Below are positions 1-64,000 of a stretch of DNA of 64,000 nt, in pieces. Within the stretch, counting starts at the first letter, position 1; each line of letters begins with the position of its first letter. The stretch spans positions 42,522 to 106,521 of the forward strand of contig LFSI01000084.1 in assembly GCA_001512545.1 (NCBI GenBank). The letters run 5' to 3'. The notes beneath the pieces are model-generated. The model was not told the DNA's origin and searched no databases. It saw only the letters and a list, made by a program, of their open reading frames with translations. This DNA comes from Clostridia bacterium DTU065 (GTDB lineage: Bacteria > Bacillota > DTU065). A program made the translations under genes and the position numbers.

Positions 1-491
1 CCCGTAAACAGCAAAGTAAACACTGCAACTGCAAAGGCTGTGACATACAAGCCCTGGATTAAAGGCAGCACGAAGACGTAAAACGACACGTCCATATGAA
101 AGATGGGATCTTCGATTCCAAAAGGATTGCGCCCAAGAAACCTTGCTACAGTCTGCCAGTTGAGGAGGATGTTGCTGGTAAAGGCAAACGACAAAAGGAC
201 GCCCAAGACGCCGGTCAGCCATTTGCTTACCTTCACCGGCTCCAAACCTTCCTCTTCCCTTTCAGCCTCCCAAGTTTTCCGGACAAACAACCAGTTGATC
301 ATTAGAAACAGATAGATTAGGACAAATGCTACTAGCCCCGGCAAGATTTTGAGACCAAGGATCTTGTAGAAGGAATCGACGTATCCCATACTGTCATGCC
401 AAAGGACGTCTGCAAGAAAATCGGCGCCTAAGACAAAAAACACTGCAAAAACCAGAAAAACACCTAGAACCCAGAGCCAAAGTCTGCGCAT
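1..491 (-). CDS. UPF0182/COG1615-type integral membrane protein, N-terminal portion; the gene runs off the window start
   Basis: Minus-strand translation from the ATG at 491-489 reads MRRLWLWVLGVFLVFAVFFVLGADFLADVLWHDSMGYVDSFYKILGLKILPG... and stays open to position 1. It has several hydrophobic helices. It is absent from the ORF track because no stop lies inside the window. Confidence 0.45.
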   Translation of the reverse strand, partial: MRRLWLWVLGVFLVFAVFFVLGADFLADVLWHDSMGYVDSFYKILGLKILPGLVAFVLIYLFLMINWLFVRKTWEAEREEEGLEPVKVSKWLTGVLGVLLSFAFTSNILLNWQTVARFLGRNPFGIEDPIFHMDVSFYVFVLPLIQGLYVTAFAVAVFTLLFT

Positions 492-502
492 ATCAACACT
501 CC

Positions 503-1366
503 CTAGGCTTTTTTCATCAGTTCCTCGATTTCCTCTCTGCTGAACTCGTACTTCTCACCGCAGAACCGGCATACTGTTTCCACGCTCTGCTGCGTCTCCA
601 AGAGATCGGATAGTTCTTCACGGCCCAAACTGAAAAGGCCCCTTTGGAAGCGTTCCTTGCTGCAGTCGCAGGCAAACTTGAGCGGACGCTCTTCCAGTTT
701 GTTCCATCCCTCAAAAAGGTCGTCCAGAAGGCTCTCTGGGGTTTCTCCCTGATCAAACCGGTGGCTCAAAGAGCCGAGATTCATCAGCTTCTCCTCAAGC
801 TGAATGATGTCTTCCTCAGGCACTCCGGGAAGGACCTGAACCAGAAGGCCTGCTGCAGAGCGCACTTCCCCGGTGGGATCTACCAAAACACCAAGACCCA
901 CCGCTGATGGGACCTGCTCCGAGATCTGCAGGTAATAGGCCAGATCGTCTCCGACCTCTCCGGTTTGAATAGGCACAGTCCCGGTGTAGGGCTCGTAATT
1001 GTCGCGCTCTCTGATCACGTACAGCATACCGCTACCGATTGCTCCACCTACATCGAGCTTGCCCTGGGAGTTTAGTTCCAGCTCGACCTGAGGATTCTCG
1101 CAGTACCCCCTGACGTTCACGTTGCGATCGGCCATAGCCACAATCGGTGACACCGGTCCGTCGCCGCGAAACTGCAGGAGTATTCTTTCTTTGTCCGATT
1201 TAAAAGAACTTGCAAGAAGACCGGCACCAAGGAGCGACCGTCCTAGTGCCGCTGTAGCAGTGTGCGAGAGATTGTGTCTTTTTCTAGCTTCTTCTACTGT
1301 GTCTTTACCTGTGATCGCTGCAATGCGAAACTTTCCGTATGCTAATCCTATTACCAAATGATCCAT
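503..1366 (-). CDS. hslO: Hsp33 redox-regulated chaperone (HslO)
   Basis: 287 aa. The C-terminus carries the paired CxC...CxxC zinc/redox switch (CDCSKERF ... CRFCGEKYEF), and the length fits Hsp33. Confidence 0.85.
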   Translation of the reverse strand: MDHLVIGLAYGKFRIAAITGKDTVEEARKRHNLSHTATAALGRSLLGAGLLASSFKSDKERILLQFRGDGPVSPIVAMADRNVNVRGYCENPQVELELNSQGKLDVGGAIGSGMLYVIRERDNYEPYTGTVPIQTGEVGDDLAYYLQISEQVPSAVGLGVLVDPTGEVRSAAGLLVQVLPGVPEEDIIQLEEKLMNLGSLSHRFDQGETPESLLDDLFEGWNKLEERPLKFACDCSKERFQRGLFSLGREELSDLLETQQSVETVCRFCGEKYEFSREEIEELMKKA

Positions 1367-1370
1367 TGTT

Positions 1371-2258
1371 TCACCATCTATTCAAAATATTTACTTGCCC
1401 CGAGCTGTCCACAATTAACTCGCGGACGTCATCGGGTATAGCTACTGTGCTATCATCGATCACCAAAGTGATTACTTCGGGCTTGCCTAAAAGGACTCTC
1501 AAGGCTTGAGTTCCAGCAGTGGAAACCTCCTGCCCAGACCGTAAAAGCCCACTGCGGATCGTCGTTCCGCTTTCTGTGCGGATCTCATACCAGCAGTCAC
1601 CGCTGGCTTTAAGAACCAAAGTAAAAGTCTTCGGAAGGCTTTCTTCCTGAGTCTCTGGAACCTGTTCTGTTTCTTCTTGGGGCTCTGCCTCTCCGATGTC
1701 AGCTGGGTTCTGGTCGGGCAGCGTTGCATCGGTGGCTAGGTCATCGATGTCGGGCGTTGTCAAGTCAACCGCTTCATCTGTGCTTTCAACAGTTGCCTCC
1801 GGAATGTCCGGTGCTTGATAATCCTCTTCAAAGTCAAAATACCCCAAATAGTCGAGGAGTAATACTGCACCTAAAGCAAGTATGGCAATGATCAAAAGGA
1901 ACCAGAAAACTCTTCTGCCTTTGCGTTCCCTGGGAGCCTTACCTTTTGACGCTACTGTGCTCTGCAGCGTACCATCCCACTTCTTGACAACGGGTCTCCC
2001 CTCTTCGCTACCCTCGGCCTCTGCCGTCTCCAAGAGACTGCGGTACTTCTCCATCACAACATCTTCGTCTAGCCCGATAGTCTTGGCATAAGCTCTGATG
2101 TAGGTGCGAGAGTAAAACTCACCGGGGAGTCTGTGAAACTCTCCGCTTTCAATTGCTTCCAGGTAGTCCAGTCGGATCTTTGTTTCTTTAGAAATCTGCT
2201 CCAGGGTAAAACCCTTAGCCTCACGTTCCTTTTTTAGATACTCCCCAAACTCCCTCAT
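1371..2258 (-). CDS. RodZ-like cytoskeleton protein (XRE-type HTH, transmembrane, C-terminal DUF4115-like domain)
   Basis: The N-terminus is MREFGEYLKKEREAKGFTLEQISKETKIRLDYLEAIESGEF (HTH_25). A single hydrophobic helix (FWFLLIIAILALGAVLLL) and an acidic linker follow. The C-terminus resembles the RodZ beta domain. Confidence 0.6.
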   Translation of the reverse strand: MREFGEYLKKEREAKGFTLEQISKETKIRLDYLEAIESGEFHRLPGEFYSRTYIRAYAKTIGLDEDVVMEKYRSLLETAEAEGSEEGRPVVKKWDGTLQSTVASKGKAPRERKGRRVFWFLLIIAILALGAVLLLDYLGYFDFEEDYQAPDIPEATVESTDEAVDLTTPDIDDLATDATLPDQNPADIGEAEPQEETEQVPETQEESLPKTFTLVLKASGDCWYEIRTESGTTIRSGLLRSGQEVSTAGTQALRVLLGKPEVITLVIDDSTVAIPDDVRELIVDSSGQVNILNRW

Positions 2259-2275
2259 TTCAACTCTCCCCCCTT

Positions 2276-4438
2276 TTAATAGTCGTGCAGTTTTTCATTC
2301 AACTGCTCTTCTGTAACCAAAATCTCCCTGGGCTTGCTCCCTTGGTGCGGTCCGACGATGCCCAAACTCTCCATGATATCGATCAGCCGTGCGGCTCGCG
2401 TGTAACCGATCCTCAGGTGTCTCTGGAGAAAAGAAGCCGAAGCCCTGCCGTTTTCCACCACAATCTGGGCAGCTTGAGGCAGAAGTTCATCTTTGGCGTC
2501 TACTCCCACTCTCTGGGCTTCATCTGCAACCTTCATATCAATATAGTCCGGATCGCCCTGTGCCTTCCAAGCTTCTACAAGTAGTTCTACTTCTTTGTCG
2601 GAAACATAAGCGCCTTGAAGTCTAACCGGTTTGGCGAAGCCTATAGGGTAAAACAGCATATCGCCCTTGCCAAGGAGCCTTTCCGCTCCTCTGGTGTCCA
2701 GGATAATGCTGGAATCGGTGCCTGAAGCAACGGCAAAGGCAATACGCGAGGGAACGTTTGCTTTAATCAGACCGGTAACAACGTCTGTGGAAGGTCTCTG
2801 CGTGGCAACGATGAGGTGCATACCGGCAGCTCGAGCTTTTTGCGACAGCCGGCAGATGGCCTCTTCGACTTCGGCAGAAGCTACCATCATCAAGTCGGCA
2901 AGCTCATCGATGACGATGACGATGTATGGGAGAAGCTCCTTGCCTTCTTTCTTCGCCTTATCGTTGTAACCTTTCAAGTCGCGAACCCTAGCTTCTTCAA
3001 AAGCGATGTAGCGTTCCTCCATCTCCATGACAGCCCAGCGTAAGGCTTTAGCCGCTTCTCTGGGATCTGTAACTACTGGAGTGAGCAAATGAGGCAGCCC
3101 TTCGTAGAGCGCCAGTTCTACCCTTTTCGGGTCCACAAGGAGCAACCGCATCTCCTCAGGTGAAGCTTTGATCAAAAGGCTCGCAAGAATAGCGTTGATG
3201 CAGACGCTCTTCCCCGATCCGGTAGAACCTGCGATGAGCAGGTGAATGAGCTTATCCATGTCGGAGACTACACTCGCTCCACCAATATCTTTTCCAAAAC
3301 CGATGGTGAGCGGCGACTTGCTGCTCAAAAAGGAAGGATTATCCAGAACTTCCTTCAAATATACAGTTCCCGGTGTCTCATTGGGAACTTCAATACCAAC
3401 AGCCCTTTTGCCCGGAATCGGTGCCTCTATACGGACACTTCTCGCAGCAAGGGCCAGCGCTATATCGTCTGCAAGATTCTCAATCTGCTTGACTTTAACC
3501 CCCGCTCCAGGGATAACCTCGTAGCGGGTGATGGTCGGTCCGCAGATGTATCCGGAAATGGTCACGTCCACGTTGAAACTCTTTAGGGTTTTTTCCAGAA
3601 GATCCGAACGATCTTCCTGCACCGTGCTTTCGTCTTTTATGGGATCTAGGAGAATGTCGATGGTGGGACGACCAGTGGGAACTTTGGCAGCAGCGATCTC
3701 ACCTTCATTGACCGCTTTCTTCAGCGTATGCGCTTGGGGCAGTTCTTCAGGTTTGTCCTTGGGAGCTTCACTTTCGTCCTTCCCCTTTAGCATTTTCCTT
3801 TTTCCCTTGAGCTTTGGGGTCTTTTCTTTTACTTTCGGTTCCCGAGGCTTTTTTTCAGACTTTCCTCTTTTCAGCTTACTAAAAAGCGCAGCTCCTAAGG
3901 CCTTCAGCTTATCAATGAGCGGTCTCCGCCCAATGCCGATAATCCCGATAACCATAATCAAGATTAGGGCAATCAGGGTTCCAGTGCGGCCTAAAGCCCA
4001 CCACAGGCCTCCTGTTACAAAAGCCCCTACGTACCCTCCGCCAAACCCATCTCGAGCTGCAGAAAACAGCTCCGCCCAGGGGGTTGCGCCATGAATGGCA
4101 TCTACAGGCAGAAGCCAGTGCCACAAACCCAAAAGGCCTACATACAAAACCACTAAACACTCGGTTCTACCCCTCTGCTGAGCCCAAAAGGATTTAAACA
4201 TCACACCAAAAGAGCCGAGAAGCAGGATGAATGGAAAGATGCCTGCCAGAGAACCGAATGCCAGCTTGAAAAGCTGGTTGAACAAGATGCCGATCTTGCC
4301 ATCAGGCGGGAAGCTGATGTTCCACCAGATGAGGATGGCTAGGGCAACCAGCACAACACTTCCTACTTCTTTTTTTATGTCGTCAAAGATTCCAGGCTTT
4401 TTTTCCTCGGTGTTTTTTTGCCGACGCGCTACTGCCAT
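2276..4438 (-). CDS. ftsK: FtsK/SpoIIIE family DNA translocase
   Basis: 720 aa with N-terminal membrane helices and a Lys/Glu-rich linker. The motor domain has Walker A IAGSTGSGKSVCINAIL and Walker B VIVIDELADLMM. A winged-helix gamma domain sits at the C-terminus. Confidence 0.9.
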   Translation of the reverse strand: MAVARRQKNTEEKKPGIFDDIKKEVGSVVLVALAILIWWNISFPPDGKIGILFNQLFKLAFGSLAGIFPFILLLGSFGVMFKSFWAQQRGRTECLVVLYVGLLGLWHWLLPVDAIHGATPWAELFSAARDGFGGGYVGAFVTGGLWWALGRTGTLIALILIMVIGIIGIGRRPLIDKLKALGAALFSKLKRGKSEKKPREPKVKEKTPKLKGKRKMLKGKDESEAPKDKPEELPQAHTLKKAVNEGEIAAAKVPTGRPTIDILLDPIKDESTVQEDRSDLLEKTLKSFNVDVTISGYICGPTITRYEVIPGAGVKVKQIENLADDIALALAARSVRIEAPIPGKRAVGIEVPNETPGTVYLKEVLDNPSFLSSKSPLTIGFGKDIGGASVVSDMDKLIHLLIAGSTGSGKSVCINAILASLLIKASPEEMRLLLVDPKRVELALYEGLPHLLTPVVTDPREAAKALRWAVMEMEERYIAFEEARVRDLKGYNDKAKKEGKELLPYIVIVIDELADLMMVASAEVEEAICRLSQKARAAGMHLIVATQRPSTDVVTGLIKANVPSRIAFAVASGTDSSIILDTRGAERLLGKGDMLFYPIGFAKPVRLQGAYVSDKEVELLVEAWKAQGDPDYIDMKVADEAQRVGVDAKDELLPQAAQIVVENGRASASFLQRHLRIGYTRAARLIDIMESLGIVGPHQGSKPREILVTEEQLNEKLHDY

Positions 4439-4510
4439 TTAAATTCTCCTCCCAATCCTTGTCCATCTCTTTTTATTTCTCCATTTATTGACAGTAGTCC
4501 TTTCAAATCC

Positions 4511-4543
4511 CTGTAAAAGAAAGAACGGGACTTCTGTCCCGTT
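4511..4543 (-). terminator. Rho-independent terminator after the Na/Pi transporter gene
   Basis: Hairpin AACGGGAC-nnnn-GTCCCGTT at 4524-4543, followed on the minus strand by CTTTCTTTTAC. Confidence 0.5.
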
Positions 4544-6257
4544 ACAAGTCTATCTTACCGATTCTGAGTTCTTCATCTAATACCGGTTCGACGATGTTCA
4601 CCGAATGGTCTCCAATACGTTCGAGATTTCTCAAAACCTCAACGAAAACCACACCTACAAATGGAGAGCACTCTCCAGTATTGACTCTTCTGAGATGAGC
4701 ACGCCTGAGGCTTGTTTCAATGCTGTCGATCTCGTTTTCCATCTGCATGACTTCGCGTGCTAGAGTCCTGTCGTCTCTCCGCAGAGCTTCTACCGAGCGG
4801 TCATACTGTTCCTGCACGGTGTTGAAGAAGTCCTGGAGCCCTTCGGTTGCCTCCTCAGAGAAGTTGATGTTTTCCTCGATGATGTCGTTGGCGTACTGGG
4901 CAAGGTTGTTGCAGTGGTCTGCAACTCTTTCGATGTCGTTGACGATGTTCATGAGTCCTGCCATTTTCGCAGACAGCTGCTTGGTCAAAGAGCTTCGGGA
5001 AAGGATCGCCGACAGGTAGCTGATCACTTCTTTTTGAATGTGGTCAACAACATCTTCTTTGGCGAAGGCATCCTTGATGGCCTGTTTGTCCTTTTCAAAG
5101 AAACCGGCTTTGGCATCTTCCACCATCTCAGAGGCGATTTTGGCCATCCTGAGGATTTCTTTAGAGGCCAAAGTCAATGCCACAGACGGTGTGCCTAGCA
5201 TATGCTTGTCCAGATACTCCGGCGCCATTTGCGGCAGATCGCGGTCTCGTCCTGGTACCAGCACGTTCACTGCCTTCTCCATAAACGGAACAAAGCCAAC
5301 CCAAAGGAGAGTATTGATCAAGTTGAAAGACGTATGGGCATTAGCGATCAAGTGGCCGAAGCCGTCGATTGGAGTAATGGCGTAAACCAGCTTGGTGAAC
5401 CACGGAAGCACCAACATGGCAACTACAGAACCAACCACGTTAAACATCAGGTGAGCCGCTGCAGCTTTTTTTGCTGTGCGGGACGAACCGATAGACGCCA
5501 GGATGGCTGTCACACAAGTTCCGATGTTTGCTCCGAGGATAATGGGCAGCGCGGCATCAAAAGATAAAAGGCCTTGAGTTCCAAGGGCTATTACAAGACC
5601 TGTAGTAGCCGAACTCGATTGAATAATCATGGTCACCAAAATTCCTACTAATAAGGATGCAATGTGAGATCCTTCCAGGGACAGGAACAAATCAGCTAGT
5701 TTGGGGTTTTGCTTAACGACGGAAAACGCATTGCTCATTATACCCAAACCCAAAAAGAGAAGGCCAAATCCCAGGATAGTCTGTCCAATGTGTCTATAAG
5801 TTTTGTTTTTTGCAAGCATAATCAGAATGAAACCGAGTCCTATAGCGGGCAAAGCCCACTCGCCGAGATCTATAGCGATTAACCAAGCCGTCACTGTGGT
5901 ACCAATGTTTGCACCCATGATGACCCCGATAGCTTGCTTTAACGTCATCAGTCCGGCGTTGACAAAGCTCACTACCATCACCGACGTAGCGGAGCTCGAT
6001 TGAATAATTGCCGTAACTGCAGTCCCTACAAGAATTGCCGAGAATGTGTTTCCTGTCAGAACTTCCAGTATGCGGCGCATTCTTTCGCCGGCGGCTCTCT
6101 GCAGACCTTCCCCCATTTGACTCATTCCGTACAGGAAAAGGCCAAGTCCGCCAAACAAACCAAATATTATCGTTTTTGCCACTAGTTCACTGGCGAGAAC
6201 GCCAGATTCACCTCCTGTAGCGCACACTGATTGATAATTTGTTAACAATGCGACCAA
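4542..6257 (-). CDS. Na+/phosphate cotransporter family protein (NptA-like) with C-terminal PhoU-like domains
   Basis: 571 aa. The multi-helix N-terminal half has duplicated QSSSAT motifs (IIQSSSATSVMVV / IIQSSSATTGLVIAL). The C-terminal soluble half is PhoU-like. Confidence 0.8.
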   Translation of the reverse strand: MVALLTNYQSVCATGGESGVLASELVAKTIIFGLFGGLGLFLYGMSQMGEGLQRAAGERMRRILEVLTGNTFSAILVGTAVTAIIQSSSATSVMVVSFVNAGLMTLKQAIGVIMGANIGTTVTAWLIAIDLGEWALPAIGLGFILIMLAKNKTYRHIGQTILGFGLLFLGLGIMSNAFSVVKQNPKLADLFLSLEGSHIASLLVGILVTMIIQSSSATTGLVIALGTQGLLSFDAALPIILGANIGTCVTAILASIGSSRTAKKAAAAHLMFNVVGSVVAMLVLPWFTKLVYAITPIDGFGHLIANAHTSFNLINTLLWVGFVPFMEKAVNVLVPGRDRDLPQMAPEYLDKHMLGTPSVALTLASKEILRMAKIASEMVEDAKAGFFEKDKQAIKDAFAKEDVVDHIQKEVISYLSAILSRSSLTKQLSAKMAGLMNIVNDIERVADHCNNLAQYANDIIEENINFSEEATEGLQDFFNTVQEQYDRSVEALRRDDRTLAREVMQMENEIDSIETSLRRAHLRRVNTGECSPFVGVVFVEVLRNLERIGDHSVNIVEPVLDEELRIGKIDL

Positions 6258-6282
6258 TTAATATGCTTTCGAGCACCGCGCG

Positions 6283-6978
6283 CTAAATCCTTCTTCCAAC
6301 AATGCCAATCTGTCTAGCGGTAGTCTTCTCTCTCCTGTAGGAATGATAGTCTTTAGAACAGATTGTGCACTGATTGGCATGGTAGAGTTTGGAGACAACA
6401 CCTTCTAATATTAACTGATGGAACCGGTCTAAATCAAGGAAAAGCCTGCCGTCGTTTCTGTAGAAGACCTGCCTACTCTCTTTAGGCCAGCTCCCTGCAA
6501 ACTTTTCGTAGAGGTCTTCCTGCACCTCGTAGCAGCAGGGACGGGCCGAAGGTCCGATCGCCGCCACCAACTCCTTCGCACCTGAATCGAGCAGAGTCTT
6601 GGCAGCCTTCAGGGCAATGCCTTTAAGGGCCCCCTGCCATCCTGCATGAACGACCGCAACGTGCTGGCCTTTCAGGTCGGAAAAGATGATCGGCTGGCAG
6701 TCGGCTGTAAATACTCCGCCTAATAAGTTATTCTCCAAAATCAGGCCATCGCCTTCGCCGAGGTTGCCTTTTTTGTCGGCCTTCAGAATCGTACTCCCGT
6801 GGACCTGGCTGGCATAGGCCAGATCCCTTCCGGTTTTCTCCTCAATCCACCTGATGGAGGCTTCATCCTTTGCGTTGCCAAAGTGCCTGGTAGAAAACAG
6901 GTTGAACGCTGGGAAGTTTGCAAACGTTCCGAAAGGTTGTCCGTGAATAAGTTTCAGCTGATAGTAGATCTTGTCCAT
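6283..6978 (-). CDS. pgeF: Peptidoglycan editing factor PgeF / YfiH (DUF152, laccase-domain protein)
   Basis: 231 aa with the family His/Cys motif set: VHGSTIL..., VFTADCQPIIF, VAVVHAGWQG, and CTICSKDYHSYRR at the C-terminus. Confidence 0.75.
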   Translation of the reverse strand: MDKIYYQLKLIHGQPFGTFANFPAFNLFSTRHFGNAKDEASIRWIEEKTGRDLAYASQVHGSTILKADKKGNLGEGDGLILENNLLGGVFTADCQPIIFSDLKGQHVAVVHAGWQGALKGIALKAAKTLLDSGAKELVAAIGPSARPCCYEVQEDLYEKFAGSWPKESRQVFYRNDGRLFLDLDRFHQLILEGVVSKLYHANQCTICSKDYHSYRREKTTARQIGIVGRRI

Positions 6979-7023
6979 ATCAAGGCCGCCTCTTAAAAGA
7001 GGCTTCCCTCCTTTGCTTGAGGG

Positions 7024-7281
7024 TTATTTCAGCAGAAGATTGTTACTCGACGCATCCACCAAAATAACGTCTTTACCTACTGTCTTTATTTTCGTCCAAG
7101 GCACTACTACATCCTCTCGGCGTCTGAAGATTCCCCAGACGGTGTTTGGTCCCGGAACAATCAGCGCCGTGATTTGACCTGTATGCATATCAAGTTCCAA
7201 ATCGATAATCTCGCCAAGCTTCATTCCTGTTGCAGTATCCACAATCTCTTTTTGTCTTAAGTCGTTTAACCTAGTGCCCAC
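7024..7281 (-). CDS. YlmC/YmxH-family sporulation protein (PRC-barrel)
   Basis: 85 aa starting from GTG. MGTRLNDLRQKEIVDTATGMKLGEIIDLELDMHTGQITALIV... matches the YlmC/YmxH pattern. The SD AGGAGGTG lies 7 nt upstream. Confidence 0.75.
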   Translation of the reverse strand: MGTRLNDLRQKEIVDTATGMKLGEIIDLELDMHTGQITALIVPGPNTVWGIFRRREDVVVPWTKIKTVGKDVILVDASSNNLLLK

Positions 7282-7461
7282 CGCTTACACCTCCTCTTTA
7301 GGTTATGCGTTAGTCGGGATTATGGCACAGGTTGGTGAGATTTTGCTCTAACAAAGCCTAAAAGCGGTTTACCAAATGCCTATCTCCTTGATTTTGCTTA
7401 ATCCAGATTCTCCGCACCTCTAAGGATGAATGGACTTCCAGCTGGAAAAAGGTTTTTGGGG

Positions 7462-7499
7462 CAAAAAAAAAGCCGCCTCAAGACCAAGGCCAGAGGCGG
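7462..7499 (-). terminator. Rho-independent terminator of spoIIR
   Basis: GCCGCCTC ... GAGGCGG hairpin followed by a T9 run on the minus strand. It overlaps the spoIIR stop codon. Confidence 0.6.
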
Positions 7500-8092
7500 A
7501 ACTGCTGTAGGAATGCAAGCACTGCATCTAGGGAAGGTGGTTTTTTCATTTCGTTTTGAGCCAGTTTGAAACGGAACTTAACTGGCGGTCCTCCCTCGCC
7601 ATCTACAACTTCGATGGCGTTTTCTCCGGCTTCTATCGAGCAGAGCAGCGGAAACAGAACGCACCACCAGTTCTGCCCGCTTCCTTCGCCGATTATCACC
7701 TTAAGCGAGAGGTACTCTCCACTGGGAAGGATGAGGTTTCCGTAGCTTCTTTCCGGGTAGTCTTCCCTACCCAACTCTATCTTCACCGGATACTTGTATC
7801 CTATGGCTTCAGAAGCTTTCTGCACTAACTCATCTTCGCTACCCTTGATGATCTCCACTACCTTCTCCAGATCCTTTTGTCCTGAAAGCAGCACGTTCAT
7901 CTCAGCCAAGACCGCATCTCGCGCCTGCAGCTTCAGCATTTGGTCTTCGAAGCTGTCTGAGTTGGCCAAAACGTGCAACCTCAAGAACTCCTGCGAGCCA
8001 TCGGCAAAACCCAAAAACAACGGAAAGAGACATACTGCCAAAAAGACCAGTGCCGCCCTTTCCAGTTTCTCTCTCCTGAGGCGCTTTCTCAT
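7478..8092 (-). CDS. spoIIR: Stage II sporulation protein R (SpoIIR), the signal that activates pro-sigma-E processing
   Basis: 204 aa with a signal/TM N-terminus. It carries the conserved RLHVLANSDSFEDQMLKLQARDAVL block typical of SpoIIR. It lies beside spoIIGA-sigE. Confidence 0.75.
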   Translation of the reverse strand: MRKRLRREKLERAALVFLAVCLFPLFLGFADGSQEFLRLHVLANSDSFEDQMLKLQARDAVLAEMNVLLSGQKDLEKVVEIIKGSEDELVQKASEAIGYKYPVKIELGREDYPERSYGNLILPSGEYLSLKVIIGEGSGQNWWCVLFPLLCSIEAGENAIEVVDGEGGPPVKFRFKLAQNEMKKPPSLDAVLAFLQQFRLWPWS

Positions 8093-8883
8093 TGGTTGGT
8101 CGCCTCCCCCTCTGAGTAGTGCAGCTTGAGGTCGAAAAGTGCGGCTTTTTCGAGACGGGAGACCTGGGCTTGGGAGATGCCGATCTCTTCTGCAACTTCC
8201 ATTTGGGTCCTACCTTCAAAAAAGCGCATGCTTAAGATCTTTCGCTCTCTTTCATCTAGTCTATCTATAGCTTCCCTCAAAGAGATCTCTTCAATCCATA
8301 TGCTGTCTTTAGCTTTTTCGTCGTCGATTTGGTCCATTACGAAGATAGGATCTCCACCATCGTGGTAGATCGGTTCAAACAGAGAAATGGGTTCCTGAAT
8401 GGCATCGAGGGCGTAGACGATTTCCTCTCTATCCACGCCGAGGTTTTCGGCGATCTCGCTTAACGAAGGTTCCGTACCTTTTTCTCCTGCCAGCTTGTCC
8501 CTGATCTGCAGAGCTTTATACGCAATATCCCGCAGCGAACGGCTGACTCTAATGGGGTTGTTGTCTCTGAGGTAGCGTCTGATTTCACCGATGATCATTG
8601 GCACTGCATACGTTGAGAAGCGCACGTTCTGCGAGAGATCGAAGTTGTCTATGGCCTTCATTAAGCCGATACAGCCCACCTGAAAGAGATCATCGACGTT
8701 TTCGCCGCGGTTGTTGAAGCGCTGAATGACGCTGAGGACCAGCCTGAGGTTCCCCTGGATCAGCTCTTCTCTTGCAGCTTGATCTCCTTCTTTGACTTTG
8801 GCCAGGAGCATTTTCATTTTCTCGTTTTTTATGACCGGCAGTTCGGCCGTGTTTACTCCGCATATCTCAACTTTATTAATCAT
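8089..8883 (-). CDS. sigG: RNA polymerase sporulation sigma factor SigG
   Basis: From the ATG at 8883 the protein begins MINKVEICGVNTAELPVIKNEKMKMLL...NLRLVLSVIQRFNNRGENVDDLFQVGCIGLMKAIDNFD... This is near-identical in pattern to Bacillus SigG. The SD GGGAGGAAAAG lies 7 nt upstream. The longer tracked ORF (to 8976) reads through the upstream terminator and is rejected. Confidence 0.9.
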   Translation of the reverse strand: MINKVEICGVNTAELPVIKNEKMKMLLAKVKEGDQAAREELIQGNLRLVLSVIQRFNNRGENVDDLFQVGCIGLMKAIDNFDLSQNVRFSTYAVPMIIGEIRRYLRDNNPIRVSRSLRDIAYKALQIRDKLAGEKGTEPSLSEIAENLGVDREEIVYALDAIQEPISLFEPIYHDGGDPIFVMDQIDDEKAKDSIWIEEISLREAIDRLDERERKILSMRFFEGRTQMEVAEEIGISQAQVSRLEKAALFDLKLHYSEGEATNQ

Positions 8884-8952
8884 CTGCTTTTCCTCCCTAC
8901 GGGCCATCTCATAGAAAGTATGGGTGCAAAAGGCTAAAGATATACCCGAAGG

Positions 8953-8990
8953 GGACAAAAAAAACCAAGGCCCCAAAGAGTCGGCCTTGG
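8953..8990 (-). terminator. Rho-independent terminator between sigE and sigG
   Basis: CCAAGGCC-n10-GGCCTTGG hairpin with a T8 tail on the minus strand, immediately after the sigE stop. Confidence 0.65.
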
Positions 8991-8994
8991 TTTT

Positions 8995-9759
8995 TTATTC
9001 GAACTTTTTCAGTTCTCGACGCAGTTTCTTCATAATCCGCTTTTCCAGCCGGGAAATATACGACTGGGAGATACCCATTTTGTCTGCCACTTCTTTTTGA
9101 GTGAGTTCGCGGTCGATGCCGATGCCAAAGCGGAGTGTCACGATCTCCTGCTCTCTGGGTTCGAGCTTCAGGAGGGCAGCTTTCAGCAGATTTTTGTCGG
9201 TTTCTTCCTCCAGAACCTGGTACACGCCGTCGCCTTCAGAGGCGGGAAGAACGTCAAGCCAGGAGAGCTCATTTCCGTCCCAGTCTGTGTTTAGCGGGTC
9301 GTCTAAATAGACCTCTTTTGTCCTTTGGTGCCTCCTGAGAAACATCAAAATTTCGTTTTCGATACATCTAGAGGCATAGGTTGCCAGCTTAATGTTCTTG
9401 CCGATGTCAAAGGTGTTTACGGCCTTTATCAATCCGATGGTGCCGATAGACACCAGATCTTCAATGCCTACACCGGTGTTTTCGAACTTCCTGGCAATAT
9501 ATACCACAAGGCGCAGGTTTCTTTCGATAAGAGTGCTCTTAACCGACGCTTCTCCTGCTTGGAGCTTTTTCAGCAGCACCCGTTCTTCTTCTGGAAGAAG
9601 GGGCGGCGGCAGTACCTCGCTAGAGCCGACGTAAAAGACGTGGCGGCGTCTTTTGAGGAACTGGCTGAGAAAGAGCTTAACATCTAGAAGTGAGAGGCCT
9701 TTCAACTTCCCGAAGAGGGTTTTAAGCCATTTCACGCTGCTCACCTCCAGAGTTTGCAA
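8995..9759 (-). CDS. sigE: Pro-sigma-E (RNA polymerase sporulation sigma factor SigE)
   Basis: The [19 protein letters not shown] pro-sequence junction motif is present. [38 protein letters not shown] follows. The C-terminus is [22 protein letters not shown]. The gene overlaps the spoIIGA 3' end, as in Bacillus and Clostridium. The exact start (ATG at 9759 or an internal GTG) is uncertain. Confidence 0.9.
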
Positions 9760-10615
9760 GAAGAAGTGCCGGATGAATCAGCGCTTGATACTCGCCTCGT
9801 TGGCTGAGGGAGCCCGTTTCCAAACCGATGATCACTCCTGGAAGCCTAACTTGTTTGCCTTTATGCTTCAGGTAAACAGAATCAGGCCTGAGTCCCACCA
9901 AAACACCGCTGTCCCGACCTACCGATTTAAACGGAATAAGGACCAAGCGCTTGTTCCAACCTTCTGCGCTGTCCGGATCACCGCCAATTGGCGTCATCTG
10001 CTCTATAGACTGCATGATCTCTGCAGGAACTAGGTTCTTCATCACATCTTTCTCAACGATTACCACTCGTTTGCCACTAACCGGCTCCACAAGTTCGTTA
10101 CCGCTGTCGATGAGAGCTCTGAGTGCCTGCTTCTGCCCATTAATCTCCACAACCAAAGCAATCTGACCGAAACTCTCCCAAAAGCGTTCGTGAAGGAGTC
10201 CCCAACCGATCTCGGCGATGAGGAGCACTGCCACGTGTGGGCCTAAAAGCACCCACACCCGCGCTACATTCATAGACTGCAGCCAGTAGCCGATGCCTCC
10301 TGCGATCAGAGCTAGAAGGTAGACCATAGGCAAAACAGCTTTTAGGTCTCTTTTGTTGAAAGCAAGGAGCACCATAAATGCTGGCATCAAAAGCGACGAG
10401 ACGATCAGAAGCCACGGCGGCAGAGAAAAACCACCTTTGGTTAAAAGCAAAAATGCCAAGTAGTACAGACTGCCTAAAGCGGCGCCTAAAAAAAGCCCAC
10501 CTCGACGCGCTTCTCGATTGGCTATCTCTCCTCCAGCCCAGAGGATCAGATAGTCTCTCCAAAATTCAGCGGCCAGGCAGGCTATTAGTAAGTCGACATA
10601 GACAACAACGGACAT
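9722..10615 (-). CDS. spoIIGA: Sigma-E processing peptidase SpoIIGA
   Basis: Polytopic N-terminus ([22 protein letters not shown]...) with a C-terminal aspartic-protease-like domain. Its position between ftsZ and sigE matches the canonical order. The start is probably the second ATG (10615), preceded by GGAAGGTGG. The tracked ORF begins at 10636. Confidence 0.75.
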
Positions 10616-10685
10616 ACCCTGCCACCTTCCCTTCATTACCTAATAATTACTTGAGAAGGCAGAATTTCCTGCAAAAAGGAAATGT

Positions 10686-11774
10686 TTAGCTTCTGGGTTT
10701 CCTTAAAAAGATCGGTATGTCGATATCGTGACCTGTGGAAAAGGGTTTAATCTCTTCTTTTGTTGCAGCAGCTTCATCTGCACCTTTTTCTCCTTTAACA
10801 TCAAAGCCGGTGGCGATAACGGTAATGCGAACCTCATCCTCGAGTTTCTCATCGATCACGGCACCAAAGATGATGTTGGCATCGGGATCGGCAGACTCGG
10901 AGATGATCTTTGCAGCTTCAGTGATCTCCAACAGGCGAATGTCGGAAGAACCAGTTATGCTGAGAAGGATGCCCTTTGCGCCCATAATGCTTGTTTCCAA
11001 AAGGGGCGAAGAAATCGCCTGCTCTGCAGCGTTGAGCGCTCTGTCGTCGCCTTTGGCGGTACCGATACCCATAATAGCGGTTCCTGCAGACGACATAATC
11101 GCCTTGACGTCGGCAAAATCCAAATTGATGATTCCCGGAACAGCGATCAAGTCGGAAATGCCCTGCACGCCCTGGCGAAGGACGTCATCGGCGATTTTAA
11201 ACGCATCGATAAGGGTTGTGTTCTTCTCTGCGATGTTCAGCAACTTGTCGTTAGGTATAACGATCAGGGTATCGACCTTATCCTTGAGGCAGGCAAGGCC
11301 GGCTTCCGCTTGTATCATCCTCTTTTTGCCTTCGAAGAAAAACGGCTTGGTAACAACGCCAACGGTAAGAGCTCCTGCTTCCCGGGCGATTTCAGCAACA
11401 ACGGGAGCAGCACCTGTTCCAGTACCTCCGCCCATACCAGCTGCAATAAACACCATATCGGAGCCGCTAACCAGGCTGAGGATCTCTTCGCGGGACTCTT
11501 CGGCGGCCTTTTTACCGACTTCCGGATTGGAGCCAGCGCCAAGACCTCTGGTGAGCTTTTCTCCGAGCTGCAGCTTAGTGTCGGCCTTTGACAGAGTCAA
11601 AGCCTGGGCATCGGTGTTCATGGCAATGAACTCCACACCCTTAACTTGTGCCTCGATCATGCGGTTTACCGCGTTGCTGCCGCCGCCACCAATACCTATT
11701 ACTTTAATGCTCCCGATCTGAGGTCTGTCCATATCAAACTCCAGCATATGTTCCCCTCCTACCTTAAAGGCCAC
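10686..11774 (-). CDS. ftsZ: Cell division GTPase FtsZ
   Basis: [19 protein letters not shown] and the tubulin signature [16 protein letters not shown] are present. The true start may be the internal MLEFD at 11747. Confidence 0.95.
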
Positions 11775-12432
11775 GTGCGTAGCCTTTTTGGCTCAAATCA
11801 ATGTATCTGTGCTTCTGTCCGCGTAATGCGATTTCTTTCAACTTCTGTCGTATAACATCGGGTGATTCCAAATTGGTTCCCAAAAACACTTCGCAACCGT
11901 CGGAAATCTTCAGAGTTAGCTTGCCATCATCGCTGACAATCTCCTCCAAACCCAGGTCCCTTGTGGCTTCAACCAGTTCCAAAAGGTAAATGTACTCGCT
12001 GGGAACGGCTTGTCCCGGCATAAATGGGAAAACCGCAAGCCCGTAAATGGTTGGTAGGACGTTGTCTTCTCCGACGGAAAGAATGGTGCCATCTCTTGAC
12101 ACCTGAATCAGGGTACCTGACAGATCGAAGTTTGCTGCAGGCTTCCTTTCCTCAATAGTGACCCTAAGACTGGAAAGCCCTACCACTTCGATGCTTGCTT
12201 TTTTAATGAAGCTGTCTTGGGCTATACGATCTTCCAGCTCTTTAAGATCCAACCACAGAAGGTTTGGCTGGCCAATGACCCTTCTGATACTACCTTCATT
12301 GGCCAGTACAGCGCCAACTACGGTGACCTCTTTAACCCTGAAAACCTGGGTGACTAGCAAAAAACCAGACAATGCCAAGAGGAGAAAGATCAAGCAGCGT
12401 CTCTTCTGCTTCATAGAAGATGGCCTCCTCAA
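11764..12432 (-). CDS. ftsQ: Cell division protein FtsQ/DivIB (POTRA domain)
   Basis: 222 aa with a basic N-terminus, a single TM segment ([15 protein letters not shown]) and a POTRA-like VKEVTVVG block. It overlaps the ftsZ start by 11 nt with no ftsA between them. Confidence 0.7.
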
Positions 12433-12488
12433 ACTACTCTTAAGACCATACTTCTGTTATTGTTTGGCATTTCCTGCTTCAGCCCCTG

Positions 12489-13760
12489 CTAATTGTACCG
12501 CTCCACCAGTGCCCCTAGAGACAAAAGCTTCTCCGTGAGGTTTTCGTAGCCCCTGTCCAGATGTTCCAACTTCTGCACTGTAGAGTCGCCTGAGGCTGCC
12601 AGAGCTGCTACCACAAGGGCAGCACCCCCCCGAAGATCCGTTGCTTCTACTTTGGCCCCTTTGAGTTTCGGAACGCCTTTAACGATGGCGCACTCTCCTT
12701 CAACAGAGATGTTTGCACCGAGTCTGATGAGCTCGTGAACGTACTTGAACCTGTCGGGAAAAACTGTTTCAGTGATTAAACTGGTGCCATCTGCTAGTGC
12801 AAGCAGAGCGGTCATCTGCGGATGCAAGTCGGTGGGAAAACCTGGGTACGGCATGGTTCGAATTCTCAGCGGCGTGAACCTTGCTTTCGGTCCTTTTGCC
12901 ACCTCGATGAAGTTGGGCCCGATGTTTAAGTTTACTCCTGCCTCGTGGAGTTTGTAAAGTAGAGCTTCATTGTGGTCCGCTCTTGCTCCGTAGACCTTCA
13001 CGTTGCCACCGGTAATCGCGCCGGCTATGAGGAAGGTTCCCGCTTCAATCCGATCGGGGATAACCGTGTAGTCGGCGCCTTTCAGTTGCCCGAACTCCAC
13101 GCCCTCCACCACAATAGTGTCGGTGCCGGCTCCGTGCACGTTTGCGCCAAGGGTGTTCAAGAACCGCTGTAGTTCCACAACCTCCGGTTCTCTGGCTACG
13201 TTTTCAATGATGGTTCTACCTTCGGCAAGAACAGCGGCCATCATGAGGTTTTCGGTGGCGCCCACAGAAGGAAAGTCCAGGTAGATTCTGGCACCTTTAA
13301 GGCGCCCGTCGCTGTAGAGATAGAGTACGCCTCCCTGTTCCTTTTCGATAGACGCGCCAAGAGCCTCCAGTCCTTTTAAATGCAGATCGATAGGCCGTGG
13401 TCCAATGGCACAGCCACCTGGATAGAAGACATGGGCTTTGTGTGAGCGGGCAAGGAGCGGTCCTAGTATGAGTATTGAAGCCCGCATCTCGCGCATGAGC
13501 CGTTCTGAACCGTAGGTGCTTATCCCGTTGGGATTGTGCAGGTATAAAGTTCCAGGTTCCAGCCACTTGGCATTTGTCCCCAGATCAACCAAGAGCTCTA
13601 GCATTCGCTGTACATCGATCAAGTTGGGGACGTTCCGCAGAATGCAGGGCTCTTTTGTGAGAATGCTTGCGGCCATCATTTTCAGTACCGAGTTTTTTGC
13701 TCCAGAAACCCGTACGCTACCGTTGAGCGGCTTTCCACCGTAGATCAAAAGATCTGACAA
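12489..13760 (-). CDS. murA: UDP-N-acetylglucosamine 1-carboxyvinyltransferase (MurA)
   Basis: LLIYGGKPLNGSVRVSGAKNSVLKMMAASIL aligns with the MurA N-terminus. The likely start is the TTG at 13760, preceded by GAAGGTGAGG. The tracked ORF extends to 13790. Confidence 0.88.
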   Translation of the reverse strand: MSDLLIYGGKPLNGSVRVSGAKNSVLKMMAASILTKEPCILRNVPNLIDVQRMLELLVDLGTNAKWLEPGTLYLHNPNGISTYGSERLMREMRASILILGPLLARSHKAHVFYPGGCAIGPRPIDLHLKGLEALGASIEKEQGGVLYLYSDGRLKGARIYLDFPSVGATENLMMAAVLAEGRTIIENVAREPEVVELQRFLNTLGANVHGAGTDTIVVEGVEFGQLKGADYTVIPDRIEAGTFLIAGAITGGNVKVYGARADHNEALLYKLHEAGVNLNIGPNFIEVAKGPKARFTPLRIRTMPYPGFPTDLHPQMTALLALADGTSLITETVFPDRFKYVHELIRLGANISVEGECAIVKGVPKLKGAKVEATDLRGGAALVVAALAASGDSTVQKLEHLDRGYENLTEKLLSLGALVERYN

Positions 13761-13822
13761 ACAAATCAACCTCACCTTCAAAGGCTTCACTTCAGACTAT
13801 GAGCGAAGTCCTTATCTGGTGA

Positions 13823-14926
13823 TTAGGCGAGCGACATAATCTCCCTGACGATCGCCTCGGTGGCGGTGGGATTTCCCAACGTCTTGGCACGCTCTGCCAT
13901 TTTTTTCCTCCGAGAAGGATCATCCAGCAGAGCTAGCAGCTTGTCTTCCAGACTCGAAATCTCCGCTTCGGGGATGAGTAAGCCCGCACCGTTTTCCTCC
14001 CAAACCCTGGCATTGTAGGTTTGGTGATTCTCTGCAGCATGCGGGAACGGAATCATAATTAGAGGCACTCCCAGGACTGCAGCTTCGCTTAAAAAGATTG
14101 CCCCAGCTCTCGAAACCACCAGATCGCTTGCGGCTAAAAACGTGGCCATCCCTTTGATAAAGGGAGTGATGAAGATGTTTTCTGCCACGGCTTTTGCGCC
14201 CTGGCCCAGTTCACTTTGGAGGACCGGATAAGCGGTAGGCCCGCTTTTTACATCAGGGTAGTCCAGCCAACCGGTGTGGTGAACTACCACCAGGTCCTTC
14301 TTCTTTTTGAGCTTGGGGTACAAAGCGCGCACTGCCTCGTTGATGGCCTGAGAACCCTGAGAGCCGCCTGTTACAAGAAGCAGCGTCTTTTTTTCTAGTT
14401 GAAGCCTGCGTCTGGCTTCTTTTCGATCGGCGTCCACTATTTCTCTGCGTACTGGGTTGCCGGTAAACATGCACTTGTGTTTTGGCAGGTACTTTTCGGC
14501 ACCTTTGCTCCCCAGAAAAATCGCTCGTGCTTTTTTGGCCAGGAGCCTGACGGTCACACCGGGATAGGAGTTCTGTTCCTGGAGAAAGAGAGGGATCTTC
14601 AAACCAGCTGCCGCCTGCCCCACTGGGCCGGAGACATACCCTCCGGTTGCTACCACAACGTCGGGCTTAAACTCTCGCAAAATCGCCCTGCACCTTTTCG
14701 TTGCCGTCAAGGCCTTCAGCGCGATTGCAACGTTTTTGATCGACAGCTTCCTTTTGAATCCCTCGACATCTATCAGTTTGTACTTAAATCCGGAGTCAGG
14801 CAGGATGTCTTTTTCGATGCCTTTTTCCCCACCGATGTACAGAATCTCGGCGTCTAAAGCGTTGGCAATGGCCAAAGCCGGAAAGATGTGGCCACCTGTT
14901 CCACCTCCGGTTACAACTACTCTCAT
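13823..14926 (-). CDS. murG: UDP-GlcNAc:lipid I transferase MurG
   Basis: MRVVVTGGGTGGHIFPALAIANAL at the N-terminus (G-loop), 367 aa. Confidence 0.9.
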   Translation of the reverse strand: MRVVVTGGGTGGHIFPALAIANALDAEILYIGGEKGIEKDILPDSGFKYKLIDVEGFKRKLSIKNVAIALKALTATKRCRAILREFKPDVVVATGGYVSGPVGQAAAGLKIPLFLQEQNSYPGVTVRLLAKKARAIFLGSKGAEKYLPKHKCMFTGNPVRREIVDADRKEARRRLQLEKKTLLLVTGGSQGSQAINEAVRALYPKLKKKKDLVVVHHTGWLDYPDVKSGPTAYPVLQSELGQGAKAVAENIFITPFIKGMATFLAASDLVVSRAGAIFLSEAAVLGVPLIMIPFPHAAENHQTYNARVWEENGAGLLIPEAEISSLEDKLLALLDDPSRRKKMAERAKTLGNPTATEAIVREIMSLA

Positions 14927-14959
14927 TTGATCATCTCCATCTGAACGTCTTTGTTCTGC

Positions 14960-16045
14960 CTACTCCACATACCGTGAAACGTTCAACAACAGACCAACAC
15001 TGGTTAGGGTAATGAGAAGAGACGATCCGCCTGCACTGAAAAACGGCAGAGTCAGACCCGTTACAGGCAGGACACCTGTAACAACACCCATGTTTAAAAA
15101 AGCCTGAAAGGCAATCTGCATGGTCAGACCCACCGCAAGAAAGCTGTGGAACGAGTCTTTTGATTTGATGGCAATTCTCAGCCCTCTCCAGGCATAGATG
15201 CCAAAAAGGAGAACCACGAAAAACGTGCCAATAAACCCGAGTTCTTCACCGACAATAGGAAAAATGAAGTCCGTGTGGTTTTCGGGAAGGTAAAGGTACT
15301 TCTGTTTGGACTGACCCAGTCCCACTCCTACAATGCCGCCGGAGCCGAAAGCAAAGATCGATTGAATAAGCTGATAGCCGTCTCCTAGCGGATCGTTTTC
15401 ATAGTTGAGAAAGGTCATAAGGCGCTTCATGCGGTACGGTTCGATTACTGCAAGCCCAATTACCCCAAGGATCCCCAGCACTACCAGGAGCCACAAGTGA
15501 CTGCTTTTGGCACCTGCAGCCATCAGCATGAAGTAGCATGTAGCCATGGCTGCTACCGTAGTGCCCAGATCTGGTCCCAACACGATCAAAATCCCGACAA
15601 TGGCCATTGTAATGAGGGCAATGCCGATGCCCTTGACGGTCCTGATCTTCTCCTTAACCTTGCTCAAATAATCTGCAAGAAAAATAACCAGAGCCAGCTT
15701 TGCGACTTCCGACGGTTGGAGGGTACCGATGCCTAGATCGATCCATCTTCGAGAGCCCTTGGTTACTTCGCCGACAAACAAAACTAAGACCAACAGGGCT
15801 ACCGCAACAGCGTAGATCAACCAGCTCATTTTCCTCAGTTTATCCAGGGGGAAAAACAGGGCGACAACTGCTGCAACCAACCCTACGACTGCAAACAGAC
15901 ACTGTCTGAAAAAAATCGCGTAGGGGTTGCCGTAGTCTTGATAGGAGATTACCGAGCTTGCACTGAGCAGCGAAATCAGACCTATGATCAGAAGCAAACT
16001 TGCGGTAAGCAGCAGCCAGAGGTCGATTTGTCCCTTGCGCTGCAT
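14960..16045 (-). CDS. ftsW: SEDS-family glycosyltransferase FtsW/SpoVE
   Basis: 361 aa and about 10 TM helices. FtsW/RodA-type loops are present (PSEVAKLALVIFLADYL; LPENHTDFIF). It sits in the dcw cluster. Confidence 0.85.
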   Translation of the reverse strand: MQRKGQIDLWLLLTASLLLIIGLISLLSASSVISYQDYGNPYAIFFRQCLFAVVGLVAAVVALFFPLDKLRKMSWLIYAVAVALLVLVLFVGEVTKGSRRWIDLGIGTLQPSEVAKLALVIFLADYLSKVKEKIRTVKGIGIALITMAIVGILIVLGPDLGTTVAAMATCYFMLMAAGAKSSHLWLLVVLGILGVIGLAVIEPYRMKRLMTFLNYENDPLGDGYQLIQSIFAFGSGGIVGVGLGQSKQKYLYLPENHTDFIFPIVGEELGFIGTFFVVLLFGIYAWRGLRIAIKSKDSFHSFLAVGLTMQIAFQAFLNMGVVTGVLPVTGLTLPFFSAGGSSLLITLTSVGLLLNVSRYVE

Positions 16046-16061
16046 TCACCTCACCTCTCTA

Positions 16062-17024
16062 TTACCAAATCCTAATGATAAGGACTGTACCAATAGCGGC
16101 GAACACCGCTGCCGCCAAGTAAAAGGTTCCCACAACCTTGGTTTCATGCCACCCTAGAAGTTCGAAGTGGTGGTGGATCGGGGCCATTTTGAAGACCCGC
16201 TTTCCGGTTTTTTTGAAAACCGTAACTTGAATGATATCTGAAAGCACTTCGATTACAAAAAGCCCCCCAATTATTGCCAGGAAAAACTCTGTGCCTGTCA
16301 GTACGCTGATCGCTCCCAAAGCCGCACCAAGAGCCAGCGATCCGGTATCGCCCATGAAAATCTTCGCCGGGTGTCTGTTGAAGTAGAGAAATCCCAAGAG
16401 GCTTCCTACAAGCGCCACCGCAAAGGTCAAAAGACCGATCCTGCCGGATCTGTAGCACATGAGGACAAACGGTAAAAGCGCAATGACAACTGTCCCAGAG
16501 GCCAGACCATCCAACCCATCGGTGAGGTTCACGGCGTTGGTCACCGCTACCAAAACAAAGGCAGCGAAGGGAACAAACAGCCAGACTGGAAGCTCCCATG
16601 CTCCTCCGAAAGGCCAGTAGACAAGGGTGCCTATGCCCGGTTTGTATGCTGCCCAAAGGCCGATAAGAAGCCCGAGCACGATTTGGAAAAACAGCTTGTA
16701 GCGTGCTTTTAGCCCTAATGTGCGCTTCTTCTTAACGATGATGTAGTCATCCAAAAAGCCAATCAAGCCGTAGCCAAGAAACACAGCCAGGCTGATCAGG
16801 GCTTCGTCAGATGAGCGAGCGAAGATAAGCGTTGCGATAGTCGTTCCGGTAATGAACAATAGTCCGCCCATAGTCGGGACGCCGCTTTTTTTTAGGTGGG
16901 TCTTTGGCCCATCGCTGCGCACGGTCTGCCCGTACTTAAGTTTATGCAGGCTGCCGATGAGTTTAGGCCCGATAAGCAAAACGATGATAAGAGAAAGTAT
17001 TCCCGCAAATATTGGATTAGTCAT
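16062..17024 (-). CDS. mraY: Phospho-N-acetylmuramoyl-pentapeptide transferase MraY
   Basis: 320 aa polytopic protein with the MraY motifs NAVNLTDGLDGLA and HHHFEL. Confidence 0.9.
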   Translation of the reverse strand: MTNPIFAGILSLIIVLLIGPKLIGSLHKLKYGQTVRSDGPKTHLKKSGVPTMGGLLFITGTTIATLIFARSSDEALISLAVFLGYGLIGFLDDYIIVKKKRTLGLKARYKLFFQIVLGLLIGLWAAYKPGIGTLVYWPFGGAWELPVWLFVPFAAFVLVAVTNAVNLTDGLDGLASGTVVIALLPFVLMCYRSGRIGLLTFAVALVGSLLGFLYFNRHPAKIFMGDTGSLALGAALGAISVLTGTEFFLAIIGGLFVIEVLSDIIQVTVFKKTGKRVFKMAPIHHHFELLGWHETKVVGTFYLAAAVFAAIGTVLIIRIW

Positions 17025-17054
17025 AGAATGCTCCTACTTGGGAGGCTGCCTCCT

Positions 17055-18422
17055 TCAACTGTTCTTCTCGGCTGCAAACTCCTTAAGGTAAGCCAGTACC
17101 CTTTCCATTTCCATGGAACGGGAGCCTTTAAGGAGCACGATTCCTGTCAGATCTTTCAAATTCTCCGCGATCTCAGCGTGGGTGGAAAATGCTTCTGCGC
17201 TCAGTCCAAGCCTTCTTGCTTCGCTTAGAGCATACTGCTCCATGAGGGAGCCGTAAAGATACAAACCATCTAAGTTCAACTCTGCGCAGAGGGCGCCAAT
17301 GGTGCGGTGGTACTCCGCTGCTTCGCTTCCGAGTTCCTTCATGTCGCCGAGGGCTGCATAAGCCTTCAGGCCCAATGCGTCCGATCGCCGCCTGAGATGC
17401 TCAAGTGCCGCCTTCATGGAAAGAGGACTGGCATTGTAGGTGTCGTCGATCACAATCAAGTTAAGAACTCGAACCTCCTCCAACCTTCCCGAGACTTGAG
17501 TGAGGTTTTCCAAAGCCCTTTTGATCTTTCCAAGCTCTATACCTGCATAGGCTGCAGCACCAGCTGCAGCCAGAGCGTTTTCCACGTTGTGAGATCCGGG
17601 AAGTGCCAGGGCAATTCTCTCCGACTGCCCCAAAACTTTCAAAGTGAAAGTCGCCCGGTTTTCCTCGTCGAAAACCACATCCTCTGCTTCCACATCTCCA
17701 CCTCTGCCAAAAGCAATTGTGCGAGGACAGAGACTTTTTAAATACTGGTAAAAGTCGCTTTCTTTGGGGATTACACCGAGCCCGTTTTCAGGCAGGTTTT
17801 CCAGAAGCTCGCCTTTGGCCTTTGCGATGTTAGCCCTAGTTCCCAAAAGCTCAAGATGAACTTCACCGATGTTGGTGACGATCCCCACAGAAGGCTTGGC
17901 GATCTTGGCCAGGTAGTCGACTTGCCCGATGCCCCGCATGCCCATCTCCAAGACCGCATACTGATAGGTCTCATCGAGCCTAAAAACTGTTAGGGGCAGG
18001 CCGATTTCGTTGTTGTAGTTGCCTTCGGTGGCAAGGACCTTGCCATCTTCTTCTAAAATTGCCCTCAGCATCTCTTTAGTAGTGGTTTTTCCGTTGCTTC
18101 CGGTCACCGCAAAAACCAGCGGCTGGTAAAGGACCCTGTGGAATCGGGCAATATCGCCAAGGGCTTTGTAAGTATCTTCAACTATAATGCAGCAGGGAAA
18201 GTCAACAGGCCGCTCGGCGATAACCACTCTCGCCTTGATGTTTGGCGTTACGTAGCTGTGTCCGTCGGTCTTTTCACCTTTCAAGGCAACAAAGACTTCG
18301 GTACCGGTAAGCTTTCTGGTGTCAATGGATACGCCCTCGACGACCTGTCCGTTGCTGGAGGCATCTCCATAGAGCTTTCCCGACACTACATCTGTAAGTT
18401 CTTTAACGCTGATTCTTACCAA
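17055..18422 (-). CDS. murF: UDP-MurNAc-tripeptide D-Ala-D-Ala ligase MurF
   Basis: Mur ligase P-loop FAVTGSNGKTTTKEM, 455 aa, positioned between murE and mraY. Confidence 0.85.
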   Translation of the reverse strand: MVRISVKELTDVVSGKLYGDASSNGQVVEGVSIDTRKLTGTEVFVALKGEKTDGHSYVTPNIKARVVIAERPVDFPCCIIVEDTYKALGDIARFHRVLYQPLVFAVTGSNGKTTTKEMLRAILEEDGKVLATEGNYNNEIGLPLTVFRLDETYQYAVLEMGMRGIGQVDYLAKIAKPSVGIVTNIGEVHLELLGTRANIAKAKGELLENLPENGLGVIPKESDFYQYLKSLCPRTIAFGRGGDVEAEDVVFDEENRATFTLKVLGQSERIALALPGSHNVENALAAAGAAAYAGIELGKIKRALENLTQVSGRLEEVRVLNLIVIDDTYNASPLSMKAALEHLRRRSDALGLKAYAALGDMKELGSEAAEYHRTIGALCAELNLDGLYLYGSLMEQYALSEARRLGLSAEAFSTHAEIAENLKDLTGIVLLKGSRSMEMERVLAYLKEFAAEKNS

Positions 18423-19839
18423 GAAAGATCAGCCCCTCTCGTGCAACTTCCCGGTCGTCAAAGTGATGTTTGACCCCGTTTATATCCTGGTAGTCCTCGT
18501 GACCTTTTCCCGCAATCACGACCATGTCGCCTGCTTTGGCCATGCTCAACGCGGTGAGTATGGCTTTTCTGCGGTCCGGTTCTACCTCATATGGCTTGTC
18601 TTTGATGCCGGAGACGATATCGTTAATGATCGCATTGGGGTCTTCTGTTCTGGGATTATCGGAGGTAACGATGATTCTATCGGCCCAGATGCTAGCTTCA
18701 GCACCCATAAGCGGTCTTTTGGTTCGGTCGCGATCGCCTCCGCAGCCAAAGACCACAATCAGGTTTCCCCGCTCTTTGATTTGCCGTCTGGCACTGGAAA
18801 GAACGTTTTTCAGGCCGTCGGGAGTATGAGCATAGTCGACGATGACCGCAAACTCCTGGCCCAAGTCGACTTTTTCAAACCGTCCGGGAACGCCAGGAAA
18901 GCTGGCAAACTTCTCAACAGCTTCGTCTATATCGAACTCCAATCCATGGAGAATGGCCAGCACGCCTAAGGAGTTGTAGACGTTGTAGTCTCCACCAATG
19001 GGCAGCTGGAACTTCCATGTTCTCTCGCCAATCGCCAGGTCGTAGGAGATGCTCGTAGGTGAAGTCTCGATGTTTTTCGCTCTGACTTCTCCAGATCTAA
19101 CGCCGAAATCTACAACTCTCCCCTTGAAGCCCCCCTTCATAAAGGTCGCAGAAGGGTCATCGCTGTTGAAAGCAGCAGCGCTGTCTTCGGACATGGAAAG
19201 GAAGAAAGCCCTTTTGGCTTTAGCGTACTCCTCCATGGTTTTGTGAAAGTCCAAGTGGTCTTGAGTAAGATTGGTAAACACACCGCCTTTGAAGCGGAGA
19301 CCGAGGACTCTGTCTAGCACCACGCTGTGAGAGGATACCTCCATCACTGCATACTCGGCTCCCCTTTCAACCATCTGCGAAAGCAGCTCGTCGATCTCCA
19401 CAACCTCTGGAGTTGTGCGGTCCTGGGGGATCTCGGTGGTGCCAACGATAGTCTTAACAGTGGAAAACATCCCGGTTCTATGTCCCAACACGTGGTGCAG
19501 CATAAAGACCGTGCTGGTTTTGCCGTTTGTACCGGTAACGCCGATAAGGTTCAGCTTGTGGGAAGGATTGTCGTAAAAGCTGTGGCTGAGGGCAGCAAGA
19601 GCCTTACGGCTGCTGGGAACGACGACCTGGTTTGTTAGACCAAGATCCCTTTCAACCACTACAAACCTTGCTCCGCTTGCCAGGGCTTCGGGAACGAATC
19701 TGTGGCCGTCCACTGCAAACCCGGGAATTGCCACAAACACACTTCCGGGAACTACCTTTTTGGAGTTGGAAACTATGCTGGTGATCTGGTTTTTTCTCAC
19801 CAGTTCCAGAAGCTCTGAAAAAGACAAACCTAGCGTCAT
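18403..19839 (-). CDS. murE: UDP-MurNAc-L-Ala-D-Glu:diamino-acid ligase MurE
   Basis: P-loop IGVTGTNGKTSTVFML, 478 aa. The C-terminus carries DNPR (SDNPRTEDP), which in MurE usually indicates meso-DAP specificity. Confidence 0.85.
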   Translation of the reverse strand: MTLGLSFSELLELVRKNQITSIVSNSKKVVPGSVFVAIPGFAVDGHRFVPEALASGARFVVVERDLGLTNQVVVPSSRKALAALSHSFYDNPSHKLNLIGVTGTNGKTSTVFMLHHVLGHRTGMFSTVKTIVGTTEIPQDRTTPEVVEIDELLSQMVERGAEYAVMEVSSHSVVLDRVLGLRFKGGVFTNLTQDHLDFHKTMEEYAKAKRAFFLSMSEDSAAAFNSDDPSATFMKGGFKGRVVDFGVRSGEVRAKNIETSPTSISYDLAIGERTWKFQLPIGGDYNVYNSLGVLAILHGLEFDIDEAVEKFASFPGVPGRFEKVDLGQEFAVIVDYAHTPDGLKNVLSSARRQIKERGNLIVVFGCGGDRDRTKRPLMGAEASIWADRIIVTSDNPRTEDPNAIINDIVSGIKDKPYEVEPDRRKAILTALSMAKAGDMVVIAGKGHEDYQDINGVKHHFDDREVAREGLIFLGKNQR

Positions 19840-19852
19840 GGATATCCTTCCC

Positions 19853-21910
19853 TTACTGTGAAATAATAGTTAACTCAACGTACTCATCGCTGCCGAGCAT
19901 TTGACCTGCTGCCGGCTTCTGGCTGGCAACGATGCCGTCGGTTTTCGAACCATTGATTTTAATGTTGATTCCCCGAGACAGTGCCACGCTCTGGGCTTCC
20001 GCAAGAGAGAGGCCGATGAAGCGCGGAGTTTCCCTCTGTTCCTGAAGGGCGCAGAAGAGGGTAACGGTGGTGTTCGGCTCCACGAAGAATCCCGGAAGAG
20101 GCTCTTGGCTGGAAACCTTAGCGCCTTCTCCTTTGGCATTAACCCGGAGTCCGAGTTTTGTGAGCTCTTTAACTGCCATATCTCGCGTCATTCCGGTTAG
20201 ATTCGGTACGGCAATGGAGCCTCCTTCGTGCACTCTCGTCCTTACTCCAGTATATTGCAGGGCTGCAGAAGTAAATTCCTTAAAGACAGGAGCGGCTAAA
20301 ACCCCACCATAGTTGCTGTCGGTTTGGGGCTCAAAGATCGCAACTAGAGCAACGATCTGCGGATCGTCGATAGGTGCAAACCCCAAAAACGACACCACCA
20401 TGTCGTCTTCAGAGTAGCCACCGGCAACGGGAATCTGAGCAGTACCAGTCTTTCCTCCTACAGGGAAGCCGGCGATCTCGGCCCTTTGGCCCGAACCGTT
20501 AACTACTACAGAGCGGAGCATCATCTTTATTGTATTTGCTGTACTTTCGGAGATTACCTGTCTGCCGCTGTTACTTTTATCTCTAGATATAATCTTGCCG
20601 TTTTCTTTGTAGCTTTTCACCAGAGAAGGCGTGACCAAGTACCCATCATTAGCTATGGCGCTCATTGCGGTTACCAGCTGCAGCGGCGTAACCGCTATGC
20701 CCTGACCGAAGCCAATGTTTGCCCACGACACCTTGGAGAGGTTCTCTACAGGAGCGAGAATACCGGAAGCCTCACCGATAAAGTCGATGCCGGTTTTCTG
20801 TCCAAAGCCAAAAGCCCTGAGGTACTTATAGAGAACTTCGTGGTCCATGTCTTCTGCTGCCAGCTTGGCAAAGACCGGGTTGCAAGACCTCTCTAGCGCT
20901 TCGAGAAATGTTTCGTGACCGTGCCCCCAAATCGAAGCGCAGCGGATCACCCTATCGCCAACTGTGTATGTCGGCGGATCAAAAACTTCTGTACTGGGGT
21001 TGATGACACCTTCCTCGATGGCCGCAGCGGCCACGAAGACCTTGAAGGTCGAACCAGGCTCAAAGCTCTCGGTTATTGACCAGTTCTTGCGGATACTCAA
21101 GGGGTACTCTGCGAAGTTGTTGGGATCAAAGGATGGATATTCAGCTAATGCCAGGATTTCTCCGGTCTTAGGATCCATTGCTAATAGTATACCCTTTTTG
21201 GCATTGCTACTGATGACTGCCTTTTCGATCTCCCTTTCAGCGATGTGCTGAATAACCGCATCGATCGTAAGATAGAGAGTCACTCCGTTCTGCGGCAGGG
21301 ACTTGGAAGTAAAACCAACTGGTATCTCGCGGCCTGCTGGGTCCTTCTCCACGGTACTGACACCGGGCTCCCCTGCCAAATATCGCTCGTAGGTTACCTC
21401 AATGCCCTCTAGCCCTTGATTGTCGATTCCGGCAATGCCTATTGTTGAAGCTGCCAGGGTACCTTCTGGGTAGTAGCGGCGGGGAAGGCTGACTATACGT
21501 ATGCCTCTCAGGTTCAAGTTTTCGATTTTCGAACGCTTGCCGATGGGAAGATCTCTCGTAAGCCACACAAAGCTTCCGGGTCTTGTGAGGAGTTCATAAA
21601 GCCGCTCTTCACTCATCTCCAAAACTGGAGCCAGTTTTTCTGCAGTTGTCTTGGGATCCTTGATCACGCTAGGATCTGCGTAGACTGCAGGAGTAGGAAT
21701 ACTTTCTGCAAGGATTTTGCCGTTTCGATCCAGAATATCGCCTCTTTCAGGCGTAATGGTGTCGATGCGTAACCTTTGATACAGCGCTCTTTCCGAAAGC
21801 TCAGCAGCATCGACCACCTGCAGCTTAAACAGCTTCAAAACCACAAGTCCATACATCACTATTACCAAAAAAAAGATGAGGCCAAGCCTCATCCTCAATG
21901 CTTTGCTCAT
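19853..21910 (-). CDS. Class B penicillin-binding transpeptidase (FtsI/SpoVD-like) with a C-terminal PASTA domain
   Basis: N-terminal TM segment and dimerisation domain. The transpeptidase motifs are STFK (GSTFKVF), SCN (ERSCNPVF) and KTGT (GGKTGTA). The C-terminal roughly 70 aa are PASTA-like. Confidence 0.85.
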   Translation of the reverse strand: MSKALRMRLGLIFFLVIVMYGLVVLKLFKLQVVDAAELSERALYQRLRIDTITPERGDILDRNGKILAESIPTPAVYADPSVIKDPKTTAEKLAPVLEMSEERLYELLTRPGSFVWLTRDLPIGKRSKIENLNLRGIRIVSLPRRYYPEGTLAASTIGIAGIDNQGLEGIEVTYERYLAGEPGVSTVEKDPAGREIPVGFTSKSLPQNGVTLYLTIDAVIQHIAEREIEKAVISSNAKKGILLAMDPKTGEILALAEYPSFDPNNFAEYPLSIRKNWSITESFEPGSTFKVFVAAAAIEEGVINPSTEVFDPPTYTVGDRVIRCASIWGHGHETFLEALERSCNPVFAKLAAEDMDHEVLYKYLRAFGFGQKTGIDFIGEASGILAPVENLSKVSWANIGFGQGIAVTPLQLVTAMSAIANDGYLVTPSLVKSYKENGKIISRDKSNSGRQVISESTANTIKMMLRSVVVNGSGQRAEIAGFPVGGKTGTAQIPVAGGYSEDDMVVSFLGFAPIDDPQIVALVAIFEPQTDSNYGGVLAAPVFKEFTSAALQYTGVRTRVHEGGSIAVPNLTGMTRDMAVKELTKLGLRVNAKGEGAKVSSQEPLPGFFVEPNTTVTLFCALQEQRETPRFIGLSLAEAQSVALSRGINIKINGSKTDGIVASQKPAAGQMLGSDEYVELTIISQ

Positions 21911-22356
21911 AACAGTTCAGACCCTCCCAATAGACCGTAGAAAAAGTCTAGCAGCCTGTCGAAAAGGCTTGCTGGAACGGCTCCTGCTACAGTGGCAGGT
22001 CCCGCATCGATTCTTTCTGTAGAGGCAGGTCTTGCACTTGGAGGTACTAAAACGACGATTTCTGTGTCGGTGTTGTTAACTAAACCTAAAGACAATGCTA
22101 CTTCTTCCACTCTTTGTAGGGATTGAAGCTCTTTCAACTGGTAATTCAATTGTTTGAGTTTTTCATTTTCCACCTGTAAGAGCTGGTTTGCTTCGGTTAG
22201 TTTCAATGAAAGACTCGACACTTGTCCCTGAAGTACGGCCACAAGCACAAACGGTATGGCGATAATCAGAACCAGGATCACAATAGCAGGAAAGTTCTCT
22301 TCCACTCCCGTCTTCGTCTTCACAGTATGTTGTTTTTTAACTTCTTGGTAGGTCAC
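21907..22356 (-). CDS. ftsL: Cell division protein FtsL (septum formation initiator-like)
   Basis: 149 aa. A single TM helix (IVILVLIIAIPFVLVAVL) is followed by a coiled-coil/leucine-zipper region. It sits between rsmH and the PBP gene. Confidence 0.6.
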   Translation of the reverse strand: MTYQEVKKQHTVKTKTGVEENFPAIVILVLIIAIPFVLVAVLQGQVSSLSLKLTEANQLLQVENEKLKQLNYQLKELQSLQRVEEVALSLGLVNNTDTEIVVLVPPSARPASTERIDAGPATVAGAVPASLFDRLLDFFYGLLGGSELL

Positions 22357-23324
22357 TTTCCCACCTCCTTGTCTGAGTAGATCTTTTCTGCCACCCGCAG
22401 TTTTGCACTGTGAGCCCTTCTGTTTTCCTCCACTTCAAGAGCATCAGGGACAACCGGTTTTTTCGTGATGACCTTTACTATGGGCTTCTTTCCGCAGACA
22501 CAAACCGGAAGTCTCTTCGGACAGGTACACGGGTCTTCCTTTTCCTTAAAGAAGTCCTTCACGATCCGATCCTCCAGACTGTGGAAGGAAATCACGCCCA
22601 GCCTTCCTCCGAGTTTCAGGTGCTCCAAGCCCTTTTCCAAACTAGTTGTGAGAGCACCGAGCTCGTCATTTACCGCAATTCTAATAGCTTGAAAAGTTCT
22701 TTTTGCTGGATGTTGCTCGGAGAGTGCCCTCTTTGGCATGGCTTTCTTGATGACTTCCACCAGTTCAAAAGTAGTGTTGATCGGTCTTGCAATGGCTATC
22801 TGATCGGCGATACGCTTGGCGTAGCGCTCTTCTCCGTACTCTCTTATGATTCTGGTCAGTTCATCCAAGTCGTAGGTGTTGACCACGTCCCAGGCGGTGA
22901 TGCTCTGGCTCTGATCCATCCTCATGTCCAGTTTGGCATCGAAGCGGTAGGAAAAGCCCCTTTCCGGTTCATCGAACTGAGGGGACGAAACCCCCAGGTC
23001 CCAAAAGACACCGTCCACCTCGAACACTGACAGCCTATACAGAACGCTCGACAGCTGCTTAAAGTTGGCGTGGACAACGGTCAGCTGGTCGCCTTTGTAA
23101 ACCAGAGGATTGTCGAATACCTTATGCAAATTAAAGTTTTCCGCAACTTTTTTTATCGCTTCCAAATCCTGATCGAGGGCAATTACGCTTGCTCCCCGAT
23201 CCAAAAAACCCTTGGTGTGGCCACCCCTTCCGAGGGTACAGTCCACTATGGTTTTCCCGGGGCCCGGCTTCATCATCTCAACCGACTCGTGAAACAGAAC
23301 AGGTAAGTGCTCCACGGTTTTCAC
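22353..23324 (-). CDS. rsmH: 16S rRNA m4C1402 methyltransferase RsmH (MraW)
   Basis: IVDCTLGRGGHTKGFL SAM motif, 323 aa, directly downstream of mraZ. Confidence 0.9.
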   Translation of the reverse strand: MKTVEHLPVLFHESVEMMKPGPGKTIVDCTLGRGGHTKGFLDRGASVIALDQDLEAIKKVAENFNLHKVFDNPLVYKGDQLTVVHANFKQLSSVLYRLSVFEVDGVFWDLGVSSPQFDEPERGFSYRFDAKLDMRMDQSQSITAWDVVNTYDLDELTRIIREYGEERYAKRIADQIAIARPINTTFELVEVIKKAMPKRALSEQHPAKRTFQAIRIAVNDELGALTTSLEKGLEHLKLGGRLGVISFHSLEDRIVKDFFKEKEDPCTCPKRLPVCVCGKKPIVKVITKKPVVPDALEVEENRRAHSAKLRVAEKIYSDKEVGK

Positions 23325-23326
23325 CC

Positions 23327-23758
23327 CTAAATTCCAAGATCAACCAGGTTCTCTGCGATCTCGGTAATAGAACTGCTGAACGAATCCATGTACTTCTGCC
23401 AGGCCGCTGGCTCCCAAATCTCGATGCGGTTCGATACACCAACCACCATGGCCTCTTTTTCAATACCGGCGTGGAGTTTGAGGTTGGAAGGAAGGTTAAT
23501 TCTTCCCTGTTTGTCCAGTTCAGCTTCGGCTGCTGCAGACAAAAAGAACCTGGTAAAGGCCCTAACATCAGCTTTCCCGATAGGAAGCTCTTTGAGCCTG
23601 TTGACCATTTTTACCCATTCTTCTTGAGGAAAAAGGAACAAACAGTTATCGAGACCTTTTGTTAATACTGGTGCATTGCCCAACTCATCGCGAAACTTCG
23701 CAGGAATGGTTAGGCGGCTTTTGGTGTCTAAGTTATGTAAGTACTCACCAATAAACAT
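23327..23758 (-). CDS. mraZ: Transcriptional regulator MraZ
   Basis: MFIGEYLHNLDTKSRLTIPAKFRDEL..., duplicated SpoVT/AbrB-like halves. The start is the ATG at 23758. The tracked ORF's first 11 codons are read-through of the operator repeats. Confidence 0.85.
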   Translation of the reverse strand: MFIGEYLHNLDTKSRLTIPAKFRDELGNAPVLTKGLDNCLFLFPQEEWVKMVNRLKELPIGKADVRAFTRFFLSAAAEAELDKQGRINLPSNLKLHAGIEKEAMVVGVSNRIEIWEPAAWQKYMDSFSSSITEIAENLVDLGI

Positions 23759-23763
23759 AAGGT

Positions 23764-23815
23764 CACCCCACTTTCCCCCACTTTGCCCCACTTATGGTGC
23801 TTATTCCACACTTTT
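23764..23815 (-). promoter_or_regulatory. Putative MraZ operator: phased direct GTGGG repeats just 5' of mraZ
   Basis: On the coding strand the sequence is AAAGTGTGG-n12-AAGTGGGG-CAAAGTGGGG-GAAAGTGGGG-TGACCTT-ATG. The GTGGG cores (plus-strand CCCAC at 23767, 23777, 23787) sit exactly 10 bp apart. A GTGTG variant lies 20 bp further upstream, on the same helical face. Confidence 0.55.
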
Positions 23816-23993
23816 ATATGATCTCCTTCAACCTCACAAAGAAAAATTGCATTTTTTTGAAAAAAAAACGCCTCAAGCGAACGCTTGAGGTCTTTAAAAC
23901 TAGCTTTTATTGACGAAATACCTTAGAATATGTTTAATAGCTTAAATTCCCATCAACTAACTTGTATTACAATCCTTGGAAAGGTGTGTATAA

Positions 23994-24653
23994 ATGAAAG
24001 CAGTTCTTTTTGACATGGATGGCACTATGTTGAAAACAGAGAACATCGCAATTCCGGCATTTCAAATGACATTTGCCGAACTGAGAAAGCGAGGTCTGTA
24101 CTCCGGCGAAACCCCCAGTGAAGAGAAGTTCTTAAAGCAGCTGGGAAATACCCTGGAAGCTATTTGGGAAACTATACTGCCGAACACAGACTGGGAGACC
24201 AGGCTCCTTGCAGACCGAATCATGCTTGAGTCTGAACTTGAGATCATCCGCAGTGGCGGGCTAACCTTCTTCCCCGGAGTAGAAGACACTCTGCGATTGC
24301 TGAAGAAGAAAGGTTACGATCTCTTTGTTGCCAGTAACGGTCTGGAAAACTACATTTCCGCCATTGTTGAGCACAGCGGTTTTGGCGAGCTGTTCACAGA
24401 TCTGTACAGCGCCGGACGCTTCCAAACTAAAACCAAAGTGGATTTAGTAGCCAAACTGCTCAGAGACTATCCTGTTACAACCGGCTACATGGTCGGAGAC
24501 AGAAAGTCCGATGTAGAGGCCGGGATCAAGAACAACCTGCCGACTATCGGGTGCCTCTTTGGCTATGGCGGACAGAAAGAGTTAGAAGGTGCTACCTATA
24601 TTATTGAGAGCTTTTCTGAGCTTCCTGCAATCATTCAGTTAATAGCTGCGTAG
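23994..24653 (+). CDS. HAD-superfamily hydrolase (phosphatase, PGP-like)
   Basis: The MKAVLFDMDGTML motif I (DxDGT) is present. A later GDRKSD motif is present too. 219 aa. Confidence 0.7.
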   Translation: MKAVLFDMDGTMLKTENIAIPAFQMTFAELRKRGLYSGETPSEEKFLKQLGNTLEAIWETILPNTDWETRLLADRIMLESELEIIRSGGLTFFPGVEDTLRLLKKKGYDLFVASNGLENYISAIVEHSGFGELFTDLYSAGRFQTKTKVDLVAKLLRDYPVTTGYMVGDRKSDVEAGIKNNLPTIGCLFGYGGQKELEGATYIIESFSELPAIIQLIAA

Positions 24654-24925
24654 TCAAAGATCAAAAGCTCTCCTTCGCGAACGATCTTATTCTCCTTTCC
24701 ATTTAATCGCATCAGATACCAGATGACCTCATTGGCATCGTGGTCTGGTGCGATTTTTTTGGCAATGCTCCACAAACTATCTCCCTTTTCCACCACAATG
24801 CTAATCTTTTTACCCTGGACCGCGTTGCTGGCTTTGCCTTTATCGATGGCAAGGAGCGAAACGATAAGTACTAATACTACAACACACAAAAGGGATCTAA
24901 TGCGCTGCTTTCTCACTGAAGCCAC
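24635..24925 (-). CDS. LysM-domain membrane protein; putative SOS-induced division inhibitor (YneA-like)
   Basis: Transcribed divergently from lexA. A GTG start at 24925 with SD AAAGGTGAG gives a roughly 96-aa protein. A TM helix (LLCVVVLVLIVSLLAI) is followed by a LysM-like segment (VEKGDSLWSIAKKIA...ANEVIWYLMRLNG). The longer tracked ORF would run through the LexA boxes. Confidence 0.5.
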   Translation of the reverse strand: MASVRKQRIRSLLCVVVLVLIVSLLAIDKGKASNAVQGKKISIVVEKGDSLWSIAKKIAPDHDANEVIWYLMRLNGKENKIVREGELLIFDYAAIN

Positions 24926-24940
24926 CTCACCTTTGTTGTG

Positions 24941-25010
24941 CGAACATATGTTCAATATCATCATATACCGCACATATGTTCGTGTCAAGAAAAAAATGAA
25001 CATTTGTTTG
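24941..25010. promoter_or_regulatory. SOS operator region: three Cheo (LexA) boxes in the lexA/yneA divergent promoter
   Basis: CGAACATATGTTCA at 24941-24954 and CGCACATATGTTCG at 24969-24982 each have one mismatch to CGAACN4GTTCG. The weaker TGAACATTTGTTTG at 24997-25010 overlaps the -35 of a TTGTTT-n17-TGtTATACT promoter (25008-25036). Confidence 0.7.
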
Positions 25011-25103
25011 TTTTATCAGGCGGCCTGTGTTATACTAAAGCTGAGATCTACAGTGCGGCTTAATCTGGTTCTTTGTATTTTCTGGAGGTTAGGGGGTGTT
25101 CTT

Positions 25104-25727
25104 GTGTCTGCGAAATCCGAACTGTCTAAGCGAGAAGAGCAAATCCTGGATCTTCTCAAGAAAGGGATAGCTGAAAACGGTTATCCTCCGACCGTCAGGG
25201 AGATCTGCGCACAGACCGGACTGCGATCTACAGCAACTGTGCACGGCTATCTAAAGAAGCTAGAACAAAAGGGCTACATCATCAAAGCCGATGACAAACC
25301 AAGGGCTATCACGCTCATCGGCAACGAAGACTTCTTTTCGTCCTCTCTAGAAGCGGCTTTGGTTCCCCTCGTTGGCGAAGTTGCAGCTGGACAGCCAATA
25401 CTGGCAAGCGAAAACATAGAGGCTACGTATCCGTTGCCCAAAGATCTGGTAAAAGGTGAAGAGTGTTTCCTTCTGCGCGTTAAAGGCGAGAGCATGATTG
25501 AAGCTGGCATTCTCCCAGGCGACTTGGTCCTAGTAAGGCGCCAGCAAGCAGCCTCAAACGGCGATATTGTGGTGGCCCTTCTTGAAGATGAAGCTACTGT
25601 AAAAACTTTCTATAAGGAAAAAAATGCAGTGCGACTTCAGCCGGAAAACTCAACCATGGAGCCGATCTACACCAAAGACGTTGCGATTTTAGGGAAAGTA
25701 ATCGGTTTGATCCGGAGTATGTCTTAA
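25104..25727 (+). CDS. lexA: LexA repressor
   Basis: A GTG start follows AGGGGGTG. The N-terminal wHTH reads EQILDLLKKGIAENGYPPTVREICAQTGLRSTATVHGYLKKLEQKGYI. The cleavage region is LVGEVAAGQP. The S24 Ser/Lys dyad is present (VKGESMIEAG ... TVKTFYK). 207 aa. Confidence 0.9.
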   Translation: MSAKSELSKREEQILDLLKKGIAENGYPPTVREICAQTGLRSTATVHGYLKKLEQKGYIIKADDKPRAITLIGNEDFFSSSLEAALVPLVGEVAAGQPILASENIEATYPLPKDLVKGEECFLLRVKGESMIEAGILPGDLVLVRRQQAASNGDIVVALLEDEATVKTFYKEKNAVRLQPENSTMEPIYTKDVAILGKVIGLIRSMS

Positions 25728-25757
25728 GCCAAAAAAGTCGACCCCAAACATAAAAAT

Positions 25758-25800
25758 AAGGAGAGGACTAGCTGTTCCTGATATGCTCCTCTCCTTTTTC
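25758..25800 (+). terminator. Terminator after lexA
   Basis: AGGAGAGGA-n19-TCCTCTCCT hairpin followed by TTTTTCT. Confidence 0.55.
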
Positions 25801-25842
25801 TTTAGGAGTTTTTCAAATTTGGTGAATCGCTTCGGCAAACCG

Positions 25843-25879
25843 CAAAAAAAACGAGACCTAAACGGTCTCATTTTTCATC
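25843..25879. terminator. Bidirectional terminator between lexA and the convergent 116-aa gene
   Basis: GAGACC-TAAAC-GGTCTC hairpin flanked by A8 on one side and T5 on the other. Confidence 0.5.
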
Positions 25880-26218
25880 TCGCGATGCCGTGTATTCGGA
25901 TTTACTTACAAAACTTCCACCGTTGATTTCAGCTCTGGTTGCCCGATACTGACTGTCGAACTCCAAGTAGATGCCAACACGGGCAAAACATCTGTTTTTC
26001 CCACTACCAGAAACCTCTTTGCGCACATAATACTGGTAGGTTTTTTCTTTGTCTTTGTCATAGTTTTCCTGAATCTCTTCCTTGCGACTGATGCGAACCG
26101 GAATGACCTCTTTGCACCGATCGCATTTTACGTATACGTAAAGGGCATCATTATCACGAACTACAGGCACTAGATCCTTCTTGGGACCTAAACCGATTTT
26201 ACTGAGAATGTTTTCCAA
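25868..26218 (-). CDS. Hypothetical protein (116 aa, charged, with CxxC near the N-terminus)
   Basis: Clean ORF with a terminator just downstream. It contains VKCDRCKEV plus a later Cys. I recognise no family from memory. Confidence 0.4.
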   Translation of the reverse strand: MENILSKIGLGPKKDLVPVVRDNDALYVYVKCDRCKEVIPVRISRKEEIQENYDKDKEKTYQYYVRKEVSGSGKNRCFARVGIYLEFDSQYRATRAEINGGSFVSKSEYTASRDEK

Positions 26219-26292
26219 CTAGACCACCGCCTACAGTGTGTGTTAGACATAGAACTAATTCTACTTATTCTTAACAGGCGGAGATAATCCTT

Positions 26293-26481
26293 CTACTTCA
26301 CTGTGGGCTCGATCTCGAATCCTTCTTCCACCAGGTCGTAAATGTAGTAGGTCTTCCCATTGTCAGTAATGCGGTAGTAAGCTTTGTAAGTCTTTTCAAC
26401 CTCATCGACGCTGAGGGTTCCGATGAACTCGGCCTTCCCCTCCTCAATAAGTTCCCTAAGCCTTTCCGATAATGTCATCAC
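26293..26481 (-). CDS. Hypothetical small protein (62 aa)
   Basis: MMTLSERLRELIEEGKAEFIGTLSVDEVEKTYKAYYRITDNGKTYYIYDLVEEGFEIEPTVK. Composition is balanced. The status is ORF-only. Confidence 0.3.
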   Translation of the reverse strand: MMTLSERLRELIEEGKAEFIGTLSVDEVEKTYKAYYRITDNGKTYYIYDLVEEGFEIEPTVK

Positions 26482-26734
26482 CGGTGATCACACCCCCGCA
26501 GTCTCTAGGATTACCAACTACCAGTAAACTATACAGAAACTGCGAGAATGAAAAAAGCAAAATCGCAAAGTACAGCCGGACAACAAATGCGAAGGTTGCA
26601 TCGATGAACCGGCTTTCATAAATCAGAGACGCAACTCCTATATACATTGCCAGAAGAGGTAAGGAAATAAGCAGGAGATAGATGCTACCACCCCCTGCTT
26701 AAGTATATGACTCGAGATTCTGTTCTGCGCCTTC

Positions 26735-27475
26735 TTACTCCAGCGGCCAGGATCCGTATGGATCTAAATCGGTTATCCGGTCCAAACTGAAGTTTACCGG
26801 CGTGATGGAAGTGATGCCTCGCGATACAGCTTTCACATCCGCTTCTTCGTGTTCGGAAGCGTTTTCGATGACCTTGCCCGCCATCCAGAAGTACTTCCGA
26901 CCGAACGGGTCTTTGCGCTCTTCAAATGCCTTGCTGTAAAGTCGCGGAGCTAACCTGGTGAAGGCCCTCCCCTTGATCGGATACGGCACATTGACATTGA
27001 GTATGGTCTCCGGACAAAGGCCTCTTTCAAGGATCATCTTTGCCACCCACAGTCCTTCAGACGCAGCTGCTTCGTATGCTTCTTTGCTGAACTCATCAGC
27101 CAGCGACACTGCCATGGAGTGGATTCCGTAGAAGGCTCCCTCCATAGCACCTGAAAAAGTTCCGGAGTAGAAGATGTCGGTGCCCAGGTTTGGTCCATTG
27201 TTGATGCCTGATGCTATGAGGTCCGGTTTTTCCGGCAGTACGGTCTCCAGTGCAAGTTTAACGCAATCTGCAGGAGTGCCGTCCACCATAAACGCCCTTT
27301 CGCCATACCGTTTAATTCTCAAAGGTCTGGTCATGGTCACGGCATGTCCAATAGCACTCCGCTCCCTATCAGGAGCAACTACATACACTGTTCCGATCTC
27401 TGCCAGCTTGTCAGCCAAAGCCCACAGCCCTTCTGCTAAAATGCCGTCATCGTTTGTCACTAGAATAGTTGCCAT
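26735..27475 (-). CDS. surE: 5'/3'-nucleotidase SurE
   Basis: MATILVTNDDGILAEGL...VVAPDRERSAIGHAVT is the SurE N-terminal signature (DDG, and an NS[AG]xGH-type variant). The start is at MATIL (27475). Confidence 0.85.
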   Translation of the reverse strand: MATILVTNDDGILAEGLWALADKLAEIGTVYVVAPDRERSAIGHAVTMTRPLRIKRYGERAFMVDGTPADCVKLALETVLPEKPDLIASGINNGPNLGTDIFYSGTFSGAMEGAFYGIHSMAVSLADEFSKEAYEAAASEGLWVAKMILERGLCPETILNVNVPYPIKGRAFTRLAPRLYSKAFEERKDPFGRKYFWMAGKVIENASEHEEADVKAVSRGITSITPVNFSLDRITDLDPYGSWPLE

Positions 27476-27542
27476 GTCAGCCGCAGTGCACCTTCTCAAG
27501 CTTGCACTGCAATGCCTCCTCTCCAGAAGCTTATCTTGATGT

Positions 27543-28217
27543 TTATTTTAGGACTGTCGTAATAATTCCTTCCAAGTTGGCCAGTTTTTCCAGCATCCCA
27601 CCGGCATTGAAACTTCTGGGGACATCCAGTTCCATTTCGATTCTGATCATACGTTCATCACTGTCCCGGTCGATGGAGTTCATTTCTACATTGACTATGT
27701 TCACATCCATGTCCCCGAGGATATTGCCGATGTTGCCCAAAAGGCTAGGCCGATCTACAGCTTCTATCACCAAGGTCTGATAGCGCTCGTGGAGCAGTAT
27801 TTTCTCAATTTTGTGTACGTAGGTCAGGATCAAAAAAGCCAAGACGGAGACCACAACTGCAGGGACAAACAGACCGGCTCCTGTAGCAAGTCCAATAGCT
27901 GCCACGACCCAAAGGCTTGCTGCGGTCGTCAGTCCCTGGACGCTAGCTCCCTGATGTAAAATGGTTCCAGCACCTAAAAAACCGATACCGCTGACAACCT
28001 GGGCTGCTAGGCGGAACGGATCGCGGTATGAACCACCCTCACTGATCGGCGCACCATAGATGGAGATGATCATAATCAAAGCACTGCCTACACCAACTAG
28101 AATGTGGGTTCTAAACCCCGCCCATTTGCGGTGGCTTTCCCTTTCCAGCCCAATGATTCCCGAAAAAACCACCGTTAATACCAACCTAAGTATTATCTCT
28201 CCATAAGGAATTTGCAT
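27543..28217 (-). CDS. mgtC: MgtC/SapB-family membrane protein with a C-terminal ACT-like domain
   Basis: RLVLTVVFSGIIGLERESHRKWAGFRTHILVGVGSAL is the MgtC family motif. 224 aa. Confidence 0.8.
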   Translation of the reverse strand: MQIPYGEIILRLVLTVVFSGIIGLERESHRKWAGFRTHILVGVGSALIMIISIYGAPISEGGSYRDPFRLAAQVVSGIGFLGAGTILHQGASVQGLTTAASLWVVAAIGLATGAGLFVPAVVVSVLAFLILTYVHKIEKILLHERYQTLVIEAVDRPSLLGNIGNILGDMDVNIVNVEMNSIDRDSDERMIRIEMELDVPRSFNAGGMLEKLANLEGIITTVLK

Positions 28218-28275
28218 GAAGCGATCACCTCCCTGACTTTAGAATAAAGGTGAGCCCCGATGGGCTCACCCTACT

Positions 28276-28920
28276 TTACAAGACCAGTTCCTTCTGGATC
28301 TTGGATTTTACCCGGCAAAGCGCGTTGTCCACAGACTTAGTATGAGTATGCAGCCTTTCAGCCATTTCCTTGTAGCTTAATCCATTGAGGTACAGGATGA
28401 AGACTTTGTACTCAAACTCGCTGAGCGCCATGCTAATGAAATATTTCGTGGATTTCAGCTTTTCTCTATCAATAACGATGGCTTCCGGATCGACTACCTT
28501 GTTGTCCGTGATCACTTCCAAAAGCGCACGATCTCCTTCGCTGTCATAAACGGACTTATATAGCGATGTGTATGAGTTCAGCGGAATGTGCTTTTGTCTG
28601 GTAGTTCCTTTGATGGCGCTGATGATATTGCGAATAATGCAAAGCTTGGCGAAAGACCAGAAGTTCGAAGAACCGTGGTTAAAATCTCTGATAGCCTTAA
28701 AAAGGCCAATGCGCCCTTCCTGAAGCAGGTCATCATCCTCTGCACCCTGGAGAAAGTAGGGCCTGCTCCACACTTGAACCATACGCTCGTACTTACGAAT
28801 CAAATACTCCTCTGCTTGAGTCTCCCCACTTTGAGCCAAAGCCACCAGTTCCTCATCGGTCATTTGATCGTAGCGGTCTTTGGACTCATATCTTTTCTCT
28901 ACCTGCATCAAGGTAGCCAT
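28276..28920 (-). CDS. sigH: RNA polymerase sigma factor SigH (sporulation initiation, Spo0H-like)
   Basis: MTDEELVALAQSGETQAEEYLIRKY..., FAKLCIIRNIISAIKGTTRQKHIPLNSYTSL and LYLNGLSYKEMAERLHTHTKSVDNALCRVKSKIQK closely follow the Bacillus SigH pattern. Confidence 0.8.
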   Translation of the reverse strand: MATLMQVEKRYESKDRYDQMTDEELVALAQSGETQAEEYLIRKYERMVQVWSRPYFLQGAEDDDLLQEGRIGLFKAIRDFNHGSSNFWSFAKLCIIRNIISAIKGTTRQKHIPLNSYTSLYKSVYDSEGDRALLEVITDNKVVDPEAIVIDREKLKSTKYFISMALSEFEYKVFILYLNGLSYKEMAERLHTHTKSVDNALCRVKSKIQKELVL

Positions 28921-29036
28921 TTCCCCACCCCTTTTACCGTTCTGGCACTTGTAAAGATTCTACCTAGCAGTTGGGGTATTATCCTGCAAAGAGAGCTGTT
29001 TTGTTGTCAAGTAATCTGCAAAGATGTTTTTGAGTC

Positions 29037-30119
29037 CTACCAGACTTTTTTAATTGAAGCCACAGTTTCTTCGTCGAGCTTTGCTACTATAGCACTGGTC
29101 AGCTCGATAGCTTTATAGTAGTCCTGAATGTTAATCACACCGGTGTGGCTGTGAATGTATCTTGTCGGCACGCCAATGCATAGAGATGGCACGCCTCGAT
29201 GCACCATGCTGATTCTACCTGCGTCAGTCCCCCCACCTTCCATAATGTCAACCTGGTACTCGATACCGAGTTCCTTAGCGGTCTCTATAGCCAAATCCCG
29301 CAACCTCAGGTTGGGAATGAGCGATCTGTCCATCAAAAAGATCACAGGACCTTTGCCGAGCTTAGCCCTGGCTTTGTTTTCATCCACACCTGGAGTGTCC
29401 CCGGCGATGGCAACTTCGAAAGCAAAGGCTACGTCTGGATCCACCAGAGTTCCAGCTGTTTGAGCACCTCTCAGTCCCACTTCCTCCTGGACGGTACCTA
29501 CCGCAAAGAGCTGGTTAGGATGCCCTTTCTCCTTTAGGTTCCTTAGAGTTTCAACAGCTATTGCACAGCCGACCCTGTTGTCGAAAGCTTTACCAACATA
29601 CATGTCCTTGTTTGCCATGCTGGTAAACGGACTTATCGGAACGATAGGGTCTCCCGGTCTGATCCCCATCTCCTCCACTTCTTCGTCGGAAAAAGCGCCT
29701 ACGTCGATGAACATATCGTTCTTTTCCACAGGCTTTTTCCGTTCGTCAGGGCTCAAAATGTGGGGAGGTTTCGACCCGATTACACCAATAACAGGTCCTT
29801 TGCTGCCGTAAACAGCTACCCTCTGGCTGAGCAGAACTTGATCCCACCAGCCACCTAAAGCCGAAAACCTGATAAACCCTTCTTTGGTAATCAGCCGAAC
29901 CATAAAGCCGATTTCGTCCATATGGCCTGCAACCATTACCTTAGGTCCCTTGTTGCCGACTTTAGCGATGATGGAGCCAAGGTTATCCGTAACGATCTCC
30001 GTACCTATTTCTTCCAGTTCAGCCCGGAGAATTGTCTGAACATCACCTTCAAATCCGGTGACTCCCGGAGCATTGCAAAGTTTTTCCAGAAACGAGAGCC
30101 CAACATTCATAAGCAGCAT
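29037..30119 (-). CDS. M42-family glutamyl aminopeptidase (FrvX/CelM-like)
   Basis: VAGHMDEIGFMV and the later metal-binding blocks are M42 motifs. 360 aa. Confidence 0.8.
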   Translation of the reverse strand: MLLMNVGLSFLEKLCNAPGVTGFEGDVQTILRAELEEIGTEIVTDNLGSIIAKVGNKGPKVMVAGHMDEIGFMVRLITKEGFIRFSALGGWWDQVLLSQRVAVYGSKGPVIGVIGSKPPHILSPDERKKPVEKNDMFIDVGAFSDEEVEEMGIRPGDPIVPISPFTSMANKDMYVGKAFDNRVGCAIAVETLRNLKEKGHPNQLFAVGTVQEEVGLRGAQTAGTLVDPDVAFAFEVAIAGDTPGVDENKARAKLGKGPVIFLMDRSLIPNLRLRDLAIETAKELGIEYQVDIMEGGGTDAGRISMVHRGVPSLCIGVPTRYIHSHTGVINIQDYYKAIELTSAIVAKLDEETVASIKKVW

Positions 30120-30187
30120 TTATCCCCCTATGATCACTTATTTGTTGTTTATATTCTCCTTTAACCTCTCTATTGCCTGCTTAATAA

Positions 30188-30238
30188 GACAAAAACAAAA
30201 AAAGTCTATCCCGTTTTTGCGAGAAACGGAGATAGACT
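30188..30238 (-). terminator. Rho-independent terminator of speH
   Basis: A 14-bp stem (AGTCTATCCCGTTT / AAACGGAGATAGACT) followed by T7-GTTTTTG on the minus strand. Confidence 0.65.
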
Positions 30239-30256
30239 TCTTTTGATCGGTCTCAG

Positions 30257-30646
30257 TCAAGATACTCTCTCATCATCTATCTTTAACAGTACAGGTGGAA
30301 CCAAGCCCCGCTGCACTTCGAAAGACTGGACGTTTTGAGCATCAAACTTCTCAATCAGAAAATTGCATGCAACCCAGGGGTCCACAGTGTCGCCACAAGT
30401 AAACACATCAATGGCAGCATAACCAAGTTCCGGCCAGGTGTGAATGGCCAAATGGGATTCGGAAATCACCACAACACCGCTAACTCCCTGGGGACTAAAG
30501 CGGTGAAAGGCAACCTCTCGGACCTCTGCACCGCAAGCAAGTGCTGCAGCCACCATAATCTTTTCCACTCGGCGAACATCGTTAAGAATCTCTTTGTCGC
30601 ACCCATAAGCCTCACAAATAATGTGTCTACCCAAAGCCTGGGGCAA
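30257..30646 (-). CDS. speH: S-adenosylmethionine decarboxylase proenzyme (class 1A, SpeH)
   Basis: Starts [17 protein letters not shown] and is about 125 aa. The [15 protein letters not shown] block contains the ES|S self-cleavage site that forms the pyruvoyl group. Confidence 0.85.
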
Positions 30647-30736
30647 CTTATCTCCCTCCTTTTGTGTTTCTATTTTTCAGATAGAAACCAGAATTTGTAT
30701 TAAAATGTTTAGTTAAGTATACTGACGATTCCTCTT

Positions 30737-32014
30737 TCAGTCAAGCAACTTAGTCAAAAACTCCAACAAAGCAAGTTTAGATTGGAAATAGTTCAACGAT
30801 CCTTGCAAATATGCCCGATACGGTTCTCTTAAAGGAGCGTCTGCGCTCAACTCCGAAGTAGCACCCTGCACAAACGTACCGGCAGCCATGATTACTTCAT
30901 GTTCGTAACCGGGCATCGGCCCTGGCTCTGGAGTAACGTAGCTATCCACCGGAGATGCGTGCTGGATTGCCCTGCAGAACTGAATTAGCTCGTCTCTGGT
31001 ATGAAAGCCGATCAGCTGAACCGTATCGAATCTTGGCTCTTCAGGCCGGGGAGAAACCCAGTATCCCCGTGACTGCAGAACCTTACTGAACAAGGTTGCC
31101 GACTTCATTGCCTGAAGCACCATCAACGGTGCCTGGTACAATCCCTGCAGAACTAGCTTGGTCTGGTTGAAGGTTGCCCCTAGCTTGGATCCAAGACCTG
31201 GCGAAGTTAAAGCTTCAGCTGCCAGCTCTACCAAGTCAGCTCGTCCAACAAGATAACCTCCCGATTGAGCGAGCCCTCCTCCAGGGTTTTTGATCAGAGA
31301 GCCGGCCATAAGATCTGCACCGTAGAAGGTCGGTTCCGTCCAAGAGACAAACTCCCCGTAACAGTTATCCACATAGATGATGGCATCGCTTTGCTTGCGA
31401 ACTAGTCTCATAGCTTCTTCAAGCTCTATGTCGCTGAACGTGTGCCTGTCGCTGTAGCCCCTAGACCGCTGGAAGTAAACCATCTTGGTGGGCTTTTTGA
31501 GTTCGTCCTGCAAACCTTCGAGATCGATACTGTCGTCTTCCTGAAGGGGCAAAACGTCAAAGCTAATGCCGAAATTCTTTAATGCCGAAGGAGAATTTCC
31601 GGAGATTCCGAGCACGGTCTGCATGGTATCATACGGAAGTCCCGTGGCAATCAGGACCCGGTCTCCAGGCCGGAGAATCCCCCTAAAGCCCAGAGTGATG
31701 GCGTGGGTGCCTGAAACCATCTGCGGCCTTACCAGGGCGCTTTCGGTACCGAATACCCTGCTGTAGACCTCTTCAACGGCAGATCGGCCTTCATCGTTGT
31801 AGCCGTAGCCGCTGCTCGAAAAGAAACTGTATTCACTGACCTGAGCTTTTCTAAAAGCGTCAAGGATGCGTATGCTCCAGTATTCGCAGATCCTCTCCAA
31901 GTTGTCGAACTGCGCTTGCAGCTGATTTTCTGCGTCTTCTACTTCTTTGAGCAATGAGTCGGGTATGCTTAAGATCTTGTACATGGGTGTCCTCCTGCAA
32001 TCGTTAACATTCAT
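30737..32014 (-). CDS. PLP-dependent C-S lyase family protein (aluminium-resistance / YnbB-like)
   Basis: About 415 aa with a Cys/Met-metabolism PLP-enzyme fold. The likely start is MYKIL (31984). The adjacent spoVK-like gene echoes the Bacillus spoVK-ynbA-ynbB neighbourhood. Confidence 0.6.
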   Translation of the reverse strand: MNVNDCRRTPMYKILSIPDSLLKEVEDAENQLQAQFDNLERICEYWSIRILDAFRKAQVSEYSFFSSSGYGYNDEGRSAVEEVYSRVFGTESALVRPQMVSGTHAITLGFRGILRPGDRVLIATGLPYDTMQTVLGISGNSPSALKNFGISFDVLPLQEDDSIDLEGLQDELKKPTKMVYFQRSRGYSDRHTFSDIELEEAMRLVRKQSDAIIYVDNCYGEFVSWTEPTFYGADLMAGSLIKNPGGGLAQSGGYLVGRADLVELAAEALTSPGLGSKLGATFNQTKLVLQGLYQAPLMVLQAMKSATLFSKVLQSRGYWVSPRPEEPRFDTVQLIGFHTRDELIQFCRAIQHASPVDSYVTPEPGPMPGYEHEVIMAAGTFVQGATSELSADAPLREPYRAYLQGSLNYFQSKLALLEFLTKLLD

Positions 32015-32063
32015 TACTAACTCTATCTTTAACCTTCTCGGCTGGAATAAAAACGAAAAGCTC

Positions 32064-32933
32064 TTACTCCAGGTCCTCCGGTTTGATGGTCATGAGATCG
32101 TCTCTTTTTACATGGCTAAGGCTTTCTAACCTTACCGCCTGCCTGCGCATGGCCTGTTCCAAGATGTTCCGCACGTCTCGGCCATTGCCTTTTAAGCCCT
32201 GAAGCTTCTCCCGAAGTTTTTCCACAGCCTTTGGAGAGAGGCGGTAATCGGACTTGGCCAGAATCAAGAGGGCTATTTGCATAAGTTCTTCGGCGGAGTA
32301 ATCGGGAAAGTGGATGCTAATGGGCATTCTGGAAACAAGCCCCGGGTTCAACCTAATAAACATCTCCATCTCATCGGGGTACCCCGCAGCAATCACCACC
32401 AAATCTTGGCGGTGATCCTCCATGGCCTTCACCAGAGTATCTAGTGCTTCTCTGCCGAAATCCTTTTCTCCTCCTCTCGCTAGCGAATAAGCCTCGTCGA
32501 TAAAAAGCACCCCGCCGAGGGCTTTACTTATAGCTTCTCTGGTACGTCTTGCAGTGTGTCCTACGTATTCCCCGACCAGATCGGCCCGCTCTACCTCAAC
32601 TAGATGCCCACGCTCAAGTACCCCAGATCTCTGCAATATCTTACTCACAATGCGAGCTACCGTTGTCTTGCCAGTTCCTGGGTTGCCTACAAACACCATG
32701 TTTAGCGTTAGGTCTTCGGCTTTTAGCCCGAGCTGTTTCCTCTTCTGAGAGATCGATGCGTAAGCACAAATCTCCCGCAGCTTCTCCTTAACTGCGTAAA
32801 GCCCGATTAAAGAATCGAGCTCGTTCCAGGGGTCTTCCCCGCCCCCATGTACTCCTGTTGCTGAGTTTTTTGGCTGTAGGTAGATCAGCTGTCCTTCGTA
32901 CGGCTCACCGCTTACCCAGGAAATCATCGACAT
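32064..32933 (-). CDS. AAA+ ATPase, stage V sporulation protein K (SpoVK)-like
   Basis: Walker A VFVGNPGTGKTTVARI and Walker B VLFIDEAYSL. The single AAA module is about 290 aa, typical of SpoVK/CbbX-type proteins. Confidence 0.7.
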   Translation of the reverse strand: MSMISWVSGEPYEGQLIYLQPKNSATGVHGGGEDPWNELDSLIGLYAVKEKLREICAYASISQKRKQLGLKAEDLTLNMVFVGNPGTGKTTVARIVSKILQRSGVLERGHLVEVERADLVGEYVGHTARRTREAISKALGGVLFIDEAYSLARGGEKDFGREALDTLVKAMEDHRQDLVVIAAGYPDEMEMFIRLNPGLVSRMPISIHFPDYSAEELMQIALLILAKSDYRLSPKAVEKLREKLQGLKGNGRDVRNILEQAMRRQAVRLESLSHVKRDDLMTIKPEDLE

Positions 32934-33011
32934 CTCCTCCTAGGTCTAAAGTATGGCTTTAGCACTTCTTGTGCTACCGGTAAAGCCGAAGAATAGAACC
33001 TTTATGTAATG

Positions 33012-33050
33012 ACAAAAAACTCCTCACTGCACCTAAAATGCAGTGAGGAT
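33012..33050 (-). terminator. Terminator downstream of the DUF5320-DUF134 pair
   Basis: CTCCTCACTGCA-n7-TGCAGTGAGGA hairpin followed by T6-G on the minus strand. Confidence 0.6.
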
Positions 33051-33117
33051 TGGCTTTGAGGATCACTCCATCTGTCCATTCCCACAAACAGATTGTTCAA
33101 GTTCGACCGAAACACAC

Positions 33118-33483
33118 CTACCAACCACCTCGATGGTCTCTTTTCTGCCGACGTCTGTGACATCCTCTGCCGCATCCGTCTCCTGGGCCTTCGCAGAGCT
33201 GGTACTCGCCACCTTCGATGAGCAGCACCCTGCCGTTGACCAGGGCTTCGGCGATCTTTTTCCTAGCTTGAGCATATATACCCTGTACGGTGCTGCGGGC
33301 AACCCCCATCTGTTCAGCACACTCTTCCTGCGTAAAGTCCTCAAAATCGATAAGTCTTACCGCTTCGTACTCATCGATGGTCATAACTATAGGCTCAGGT
33401 GGTGCAGGTTCACTATCAAGAGGACCGAACTTGCTTCTTTCCGGCAGGCAGCACACCTTTCTCCATTTCATCGGCCTTGCCAT
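33118..33483 (-). CDS. DUF134-family predicted DNA-binding protein (sigma-region-4-like HTH)
   Basis: [21 protein letters not shown]...[58 protein letters not shown] matches the DUF134/UPF0251 pattern. Confidence 0.7.
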
Positions 33484-33559
33484 ATGAGCTCACATCCTTT
33501 TGTGTCAGGGGTAACCAGGGCGTCCCCTAGCTACCCCGGTTATGAGCAGAATGCAGTAA

Positions 33560-33796
33560 TTACAGTTCCTCTAACTGTTTGTCAATTGCTTCGATCTGTT
33601 CCTTTAGCCATGCCTTTTTTTCTTTGAGAAGTTCTTTTCGCTCCTCCTTGGATAGTCCGTAGAAGCCACCCTGCCTGACACCGCAACCAAACCCCATTCC
33701 GCGTCTAGAACCACATCTAAAATACTGCCTTTTATGGAAAAATCCCTGTCCAATTGGATCTAAGCCCCACGGTCCTGTTCCATCCATTCTTGGCAC
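33560..33796 (-). CDS. DUF5320-family small protein (Gly-rich N-terminus, C-terminal coiled coil)
   Basis: MPRMDGTGPWGLDPIGQG...GMGFGCGVRQGGFYG followed by LSKEERKELLKEKKAWLKEQIEAIDKQLEEL. From memory this family is often paired with DUF134. Confidence 0.55.
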   Translation of the reverse strand: MPRMDGTGPWGLDPIGQGFFHKRQYFRCGSRRGMGFGCGVRQGGFYGLSKEERKELLKEKKAWLKEQIEAIDKQLEEL

Positions 33797-33817
33797 TTAT
33801 CTCACCTCCCAGAATTC

Positions 33818-33866
33818 CTGGCATATGCCACTTATCTTCATTATAACACGTTTATGGCATATGTCA
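33818..33866. promoter_or_regulatory. Two copies of the palindrome TGGCATATG(C/T)CA upstream of the DUF5320-DUF134 operon
   Basis: A perfect 12-bp palindrome TGGCATATGCCA sits at 33818-33829 and TGGCATATGTCA at 33855-33866, 37 bp apart. The spacing suits operator sites for a dimeric HTH protein. Confidence 0.35.
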
Positions 33867-33911
33867 ATAACTAGTTCCAGCTTCACATACCGATACCAAA
33901 GTTGTCAAGGG

Positions 33912-33955
33912 ACAAAAAATCCCGGCAGTGTCGGCGAAAAACCGACCCTGCCGGA
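33912..33955 (-). terminator. Terminator after miaA
   Basis: CCGGCAGGGTCGG-n7-CCGACACTGCCGG hairpin followed by GATTTTTTGT on the minus strand. Confidence 0.6.
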
Positions 33956-33991
33956 GTTCTTGTGTCCTATGTTCATCCTCTGCTCAGAGAA

Positions 33992-34942
33992 TTACTCCTT
34001 CTCATAACTTTTGATGTACTCGACTACTGCCCTGTAGAGGTCCTCTCTACTTGCATAATCACCATAGTCGAACCACTTAATCCTCTCATCTCTGCGGAAC
34101 CAGGAAAGCTGTCGTTTAGCGTAGTGCCTAGTGTCTCGTTTCAGGATGCGAACTGCCTCGTCCAGTGTGGCAAACCCTTTGAGATACCAGATGATCTCTT
34201 TGTAACCCAGAGCTTGATAAGCTGTGGACTGAGGTTTAAGTCCCTCCTGATAGAGCCGCTTTACCTCCTCGATTAACCCGCTTTCGATCATTGCATCTAC
34301 TCTCCTGTTGATCCTTTCGTACAAAAGATTGCGATCTAGAGTAAGGCCGATCCAAATGGTTTCGTAGAGGGGTTCTTGTCCTTTGTACTGAGCCTGGAGC
34401 TTCGAAAGAGGTGTTCCGGTTTTGATGTAGACTTCCAGAGCTCTGACAATTCTGCGGATGTCATTAGGATGAATCCTTCTAGCTGACTCTTCATCACACT
34501 CAAGAAGTCTGCGATAAAGGTATTCGTTGCCAAACTCCTCCGCCTGTTCCAAAAGCTCTACCCTGAGTTTCAAGTCTCTTTGGGGTTCCGGAAAAAGCAG
34601 ACCGTCGAGAACCGTCTGCAGGTACAGGCCTGTGCCACCGACGAAAATCGGTCGTTTACCTTTTCTGCGGATCTCGTTGATAGCTGCGGTAGCCAGCTCT
34701 TTATAGTCTGCTGCAGTGAATTCTTCATCGGGCATAACCACATCCAATAGATAGTGGACAACTGTGCGCTTTTCCGGTTCGATCTTTGCTGTTCCGATGT
34801 CCAAGCCTTTGTACACCTGCATCGAATCAGCTGAAATAATCTCGCCATTGAGCCCTTCTGCCAAATAAATGCCGAGATCGGTTTTCCCTGATGCCGTTGG
34901 GCCCACCACAGCTACAATCGGCTCTACCACTTCCCCCCACAC
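33992..34942 (-). CDS. miaA: tRNA dimethylallyltransferase MiaA
   Basis: The P-loop is IVAVVGPTASGKTDLGIYLAE, followed by IISADSMQVYKGLDIGTAK. About 310 aa. Confidence 0.9.
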   Translation of the reverse strand: MWGEVVEPIVAVVGPTASGKTDLGIYLAEGLNGEIISADSMQVYKGLDIGTAKIEPEKRTVVHYLLDVVMPDEEFTAADYKELATAAINEIRRKGKRPIFVGGTGLYLQTVLDGLLFPEPQRDLKLRVELLEQAEEFGNEYLYRRLLECDEESARRIHPNDIRRIVRALEVYIKTGTPLSKLQAQYKGQEPLYETIWIGLTLDRNLLYERINRRVDAMIESGLIEEVKRLYQEGLKPQSTAYQALGYKEIIWYLKGFATLDEAVRILKRDTRHYAKRQLSWFRRDERIKWFDYGDYASREDLYRAVVEYIKSYEKE

Positions 34943-34950
34943 CCCTTTCT

Positions 34951-36729
34951 CTATCTGTTTCTCCCGAAGCGTTTTTCCAGTTCAGCCCAGTCTAGTTTCA
35001 GCATTGTTGGCCTTCCGTGGGGACATAAAGCAGGAGTCCTGCAGCTCATTAGTTCGTTTATCAAAAGCCGCATTTGGTTCGTGTCTAAGTTAGATCCGGC
35101 CTTCACCGATCCCCTGCAAGCAAGAATCGCCGCAGCTCTTTCTCTGAAAGTGGGACCTGGTTTTTCCAAGAGAAGCTCCTTCACAGTTTCTTCAGCTTCG
35201 GACCCAGACACATCACTAGGTACGTGGGTTATTGCCAAAGATGACGGTCCGAACTCCTCTATGCCAAAACCCAGCTCCTCTAACTCCGGCCTGATGCGTT
35301 CGAGAGCTACATACTCATCGGGACTCAACTCCAGAGGCAGTGGGAACAAAAGCTCGGTTCTGGGAACCTTTGCGCTTTGGTCTAGGTACTTCTCGTACTG
35401 GATTCGCTCATGTGCTGAATGCTGATCGTAAAGTATAATCCCGTCTTCCCATTCAGCGATAATGTAGGTGTTATTGACCTGTCCCAAGATTCTAGGATAG
35501 CCAACACTTACCTTTGCCAAGTCCCTGACAAACTCTGTCCTTAGAGGGTTAAGTTCTTTTTCTTTAGGGATAAGGTCCATCCAGTTCCCCTGTTTTTCAG
35601 TTTTCGGGTAGGCTGCAAAAACCTCACCGGTCCTAGGTTCATCATCGCGGTTCTTTACCCATTGGAACGTTTGAAGCTCCGCGGTCGGAACGTCCTGGTG
35701 CCGCCGTTTTTTCGTTCCGTAGGGATCTGTAAAGGTTGCGGGCTCCAAAAGGCGCACATCAACTGCGTTCCTTACAGACTTGTAAACCAGTGAAAACACC
35801 TGATTTTCATTGGTCAGCCTGACCAAGAGCTTTGCTGGGTGGACGTTGACATCAATGTCCTCAGGCGGAATCTCGAGGTTCAAAAACGCCACAGGGAACT
35901 GGCCTCTGGGAACTACGTCATAAAAGGCTTTTTCCAGAGCTGCCTGTACAGTTCTGCTCTCAACGATGCGGCCGTTAATGATGAAGATCTGCATGTCCCG
36001 CCTGCCCCTGGCAATGTCTGGTTTGCCTACATATCCGCTTAAACCGTAGAATCCCGCTGTGCCCCTTACCTCGAGCAGATTCTGCGAGAGACTTCCACCA
36101 AAAACGCTGCCAATTGCCAGAAGCTGGTTACCGGTCTTTTGCGTCTCAATTACCTTCTTGCCGTCTTTAATCAGCGTAAATGCAACGTCGGGCCTGGAGA
36201 TTGCAGCAGCTTGCAGGTACTTCTGTATCCTTCCGGCTTCGGCATTTTCCGACTTGATGAACTTCTTTCTCGCCGGAACGTTATAGAACAGGTCCTCAAC
36301 CTCAACGATGGTGCCTGTAGACATAGCCTTAGGCACGACGTCCGACTGTTTTCCGCTTAAGACCTCCACCATGTATCCGGTTTGCCCTTCCTGGCAACTG
36401 GAAATGCGGAAGTTGGAGACCGCTGCAATAGACGGCAGGGCTTCACCTCTAAAGCCCAGCGAAGCGATGGATTCAAGATCCGTTACCGACTGGATTTTAC
36501 TTGTTGCATGCCGCAGTAGAGCTTGGGGGAGGTCTTCGCGGGCAATGCCACAGCCGTTATCCCTCACCCGAATAAAGGCCATTCCTCCTTTGAGAATCTC
36601 CACGGAAATCTCGTCTGCGCCTGCATCAAGCGAGTTTTCTACCAGCTCCTTGACCACAGAGGAGGGCCTTTCCACCACTTCGCCTGCTGCTATCTTATTG
36701 ATGGTGTCCAGATCCAATACGCGAATCAA
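34951..36729 (-). CDS. mutL: DNA mismatch repair protein MutL
   Basis: The GHKL ATPase N-terminus is INKIAAGEVVERPSSVVKELVENSLDAGA...RVRDNGCGI, and the C-terminal dimerisation domain is present. 592 aa, directly after mutS. Confidence 0.9.
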   Translation of the reverse strand: MIRVLDLDTINKIAAGEVVERPSSVVKELVENSLDAGADEISVEILKGGMAFIRVRDNGCGIAREDLPQALLRHATSKIQSVTDLESIASLGFRGEALPSIAAVSNFRISSCQEGQTGYMVEVLSGKQSDVVPKAMSTGTIVEVEDLFYNVPARKKFIKSENAEAGRIQKYLQAAAISRPDVAFTLIKDGKKVIETQKTGNQLLAIGSVFGGSLSQNLLEVRGTAGFYGLSGYVGKPDIARGRRDMQIFIINGRIVESRTVQAALEKAFYDVVPRGQFPVAFLNLEIPPEDIDVNVHPAKLLVRLTNENQVFSLVYKSVRNAVDVRLLEPATFTDPYGTKKRRHQDVPTAELQTFQWVKNRDDEPRTGEVFAAYPKTEKQGNWMDLIPKEKELNPLRTEFVRDLAKVSVGYPRILGQVNNTYIIAEWEDGIILYDQHSAHERIQYEKYLDQSAKVPRTELLFPLPLELSPDEYVALERIRPELEELGFGIEEFGPSSLAITHVPSDVSGSEAEETVKELLLEKPGPTFRERAAAILACRGSVKAGSNLDTNQMRLLINELMSCRTPALCPHGRPTMLKLDWAELEKRFGRNR

Positions 36730-36734
36730 CTGCC

Positions 36735-39332
36735 CTACCTCCTTTTTGCCTTCTCCACAAACCCGGCTAAAAGGTTCATAGCCTCAAGAGGCGTCAACCT
36801 GTTGACATCTACTTCCTTCAACTCAGAGACCAGCGGATCGTCATTGAGATCGAAAAGGGACATCTGCACCGGTTTTGGTTCTTTCTTCTTCGTATCCTTC
36901 TCGAGACCGACCAAAACCTCCCTTGCCCTTTGCAGAAGGTCGTCGGGAAGCCCGGCCAACCTTGCCACGTCGATCCCGTAGCTCTTGTCTGCCCCGCCTG
37001 CAATGATCTTTCTGAGAAAAAACACCTGCTTGCCCGAGTGCTGCACTGCAACCTGCAGGTTGAACACGCAGGGCAGGGTCTCCTCGATCTGAGTGAGCTC
37101 GTGATAGTGAGTGGCAAATATGGCTTTGCAGCCGATCCGATCGTGCAGGTACTCGGTAACGGCCCACGCGATACTGAGGCCGTCAAAGGTAGCGGTGCCC
37201 CGGCCAACCTCATCCAGGATAACCAAGCTCTTTTCAGTGGCGTTGTGCAGAATGTTTGCCACTTCCGTCATCTCCACCATAAACGTCGACTGACCTGACG
37301 CCAGATCGTCCGAAGCTCCAACTCTGGTGAAGATGCGGTCTACAAGGCCGATTCTGCACTTTTTCGCCGGCACAAAAGAGCCGATCTGCGCCATCAGGCA
37401 GATCAGGGCTACCTGTCGCATATAGGTCGATTTACCGGACATATTAGGTCCAGTAAGTATGGCAATCCGCTTGTCATCGTTGTCCAAATAGGTGTCGTTT
37501 GGTACAAACTCTCCCTGCGGTAGGTATTCCTCAACCACAGGGTGGCGACCTTCAACGATCTCCAGCTCATCACCGAGATAGACTTCCGGTTTGGTATAGT
37601 TCTTCTGCCTTGCCACTTCTGCAAGGGTAGTATAGATATCTAACTCCGTGATGATTTTCGCTACTTTTTGGATTCTCTCGATGTTTTGGGTAAGCCTTTC
37701 CCTTACCTCCACAAACAGCTCGTACTCCAGGGTTTTGATCTTTTCCTCAGCACCTAATACCTTGGCTTCGTACTCCTTTAGCTCAGGGGTGATGTACCTT
37801 TCGCCGTTTGCCAGTGTCTGTTTGCGTTCGTAGTCGTCGGGGACCATATCCAAATTGGCTTTGGTCACCTCAATGTAGTACCCAAACACCTTGTTAAAGC
37901 CTACTTTCAGCGACTTGATGCCGCTTCTTTCCCGCTCCTTCTGTTGGAGGTTGGCGATCCACTCTTTACCTCCAGCGGAGATCTCCCGCAAACTGTCCAG
38001 CTCCTGGTTGTAGTTTCTCTTGATAATGCCGCCTTCTGTGAGGGTAAACGGCGGATCGTCTACAACCGCTTCTTCGATGATCTCTGTAAGATCCTCCAGG
38101 GCGTCCAGCTCCTCAACTTCGGAAAGAACGGTTATCCCCGAAAGAAGCTCTTTAAGTTCGGGGAGTCTTTTGAAGGACTCCTTGAGAGACACCAGATCCC
38201 GAGCATTAGCGGTCCTGTACGCCAAGCGACCTGCAAGCCTTTCAAGGTCGAAAACCTTATCGAGAAGGCCGCGTACTCTGGCCCTGAGAAGGTCGTCGTT
38301 AAAAAAAGCTTCAACCCGATCCTGTCTGCTTTTTACAGCAGCAAGGTCGATTAAAGGCTGGGAAAGCCACCTCCGCAGACCTCTGCCTCCCATAGCGGTG
38401 ACTGTCTTGTCCAAAACGCCCAGAAGGGAACCCTGCTTTTTGTTCTCCCTCAAAGTGCTAAGTATTTCCAGATTGCGCTGGGTAGAAACGTCCAGCACCA
38501 TGTAGTCAGTAAGTGCGTAAGCTTGAATGCTCTTTATGTGCTCCAGGGCAATCTTCTGCGTGTCTTCCAAAAAGCTTAGAAGAGCCCCAGCTGCAGAAAT
38601 CAATGCAGGTTGATTTTCGATGCCGTAACCCATCAAGGTGGAAACACCGAAGTGTCTGGTCAAAGTCTGATAGCTGTTTCTTGCCACAAAAGCGTTTTCG
38701 TCTCTGCGTTCGTAGTGAATCCTTAAGCTGTCCAGCGTGTCCACTATGCTTTGAGCAAAGAAGTTCTCTGGGAAAATCACCTCTTTGGGACCTAGCCTGA
38801 GGAGCTCATCTCTAGCTTTAATCTCGGCCTTATCTCCCCGGATCTCGGTTCCCCGGAAATCCCCAGTGGTGACATCGGCAAAAGCGATGCCAAACGCATC
38901 GCCCTGTCCGAAAATCGCCGCTATATAATTGTTGGCTTTGTCTTCCAAAGCCTGGGGGATGGTGATAGTGCCAGGGGTCACTACCCTAGTTACATCCCTC
39001 TTCACCAGGCCTTTAGCTAGCTTAGGATCTTCAAGCTGGTCGCAGATGGCAACTTTATATCCGTTTTCCACCAGTGTTGCCAGATACCCCTCGACCGCAT
39101 GGTGCGGCACGCCGCACATGGGTAGGCGGCCAAGAGATCCTGCATCTCTACCGGTGAGAGTTATCTCCAAAACCTTGGACGCGATCTCCGCATCCTCACC
39201 AAACATTTCGTAGAAATCGCCTAGGCGAAACATCAGGATGCAATCTGGATATTTCATTTTAATCTGGTAGTACTGCCTCAGCATCGGCGTCATTTCGCTG
39301 ATGTCGATCAATTCAAGCTTGTCCAGACTCAT
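36735..39332 (-). CDS. mutS: DNA mismatch repair protein MutS
   Basis: 865 aa. The mismatch-binding N-terminus has TPMLRQYYQIK and GDFYE. The ABC ATPase block is ILTGPNMSGKSTYMRQVAL with DEVGRGT. Confidence 0.95.
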   Translation of the reverse strand: MSLDKLELIDISEMTPMLRQYYQIKMKYPDCILMFRLGDFYEMFGEDAEIASKVLEITLTGRDAGSLGRLPMCGVPHHAVEGYLATLVENGYKVAICDQLEDPKLAKGLVKRDVTRVVTPGTITIPQALEDKANNYIAAIFGQGDAFGIAFADVTTGDFRGTEIRGDKAEIKARDELLRLGPKEVIFPENFFAQSIVDTLDSLRIHYERRDENAFVARNSYQTLTRHFGVSTLMGYGIENQPALISAAGALLSFLEDTQKIALEHIKSIQAYALTDYMVLDVSTQRNLEILSTLRENKKQGSLLGVLDKTVTAMGGRGLRRWLSQPLIDLAAVKSRQDRVEAFFNDDLLRARVRGLLDKVFDLERLAGRLAYRTANARDLVSLKESFKRLPELKELLSGITVLSEVEELDALEDLTEIIEEAVVDDPPFTLTEGGIIKRNYNQELDSLREISAGGKEWIANLQQKERERSGIKSLKVGFNKVFGYYIEVTKANLDMVPDDYERKQTLANGERYITPELKEYEAKVLGAEEKIKTLEYELFVEVRERLTQNIERIQKVAKIITELDIYTTLAEVARQKNYTKPEVYLGDELEIVEGRHPVVEEYLPQGEFVPNDTYLDNDDKRIAILTGPNMSGKSTYMRQVALICLMAQIGSFVPAKKCRIGLVDRIFTRVGASDDLASGQSTFMVEMTEVANILHNATEKSLVILDEVGRGTATFDGLSIAWAVTEYLHDRIGCKAIFATHYHELTQIEETLPCVFNLQVAVQHSGKQVFFLRKIIAGGADKSYGIDVARLAGLPDDLLQRAREVLVGLEKDTKKKEPKPVQMSLFDLNDDPLVSELKEVDVNRLTPLEAMNLLAGFVEKAKRR

Positions 39333-39353
39333 CGTATCACCTCTTACCCAAAC

Positions 39354-39698
39354 CTACTGCCAATAAGGAGTTAGGTTCAGGGTGCTGTAGATCTTCTCTT
39401 CGTAATCTCTGGCAAAGACTTCCTCCCAGCTCTCAGGCAGCGGGAGCAGTTTGGCAAAGATCTTCTGCTCGAAATCCATGATCAAGCCCAGGTCGTCTAC
39501 ATCCAGGATCAGTTCAGCAGGAACGAGGAAAGTCTGCTCTCCACTGACAACTCCAAGGTACCTAACGGTGAAAGCGGGAACGTCTACAACCTGAAAGATG
39601 ATGGCTCCCAAAAGCTTTTTATCGAGGGAGAAAACATCCATACCCTCAATGTCGCACCGGGCTGTAAACAGAAGATCGCCGATTCTGACGTCGTCCAT
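39354..39698 (-). CDS. Hypothetical protein (114 aa), possibly a PRC-barrel-like fold
   Basis: A clean ORF tightly packed between miaB and mutS. The PRC-barrel guess rests on weak similarity only. Confidence 0.35.
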   Translation of the reverse strand: MDDVRIGDLLFTARCDIEGMDVFSLDKKLLGAIIFQVVDVPAFTVRYLGVVSGEQTFLVPAELILDVDDLGLIMDFEQKIFAKLLPLPESWEEVFARDYEEKIYSTLNLTPYWQ

Positions 39699-39704
39699 TC
39701 TCTT

Positions 39705-41024
39705 TTACTCCTTTAGCTTTCCTTCAAGTGAGGACAGTTTACCTGCAGTTACTTCAACCTGGACAGTCCTGCCGATAAGACCTACATCACCAGGGAAATT
39801 GATAGTTTTATTTGATCGGGTCTTACCCGTAAGCCTCGATGGGTCGGTTTTGCTAGTCCCTTCAACCAGCACTTCCACGGTACTTCCTACAATCTCCTGA
39901 TTGATCTCGCCGGAGATTCGGTTCTGCAGGTCGATCAACCGGTAGATGCGCTCTTTTTTAACTTCCTCATCGACCTGATCGGGCATCTCGGCCGCAGGCG
40001 TGCCTTTCCTCGGCGAATAGATGAACGTGAACGCCGAATCGTAGCGGACCTTCTCTACGATATCCAATGTCTGCAGGAAGTCTTCTTCTGTCTCTCCGGG
40101 AAAGCCCACAATGATGTCTGTTGTTAGGGCGATGCCGGGAACTGCGTCTCTGAGTTTTGCCACCAGCTCTAGGTACTGCTCTCGGGTGTACCGCCTGTTC
40201 ATCTTCTTCAAGATGCGATCGCTTCCGGCCTGAACAGGCAGATGCAGATGTTCGCAGAGCTTTGGCAGATTTTTGAACGCAGCGATCAGCCTGTCTGAAA
40301 GATCCTTGGGGTGGGACGTAGTAAAGCGGATGCGCTCTATTCCCTCCACTTCGTGAACCTTCTCCAAAAGCGCTGCAAAATCCAGCCCCAGGTCTTTGCC
40401 GTAGGAGTTGACGTTTTGGCCAAGAAGGGTTACCTCCTTGTACCCGTTTTGTGCCAGCTCCCTGACCTCACTGATAATGTTTTCGGGAGTGCGCGACTTC
40501 TCCCTGCCCCTCGTGTAGGGTACGATACAATAGGTGCAGAAGTTGTTGCAGCCGTAAGAGATGTTGACAAAGGCCTTCACACCTTGATCTCTCTTTGCTG
40601 GAAGCCCTTCTACGATCTCCTGTTTATCCTCCCAGACGTTGAGGACTCGCTGCCCCTCTTCGGCCTTCTCCAAAAGCTCCGGCAGCTCGTGAATGTTGTG
40701 GGTGCCGAACACCAGGCGGACTTGAGGGAGCTCGTTCTTGATGTACTCAAACTCAGCACCCTGCTGCACCATACAGCCGCAGATCCCGATAATCTTGCCA
40801 GAGTCCTCCTTGTACTGCTGAATCCTGCCGTACACCTTCCGTTCAGGATTCTCCCTAACCGAGCAGGTGTTGAACAAAAGCAGGTCGGCCTCATCGGGGT
40901 TGTCTGTTTCAATATATCCTAAGCTTTCTAAAATCCCTTTGATTGTCTCTGAATCTCGCACATTCATCTGGCAGCCAAAGGTTAGAATAGCAAACAATTT
41001 CACGGTCTTAGACAAACGCTTCAT
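39705..41024 (-). CDS. miaB: tRNA i6A37 methylthiotransferase MiaB (radical SAM)
   Basis: The MTTase N-domain has TFGCQMN, the radical-SAM motif is CNNFCTYC, and a C-terminal TRAM domain follows. The likely start is MKRLSK (41024). The tracked ORF runs to 41078. Confidence 0.9.
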
Positions 41025-41343
41025 CTCCTTATTGCAGCTAAATACCTCTATCTTAGAATAGCTTATTTCCGAGGTCAAAACAACCTCCCAAAACCGCTCC
41101 CAAGAGAGCCTCTGCGCAGGCTGCAGTAGAAAGCGGCACTGTTATGCCATACCCCAAGAGTCCGGCACAACCTTGGGGTCTTTTACATCATATTCCCAGA
41201 TGTCTCTTGTAGAAAACTTCAGCATAGATAGCATTCCCAACAAGCGAACCGCTTTCTGCTGACTGCCTCACCGCAGAGCACCCCTCTGCATATCTTAGGA
41301 TTAAAGATTTTAACCGCAGTTAACTTTCTCTGGAGGGAATGAG

Positions 41344-41613
41344 ATGCAAACATATTGTCTGGATCGGATTCCCCTGAATCAGTCCGGCATTATTCTCTAT
41401 ATAGACAAAACCAGCAAAATCCGCCGCCGCCTTTTGGACCTTGGCTTTACCAAGGGCACCGAGGTTGCCGCGGTTTTCAGCTCTCCTTCGGGAAACCCCA
41501 AAGCCTATTATATTAGAGGAACGGTGATCGCCCTGAGGAACGAAGACGCAGCGGAAGTCAAAATCCAACTCTTGGGCTCTGGTGAGGGTAAGGAAAATGG
41601 GACTTACGCTTAG
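41344..41613 (+). CDS. feoA: Ferrous iron transport protein FeoA
   Basis: 89 aa SH3-like protein (LGFTKGTEVAAVFSSPSGNPKAYYIRGTVIALR). It overlaps the feoB start. Confidence 0.8.
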   Translation: MQTYCLDRIPLNQSGIILYIDKTSKIRRRLLDLGFTKGTEVAAVFSSPSGNPKAYYIRGTVIALRNEDAAEVKIQLLGSGEGKENGTYA

Positions 41614-43723
41614 CTCCACAGGTCTAGAGCTCCTCAAGTCGCAGGATCAAAATCCTAAGACCAGCGAAGGCACCGTCAAAGTGGCGCTTCTCGGCAATCC
41701 CAACACCGGAAAGAGCACAGTGTTCAACGCCCTGACGGGATTAAAGCAGCACACCGGAAACTGGCCGGGAAAGACCGTGGAGGTTGCAACAGGCAGGTTC
41801 TCCTTTGACGGAAAGGAGTTTCTTTTAGTTGACCTTCCGGGCACATACTCCATTTTCGCCGACTCCCCCGAGGAGGAGATTGCTCGGGACTTCCTTCTTT
41901 TCTCCAAACCCGACGTTACAGTGGTAGTAGTGGACGCGGCCTGCCTGGAAAGGAACCTCCAGCTTCTCCTTCAGGTAATAGAGATCTCCCCACGGACGGT
42001 GCTATGCGTCAATCTCATGGATGAAGCGGAAAAAATAGGTACAGCTCCAGATCTCCAAAAGCTCCAAGAACTCCTGAACATCCCCGTCGTGGGGACAGCT
42101 GCAAGAAGCGGACGCGGCATCGAAGCTCTTAAGGCGTCCATCACAAACGCTGCTCTGAAAACCGAAGACGACAGCCCGTTTTCGCCGACCTACAGCGAAA
42201 AGCTCGAAGAAGAGATCGGGATGAAAGTGTCACTCTTCGAGCAAACACCCCTTGATCCTCGAACGAAAAGGTGGATTGCGCTTAGGCTTCTAGACGGCGA
42301 CGCTACTCTCCTTGATAAGCTGAACCGCTTCCTCCCAGATGCCCTTTCTCCATCTTTGGTAGATAACCTTGCAAGAGTGGCAAGAGCCGAGCGAGATGCA
42401 GATGACACTAGAGAAGAGATCGTCTCCTCCATCTACCGAGAAGCCGAACGCATAGCAAAGCTTGTGGCAAAAGAACGGCAGCTTCCTCCTAGCAAGTTCA
42501 CCGCAGATAAGCTGATCACCTCGAAAGCTTTAGGCATTCCTATCATGCTGATTCTCTTAGCACTGGTTTTCTGGCTGACCATTGTGGGGGCAAACTACCC
42601 TTCCCAGCTGCTCTTTGCCGGTTTCAGCTTTTTAGAAGCTAAGCTCTACACCGTTCTCGGTACCCTAGCTCTTCCCCACTGGCTGGCAGATCTTCTCACC
42701 TATGGCGTCTTTCGCACCCTCTCATGGGTGGTGGCGGTGATGCTCCCGCCGATGGCCATCTTCTTTCCGCTCTTTACTCTCCTTGAAGACTGGGGTTTTC
42801 TTCCCCGCATAGCTTTCAATCTAGATGGCCTTTTTCGCAAGGCCGGTTCGCACGGGAAGCAGTCTCTGACCATGTGCATGGGTTTTGGCTGCAACGCAGC
42901 AGGAGTGGTTGCAACCCGAATCATTGACTCGCCTAGAGAGCGGCTCATTGCAGCTTTAACCAACAACTTCGTTCCCTGCAACGGGAGGTTTCCCACCTTG
43001 ATCCTGATGATTACCCTGTTTTTTACAGGTAGCGGGAGATTCTCATCGTTGCCGGGAGCATTACTCCTCCTCGTGGTGATTGTTGCCTCGGTCTTTACCA
43101 CCCTTCTCGTTTCAAAACTGCTGTCTAAAACAATCCTTCGAGGCATCCCTTCGGCGTTCTCTTTGGAACTGCCACCCTACAGGACGCCGCAGCTGACAAA
43201 GGTTTTGCTGAGGTCTCTTCTAGACCGAACTGCTTTCGTTTTAGCCAGGGCAGTTCTAGTTGCTGCCCCTGCAGGTGCAGTCATCTGGATCTTGGCAAAC
43301 ACCACCTTCGGCAGTTCTTCTCTACTACAGATGCTCGTAAGCTTCCTAGCTCCTCTAGGGCGTTTGATGGGTCTAGATGGGGCGATCCTCACAGGATTTG
43401 TGCTGGGCTTTCCTGCAAATGAGATCGTGCTTCCTGTAACCTACATGGCCTACCTGTCTGGAGGCACTCTCGTGGAGATGGAATCGCTTGCTGCCACTAG
43501 AGCACTGCTTGTGGCAAACGGCTGGTCTGTTAAAACAGCCCTCTGTTTGATGATCTTTTCCCTGAACCACTTCCCCTGCGGCACAACGCTTTTGACGATC
43601 AAGAAAGAAACGGGAAGTTGGAAATGGACCGCTTTGGCATTTATCATTCCCACACTAGTGGGTATTGTCGGCTGTATCCTGGTTGCACAGATCTACAACT
43701 TTTTCTCCTTTTTGTTGTTATAG
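41582..43723 (+). CDS. feoB: Ferrous iron transporter FeoB
   Basis: The G-domain has VALLGNPNTGKSTVFNALTG (G1) and DLPGTYS (G2/G3), followed by a polytopic permease. 713 aa. Confidence 0.9.
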   Translation: MRVRKMGLTLSSTGLELLKSQDQNPKTSEGTVKVALLGNPNTGKSTVFNALTGLKQHTGNWPGKTVEVATGRFSFDGKEFLLVDLPGTYSIFADSPEEEIARDFLLFSKPDVTVVVVDAACLERNLQLLLQVIEISPRTVLCVNLMDEAEKIGTAPDLQKLQELLNIPVVGTAARSGRGIEALKASITNAALKTEDDSPFSPTYSEKLEEEIGMKVSLFEQTPLDPRTKRWIALRLLDGDATLLDKLNRFLPDALSPSLVDNLARVARAERDADDTREEIVSSIYREAERIAKLVAKERQLPPSKFTADKLITSKALGIPIMLILLALVFWLTIVGANYPSQLLFAGFSFLEAKLYTVLGTLALPHWLADLLTYGVFRTLSWVVAVMLPPMAIFFPLFTLLEDWGFLPRIAFNLDGLFRKAGSHGKQSLTMCMGFGCNAAGVVATRIIDSPRERLIAALTNNFVPCNGRFPTLILMITLFFTGSGRFSSLPGALLLLVVIVASVFTTLLVSKLLSKTILRGIPSAFSLELPPYRTPQLTKVLLRSLLDRTAFVLARAVLVAAPAGAVIWILANTTFGSSSLLQMLVSFLAPLGRLMGLDGAILTGFVLGFPANEIVLPVTYMAYLSGGTLVEMESLAATRALLVANGWSVKTALCLMIFSLNHFPCGTTLLTIKKETGSWKWTALAFIIPTLVGIVGCILVAQIYNFFSFLLL

Positions 43724-43741
43724 GAGATCCCTAGAGATCTC

Positions 43742-44206
43742 CTATAACTTTTTCTCGTCAAGATACTCCCTCCACAGCCTGTGGTGATGCCTTAGAAATG
43801 CCGTAAGCTGCTCGAGCCGCTCTACGGTAGCCGGACTCAAGTAGTGCTCGATCATCTCCGTTTCCAAAAAACCGATCTCGCCGCTACCCAAAACAGCGAA
43901 GAACTCCTCGATGATTTCGTGTCTTTGGATGAGAAACTCACCGGTTTTTGCACCAAGGTCTGTGAGCTGGATCTTGCCGTAGGGCTCGTAGGTGACAAAA
44001 CCCAAACATGCCAAGCGCTGCACATTCTTGGTGATCGCCGAAGGACTCACGCTGAGCTCCTTTGCCAGGTCTGCCGGTTTCAAAAGCTCGCCACTTCTGG
44101 TTCTGCGGTAGATCATTTCCAGGTAGTCTTCGAGGCTGGCAGAAAGCTTCCCCTTACAGGACCTTGCGGTCTCAAAACCCCTAAACGTCTTAAACCTTTT
44201 CCCCAC
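43742..44206 (-). CDS. DtxR/MntR-family metal-dependent transcriptional regulator
   Basis: The ASLEDYLEMIYRRTRSGELLKPADLAKELSVSPSAITKNVQRLACLGFV HTH is followed by a metal-binding/dimerisation region. The likely start is the GTG at 44206. The tracked ORF extends to 44302 over a plus-strand promoter. Confidence 0.7.
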   Translation of the reverse strand: MGKRFKTFRGFETARSCKGKLSASLEDYLEMIYRRTRSGELLKPADLAKELSVSPSAITKNVQRLACLGFVTYEPYGKIQLTDLGAKTGEFLIQRHEIIEEFFAVLGSGEIGFLETEMIEHYLSPATVERLEQLTAFLRHHHRLWREYLDEKKL

Positions 44207-44342
44207 AGCAACCCCATCTTTCTTGTGGTATAATCTGGATGAAAAGCGATGTAACTCAGGAAACTTTTTCAAGCCGCATATTAATAGATATGCTAGAACC
44301 AAATGTTTCTCAAGTTATTTCTTTTGAGCAAAGGAGTGCGCC

Positions 44343-44750
44343 ATGGAAAAGCTATTTGGTATCTTCGCGTTTATCATGCTGCTTTTTGTTTTTTCGGCTC
44401 TGACCATTACCACAGAATACCTCACGCCGTTTGGGACCGTGACTGTTTCCGTTTCTCCGACGGTCTTTGAGTGGACGGTGTCTGTAAACGCCGACGACTA
44501 CCGCACCGAAAGTTATTTTGAGGTGCACAGCCCAGGCTTCTATGTTCTCGTTACCGACGGACACGCACCGAAAGGTCAGTTTACCGTCCGCATACTGTCT
44601 TCCTCCAACCGCGTGGTTTATGAAGCTCAAGCCGCTCACGTGCATCCGCAAAACAAGATCTATCTAGAGCCCGGACGCTACCTGATCAGCGTCACCTCAA
44701 AAAACGCCAAACACACCAGCTACACCATCTACCTCACTGGTGCAGACTGA
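44343..44750 (+). CDS. Hypothetical exported/membrane-anchored protein (135 aa)
   Basis: The N-terminal hydrophobic helix is LFGIFAFIMLLFVFSALTI. The SD AAAGGAGTG precedes the start, and an extended -10 promoter (TTGTGGTATAAT, 44222-44235) lies upstream. A tandem terminator follows. Confidence 0.45.
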   Translation: MEKLFGIFAFIMLLFVFSALTITTEYLTPFGTVTVSVSPTVFEWTVSVNADDYRTESYFEVHSPGFYVLVTDGHAPKGQFTVRILSSSNRVVYEAQAAHVHPQNKIYLEPGRYLISVTSKNAKHTSYTIYLTGAD

Positions 44751-44763
44751 CCCAGACTCATAT

Positions 44764-44820
44764 GGGAGTGTTGCAAGACTACTACACAAGTAGTTTAGCA
44801 ACACTCCCTTTCTACTATCT
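44764..44820 (+). terminator. Long-stem terminator
   Basis: GGGAGTGTTGCAAGACTACT-ACACA-AGTAGTTTAGCAACACTCCC, then TTTCTACTATCT. Confidence 0.55.
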
Positions 44821-44832
44821 CGACAAAAAAGA

Positions 44833-44877
44833 GGCTGCTGTACAATCGGCTAGTTGTGCAGCAGCCCTTTCTGTTTG
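44833..44877 (+). repeat. Hairpin/terminator element, copy A (GGCTGCTGTACAA...TTGTGCAGCAGCC-CTTTCTGTTTG)
   Basis: A 13-bp stem plus a T-rich tail. A close relative sits at 47308-47357. Confidence 0.5.
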
Positions 44878-45129
44878 CACGCTTTGAGCCTTTAGGTACA
44901 GGTGCACGCACAACGCTTTTAAACTGAACTCTGTTATGACAAGAATGTACCATCTTCTTCTGCCTGCTGTCTTCCTAGTCTTTGCACGCCTGGAATATTA
45001 TTGAACCACGAAGACATACTATTGATTAGGGAAAAAGATAGTGGAGGTGCGTAAAATGGGAGATTCTCGCACAAATCTTGCTAGTACTTCAAAAAATGTT
45101 ACCATATAACTAACAAGGAGGCTGCTCTT

Positions 45130-46414
45130 ATGTTAATTGAGTACACGGTTAAGAACTTCAGATCTTTTAGGGATGAAGTTGTTCTTTCGATGGTTGCAGA
45201 TAAGAACAGGGAGTTAGCAGATACAAACACATTCCAAGTCGGAGACACGAACTTACTAAAGGTTGCTGCTCTGTACGGAAGCAACGCAAGCGGGAAATCG
45301 AATTTGATAGAGTCGTTTAGATTTTTCGGCTTTCTTTTTCGCCCTGGAGCAATTACTAAAAAAACCCTTTCCGATTTGCCGTATTTTAGGCTTAACGCAG
45401 AGGGTAAGGACAAACCCATATCGTACGAGATCTCGTTTTTTCTTAATGGTGTTCGTTACCGTTATGGCATTGAGGTCGACAGTGACGGCATATGTTCAGA
45501 ATGGTTGTATTTTGTTCCAAAGAGGCAAGAAGCATGCTACTTTGAAAGAGATCGAGACCAAATAACTCGCACCGGGACATACTTCAAAGACAAAAAAGCA
45601 TTGCAGTATATAAAACCCGATTCAACAAGACCGTTCTTGTTTACCCTCGCACAGGACTCTGTTAGGAAGTTCGATTGGGCAAAGAGTATTGTGGACTACT
45701 TCTGGTTCTACATCAGGTCAAGTGACATGCCAGAAACATTCTTCAAAAACATGATGGATGACGAGATTGCTTGCAAGTCTGATTCGGGCATCATCTCCAA
45801 GGACGAAGTAGTGTCTTATTTGAGATTGGCAGATTCCGGTATTACAGATGTTTCAGTAATAGAAAAAAACGCAGAAGATGACGAGCTTATCGAACAGCTA
45901 ACTGAGTTTGTGAAGCAACGAGGTGCAAAAATTGAGTTTGAGAGAGAGATGGGAGACGTTTTTCCATCATGCTAAATACGACAATGACAAGCTAGTTGGA
46001 GATGAGAAGTTCCCGTTGCGTGCAGAATCGAGGGGAACATTTAAATTATACTGTATGCTCTACCCGATACTCTGCGTGCTGAAAAAGGGTGGAGTTCTTT
46101 TGGTAGATGAAATTGAAAGTTCACTGCATCCGCTTTTGTGCGAGAAGATAGTACAGGTTTTTAACAGTTCAAAAACTAATCCACGTAACGCGCAATTGCT
46201 CTTCACCACTCACAACACTTTCCTGATGAATCGTCATCTATTGAGAAGAGACCAGATCTATTTCGTTGAGAAAGATGACTATGGAGCAAGCGATTTGTAC
46301 AGCTTATACGATGTTGACCTAGACATTCGCAGTAACTTCAACTATGAAGACAACTATCTTGCAGGGCGCTTCGGTGCTATACCGTATGTAAGCGATTTCT
46401 GTTCAACTAAATAA
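45130..46414 (+). pseudogene. AAA_21/ABC-type ATPase of an AbiL/RloA-like defence pair, split by a +1 frameshift
   Basis: ORF 45130-45975 carries Walker A (LYGSNASGKSNLIES). ORF 45923-46414, in the +1 frame, carries the signature-like SRGTFKL, Walker B (VLLVDEIESSLHP) and the H-loop (LFTTHN). The 53-nt overlap contains a GAGAGAGAGA tract at 45940-45949. Confidence 0.6.
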
Positions 46415-46431
46415 ATGGATGGGGGATTGCT

Positions 46432-47052
46432 TTGGCTAAAGGGCGCAGAACATCCAGTTATCGGAGAAGAAAAAGAGGCATCCGCCCCAATCCATTTTTC
46501 ATCATAGTCTGTGAAGGTGAAGTTACGGAACCTGATTACTTTAAGTCATTTCCATATTCATGCAAACTTGGTTATAGCTATGTTCATGGAACGGTCCACA
46601 TTGTCTCCGGGGCGGGGCAACATGAAAAAGTAGTTGTAAAGGCCGACGAGGTTTGGCGGAAACTCAAAAAGGAGTATGGGGCGATTAGTTCGAACGAAGT
46701 ATGGTGCGTTTTCGACTGTGACGGAAATACGGATAGCCTTAACCGAGCAATTAAAGCTGCAGAGTCTAAAGGCTTCAACGCAATTTACTCGATACAATGC
46801 TTTGAGTTATGGTTTTTATTGCATTTTCAACCACTCACAACGGCTATAGATAGAAAAGACTATGACAGACGACTGAGTAACCACTTGGGGATCAACTACG
46901 AACACGGAATGAAGGGGATGTACCATCTCTTGCAGAACCGTCAGGAAGATGCCATTAGAGCTGCCAAGCAGCTGTGGGAGCAGAAAGCAGAGCTTGGTGA
47001 ACTCACTGGTGATCCTATTACAAATGTGTTCATGCTTGTTGAGGCATTATGA
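46432..47052 (+). CDS. RloB-family (Toprim/OLD-like) protein, partner of the ATPase (AbiLii-like)
   Basis: The N-terminal FIIVCEGEVTEPDYFKSF is the RloB hallmark. A later VFDCDGNTD block is present. 206 aa, 17 nt after the ATPase stop. Confidence 0.7.
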   Translation: MAKGRRTSSYRRRKRGIRPNPFFIIVCEGEVTEPDYFKSFPYSCKLGYSYVHGTVHIVSGAGQHEKVVVKADEVWRKLKKEYGAISSNEVWCVFDCDGNTDSLNRAIKAAESKGFNAIYSIQCFELWFLLHFQPLTTAIDRKDYDRRLSNHLGINYEHGMKGMYHLLQNRQEDAIRAAKQLWEQKAELGELTGDPITNVFMLVEAL

Positions 47053-47262
47053 TGCTCATCGCAACCTTAAAAACAGAAGATGATTCGAATCGGTTCTTAA
47101 TCGGTTTTGGGTTGACAAGCGAGAGACTTTGTTAATTTGCTATGTTTTCAGCTCCAAAACACGCAGCCTAAGCAGAATTCTGGCATACCGCTGCTGTCTA
47201 GATCCTACCAAAGTCTTAGTAGAATGAAAAACGCTGTCTTAGTTTATTAACAAGCTTTTTTG

Positions 47263-47295
47263 CGACGAGCCTTCTTTGGCTCGTTTCTTTTTGTG
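47263..47295 (+). terminator. Terminator
   Basis: GACGAGCC-TTCTTTG-GCTCGT, followed by TTCTTTTTGT. Confidence 0.45.
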
Positions 47296-47307
47296 CTTAC
47301 AAACAAA

Positions 47308-47357
47308 GGCTGCTGCACAACTTGCTTGGGTGGCTAAATGTGCAACAGCCCTTTTGT
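47308..47357. repeat. Hairpin/terminator element, copy B (GGCTGCTGCACAA...ATGTGCAACAGCC-CTTTTGT)
   Basis: It matches the 44833-44877 element at 12 of 13 left-arm positions and 11 of 13 right-arm positions, with the same CCCTTT tail. The loops differ (8 versus 17 nt). It is T-rich on both strands. Confidence 0.5.
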
Positions 47358-47365
47358 AGTATATT

Positions 47366-47848
47366 TCACTGATCTTGTTTATTTACTTTGTAGATCAGCT
47401 GGATGTAATCACCAGGAAGAGTGTTCTTAGCAACAACCTCAATATCTCCCCCGTACGTCAAAGATGAAAGAGCTCTCAGGTCCTGGACTTCATCTGTCAG
47501 CTCTTTCATCTTTGCCCTGATACTAGCGACTTTAGTTACAAGATCAGCACCGGAGCCAAAAGCAAACTTATCGGTGCTTTTTGGTATATCTACCGAATAG
47601 GGTCCTTTCAAAACGTAAGTGTTGGCTATTCTGCGGCTCTCGGCTGGAATTCTTTCGATGAAACCCTGTTCAGTCAACACTTCAACTGCTTTAAACACGG
47701 CTCCTTTAGAAAGACCGCAAATCTCGGCCAGCTCGTCGTACTTGACCTGCAGCCGATCACTTCCTGTTTCCATGCACTTAAGAATGAATGCTCTTTTGAA
47801 CTGCTCTAGCGTTTGCTGCGATACGTTCTTGACCCATTCCTTAGACAC
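47366..47848 (-). CDS. Winged-helix DNA-binding protein (RepL/MarR-like HTH), function unknown
   Basis: 160 aa from a GTG start. FILKCMETGSDRLQVKYDELAEICGLSKGAVFKAVEVLTEQGFIERI is a wHTH. An AT-rich upstream region carries the GGTATCaaGATACC palindrome. Confidence 0.45.
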   Translation of the reverse strand: MSKEWVKNVSQQTLEQFKRAFILKCMETGSDRLQVKYDELAEICGLSKGAVFKAVEVLTEQGFIERIPAESRRIANTYVLKGPYSVDIPKSTDKFAFGSGADLVTKVASIRAKMKELTDEVQDLRALSSLTYGGDIEVVAKNTLPGDYIQLIYKVNKQDQ

Positions 47849-48074
47849 TTCAGTTCCCCATTCACCTCCTGGAAATAATCGGTATCAAGATACCAGCCTC
47901 AAGTCCTATTATAGCACATTTGTGCCTAAAAAACAGCCAATATACTCAAATTGATTACTATTTATTATTACATTATACAATTATCCAGAAGGTTATTTGG
48001 TTCAATTCAGGCATTAAAAACTTGTTGATCCATTGCGAAAAGCAGCTCACAGGCCATTGTCCCCAAGCTTGTTT

Positions 48075-50102
48075 TCACTGCTGAAACTTCCCAGGAAATA
48101 ATTTTGCAAGTGCGGCTCTGATCTCGGCCTCTGAGTTAATCCTCTCGCTGCAGGTTCCCCCCTTGCAAAGATAGAGGGCAAGCTCGCCTGCAGGTTTCCC
48201 CGCTTCAATGCCAAACTCAGGACAGGTGCCATCTGCAAACCAGAACAGAATGCCTGCAAGATAGTTCTGTTGGATTTCGGATCTGATCTGGGCCAAAAAC
48301 CCTGCGTCCTTCTCTCCTCCTGTTAGCACCACTTCCCAGCTTTCGCCCAGGTACCAGCTCGTAACAAGAACCAGAAGCGGTGCACCTTCAGGGTCGCTTT
48401 TGAGCACTCCTGCAAGGCCGCGCAGGGTCTGCTCCAACCTTCTCCGCAGTTCGAGGTCGCCGGTCACCTGAAAGAGCCTAAACAGCACTAAGGACATCAC
48501 CGAGTTGCCCTGGGGAATAGCTCCGTCGAACACCTCTTTTGGCCGTGTGGGAAGGATTGTATCTGCGGCGATCTTGTAGTAACCTCCTGCTTCTTCGTCG
48601 TAAAAGAGCCGGTTGGCTCTATTCACCAGGTTCAGCGCAATCTCCAACGCCTCTTTCCTTTCCCTACCCTCTTTCATGACACCGTACTCAAAAAAGCCCC
48701 AAGCAAGATAAGCATAGTCGTCGAGGTGACCTTTGGATATAACCTTGCCCCCTATCAACGCTCCCGGAAGTTCTTCCGAAGCGGCAATCCCTCGAAGGTA
48801 GCGATACAGAGCATCTGCAGCGTTCTGGATCCTTTCATCAAGAAAAGCAGCCTTGGCCAATCCTGCAAGGAGTAAACCGTTGGCAAACACGAGAATCTTT
48901 TTGTCGGTGAAAGGAGCGGTTCTGGTTTTCCCGCGGTACCTTTTCAGCTTACTTTGGATCTGTTCGAGCTCTTCCCGGTCCTTCCCTGATACAAGGTCCC
49001 AAAAAGCTTTTGAGCTTTTTGGGAAAAGATGGATTTTTCCCTCGAAGTTTCCATCTGCAGAGATTTCGTAGTACTTGGCCAGAAGACGAAGCTCGGCTGG
49101 AGTGAGAACCTCTTCTAGTTCTCCGACGGTGTAAAGATAGAAAGCTCCTTCCTTAGTCCCTGCGTCTTGAGCTGTAAAATATCCTCCATCTTCTCCTTTG
49201 AGATTGGCCTCTAAGTACTCAAAAACTTGAATGGCCTTGTGTTTAAAGTATCGGTCCTTGGTAAAGCGGTAGAACTCTCCCAGAGTATAGAGTAAAAAGG
49301 CGTTGTCGTAGAGCATCTTTTCGAAGTGAGGAACTTTGAACTGGGCATCAGTAGAGTATCTGAACATACCCCCTCCCACTTGATCGAAAGTGCCCTTGCC
49401 AAGAAGGCTCTTTAGGGTGTGCATGGCGATGTGCAGCGTTTTGTGATCGCTGCTGTCTGCGGCAGCATCCAGAAGCAAAAGAAGATTCTGCAGTTGAGGA
49501 AACTTTGGTGCAGGCAAAAACCCTCCGTGCTCAGGATCGTACTCTTCCTTCAGGTTTTCCACAGCCTTCAACGCAGCCTCTACCACGAACTCTCCCAAAG
49601 CACCTCCAGCCTCCGGTAAGTTTTCAATGCTCCGCTGTGCAGCTTCATCAATAATACTCCGGTCGTTCTCCCAGAACTCGACGATTTTTTGGAGCACATC
49701 GATCAGGCCAATCCGGCGCAATGTAGCCTTTTTCGGGAAGTAAGTCCCCGCATAAAACGGCAGCAGGTCCGGAGTGAGAAACACCGTCAGCGGCCATCCT
49801 CCCATACCAGTAGTTCTTACGCAGTAGTCCATGTACACAGCATCTACGTCTGGGTGCTGCTCTCGATCTACTTTAACAGCTACGAAATGCTCGTTGAGGA
49901 TCTCTGCCACTTCCTCATCTTGGAAGGACTCGTCGTTCATAACGTGGCACCAGTGGCACGTGGAGTAGCCGATGGAAAGAAATATTGGACGGTCCAGCGC
50001 TTTAGCCCGTGCAAAGGCCTCCTCGCCCCACGGATACCAGTCTATGGGGTTTTCTCCGTGGAGCTGCAGGTACGGTGAAGGTTCGCGTTTTAGCCGATTC
50101 AT
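48075..50102 (-). CDS. Thioredoxin-domain protein of the DUF255/YyaL family (N-terminal Trx fold plus six-hairpin glycosidase-like domain)
   Basis: [55 protein letters not shown] is the classic DUF255 start, including CHWC. 675 aa. Confidence 0.8.
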
Positions 50103-50423
50103 AGCTATCCCCCATCTGTTTTGACATCTCTTATGGTGTAATTATAAGATACCCAACTGCACAGTTTCCATGGCTCTGTTTTGGAGAAAAGGGGCGAAGT
50201 ACATACACACTGCAAGCGATCCCCACCGCTCTCTTAGAATGCCTGCAATCTCAAACTCCGAGTCTCCGCATGTCCGGATAACACAGACTAAAAAAGAGCA
50301 CGTTTGCAACACTAAGCACCACTGGTGATTTGTAAGGGTCATTACTACTCCATATCTCGAGGCTGGAATTTACCTTCCAACTAACTAAACCCTTCGGAAA
50401 GTTAATTCCGAACAAACTTTCCC

Positions 50424-50452
50424 TTGTATTGCCTATGATTTCCTGGCATAAT
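50424..50452 (+). promoter_or_regulatory. Sigma-A-type promoter (TTGTAT-n17-CATAAT) driving the leader, attenuator and 97-aa gene
   Basis: Hexamers at 50424-50429 and 50447-50452 are separated by 17 bp. Confidence 0.4.
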
Positions 50453-50509
50453 GATTGTAACACCAACAATATCGATCTTCCCGCTAAAAAAATGAGAGGA
50501 GGTGCGCCA

Positions 50510-50602
50510 ATGCTGAGGGAATCGGTTTCACTAAACTTTTTCGGCTATCGTTGTGACTACATGCCAAATAAGGTCTTGGCGTTGGCTCGCATCTTTACGT
50601 AG
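50510..50602 (+). CDS. Putative 30-aa leader peptide (MLRESVSLNFFGYRCDYMPNKVLALARIFT)
   Basis: Strong SD GAGAGGAGGTG at 50494-50504, 5 nt before the ATG. The ORF ends inside the 5' arm of the antiterminator. Confidence 0.35.
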   Translation: MLRESVSLNFFGYRCDYMPNKVLALARIFT

Positions 50603-50663
50603 AGCATCTTTTTGCATGCACTGAATTGAGCCAACGCTCTGGAAAGGGGACGTTGGTTTTTTT
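50578..50663 (+). promoter_or_regulatory. Attenuator: mutually exclusive antiterminator (50578-50588 pairs with 50628-50638) and terminator (50631-50663) hairpins
   Basis: GGCGTTGGCTC can pair with GAGCCAACGCt. The 3' arm of that pairing is the 5' arm of the CCAACGCTC-TGGAAAGG-GGACGTTGG-T7 terminator. The downstream SD (AAAGGGGA) lies inside the terminator, and the T-run abuts the ATG at 50664. Confidence 0.45.
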
Positions 50664-50957
50664 ATGTACACCAATGCAGAAGAGATACTCCCTCGCGATC
50701 TGATCGAGCAGATTCAGCAGTACATTCAGGGACAAGAAATCTACATTCCCAAATGCGACGAAAAGAAGCTGGGCTGGGGTGAAAGAAACGGTGCCAAGGC
50801 GCTGATTCGGGAACGCAACCGAACCATCTGCAGGAAATATGAATGCGGAGCTTCCATCGACGAGCTGATGGCTGAGTTCCATCTGAGCTACGACAGCATC
50901 CGCAAGATCGTTAGGGGAAGCAGGAAAAAACAACTCAGAAGCAAGAAAGGCATCTAA
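50664..50957 (+). CDS. Small putative transcriptional regulator (Mor / CD3324-like family, tentative)
   Basis: 97 aa. ILPRDLIEQIQQYIQGQEIYIPK...RNRTICRKYECGASIDELMAEFHLSYDSIRKIV resembles the small Mor-like activator pattern as I recall it. Confidence 0.45.
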   Translation: MYTNAEEILPRDLIEQIQQYIQGQEIYIPKCDEKKLGWGERNGAKALIRERNRTICRKYECGASIDELMAEFHLSYDSIRKIVRGSRKKQLRSKKGI

Positions 50958-51124
50958 CTTCGATGCCTTTTTTTATATAATCAAATCGGGAACCGGCCAA
51001 ATCATCCCAATAAGGGAGGTGGTTGAATTGATCAACCAGAGGTGGCTGAGAGTCTAACTCTCGGTGACAAACCGGCAGACCTGGCATGGAGGTCTGCCGG
51101 CTTTTTTTGCCCCTTTTAAATATG

Positions 51125-52471
51125 TCATTGGGAGATCTCCGAACCTGCTTCGAGATTTTTAACCTGAAGTTTGATGTCGTCAACTTCCTTTTTGCCAAGA
51201 GGATACAACAGGAAAACAAGGAACGAACAGGCCAACGCAATCACCGGAACTACAACCAACGCGATTTTCAAACCGGTTATAGCAGATGGCACCTGCTGCA
51301 GGCTGTCTGCCACATACCCCGATCGGTCGAGAATGTAGCCAAGGAGAGGTCCTTGCAGGGAGATGCCAAGGCGGATGATCAGGGCATTCATGCCGTAGTA
51401 CATACCTTCTCTTCTCTTTTTGGTCTTGAGATAATCCAGATCAATCACATCGGCAATGAGGACGTCGATAAGGATCATCAAGCCGGCAAGCCCAATGCCG
51501 TTAGTTGCAGCAATTAGCAGTCCGTGAACAAAGCTTTTGGCAAAAAAGTAGGGAACGAGGCTCAAGGCAAAGATCACGATGCAGACGAGAACGGTCCACT
51601 TTGCACCTTTCTTGGTGGAGATCCTGCTCCAGCCAAAGACAAAAAACAGGGAACTGATGAAAACCGTTCCGAGGATTAACGTCTGCTGGAGACCTTCGGA
51701 TCCGAGTACGTATTTAACATAAAATGGCAGTACCGCTTGCATAAAGACAAAGGTGAACTGCAGGAAAAACGAAGCAAGAACGTAGAGCACGAACGCTTTG
51801 TTCTTGAAAGTCTCCTGTAAAGACTCCCTCAGCGGCAGAGCAGGTGCAGGCTCTGCGTCTTGAGTCTGCAAAGACTCGATGCCTAAAACGCTGAGCCAGA
51901 TAAAAATCCCCGCAACAACTGCAAAGATGATGCCGGTGAGAGACCAGCCCATAAGCGCTGCAAGAAGAGGAGGCGCAGCATACCCCACGATGTTACCAAC
52001 GATCCCAAAGACCTGACGCTTTGCGGACACGCTGTTACGTTCGCTACTTGTTCTAAACGCCTCGGGATACAAAGCGGTGTAGTTCAAAAATACGAGCGTA
52101 TAGAGACCGTCGAACAGGAACAGCGCAAGAATGAAGTAGATCGAAAGAATCAGAGTGCTTCCGCCAAAAGAACTAGTCCCCGGTAGCCACAAGAGGGCAA
52201 ATGCTACTATAAAAGGCAGAATCCCATACTTTACGAAAGGAACTCTAGTTTGATGCTTGCTCTTGTAGATGTCCGAAACCTGCCCTAGAAGCGGATCATT
52301 TATGGCATTGTAGATTCCGTAAAACAGCATCACCTGTCCAACAAAGATCGGAGACAACTTCAGGTAGTCGATGTAGAAAAAGTTAATAAAACCGGAAAAC
52401 GTCGCCATCACCAGTGCACTTGCAAGCTGTCCGGCACTGTAAAGCCATTCAGCACGACTTTTAACAGCCAT
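51125..52471 (-). CDS. MFS transporter, glycoside-pentoside-hexuronide (GPH):cation symporter family
   Basis: 448 aa with 12 TM helices. The N-terminal FFYIDYLKLSPIFVGQVMLFYGIYNAINDPLLGQVSD block is GPH-like. Confidence 0.8.
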   Translation of the reverse strand: MAVKSRAEWLYSAGQLASALVMATFSGFINFFYIDYLKLSPIFVGQVMLFYGIYNAINDPLLGQVSDIYKSKHQTRVPFVKYGILPFIVAFALLWLPGTSSFGGSTLILSIYFILALFLFDGLYTLVFLNYTALYPEAFRTSSERNSVSAKRQVFGIVGNIVGYAAPPLLAALMGWSLTGIIFAVVAGIFIWLSVLGIESLQTQDAEPAPALPLRESLQETFKNKAFVLYVLASFFLQFTFVFMQAVLPFYVKYVLGSEGLQQTLILGTVFISSLFFVFGWSRISTKKGAKWTVLVCIVIFALSLVPYFFAKSFVHGLLIAATNGIGLAGLMILIDVLIADVIDLDYLKTKKRREGMYYGMNALIIRLGISLQGPLLGYILDRSGYVADSLQQVPSAITGLKIALVVVPVIALACSFLVFLLYPLGKKEVDDIKLQVKNLEAGSEISQ

Positions 52472-52579
52472 CTCTACATCCTCCGTTTTTGCTGTTATTA
52501 TTCTTCACTGTGGAAGAATTCACCTTGTATTTTGTATTAAACCAGAGGAGATGAGCAAAATAGTGGTGAGGTGAAGCGC

Positions 52580-52735
52580 ATGGACAAAAAGGATCCGAGA
52601 AACCTGCAGAACAAACGGAACCAAAACGCGGTTCAAAACCGAAATCAAAACGACAGAAACAACAAGCGCCAGGACCGCGCTAAAGACGATCTGCAAAACA
52701 AAAAAGACGAAGACCAGGACGAAAACAGGTGGTAA
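52580..52735 (+). CDS. Putative 51-aa hydrophilic protein rich in Asn/Gln/Lys/Asp (minor-SASP-like composition)
   Basis: MDKKDPRNLQNKRNQNAVQNRNQNDRNNKRQDRAKDDLQNKKDEDQDENRW. The SD GGTGAGGTGA sits 4 nt upstream, and a clean terminator follows at 52741-52775. It is too short for the ORF track. Confidence 0.35.
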   Translation: MDKKDPRNLQNKRNQNAVQNRNQNDRNNKRQDRAKDDLQNKKDEDQDENRW

Positions 52736-52740
52736 AAACA

Positions 52741-52775
52741 ACGGAGGATTACTATCCTCCGTTTTCTTTGTCTTC
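52741..52775 (+). terminator. Terminator after the 51-aa ORF
   Basis: ACGGAGGAT-TACT-ATCCTCCGT hairpin followed by TTTTCTTTGTC. Confidence 0.55.
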
Positions 52776-53926
52776 TATTTTGTAAAGCTGACTATAGAGA
52801 CGATAATTGCAACCAGCGAGAGACCAAACCCGGCCCACCAGAAGTTACGTCCTTTCTCCAGAGCAAGAAGCCTTGCATCACTGCTCTCGGTGACGCTGGC
52901 AAGCTGAGCTTCCAGCTTGTCTAGCCTGTTCTCGATAGTTCTCTCTCTGACAAAACCAGTGCTGATATTGGTGAGAAGCTCGTCTCTGAGCTGTATCTCT
53001 AAAGCGGCTATCTGTTGCTTTGCCTGTTCAAGTTGCTTTTCAAGTCCGGCAATTCTCACAACCTCGTCTTCTAAGGTCTGAAGTTCATTCCTCAAGCTTG
53101 CAAGCTCCTGCTGCAGCTCCTGGATCTTTTGCGACGACTCAGTGGAGATGGACTCGGATTTTTTCACAAGCTCGTCGATGTTTTGACCGCTCATGGCCAG
53201 CGAGGTTTTCAAAGCGTTGACCTCTTCTTCAAGCCGCTTTGTTGCTTCGTCCAGATCAAGCCTGAGTGCTACCAGCTCGCTGGTCATCTCGGACTTAAGA
53301 TTTTCCTGCTCTTTGAGGGTCTCGTTAGACGACATCTGAATAGCCTTAGTGATAGCCAGTTCTACAGCTTCGCTGGATGCCTTGTCATCGCTCAAAGTGG
53401 TCAGCATAGTAGTTACATCTGCAATCTGCCGCTCTAGCGCTAACTTAATGTCGTTCATCGACTTGAAAACGGCTTCGATTTGCTTGGCGATCTCCGGCTT
53501 AAAGCTGTTGTAGTCGATCTGGAGCCTGGTGATCTCGTCTTTAGTAACGATGATGGTCTTTTCCAATTCGCTGATCTTGTTTTTGGCTTCGTTGAACTCC
53601 AAGACAAACTGGCTCAGTTCTTTGTGGAACTCCTGGTACAGCTTGGTGAGAGTGGTGATGTCTTCAGGCGATGTAGCAACTTTCCCCGTCTGAACCTCCC
53701 GCAGGATGCGAGCGACAATGCTAGCTAACGTGTAGCGGTCTACAGGTTCGCCGCCCCTGAAAGTGTTGTCGGGATACGCTGACAGGTAGCCTTTATCTAA
53801 CAGTTCTATTACACTCTGATAAGCCCAGTGAGTTGACGGGACATCTGTCACTGTAGCAGCTAAAGCAGAAATCGCTAACGTAAAAGCGACCAAAAGGGTG
53901 AGAATTCTTTTGGGAAGCAGCTTCAT
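52775..53926 (-). CDS. SLH-domain protein with a long coiled coil and C-terminal membrane anchor (Omp-alpha-like architecture)
   Basis: Signal peptide, then the SLH module THWAYQSVIELLDKGYLSAYPDNTFRGGEPVDRYTLASIVARIL. A heptad-rich rod of about 270 aa follows. The hydrophobic C-terminus is FWWAGFGLSLVAIIVSIVSF. Confidence 0.65.
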   Translation of the reverse strand: MKLLPKRILTLLVAFTLAISALAATVTDVPSTHWAYQSVIELLDKGYLSAYPDNTFRGGEPVDRYTLASIVARILREVQTGKVATSPEDITTLTKLYQEFHKELSQFVLEFNEAKNKISELEKTIIVTKDEITRLQIDYNSFKPEIAKQIEAVFKSMNDIKLALERQIADVTTMLTTLSDDKASSEAVELAITKAIQMSSNETLKEQENLKSEMTSELVALRLDLDEATKRLEEEVNALKTSLAMSGQNIDELVKKSESISTESSQKIQELQQELASLRNELQTLEDEVVRIAGLEKQLEQAKQQIAALEIQLRDELLTNISTGFVRERTIENRLDKLEAQLASVTESSDARLLALEKGRNFWWAGFGLSLVAIIVSIVSFTK

Positions 53927-53953
53927 GCTCTTAACCTCCTTTGGAACATAGTC

Positions 53954-55969
53954 TTATTGATACTCAATCTCGAGGTTCTCCGTCGTATAGGTTCCCGGCG
54001 GATTAACTGAGGACTGATCAATGGAAATCGTAGTATTGACATAGTCGAGAATGCTGAACTTAAGCTGCGCAAGTGAAGTCACGATGGAACCTCTATCCAC
54101 TACTTGCCCTTCGATCTCGATCACACCTAAACGGTTGGCTTCGTAGATATCCGTTACCGAGAAAGCTCCTTTGGGCATCTCGGGATGAACCATGTCCGTA
54201 CCCAAAGCCCAGCCTTCAAACCTCAGTACCTTAGGATCAAACCTGATCCGCATGGTAAACGTTCTTAAGGCCGGCATGTTTGTTGACAGAACGTCAACAA
54301 AGAGCACGTTGACATCACCTATTCTTTTCACAGCATTGGCAGCAAGTTTCAGCTTCGGCCTTACCTGAGGCACCTGTACCGCTAGAGTTATATCTGCCGG
54401 TTTTTCGGCATTTGTTGATTCCGCTGCCAAAACCACGTTTATTGTTCCAAAAGGATAGGTCAGCATGTTGTTAGGTGTGGTGTCAACTCGCCAAACCACT
54501 TCCTTCGCTTCTCCAGGAGCAAGGGAGCCGACAAAGTAGTTGGCATAGAAGTCGGGATTTGCTCCAGCAACTACTTTAAAGGCCGACGTGGACACCCTGA
54601 GATTGACGTTATGAGCAGTTGAGTCGCCGTCGTTTCTTACGGTGCCTGTTACTTCAAAGATAGAAGGATAAAGCTTTTCTTCGTAGATTCCCAGGTTTCT
54701 CGGCCCGCTCAAACTGAGGTTGAGCCTTGCTGGCTTGCTGACATCAACATCCCTAGAAACTGACAGAGGATCTACGTCAACTGCTTCCACATTCATGGTT
54801 ATCTTCAAACTGCCAAAAGCTTCACCTGTAGGTACGACCTTCCAGACCACCTGGCGGGACTCTCCAGGAGCCATCCTGCCCAGGAACCTTTCAGGTTCAT
54901 TGATGTGCTTCAAGCCTTTAGGCAGCTGCAGCTCGGCTATTACTTCGTGTGCAAGACCATCACCGGTGTTCTGGATGTAGCCTATTACGTCAAACGGCAC
55001 CGGGTTAACCGCCATTTCCACTTTGTTGACCGTGCTAAGGCCGATGGAGAGGTAACCCTGAGCAACGGTGATGCCGCCTAGACCGTAATGGGTGATGTAG
55101 TGCCTCGACTCGCCTGGCGCTAGCGGAGTTGGATCCCAGTACAGTGCCATGGCACTGTCGAGGTCGAACTCACCGATGCGGGTAAAGTCGCGACCCGGCT
55201 GGAAGTTAAAATCCCACACACCGTCTGCCACACTACCCCAGTTGGTAAAGTATACTCTACTGGGCTTTGTGACCTCAGGTCCAGCAAGGTTAGCTTGAGC
55301 CATAACTGCAGGCCTGATCAGGTCGTCGAAAGCCTGTATAAACGAAGGGATATCGTCACCTGAGAACATGGTATCGCCAACAACTGCCATATCCCGCACT
55401 CTAAAGGGGGCACCGTCGTTGTTGCCAAGCATGGTGTCTAGAACCACGCGGAGACCCACATTCTTTGGCGACGTACCTTGGTTCGTCACCACGTAACTGA
55501 TGGCCGCAGTGTCGGGCTGACCTGTTGTGGTTGATGTAGTGATTGAAAGAATCTGTTCAACCAAAATGTCGCCGTACCTGTAGGCCGTATATATTCCATC
55601 ATCTCTGTGCACTGGGGCCGTGACCAGCGTGCCGTATTCACCGCTGAATCCCGCCCTCTTAGTGGTTTTTCCTCCGAAAACGTAGTCAAGACCACCGATA
55701 CGGATGGTGCTGTATGATGTAACCGGTTTGCCCAAACCGTAGATCAGGAAGTTATCGTCATCATCGATTCTTTCCGGATCGCCACCGGTTGTCAGAACTG
55801 CAAATCGGCCCGTGCCATCGTCGCTGGCGTTGACCGCAATTTCAATGAAATCATTACTTACTTTGAGTACCCCGTCACCTTGACCGAAGGCAAGAGGTTT
55901 TTCATCTGCAAAAGCCTGTGGTAGAACAATGAGGATCAGACATAGCAAGATTGCGATTGATTTTTCCAC
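53954..55969 (-). CDS. Large secreted protein with repeated CARDB/DUF11-like beta-sandwich modules
   Basis: Signal peptide MEKSIAILLCLILIVLPQAFA. Repeated blocks of the form PGESRQVVWKVVP / PGEAKEVVWRVDT are present. 671 aa. Confidence 0.45.
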   Translation of the reverse strand: MEKSIAILLCLILIVLPQAFADEKPLAFGQGDGVLKVSNDFIEIAVNASDDGTGRFAVLTTGGDPERIDDDDNFLIYGLGKPVTSYSTIRIGGLDYVFGGKTTKRAGFSGEYGTLVTAPVHRDDGIYTAYRYGDILVEQILSITTSTTTGQPDTAAISYVVTNQGTSPKNVGLRVVLDTMLGNNDGAPFRVRDMAVVGDTMFSGDDIPSFIQAFDDLIRPAVMAQANLAGPEVTKPSRVYFTNWGSVADGVWDFNFQPGRDFTRIGEFDLDSAMALYWDPTPLAPGESRHYITHYGLGGITVAQGYLSIGLSTVNKVEMAVNPVPFDVIGYIQNTGDGLAHEVIAELQLPKGLKHINEPERFLGRMAPGESRQVVWKVVPTGEAFGSLKITMNVEAVDVDPLSVSRDVDVSKPARLNLSLSGPRNLGIYEEKLYPSIFEVTGTVRNDGDSTAHNVNLRVSTSAFKVVAGANPDFYANYFVGSLAPGEAKEVVWRVDTTPNNMLTYPFGTINVVLAAESTNAEKPADITLAVQVPQVRPKLKLAANAVKRIGDVNVLFVDVLSTNMPALRTFTMRIRFDPKVLRFEGWALGTDMVHPEMPKGAFSVTDIYEANRLGVIEIEGQVVDRGSIVTSLAQLKFSILDYVNTTISIDQSSVNPPGTYTTENLEIEYQ

Positions 55970-55983
55970 ATCTCTTACCTCCT

Positions 55984-56922
55984 CTACTCTAGCGGTTGAA
56001 CTTCACCAAACTTGTGGGTACCTACGCCTTTTTCAAACACAACAATTACCGGCACCTTGTAGCCGTTGGGGAATAGAGCTCTAGCTTCTGCGTCAAAGCG
56101 CCCTTTCCACGACCGCTCTGCAAGACTAACCAGTTCTCTGTTGAAGCGTTCTTCACCCATACCTCGAACCAGAACCACTGTGAGCTTACCCTCTCTGTCT
56201 ACCTCAAAGATCATCTCTAGTTCGCCTGTGTATTCAAGGCTTTCGATGTTCTTTGTGGTCCAGCCTCCGGTACCGCCGGCTCTAGTGATGTAGTCGTCGC
56301 CTTTCGGTGGAACGTACTTATCGCTGTTGCCGTCCGGAGAACCGGTCTTCTCGATGGCGTCGCCCTGGATGGTTTCCTCAACCTCTGGAGCAGCTTCACC
56401 CTTAGCTTCCTGCGTCATATCGCTCAAATCCACTTCAAAGGTACTGGTTTGGCTTGTAACAACTTCGATCGCAGGAGGCACTTCTTGCTTTGGCAGCTGC
56501 ACCGTTTCTGGATCCGGCTTAGGAGTAGGAGGTTCGACTTTCTGCGGTGCAGGTGTAGTTGTCTGCTGGGTCGTTTGAGGCGGCTTTGTAGCTGTGGTTT
56601 GAGTGGTAGGAGGATTCGTCTGGGCTTTTTCAACTGGCTCCACCACCACCTTGTTGGTTGGTTGCGTCTCCTTATTCTCCACATTTCCCGTAGCCTTTTT
56701 CTCAGGCTGAGATACTTCAGTTGTCTTTTCTCCGCCTTTGTTTGCAGGTTTATCGGGACCCTCCAGGCGTACTCGAACGATCATCTGTCCGGTGCTGTTT
56801 CCTACACCTGCAAACATTGCCTCGAACGCTTCGGCGTTAATTACTAAAACCAGAAAAATGTGTAACGCCAAGGAAATAACGAAAAAGACAGAGAGGGCCT
56901 TATTGTCATTATGTGCTTGCAT
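55984..56922 (-). CDS. TonB/TolA-like energy-transducer protein (N-terminal TM, Pro/Thr/Gln-rich spacer, C-terminal TonB-like domain)
   Basis: The TM segment is LSVFFVISLALHIFLVLVI. The spacer (PTTQTTATKPPQTTQQTTTPAPQKVEPPTPKPDP) is about 120 residues. The C-terminal region is about 100 aa and ends ...KVPVIVVFEKG. It follows exbB-exbD. Confidence 0.6.
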   Translation of the reverse strand: MQAHNDNKALSVFFVISLALHIFLVLVINAEAFEAMFAGVGNSTGQMIVRVRLEGPDKPANKGGEKTTEVSQPEKKATGNVENKETQPTNKVVVEPVEKAQTNPPTTQTTATKPPQTTQQTTTPAPQKVEPPTPKPDPETVQLPKQEVPPAIEVVTSQTSTFEVDLSDMTQEAKGEAAPEVEETIQGDAIEKTGSPDGNSDKYVPPKGDDYITRAGGTGGWTTKNIESLEYTGELEMIFEVDREGKLTVVLVRGMGEERFNRELVSLAERSWKGRFDAEARALFPNGYKVPVIVVFEKGVGTHKFGEVQPLE

Positions 56923-56940
56923 TTAAGCCCACTCCTTTTG

Positions 56941-57339
56941 TCATTGTTTTGTTTCGACAGCCAAGGAGATGTTGTAACCGCCTCCGGCCTGTACAATGTC
57001 CATTGCTTTGATTACGTACATGTAAGGTATATCTTCATGTGCCCTAATAATGATTACTTCTTGAGGATTGTCGGCAAGCCTGGTCTTAACGGAAGCCAGG
57101 ATCTGCTCTTCGCTTAGGCGGTTGTCACCTAGGTACATGTCGCCGTTTTGATCGACGCTGATAACCAGCGAGCTTTTCAGCGCACCTTCACCAGTAGAAG
57201 CTTTGGGGAGCTGAAGGTTGATGGCAGCTTCGTATACCCTGAAGCTGGTAAAAATGACGAAAAATAGAATCAGAGACAGCATGATATCGATCAGAGGAGT
57301 CAGATCGATCTTCGGCTTATTGGTTTCGTACTTAATCAA
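56941..57339 (-). CDS. exbD: Biopolymer transport protein ExbD/TolR
   Basis: 132 aa. The INLTPLIDVmLvLLiFF-type motif is present (IDLTPLIDIMLSLILFFVIF), and a periplasmic domain follows. Confidence 0.8.
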   Translation of the reverse strand: MIKYETNKPKIDLTPLIDIMLSLILFFVIFTSFRVYEAAINLQLPKASTGEGALKSSLVISVDQNGDMYLGDNRLSEEQILASVKTRLADNPQEVIIIRAHEDIPYMYVIKAMDIVQAGGGYNISLAVETKQ

Positions 57340-57980
57340 GCTATATCACTCGTTTCCTTTTCCGACGTTTCAACCTTCAGGTTGGCGAAGATATCGAGAA
57401 TCTCGGCCATAGCCCTGTTCATACTGGTCACGTTCTTAACTACTAAAGAGTCCAGATATGAGTATATCACCGAAACGGGAATAGCGATAATTAAACCGTA
57501 GGCTGTAGTCAGAAGAGCTTCGGCAATACCAGAGCTCATGGCAACAGGGTCGGAAACGCCCTGGAGCTGTCCTAAAACGTTAAAAACCTTGATCTCGCCG
57601 GTAACTGTACCTAAAAGGCCGAGCAGCGGCGAAATTGTTGCAATAATCTGCAGAGCTGGCAGTCTTTTTCTCATTCTATAGAGTTCTTGTTCTGCAACAA
57701 GATTCATATTGCGCTCAACTTCATTGAGGTCCCGTCCGTAGTTCTGAATGCCCGCAGCTAAAACAGCAGCAATCGGACCTCTTTCCTGCTTGGCAAACTT
57801 CAAAGCTTCGAGAAATCTGCCCTGGTTAAGATGGCGTTTTACTGCACCAATGAGTTTGTCCGCATCGTTTTGTGCGCGAAGTAGATTGTAGAGACGTTCT
57901 AGGGCAATGGCCAGTGCTACTACAGAACACGCCAATAGCACATACATTACCCATCCACCTTTAGCTAATAGTTCAAGCAT
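57336..57980 (-). CDS. exbB: MotA/TolQ/ExbB proton-channel family protein
   Basis: Three TM helices. The C-terminal part has the family block GLLGTVTGEIKVF...AEALLTTAYGLIIAIP. The start is probably the ATG at 57980. The tracked GTG at 58010 is embedded in a GGAGGTG motif. Confidence 0.8.
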   Translation of the reverse strand: MLELLAKGGWVMYVLLACSVVALAIALERLYNLLRAQNDADKLIGAVKRHLNQGRFLEALKFAKQERGPIAAVLAAGIQNYGRDLNEVERNMNLVAEQELYRMRKRLPALQIIATISPLLGLLGTVTGEIKVFNVLGQLQGVSDPVAMSSGIAEALLTTAYGLIIAIPVSVIYSYLDSLVVKNVTSMNRAMAEILDIFANLKVETSEKETSDIA

Positions 57981-58549
57981 AATCCGCCTGCCAAAAAGCA
58001 GGCTTGCCACCTCCTTGAGAGCTGTTTATCTTCGTCTTGCGATTCCGGTCTAGAGTACTGCTACAGCAGCTGTCAATTCTCATGACTGCTTTCGACAAAG
58101 CCGCAGTGTTTTCCTTGTACGCCAGCTAAAGGAACCGTTAGAATCTTTTCACATTCACGGCGTTAAAATTCCTCCACCAGTCAAGCTACCCCGAGAGGTC
58201 CTCTTGCAGCTACGAGGGAAAACTGCTGTCCATTACAAGTTCTGTTCGGCCGGGCCTTTTGCTTTAATGTTTACAAAGCTGCTACCGGCGATTCTTCCAG
58301 TCAGCGAACATAAGAAGAAAGGCCACAAAGATCCCAACCCGAAAGAGCCAGATCTTTTGCCTACCGAAAAAACCCTGATGCTTATTCAGACTCATTTAGA
58401 CCGTCGCAGTTACGCAAAAGAGGAAAAAAATCGGGTGTTTCTAGTGCCTGCAGGTGTTTCTCTCCGAGCCCGTTTTCTTTCGAACGCAAAAGAAGACTCC
58501 GGCGGCCTTCCGGCCCGACTGCGGAGCCTTCTTTGTATCCTGAGACTTC

Positions 58550-59242
58550 TTAGTTCAAGCTTACAAGGAGTACCACTGCACCCATAACTCCGATAGCAAT
58601 AAACAAGCTTCTGATGGTCTTGGATTGATCTTCGAGCTGCTGATTCAGTTCGGTAACCTCTTTACGCAGCGCATCCACTTCATCTCTGGTGCTGGTCACG
58701 TCGGCATACTTCTGGTTCAGGCTATCAATCTGCACCTGATAGACGTCCAGACGCCGAGAGAGACTGGTCTGTGTAGACTCGAGGCTCTGCAGGGCATCTT
58801 CTAACATTCCGTAGTCCAGCTGAAGATCGTAGTAGCGGTTGTTGATCTCTAAAAGATCATTCTCGAATTCCGCCTCAAGTTCCATAATCAAGCCCAAAAT
58901 TTCCTTGATCATCTGGTTGTCCGACTGGACTGCAGACGGTCTTTTCTCGAGTTCTGCAACTCTACCCTCTATGCCGCCAACCTTTTGCTCGTAATCGGCT
59001 TGAATGCCGGCAAGCACGTCCAAAAGCCTTGCCACAAACACCGCCATCTCATACCTGTCTATGGTCTGCTGCCCGCGAAACGATCCGTCTGGATAGCCTT
59101 CCATCAAGCCACTATCCAAAATCTTCATAATGCTTTCATATGCCCAGTGGGTTTTTTGCACGTCTGTTGGAGGTAACGCTGCAAAGGCTGAACTGGTCAT
59201 AACTATTGCGAAGAGAACAAAAACTAGTAGGTATTTTTTCAT
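58550..59242 (-). CDS. SLH-domain / coiled-coil / C-terminal-anchor protein, shorter paralogue of 52775-53926
   Basis: Signal peptide, then the SLH module THWAYESIMKILDSGLMEGYPDGSFRGQQTIDRYEMAVFVARLL. A coiled coil follows. The hydrophobic C-terminus is LFIAIGVMGAVVLLVSL. Confidence 0.65.
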   Translation of the reverse strand: MKKYLLVFVLFAIVMTSSAFAALPPTDVQKTHWAYESIMKILDSGLMEGYPDGSFRGQQTIDRYEMAVFVARLLDVLAGIQADYEQKVGGIEGRVAELEKRPSAVQSDNQMIKEILGLIMELEAEFENDLLEINNRYYDLQLDYGMLEDALQSLESTQTSLSRRLDVYQVQIDSLNQKYADVTSTRDEVDALRKEVTELNQQLEDQSKTIRSLFIAIGVMGAVVLLVSLN

Positions 59243-59246
59243 AGCC

Positions 59247-60920
59247 TCACTCCTCTCTAACGATTGCTAAACTGATCTCCGGTATTATCTGAATCTCGAA
59301 AAACCTCGGCCATGCCAGTTTGATATCCCAATCGACAGCATCACCGAGTCGGTAGTCTCCCACACTTCTGCCGGCAAAATGCTTTCTGTAAAAGTCGTTT
59401 AAGCGGGGTCTGAGCAAAAATCCCAGTTCCTCCTGGACAAACCCGAAGAGGTTTTCGGGGATGTTGATGGTGTCGATACCGTTGCTTCTGGTAAACCTCT
59501 CGATTTCTCCCTGCACTTGGACTTTGTAAAAGTAGTCTTTTGCCAGGCGGTGAAGGAGGTACTCAAAGTGGGCTTTAGTTGCATTTTCCAGCTCTTCTCC
59601 TTCCAGCTTGTCCCTAGCCAGAGAGGAGACCGCCTGTCCTATGGCCAGTCCCAGCGTGTTTCCGGCAGTATTCCAACCGGCAAACCCTGTAAGCTTGGCC
59701 ACTTCCACCTGATCGGTCATGGCTTCAAAAAACCCTGGGTGAGCGGAATTGGTGACGACCACATCGCAGATGACAACTCTCCTGCCCTGCTCCATCAGGT
59801 CTTTAACCTTTCCGGCAGAAAAGCTGTCGTTTCCTCCTGGAGTTACAACAAACAAATCAATAAGTCCGTTTTCAGCGATTCGGGCACCTACAGCCTCTAA
59901 GTGCCTTGCGATGTTTGCAGCAAAGTTGACGTCTTCAAAAGGGGCGACCCAGCGGGAACCCTCAATTCCTGAGTAAAACACCTTGAACGTGGGCTCCAAA
60001 CCGTAGTGGTGGGTCACTGCTCTGCTGACCAATATCACACCCACCTCGTCTGCTCCGGGAAAGATCATTACTTTATCCTCAAGCCCGAGCTCGTCTACCT
60101 TTGCCTTGAGCACTTCCCGTTCAGCGCGGTGCAGGCCTGTCAGCGAAGCATCGTCCTGGGCGAGAATGAGGTAGTCAATAACTCCCTCTTGAACAAGGTC
60201 GATGGCCAGGCTGTTAATCACGTGGTTTCTCGCTCTGGCTGCTAGGTAGTCGTTCCTGATGTCTTCGGGAATGAAGCTCTCCAACTGGTCCAGCTTAGCC
60301 TGTTTGTCCGTCTGACCGAGATTTTCCACCTCGTCCTTGAGAATCGCCCACTCATGTGTAGCACTGTAGTACTGGGACGAACGAGCGTCGCTGGTTGTGA
60401 TGGCAAGCCGCTGGATGGTATCAAAAGCGTAGATCGGTTTGTCTCCGATCTTCTCTTTGAGGGTTCTTAGAGACTCCAGGTTGGCCTTGGCTATCTCCAG
60501 AGGCACATCTCCTGTTCGCGATGCCACCAGGCCACCGTAGCAGAGCTGGGAAATGGAGACGATGTAGTAGTCTGCTTCACTTTCTAAAAGCCAAGCGGGA
60601 TACTTTTCTATATCTCCAGGTTTCCTGTAGTAGTCCAGCATTTCGGAATCCGGCATCACAAGATCCAAACCCGAAGCTTTTGCCACCATCTCCGGCGAGT
60701 AGGTGTTTGCCGGTCTGCTGTCAAGGGGCAGAAGCAAGATGGTAGTACTGTCTTCCACATCAATCACGACACCTTCACCAACTTCTACGTCTCCTTCTGT
60801 CGAGGCCACCTCCTGAATGCTCTCCGCTACCTCTGGTGCCTCTGGCGCTCCAGCAAAGTACATCCCGACTTGAGTTCCTAACGCCAGAAGCAGTACAACC
60901 AATAGTGTTTTCTTGAGCAT
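59247..60920 (-). CDS. Hypothetical secreted protein (557 aa)
   Basis: N-terminal signal/anchor MLKKTLLVVLLLALGTQVGMYFAG, then a large acidic domain. It lies 4 nt upstream of the SLH paralogue. I assign no family. Confidence 0.4.
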   Translation of the reverse strand: MLKKTLLVVLLLALGTQVGMYFAGAPEAPEVAESIQEVASTEGDVEVGEGVVIDVEDSTTILLLPLDSRPANTYSPEMVAKASGLDLVMPDSEMLDYYRKPGDIEKYPAWLLESEADYYIVSISQLCYGGLVASRTGDVPLEIAKANLESLRTLKEKIGDKPIYAFDTIQRLAITTSDARSSQYYSATHEWAILKDEVENLGQTDKQAKLDQLESFIPEDIRNDYLAARARNHVINSLAIDLVQEGVIDYLILAQDDASLTGLHRAEREVLKAKVDELGLEDKVMIFPGADEVGVILVSRAVTHHYGLEPTFKVFYSGIEGSRWVAPFEDVNFAANIARHLEAVGARIAENGLIDLFVVTPGGNDSFSAGKVKDLMEQGRRVVICDVVVTNSAHPGFFEAMTDQVEVAKLTGFAGWNTAGNTLGLAIGQAVSSLARDKLEGEELENATKAHFEYLLHRLAKDYFYKVQVQGEIERFTRSNGIDTINIPENLFGFVQEELGFLLRPRLNDFYRKHFAGRSVGDYRLGDAVDWDIKLAWPRFFEIQIIPEISLAIVREE

Positions 60921-61134
60921 GACCTTTCCTCCGATCGCAAAGGACAGGTAGCTGCGTCTTACAGTACCATCCTAATTTGTGTTCGTTCATCGAAAAACGT
61001 TACTTCAATTCCAATTTATTCCTCTGCCTTTTGCAAAAGGTGGCGCTTAAACCTCAGTCCGTTTAAACGCCAGGTAAATCCTAGATGTATTATGTTTCCT
61101 GTCCAAAACCATAAGTTCCAATCCCCTGAGGAGT

Positions 61135-61707
61135 CTAAGCGCTGGCCTGCCTCTTCATCTCTCGGAAGCGCGCTTTTGTCAGCGACATCAGCCAAATCTC
61201 CTGCCAATCGGGATCCTTTCTGCGCAAAAAACCCTTGATGGTAAAGCCAACTTTCCCGTAAGCACGGACTGCTCTCTGGTTTTTTCCGTAAACCCGTAGA
61301 TAAACTTCTTCCAGCCCTAAATGCTCAAAGGCTTCCTCCAAAACCATGTTAATCGCTCTGGTTCCGAGACCTTTGTTCCAGTACTGCTTTTCGGCTATAC
61401 AGACTTTCAGCTCTGCATGTCCGCTTCTCCAAGCTATATTGCAGAGCTCGATATCGCCGATAGGATGTGCATTGTATTCGATAACCAGAAAACGTCTGTC
61501 GCGATTATGGGTTTTGTTAAACAACCAGTCCCTGATTTTCTCTTCCTCATCGGGATACTCCCAACCGGTGAGATCTCCCAATTCTTCATCGTGGCTCCAG
61601 GCCAAAAACTTTTCTACATCGTCTTCTGTGGGGCGTCTCAGACGTATGCAATCTTTTGCCATCTTTACTGTTCCCTCCACAACAACAAAGGTCCGGTCAA
61701 CTGTCAT
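61135..61707 (-). CDS. GNAT-family N-acetyltransferase (RimJ/RimL-like)
   Basis: The acetyl-CoA site block QYWNKGLGTRAINMVLEEAF is present. 190 aa. Confidence 0.75.
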   Translation of the reverse strand: MTVDRTFVVVEGTVKMAKDCIRLRRPTEDDVEKFLAWSHDEELGDLTGWEYPDEEEKIRDWLFNKTHNRDRRFLVIEYNAHPIGDIELCNIAWRSGHAELKVCIAEKQYWNKGLGTRAINMVLEEAFEHLGLEEVYLRVYGKNQRAVRAYGKVGFTIKGFLRRKDPDWQEIWLMSLTKARFREMKRQASA

Positions 61708-61739
61708 GGAGGTTTTCTCTATAAGTCCGCCCCTTACCT

Positions 61740-62555
61740 TTAGGCAATTCCATCCATAGCCCGCAGTAGCTGTTTAAAATAGTGCTCGGGAAGATCAATG
61801 GTTCCCATGAGCAAACTGTCTTTGCCCTTGGGCCCGTGGCAATCGGAGCCTCCAGTGATAATCAACCCTCTAGATAGAGCAAACTTCTCATACTCTAGGG
61901 TCTGCTCCGGCAGGTGAGCTGAATGGAAAACCTCAATTCCATCGACGGGAACGTCCTTCAGGAGGCTGTCTGTTAGTTCCATCTTCACTAGGGCAGGATG
62001 GGCCAGCACCGCTACACCTCCCGCCTGATGAATCAGCTCCACAGCGTCTTTGGGCAGGAGTTTATTTCTGGCAACATACCCCGGTTTTTCCGGATTGAGA
62101 TACCGGCTGAAGGCATCGGAAACCGAAACGGCGTAACCCTTAGCCACCATAGCTCTTGCCACGTGGGCCCTTCCGGGAAGGCCGGTAATGGGCAGATCTT
62201 CAAACTTGAGAGGCAGACCAAATCGTGTAAGCTTGTCCACAGTTAGATGAATCCTCTCAATACGCTCGTTTTCGAGTTCCTGCAGAACATCCAGCAGGGT
62301 TTGATTCTTCACATCAACTCCGTAACCGAGAATGTGGACCTCCCGATCCAAGTACTCGCAGCTGAGTTCCACACCGGGAATCACCATAAGCTCTGTGCCT
62401 AAAGCCGCCTTGGCCTCCAGCGCCTCGGGTACCCCTGCTACCGTATCGTGATCGGTAACACTGATAGCTGAAAAACCTGCTGCTGCAGTTTTCACGAGCT
62501 CTGTAGGTGTGAATGTACCGTCGGAAAATGTGGTATGAAGATGCAGATCGATCAA
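61740..62555 (-). CDS. PHP-domain phosphoesterase
   Basis: MIDLHLHTTFSDGTFTP...ISVTDHDTV gives the His-rich PHP motifs. 271 aa. Confidence 0.8.
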   Translation of the reverse strand: MIDLHLHTTFSDGTFTPTELVKTAAAGFSAISVTDHDTVAGVPEALEAKAALGTELMVIPGVELSCEYLDREVHILGYGVDVKNQTLLDVLQELENERIERIHLTVDKLTRFGLPLKFEDLPITGLPGRAHVARAMVAKGYAVSVSDAFSRYLNPEKPGYVARNKLLPKDAVELIHQAGGVAVLAHPALVKMELTDSLLKDVPVDGIEVFHSAHLPEQTLEYEKFALSRGLIITGGSDCHGPKGKDSLLMGTIDLPEHYFKQLLRAMDGIA

Positions 62556-62556
62556 C

Positions 62557-63267
62557 TTAATCGTCTCCTAAACTGTTTCGTAGTAGATTTAGAGCTTTTT
62601 TCTCAATTCTGCAGATTTGAGCTTGGGAAAGCTGCAGTTCCGCAGCTAATTCCACCTGAGTCTTCTCCGCAAAAAACCGCTGCATAACGATGTAGCGGCT
62701 GCGTTCGTCGAGGTTTTGCAGCAGCTCATCGATTAGCATTTTGGTCTCCTTGTGCTCTTCGACTTTGACTAGCACGTCTTGAAGCAACACCTTGTTATCT
62801 TCATCAATCGGTTCATCAAGCGACTTCGGCGTCCTGGCAACCTCTAGGGCATAGATCAACTCCTGTGGATCTACGCCTAAAACTCCTGCAACTCGAACGA
62901 GGCTCGGTTCCCGGCCTTCTTGTTGGTAGATGGTCTCGCTGATCTCTTTATACCGCAGGTACAGTTCCCGGGCTTTTCTGCCCAGACTCACCTGTTTCTG
63001 CTTGCGCAGGCACTCTTTCATCTCTCCCATAATGTAGGGTACTGCGTATGTGGAAAACGCAGTGCCAAAACCAGGATCGAAGCTGTCAAGTGCTTTAATG
63101 AGCCCAACAAACCCGGCTTGTACCAGATCCTCGTATTCGCCTGCAGAAAACCTCTTGGCCACATGTACCACTAGTGCCGTGTTGTTTTCCAGGAATCTAT
63201 CTCTCGCTTCTTTGCTACCTGCTTTCGCTTGGCGGAGTAGTTCGATATCATTGGGCATCGTTTGCAT
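62557..63267 (-). CDS. sigF: Sporulation sigma factor SigF (a SigB-type group-3 sigma is not excluded)
   Basis: Region 2 is LVQAGFVGLIKALDSFD...FSTYAVPYIMGEMK, and region 4 is ELAAELQLSQAQICRIEKKAL. It lies immediately after spoIIAA-spoIIAB-like genes. Confidence 0.75.
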   Translation of the reverse strand: MQTMPNDIELLRQAKAGSKEARDRFLENNTALVVHVAKRFSAGEYEDLVQAGFVGLIKALDSFDPGFGTAFSTYAVPYIMGEMKECLRKQKQVSLGRKARELYLRYKEISETIYQQEGREPSLVRVAGVLGVDPQELIYALEVARTPKSLDEPIDEDNKVLLQDVLVKVEEHKETKMLIDELLQNLDERSRYIVMQRFFAEKTQVELAAELQLSQAQICRIEKKALNLLRNSLGDD

Positions 63268-63691
63268 GCGGTCTCTTTTTCATAGTTAGTTTTGTGCCTT
63301 TTCCCGGATAAGATTCCACAGAGATCTCATCCATACAGGCTTCCATGAAGTTAAAACCCCAGCCAAGATTCTCATCAGGTTTTGTTGTAAACTCGGTTGT
63401 CTTAGCCAATTCGACATTTTCAATGCCAACGCCTTGGTCTTCAATAACTATTGTCAAAAGGTCGCCTTCGATATACACGCTGATACTAACCGTTCCCACC
63501 GAATCGGGGTATGCATGCTGAACACAGTTCGAGACTGCCTCGGACACGGCTTTGCGGATTTCGTTGTATTCGGCCTCTGTAAACTGCTCGATCTGGACGG
63601 CAAATGCCGCTACCGTGGATCGGGCAAAAGCGATATTCACAGGCAAACTCGGGAACTGAAAATGAACTTCATTCTTCTGTGTCATAGACAT
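63248..63691 (-). CDS. spoIIAB: Anti-sigma F factor SpoIIAB (GHKL Ser kinase)
   Basis: EIRKAVSEAVSNCVQHAY (N-box), DQGVGI (G1) and FTTKPDENLGWGFNFMEACMDEISV (G2) align with the Bacillus SpoIIAB pattern. Confidence 0.75.
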   Translation of the reverse strand: MSMTQKNEVHFQFPSLPVNIAFARSTVAAFAVQIEQFTEAEYNEIRKAVSEAVSNCVQHAYPDSVGTVSISVYIEGDLLTIVIEDQGVGIENVELAKTTEFTTKPDENLGWGFNFMEACMDEISVESYPGKGTKLTMKKRPHANDAQ

Positions 63692-63747
63692 TTGGCACGC
63701 TTAGACAGTGCCGTCCTCCCCTCGCAATAATCAAAAGGCAGGGCAGG

Positions 63748-64000
63748 CTACTCCTGCGCTGGAGCCACCTCTTTGAGGCTCTCTTTAAACAAGCAGAGTT
63801 TGGAGATTCCTGAGATCTCCAAGTCCTCCCTAACGCTGCCTTGGGCGCCTACAATAATCATTGTACCACTTCTGGCGTTCACCTTCTTGTACCGGCCTAA
63901 AATAGCACCGAGGCCCGAGCTGTCGTTAAAACCCACTTTGCTCAAGTCCAGCACAAAAACACTCAGCGTCTCGTAGTGCTCCCACATCTGATCTGCTGCC
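63748..64000 (-). CDS. spoIIAA: Anti-sigma-factor antagonist SpoIIAA (STAS), C-terminal part; the N-terminus lies beyond the window
   Basis: LDLSKVGFNDSSGLGAILGRYKKVNARSGTMIIVG contains the phosphorylatable Ser context (DSSGLG). The reading frame is open to the window end. Confidence 0.6.
   Translation of the reverse strand, partial: AADQMWEHYETLSVFVLDLSKVGFNDSSGLGAILGRYKKVNARSGTMIIVGAQGSVREDLEISGISKLCLFKESLKEVAPAQE

Follow-up and report, generated by a model that had tools for sequence, protein, structure and literature searches.

According to the literature, the Tol-Pal system is confined to the Gracilicutes. Among diderm Firmicutes, tonB together with TonB-dependent transporters (TBDTs) has been catalogued in the Negativicutes only, and complete Ton systems are found occasionally in monoderm Clostridia (PMC12204202). 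Many deep-branching Bacillota give a Gram-negative stain, yet are without an outer membrane (PMC11448272). Tethers with an SLH domain include OmpM, which has one SLH domain per chain and is completed by trimerisation (PMC10628300), and Omp-alpha, which is defined by an SLH domain and a coiled coil, is enriched in the toga fraction, and spans the distance from the wall to the toga (PMC10160955).

The locus described here is located in a 64-kb stretch of DNA (the window) from an uncultured spore-forming Firmicute of anaerobic digesters. An ORF check of the window recovered seven ORFs at 52775-60920, all on the minus strand, and all seven have the coordinates listed in an earlier note on this DNA. 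They encode a DUF4127 protein, SLH230, ExbB, ExbD, a divergent TonB, a 671-aa secreted protein, and SLH383, and comprise a conserved five-gene envelope operon preceded by a clade-specific pair (DUF4127 and SLH230). The order within the operon is exbB/tolQ-like, exbD/tolR-like, tonB, supersandwich-Ig-cohesin protein, and SLH-coiled-coil-tail rod. Packing is tight, with a 4-nt overlap between exbB and exbD and subsequent gaps of 18, 14, and 27 nt. Located 12 nt past the SLH383 stop (52740..52763), a GC-rich hairpin of 10 bp and its trailing T-run form a probable, bidirectional operon terminator. In the window, spoIIAA, spoIIAB and sigF are found just upstream of the locus, and feoAB with an iron-dependent repressor is located ~9-12 kb from it.

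The first gene of the upstream pair (59247..60920, minus strand) encodes a 557-aa member of the DUF4127 family (PF13552; E value 3.5e-125, full length) with a hydrophobic segment at residues 4-25, i.e., an N-terminal signal or anchor. The pair is restricted to the clade of the window; the DUF4127 gene is syntenic in the related-species loci L009-L012 and missing at the corresponding position in the more distant contexts L021-L026. A sequence search of the PDB returned no relative of the DUF4127 protein, and no mention of this domain was found in the literature searched. The second gene, SLH230 (58550..59242, minus strand), likewise has orthologues in L009-L012 and is followed at its 3' end by a terminator-like hairpin (58491..58511, minus strand; consensus scan only), which would mark the end of the upstream transcription unit. 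In relatives, an opposite-strand decarboxylase gene lies between SLH230 and exbB, a further sign of two transcription units. Thus, the proposal that two rods flank a single unit does not hold, since SLH230 and DUF4127 are a clade-specific addition with a transcription unit of their own.

Upstream of exbB, alignment with relatives revealed two conserved stretches on the minus strand. The block ACAAGGAA-N-TTTGTCGAAA (58090..58118) is invariant in the window and in L008-L012, and the neighbouring intergenic DNA is unalignable. This block is a candidate promoter element and resembles a sigma-H-type promoter. The exbB leader (57985..58021) contains a strong Shine-Dalgarno sequence, AAGGAGG, and then an invariant 6-bp hairpin, GCCTGC/GCAGGC, ahead of the ATG. 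The leader is non-coding, because its loop differs in length by non-multiples of three; the fold energies of the hairpin were not significant when compared with shuffles. The ATG at 57980, which gives a product of 214 aa, is a more likely start than the GTG at 58010.

From that ATG, exbB (57336..57980, minus strand) encodes an ExbB/TolQ-like proton-channel stator subunit with three hydrophobic segments (PF01618; E value 7.6e-30). Its best NCBIfam score is with TolQ (94.4 bits, versus 59 bits for ExbB, both under the cut-offs) and its best PDB match is E. coli TolQ (E value 3.4e-12), with the glutamate of the GIAEAL motif in TM3 aligned. The exbD/tolR-like gene (56941..57339, minus strand), which overlaps the exbB stop, encodes a 132-aa stator subunit (PF02472; E value 9.5e-30) with one TM segment and Asp18 in the motif PLIDIM. 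The best PDB match is E. coli TolR (E value 9.8e-11), in which the TM Asp is aligned. Both genes had been named exbB and exbD in the earlier note, and the Pfam matches agree, although by score the motor is slightly nearer to TolQ/TolR than to ExbB/ExbD.

The third gene (55984..56922, minus strand) encodes a divergent TonB of 312 aa, recognized from its TM motif, its linker, and profile and fold comparison. A single N-terminal TM segment includes an S17-x3-H21 motif that is invariant in the family alignment, and these two residues correspond to the SHLS motif known from TonB and TolA. It is followed by a Pro/Thr/Gln-rich linker and a conserved C-terminal beta-beta-alpha-alpha-beta-beta domain (about residues 205-312) from which the canonical YP motif is absent. 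The protein of the window has no Pfam hit of its own, and in its clade the domain has no recognizable TonB_C sequence. In hhalign, however, it matches relatives carrying Pfam TonB_C with 98.2% probability (E value 2e-13). This match and the invariant residues of the TM segment sustain the TonB assignment made previously. A Foldseek search of the PDB with the C-terminal domain gave a weak match to the E. coli TonB-CTD (1xx3; probability 0.91, target-normalised TM-score 0.56, E value 0.068), and the model used is of low confidence (mean pLDDT 44.6; 59-77 in the C-terminal domain). The family is narrow, with 5 representatives among 1.84 billion.

The fourth gene (53954..55969, minus strand) encodes a secreted, all-beta protein of 671 aa. 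A signal peptide is followed by a galactose-mutarotase-like supersandwich of the carbohydrate-binding type (about residues 33-300), two Ig-like CARDB/NEW3 domains, and a C-terminal cohesin-like domain. Its description as a CARDB-repeat protein is only approximate, since NPCBM_assoc/NEW3 scores above its gathering threshold (26.6 versus 24.4 bits) and CARDB just below (22.1 versus 22.7 bits), and it leaves aside the supersandwich and the cohesin-like domain. The NCBI name of the protein is 'cellulosome anchor protein'. Among the best 120 homologues listed, the named cultured organisms are only Halanaerobiales and Limnochorda, i.e., diderm Firmicutes, and the named MAGs belong to Limnochordia, Limnochordales, Halanaerobacter, and one 'Natronincola sp.'; Negativicutes are absent from this list.

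SLH383, the last gene of the operon (52775..53926, minus strand), and SLH230 were analysed with Pfam SLH, hydrophobicity, and a heptad score. In SLH383, a signal-like segment ending in ALA|A precedes an SLH domain (residues 27-64; E value 4.1e-07, above the gathering score), a heptad-like region (about residues 79-361), and a hydrophobic C-terminal tail (residues 361-383, ...KGRNFWWAGFGLSLVAIIVSIVSFTK). The coiled coil of ~280 aa would measure roughly 40 nm if continuous; here and in SLH230, such calls derive from a crude heptad score and sub-threshold matches to coiled-coil families. SLH230 has the same layout, with a signal-like segment ending in AFA|A, an SLH domain (residues 26-67; E value 1.8e-11), a heptad-like region (about residues 70-206), and a hydrophobic tail (residues 207-230, ...KTIRSLFIAIGVMGAVVLLVSLN). 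The two had been described as paralogues of identical architecture. The architecture is indeed common to both, but the paralogy extends only over the signal peptide and SLH module (47% identity over 73 aa; E value 1e-20), and the coils cannot be aligned. The domain reading given before for all genes is upheld. In the PDB, the best match of SLH383 is D. radiodurans SlpA (7zgx; E value 5.3e-13, covering the SLH domain and the first part of the coil), and that of SLH230 is Veillonella parvula OmpM (8bys; E value 5.7e-14). The SLH domain and stalk of the rods reach E values of 1e-13 to 1e-14 with the outer-membrane tethers OmpM/SlpA, compared with about 1e-3 for Sap, an S-layer protein of a monoderm, and are far closer to these tethers than to monoderm S-layer SLH domains.

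The arrangement exbB-exbD-tonB-670aa-SLH-rod is a conserved operon and, with no description found in the literature searched, a new finding. Five related MAG species preserve the synteny of the entire locus (TonB identity 46-67%), and the core of five genes was found again in six other contexts (L021-L026). The core, including the SLH-coil-tail gene, is present in the cultured Halanaerobiales Natroniella sp. ANB-PHB2 and Halanaerocella petrolearia and in a Limnochordales MAG; it was also found on three other contigs, from MAGs or metagenomes. On a seventh contig, exbB-exbD-tonB and the beginning of a 670-aa homologue are present, but the contig ends before the rod gene. Positional orthologues of SLH383 with like architecture are found in L008-L012 and L021-L026. 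Across lineages with a GC content of 33% to 73%, the five genes remain adjacent, tightly packed and in the same order. Orthology, i.e., the listed 671-aa homologues and the shared operon, supports the proposed link to diderm sporulating Firmicutes; of the two affiliations suggested, Halanaerobiales-like is in keeping with the shared operon, whereas the clade is not Negativicutes-like, with no Negativicutes among the listed homologues. Nor are Omp-alpha-type rods unexpected in such lineages, as had been thought, for they are a conserved member of the operon in Halanaerobiales and Limnochordia-type genomes.

The operon most likely encodes a trans-envelope module of diderm-type Firmicutes that is driven by protons. 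Embedded in the cytoplasmic membrane, the ExbB/ExbD-type stator would use the flow of protons to exert force on the TonB-like protein, whose Pro-rich linker would span the wall space and whose C-terminal domain would pair strands with a partner, most likely the co-encoded glycan-binding, cohesin-bearing 671-aa protein. With one SLH domain per chain, a trimer would be needed for a complete wall-binding head. The rods would be parallel trimers in which three SLH domains form the head at one end, as in OmpM/SlpA, and three hydrophobic helices form the anchor at the opposite end, so that the wall polymer is tied to a membrane at a distance of about 20 nm (SLH230) or about 40 nm (SLH383). The role would be maintenance or tethering of a two-membrane envelope, in an arrangement like that of Tol-Pal. 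We infer both the outer membrane of this organism and which membrane carries the rod tails. As a whole, the reading of a motor/TonB/rod operon and an upstream pair serving a two-membrane envelope is, on balance, probable.

The rod tails, which form the very end of each chain, have a high hydrophobicity (Kyte-Doolittle about 2.0-2.6 over 18-19 residues), and such segments are normally retained in the cytoplasmic membrane by the Sec machinery. In a diderm cell, the rods might thus have an exported N-terminus and a C-terminal stop-transfer helix, and would link the wall with the cytoplasmic membrane or serve as a spacer beside the motor, rather than being outer-membrane tethers. ExbB, ExbD and TonB of the same operon are themselves cytoplasmic-membrane proteins, and no pathway is known that delivers a helical anchor to an outer membrane. 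Nevertheless, in the window and in relatives, basic residues (K/R) are always placed before the hydrophobic segment and only 0-3 residues, at most one of them basic, after it. This charge pattern is the reverse of that of a stop-transfer anchor, whose cytoplasmic tail is positively charged, and it does not suit a stable N-out/C-in anchor. Furthermore, the closest relatives of the SLH domain and stalk, OmpM/SlpA, have their far end in the outer membrane, and Omp-alpha, of like architecture, is a toga-enriched, wall-to-toga protein (PMC10160955). A cytoplasmic anchorage therefore seems rather doubtful, while deserving serious consideration.

Alternatively, the outer membrane was lost in the clade of the window, leaving a monoderm or 'atypical Gram-negative' cell with a thin wall and a protein layer, in which the operon is a repurposed relic, the rods are wall-to-membrane or S-layer-associated, and the TonB motor acts on the secreted cohesin protein in the wall. 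Such loss is frequent in deep Bacillota (PMC11448272). In the tree of the 670-aa family, the clade stands apart on a long branch; it has a divergent TonB C-terminal domain without a YP motif, and has gained DUF4127 and SLH230; furthermore, no BamA, Lpt, Lpx, OmpM, TBDT or other outer-membrane gene is present within the window. However, constraint on all five genes is clear, at 46-67% identity between species and with intact motor residues, the named cultured organisms that have orthologues (best 120 listed) belong to diderm lineages only, and the SLH similarity favours OmpM/SlpA. We thus consider the loss of the outer membrane unlikely, although a changed role in the clade would fit its long branch and lost TonB_C sequence.

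An ordinary nutrient-import Ton system, in which ExbB-ExbD-TonB energises TBDTs encoded elsewhere and the 671-aa and SLH genes are unrelated neighbours, could account for the Pfam ExbB/ExbD domains, for relatives with TonB_C, and for feoAB and the iron-dependent repressor about 9-12 kb away. It is distinctly improbable given the fixed, tight five-gene order, the lack of a TBDT at any locus read and of a TBDT or beta-barrel gene in this one, and the restriction of reported tonB-TBDT pairs among diderm Firmicutes to Negativicutes (PMC12204202). Equally improbable is a module that acts mainly in sporulation or germination, e.g., one remodelling the cortex region or the outer membrane of the spore in an organism whose outer membrane stems from the mother-cell membrane. 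In its favour are the proximity of the operon to sporulation genes (directly after dacF-spoIIAA-spoIIAB-sigF in L023, L024 and L026, after spoIIAA-spoIIAB-sigF in the window, before spoVAC/D/E in L023, and between spmA/spmB and a SleB-type hydrolase in Halanaerobiales) and the likeness of the upstream block to a sigma-H-type promoter. However, proximity is weak evidence in genomes rich in such genes, the downstream neighbours vary between lineages, and the promoter is only a candidate.

In common with Ton systems, the operon has a stator pair with MotA_ExbB and ExbD Pfam domains and conserved TM Asp and Glu residues, and a third protein with a TonB-type N-terminal TM segment, S-x3-H, and a proline-rich linker; the C-terminal domain is TonB_C in most lineages of the operon. 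It differs in having no linked TonB-dependent barrel transporter, in that tonB is fixed in an operon with the motor and two non-barrel envelope proteins, and, in the clade of the window, in a C-terminal domain without a Pfam TonB_C match or YP motif. The order of stator pair, transducer, secreted all-beta protein, and wall-binding membrane-anchored protein is comparable to that of Tol-Pal (tolQ-tolR-tolA-tolB-pal-cpoB), where the transducer is also encoded with the motor, and stator scores are slightly better with TolQ/TolR. However, the transducer is TonB-like (Pro-rich, TonB_C), whereas TolA contains a helical domain of great length; supersandwich, Ig and cohesin make up the secreted protein, while TolB is a beta-propeller; and the wall binder consists of SLH, coiled coil and helical tail, in contrast to Pal, an OmpA-like lipoprotein. 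The likeness is one of organisation, not of homology of the last two genes.

The rods share with Omp-alpha of the Thermotogae and the split OmpM-like systems of Bipolaricaulota and Fraserbacteria a signal peptide, one N-terminal SLH domain, a long coiled coil and a hydrophobic segment at the C-terminus, a likeness of domain architecture. As in Omp-alpha, coil length varies widely between orthologues (here proteins of 214-472 aa). The rods differ in being encoded with a TonB motor without an adjacent Omp-beta-type beta-barrel gene, and in Firmicutes lineages also reported to have OmpM. The OmpM/SlpA superfamily provides the closest solved relatives of the SLH domain and the start of the stalk (8bys; 7zgx), but where those proteins have a C-terminal beta-barrel, the rods continue as coiled coil and end in one hydrophobic helix. 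Finally, anchoring scaffoldins of cellulosomes, such as SdbA and OlpB of Clostridium thermocellum, also bring together a cohesin fold and an SLH wall anchor. Here, in contrast, cohesin and SLH are on separate proteins without a dockerin or cellulase context, the named hosts are non-cellulosomal halophiles and Limnochordia, and the cohesin-bearing protein also has a supersandwich and is encoded in a TonB operon.

The locus at 52775-60920 holds seven genes, all on the minus strand, and what the earlier note had seen there proved correct. The first is a DUF4127 gene (59247-60920; PF13552, E value 3.5e-125); sequence searches gave no PDB relative for its product, and no paper on its domain was found in our literature search. 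It is followed by the gene for SLH230 (58550-59242; PF00395, the SLH domain, E value 1.8e-11), one of two rod-like proteins of the locus. After a gap of 540 bp there is a tight operon composed of exbB (57336-57980 from its ATG, the mechanical ORF start being a GTG at 58010; PF01618, E value 7.6e-30), exbD (56941-57339; PF02472, E value 9.5e-30), which overlaps exbB by 4 nt, a tonB-like gene encoding 312 aa (55984-56922), the gene for a secreted 671-aa protein (53954-55969), and that of the second rod, SLH383 (52775-53926; PF00395, E value 4.1e-07). A GC-rich hairpin with a T-run is located at 52740-52763. Just past the MFS transporter gene that comes after the operon there is a small plus-strand gene (50664-50957) similar to Mor / CD3324-family transcription activators (NCBIfam NF040785, E value 1.7e-31). 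The window also contains a low-GC island at 44001-48000 (0.43-0.45 vs about 0.50) with genes for an RloB-domain protein (46432-47052) and an AAA_21 ATPase. In the window the ATPase gene is divided between two ORFs (45130-45975 and 45923-46414); one metagenome copy has it whole (370 aa), others are broken up differently, and the RloB and ATPase genes look like a decaying, strain-variable, defence-type pair.

The ExbB sequence includes three hydrophobic segments, and its GIAEAL motif, which carries the TM3 Glu, aligns with E. coli TolQ. In ExbD, Asp18 of the motif PLIDIM aligns with the transmembrane Asp of E. coli TolR. Since both residues align with their TolQ and TolR counterparts, the motor looks functional at the level of sequence. 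The top PDB relatives of the stator pair are TolQ and TolR, with a small lead over ExbB and ExbD, and the same two families rank first in NCBIfam, where both scores are under the cut-off (TolQ, 94.4 bits, cut-off 221; TolR, 65.8 bits, cut-off 127.3).

The exbB leader (57985-58118, minus strand) is conserved in six species, i.e., the window and five related species known from metagenome-assembled genomes (MAGs; L008-L012), and the intergenic DNA around it does not align. About 110 nt upstream of exbB lies a conserved block, ACAAGGAA-N-TTTGTCGAAA, which we take to resemble the consensus of sigma-H-type promoters. A sigma-70 promoter scan gave results at chance level, and an Rfam scan of 50000-64000 returned nothing except one sub-threshold S15 leader match. 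A strong Shine-Dalgarno sequence is present about 30 nt before the exbB ATG, and between the two is an invariant 6-bp hairpin of variable loop length, which is conserved, yet whose fold energy is not significant. This Shine-Dalgarno-hairpin-ATG layout could be a translational control element.

The product of the third gene of the operon had been read as TonB-like from the sequence alone, and this reading held. Its transmembrane segment contains S17 and H21, invariant in 5 sequences and with the S17-x3-H21 spacing that we take to be that of the Ser-His pair in the TonB and TolA anchors, and a Pro/Thr/Gln-rich stretch is found at about residues 90-150. No match was obtained for the protein in Pfam, NCBIfam or PDB sequence searches. 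PF03544 (TonB_C) has no Pfam match either in the window protein or in its close relatives, which are missing the YP motif; at this position the window's clade (the window and the five related species) has instead an invariant GG[ST]GG[FW]TTKNIESLEYTG stretch. The family is tiny: 5.8 billion proteins yielded six clusters, and a set of 1.84 billion yielded five representatives. The exhaustive search gave 5 matches in total, of which the three weakest carry Pfam TonB_C (E values 2e-13 to 1.7e-10), and a profile-profile comparison with hhalign aligned the TonB-like group with these TonB_C-bearing relatives at 98.2% probability, end to end and including the C-terminal domain. Structure prediction, the check suggested for this domain, gave an AlphaFold2 model that is poor overall (pLDDT 44.6) and in which the C-terminal domain is beta-beta-alpha-alpha-beta-beta at a pLDDT of 59-77. 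In Foldseek against the PDB the highest probability (0.91) was that of the E. coli TonB C-terminal domain (1xx3), a weak match with a target-normalised TM-score of 0.56 and an E value of only 0.068. Taking the transmembrane motif, the profile comparison and the weak fold match together, we read the protein as a divergent TonB. Weak matches of its Pro-rich linker to GltJ and FilE were dismissed as compositional.

The secreted 671-aa protein consists of a supersandwich domain, two Ig-like CARDB/NEW3 domains and then a cohesin domain. A role as a cellulosome component was ruled out, as the host organisms and gene context are unsuitable. The family to which it belongs, hereafter the 670-aa family, is large (460 matches) and uniform in length (660-730 aa). 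Its invariant residues lie mostly in the N-terminal domain and many are polar or aromatic, a pattern that would fit a carbohydrate-binding or catalytic site. Source organisms were taken from the best 120 of the 460 matches, among which the named cultured sources are Fuchsiella, Halanaerocella, Halanaerobacter, Halonatronum, Sporohalobacter, Natroniella (two) and Limnochorda pilosa; Candidatus Frackibacter is also among these 120, and the named MAG sources in the same set are Limnochordia, Limnochordales, Halanaerobacter and one MAG labelled Natronincola. Limnochorda pilosa is represented by its 670-aa homologue only and is absent from the loci whose gene neighbourhood was read. In the tree of the family the window's clade forms a long separate branch, outside the Halanaerobiales and outside the Limnochordia-named groups. 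At its mature N-terminus (aa about 22-34) the 671-aa protein has a conserved peptide, IP-x-x-F-x-Q-G-D-G-V (rows 1-7 of the family alignment, A3). The peptide is restricted to the clade whose TonB C-terminal domain has diverged, and other lineages are variable there. As a lead from the alignment, this peptide and the diverged domain may represent a co-evolving, TonB-box-like contact.

Both rods have the shared architecture that the earlier note had proposed. Each has a signal-like N-terminus ending in AxA/A, a single N-terminal SLH domain over the Pfam gathering score, a heptad region, and a terminal hydrophobic tail. Their description as paralogues stands for the signal peptide and SLH, which are alike (47% identity over 73 aa), and the likeness is found only there. 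A heptad-like score, used in place of a dedicated coiled-coil predictor, beats shuffles at residues 79-361 of SLH383 and from residue 70 of SLH230; these coil regions are low in Pro and Gly and have many sub-threshold matches to SMC and Rad50-type coiled-coil families. The hydrophobic tail (residues 361-383 of SLH383 and 207-230 of SLH230) is kept in all positional orthologues. The closest solved relatives of the rods by sequence are outer-membrane tethers, namely OmpM of V. parvula (PDB: 8bys; E value 5.7e-14 with the SLH and stalk region) and SlpA of D. radiodurans (PDB: 7zgx; E value 5.3e-13 over residues 23-136, the SLH and coil start), as opposed to only about 1e-3 for the monoderm S-layer protein Sap. 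In OmpM, three chains with one SLH each form a trimeric wall-binding head (PMC10628300), and by analogy the rods, with one SLH ahead of a coil, may be trimeric as well. The search for SLH383 homologues gave only 18 matches because the coil evolves fast, and orthology was therefore set by gene position. One SLH-coil-tail homologue (P0205) is labelled 'Betaproteobacteria bacterium', and an operon-bearing MAG (P0167 / L023) with the same sigF-PHP-GNAT-operon layout as other Firmicutes contigs is labelled 'Natronincola sp.'; we suspect mis-binning or misclassification in both cases.

Relatives of the locus were sought by scanning one genome per species. The five related MAG species, one of which is 'Firmicutes bacterium UBA4881', have TonB identities of 46-67%. 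The whole arrangement is present in four of them, the contig of the fifth being too short to show all of it, and the shared order is sigF, PHP, GNAT, DUF4127, SLH230, exbB, exbD, tonB, 670-aa, SLH383, MFS, DsbH. In four of the five (L009-L012), an opposite-strand gene for an Orn/Lys/Arg-type decarboxylase of 483-539 aa (for example, L011 7187-8638, minus strand) parts the DUF4127-SLH230 pair from exbB. The 540-bp SLH230-exbB gap of the window has no decarboxylase gene or remnant, and most of it is filled by an opposite-strand ORF of 127 aa (58204-58587, plus strand) that is probably not a gene. SLH230 was found in 604 blocks of the collection, and its source, an uncultured member of the Bacillota, is very common in anaerobic-digester assemblies.

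Further contexts were found at greater distance. The complete genome of Natroniella sp. ANB-PHB2 (L021) has the order spmA-spmB-PHP-exbB-exbD-tonB(TonB_C)-665aa-223aa-SleB-like hydrolase, and the arrangement is the same in Halanaerocella petrolearia (L025). A Limnochordales MAG of 73% GC (L022) includes exbD-tonB(TonB_C)-719aa-417aa, three MAG or metagenome contigs (L023, L024 and L026) have dacF-spoIIAA-spoIIAB-sigF-(PHP)-GNAT-exbB-exbD-tonB-670aa-rod, and a low-GC contig (L013) ends at the start of a 670-aa homologue after exbB-exbD-tonB(TonB_C). In every complete case the gene after the 670-aa homologue encodes a protein of 223 to 472 aa with a signal peptide, the SLH-type motif HWAY...G(Y/F)...F.G...RY, a long coil and, at its end, a hydrophobic segment. 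The five-gene core exbB-exbD-tonB-670aa-SLH rod is common to at least three deep Firmicutes groups, at GC contents from 33% to 73%, and DUF4127 and SLH230 have been added to it in the window's clade only.

The operon is always amid sporulation genes (L021, L023-L026, and 61740-63987 in the window). It comes right after dacF-spoIIAA-spoIIAB-sigF, with PHP and/or GNAT, in L023, L024 and L026, the first of which has spoVAC/D/E downstream, and in the Halanaerobiales (L021 and L025) it is flanked by spmA/spmB-PHP and the SleB-type hydrolase; a PHP-family gene is its near-constant upstream neighbour. In the Limnochordales MAG the rod gene is followed by a spermine-synthase-domain gene (L022 5029-6663). 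The SLH domains of OmpM from Negativicutes bind polyamine-modified peptidoglycan, and for this reason a polyamine link through the decarboxylase and spermine-synthase neighbours is worth checking. In the low-GC contig, two secreted proteins that lack Pfam matches are encoded between PHP and exbB (L013 7293-8756). The one of 226 aa looks repeat-rich or beta-helix-like, and that of 252 aa ends in LDFKLSFGF, which looks, as a sequence, like the C-terminal signal of an outer-membrane beta-barrel.

Two membranes could hold the tails of the rods. The tails are hydrophobic enough for stop-transfer in the cytoplasmic membrane, but basic residues always precede the segment and almost none follow it, which speaks against a stable N-out/C-in anchor, as such an anchor would show the reverse. 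Omp-alpha, which has the same architecture, joins the wall to the toga (PMC10160955). Placement of the tails in the outer membrane is favoured, only modestly. The evidence that the source organism is diderm at all is divided. The occurrence of the operon otherwise in Halanaerobiales and Limnochordia would count indirectly in favour. On the other side, the outer membrane has disappeared from many deep-branching Bacillota (PMC11448272), monoderm Clostridia sporadically carry Ton systems (PMC12204202), and the separate long branch of the window's clade in the 670-aa tree would also count against it. No outer-membrane genes were found in the 64-kb window or its flanks (up to 10 kb around exact proteins), and none of the secreted ORFs of the window has an aromatic beta-signal at its C-terminus.

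In the proposed mechanism, we infer that the stator would drive the TonB-like arm, whose target would be a protein from its own operon, most plausibly the 670-aa one, and that the rods would trimerise and tie the wall polymer to a membrane. One lead here is that none of the loci read has a barrel transporter linked to the operon; the other is the possible co-evolution of the diverged TonB C-terminal domain with the N-terminal peptide of the 670-aa protein. A broader reading, which we think rather unlikely, is that Terrabacteria have in this operon their counterpart of Tol-Pal, an ancestral, proton-driven machine with which diderm Firmicutes would act across the envelope. Its TolQR-like stator and TonB-type arm would act on the 670-aa protein, as a periplasmic component that binds glycans and bears a cohesin, and on a trimeric SLH rod, and all of these together would determine the sites and times at which outer membrane and wall are joined. 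If true, such control might be exerted, for example, at division or in the spore-to-cell membrane transition, in lineages that are without Tol-Pal and, as reported, without TonB-dependent transporters. To our knowledge, diderm Firmicutes and other Terrabacteria have no Tol-Pal, Lpp or OmpA, and OmpM is the sole tether described; we know of no account of how outer-membrane processes are energised or outer-membrane constriction coordinated in these bacteria. Neither the operon nor the 670-aa family was found described in our literature search, closed-access work being outside its reach, and we regard the Ton/Tol-type motor with a new fixed partner set, together with the Omp-alpha-like rods in Firmicutes, as a fresh variation on known systems. 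A motor-TonB unit is retained in Halanaerobiales, in Limnochordia-type genomes and in a lineage that is very abundant in anaerobic digesters, and in all of them it is firmly coupled with two envelope proteins that are not barrels; one of the two is a second SLH tether, this one Omp-alpha-like. For energy-coupled envelope systems in these lineages the operon thus offers a specific candidate that can be tested, with Natroniella, Halanaerocella and Limnochorda as cultured hosts, and possibly an extra genomic marker of outer-membrane retention or loss in Firmicutes.

Among known systems, Ton shares with the operon the ExbB and ExbD domains, the TM3 Glu, the transmembrane Asp, the S-x3-H transmembrane segment and the proline-rich spacer, whereas neither the window nor the related loci read contain a TonB-dependent barrel transporter. 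Among diderm Firmicutes, tonB together with such transporters has been catalogued only in Negativicutes (PMC12204202). The order tolQ-tolR-tolA-tolB-pal of Tol-Pal, a system confined to Gracilicutes (PMC12204202), is paralleled by a stator pair, a transducer, a secreted beta-protein and a wall-binding anchor, but the secreted beta-protein and the anchor have no homology to TolB and Pal. TolB is a periplasmic beta-propeller and the 671-aa protein instead a supersandwich with two Ig domains and a cohesin; Pal is an outer-membrane lipoprotein with an OmpA-like domain, while SLH383 combines SLH, coiled coil and helical tail and has neither a lipobox (ALA/A cleavage, no Cys at +1) nor an OmpA domain. 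The Omp-alpha domain order attributed to the rods was recovered, in that SLH, coil and hydrophobic tail are all present and match the definition of SLH plus coiled coil (PMC10160955), but the likeness is one of architecture: no gene for an Omp-beta-type beta-barrel adjoins the rods in the window or related loci, and none of the 18 SLH383 homologues is named Omp-alpha. With OmpM and SlpA the rods share an SLH domain with a coiled-coil stalk after it, and in place of the C-terminal beta-barrel of those proteins they have the coiled coil and one hydrophobic helix.
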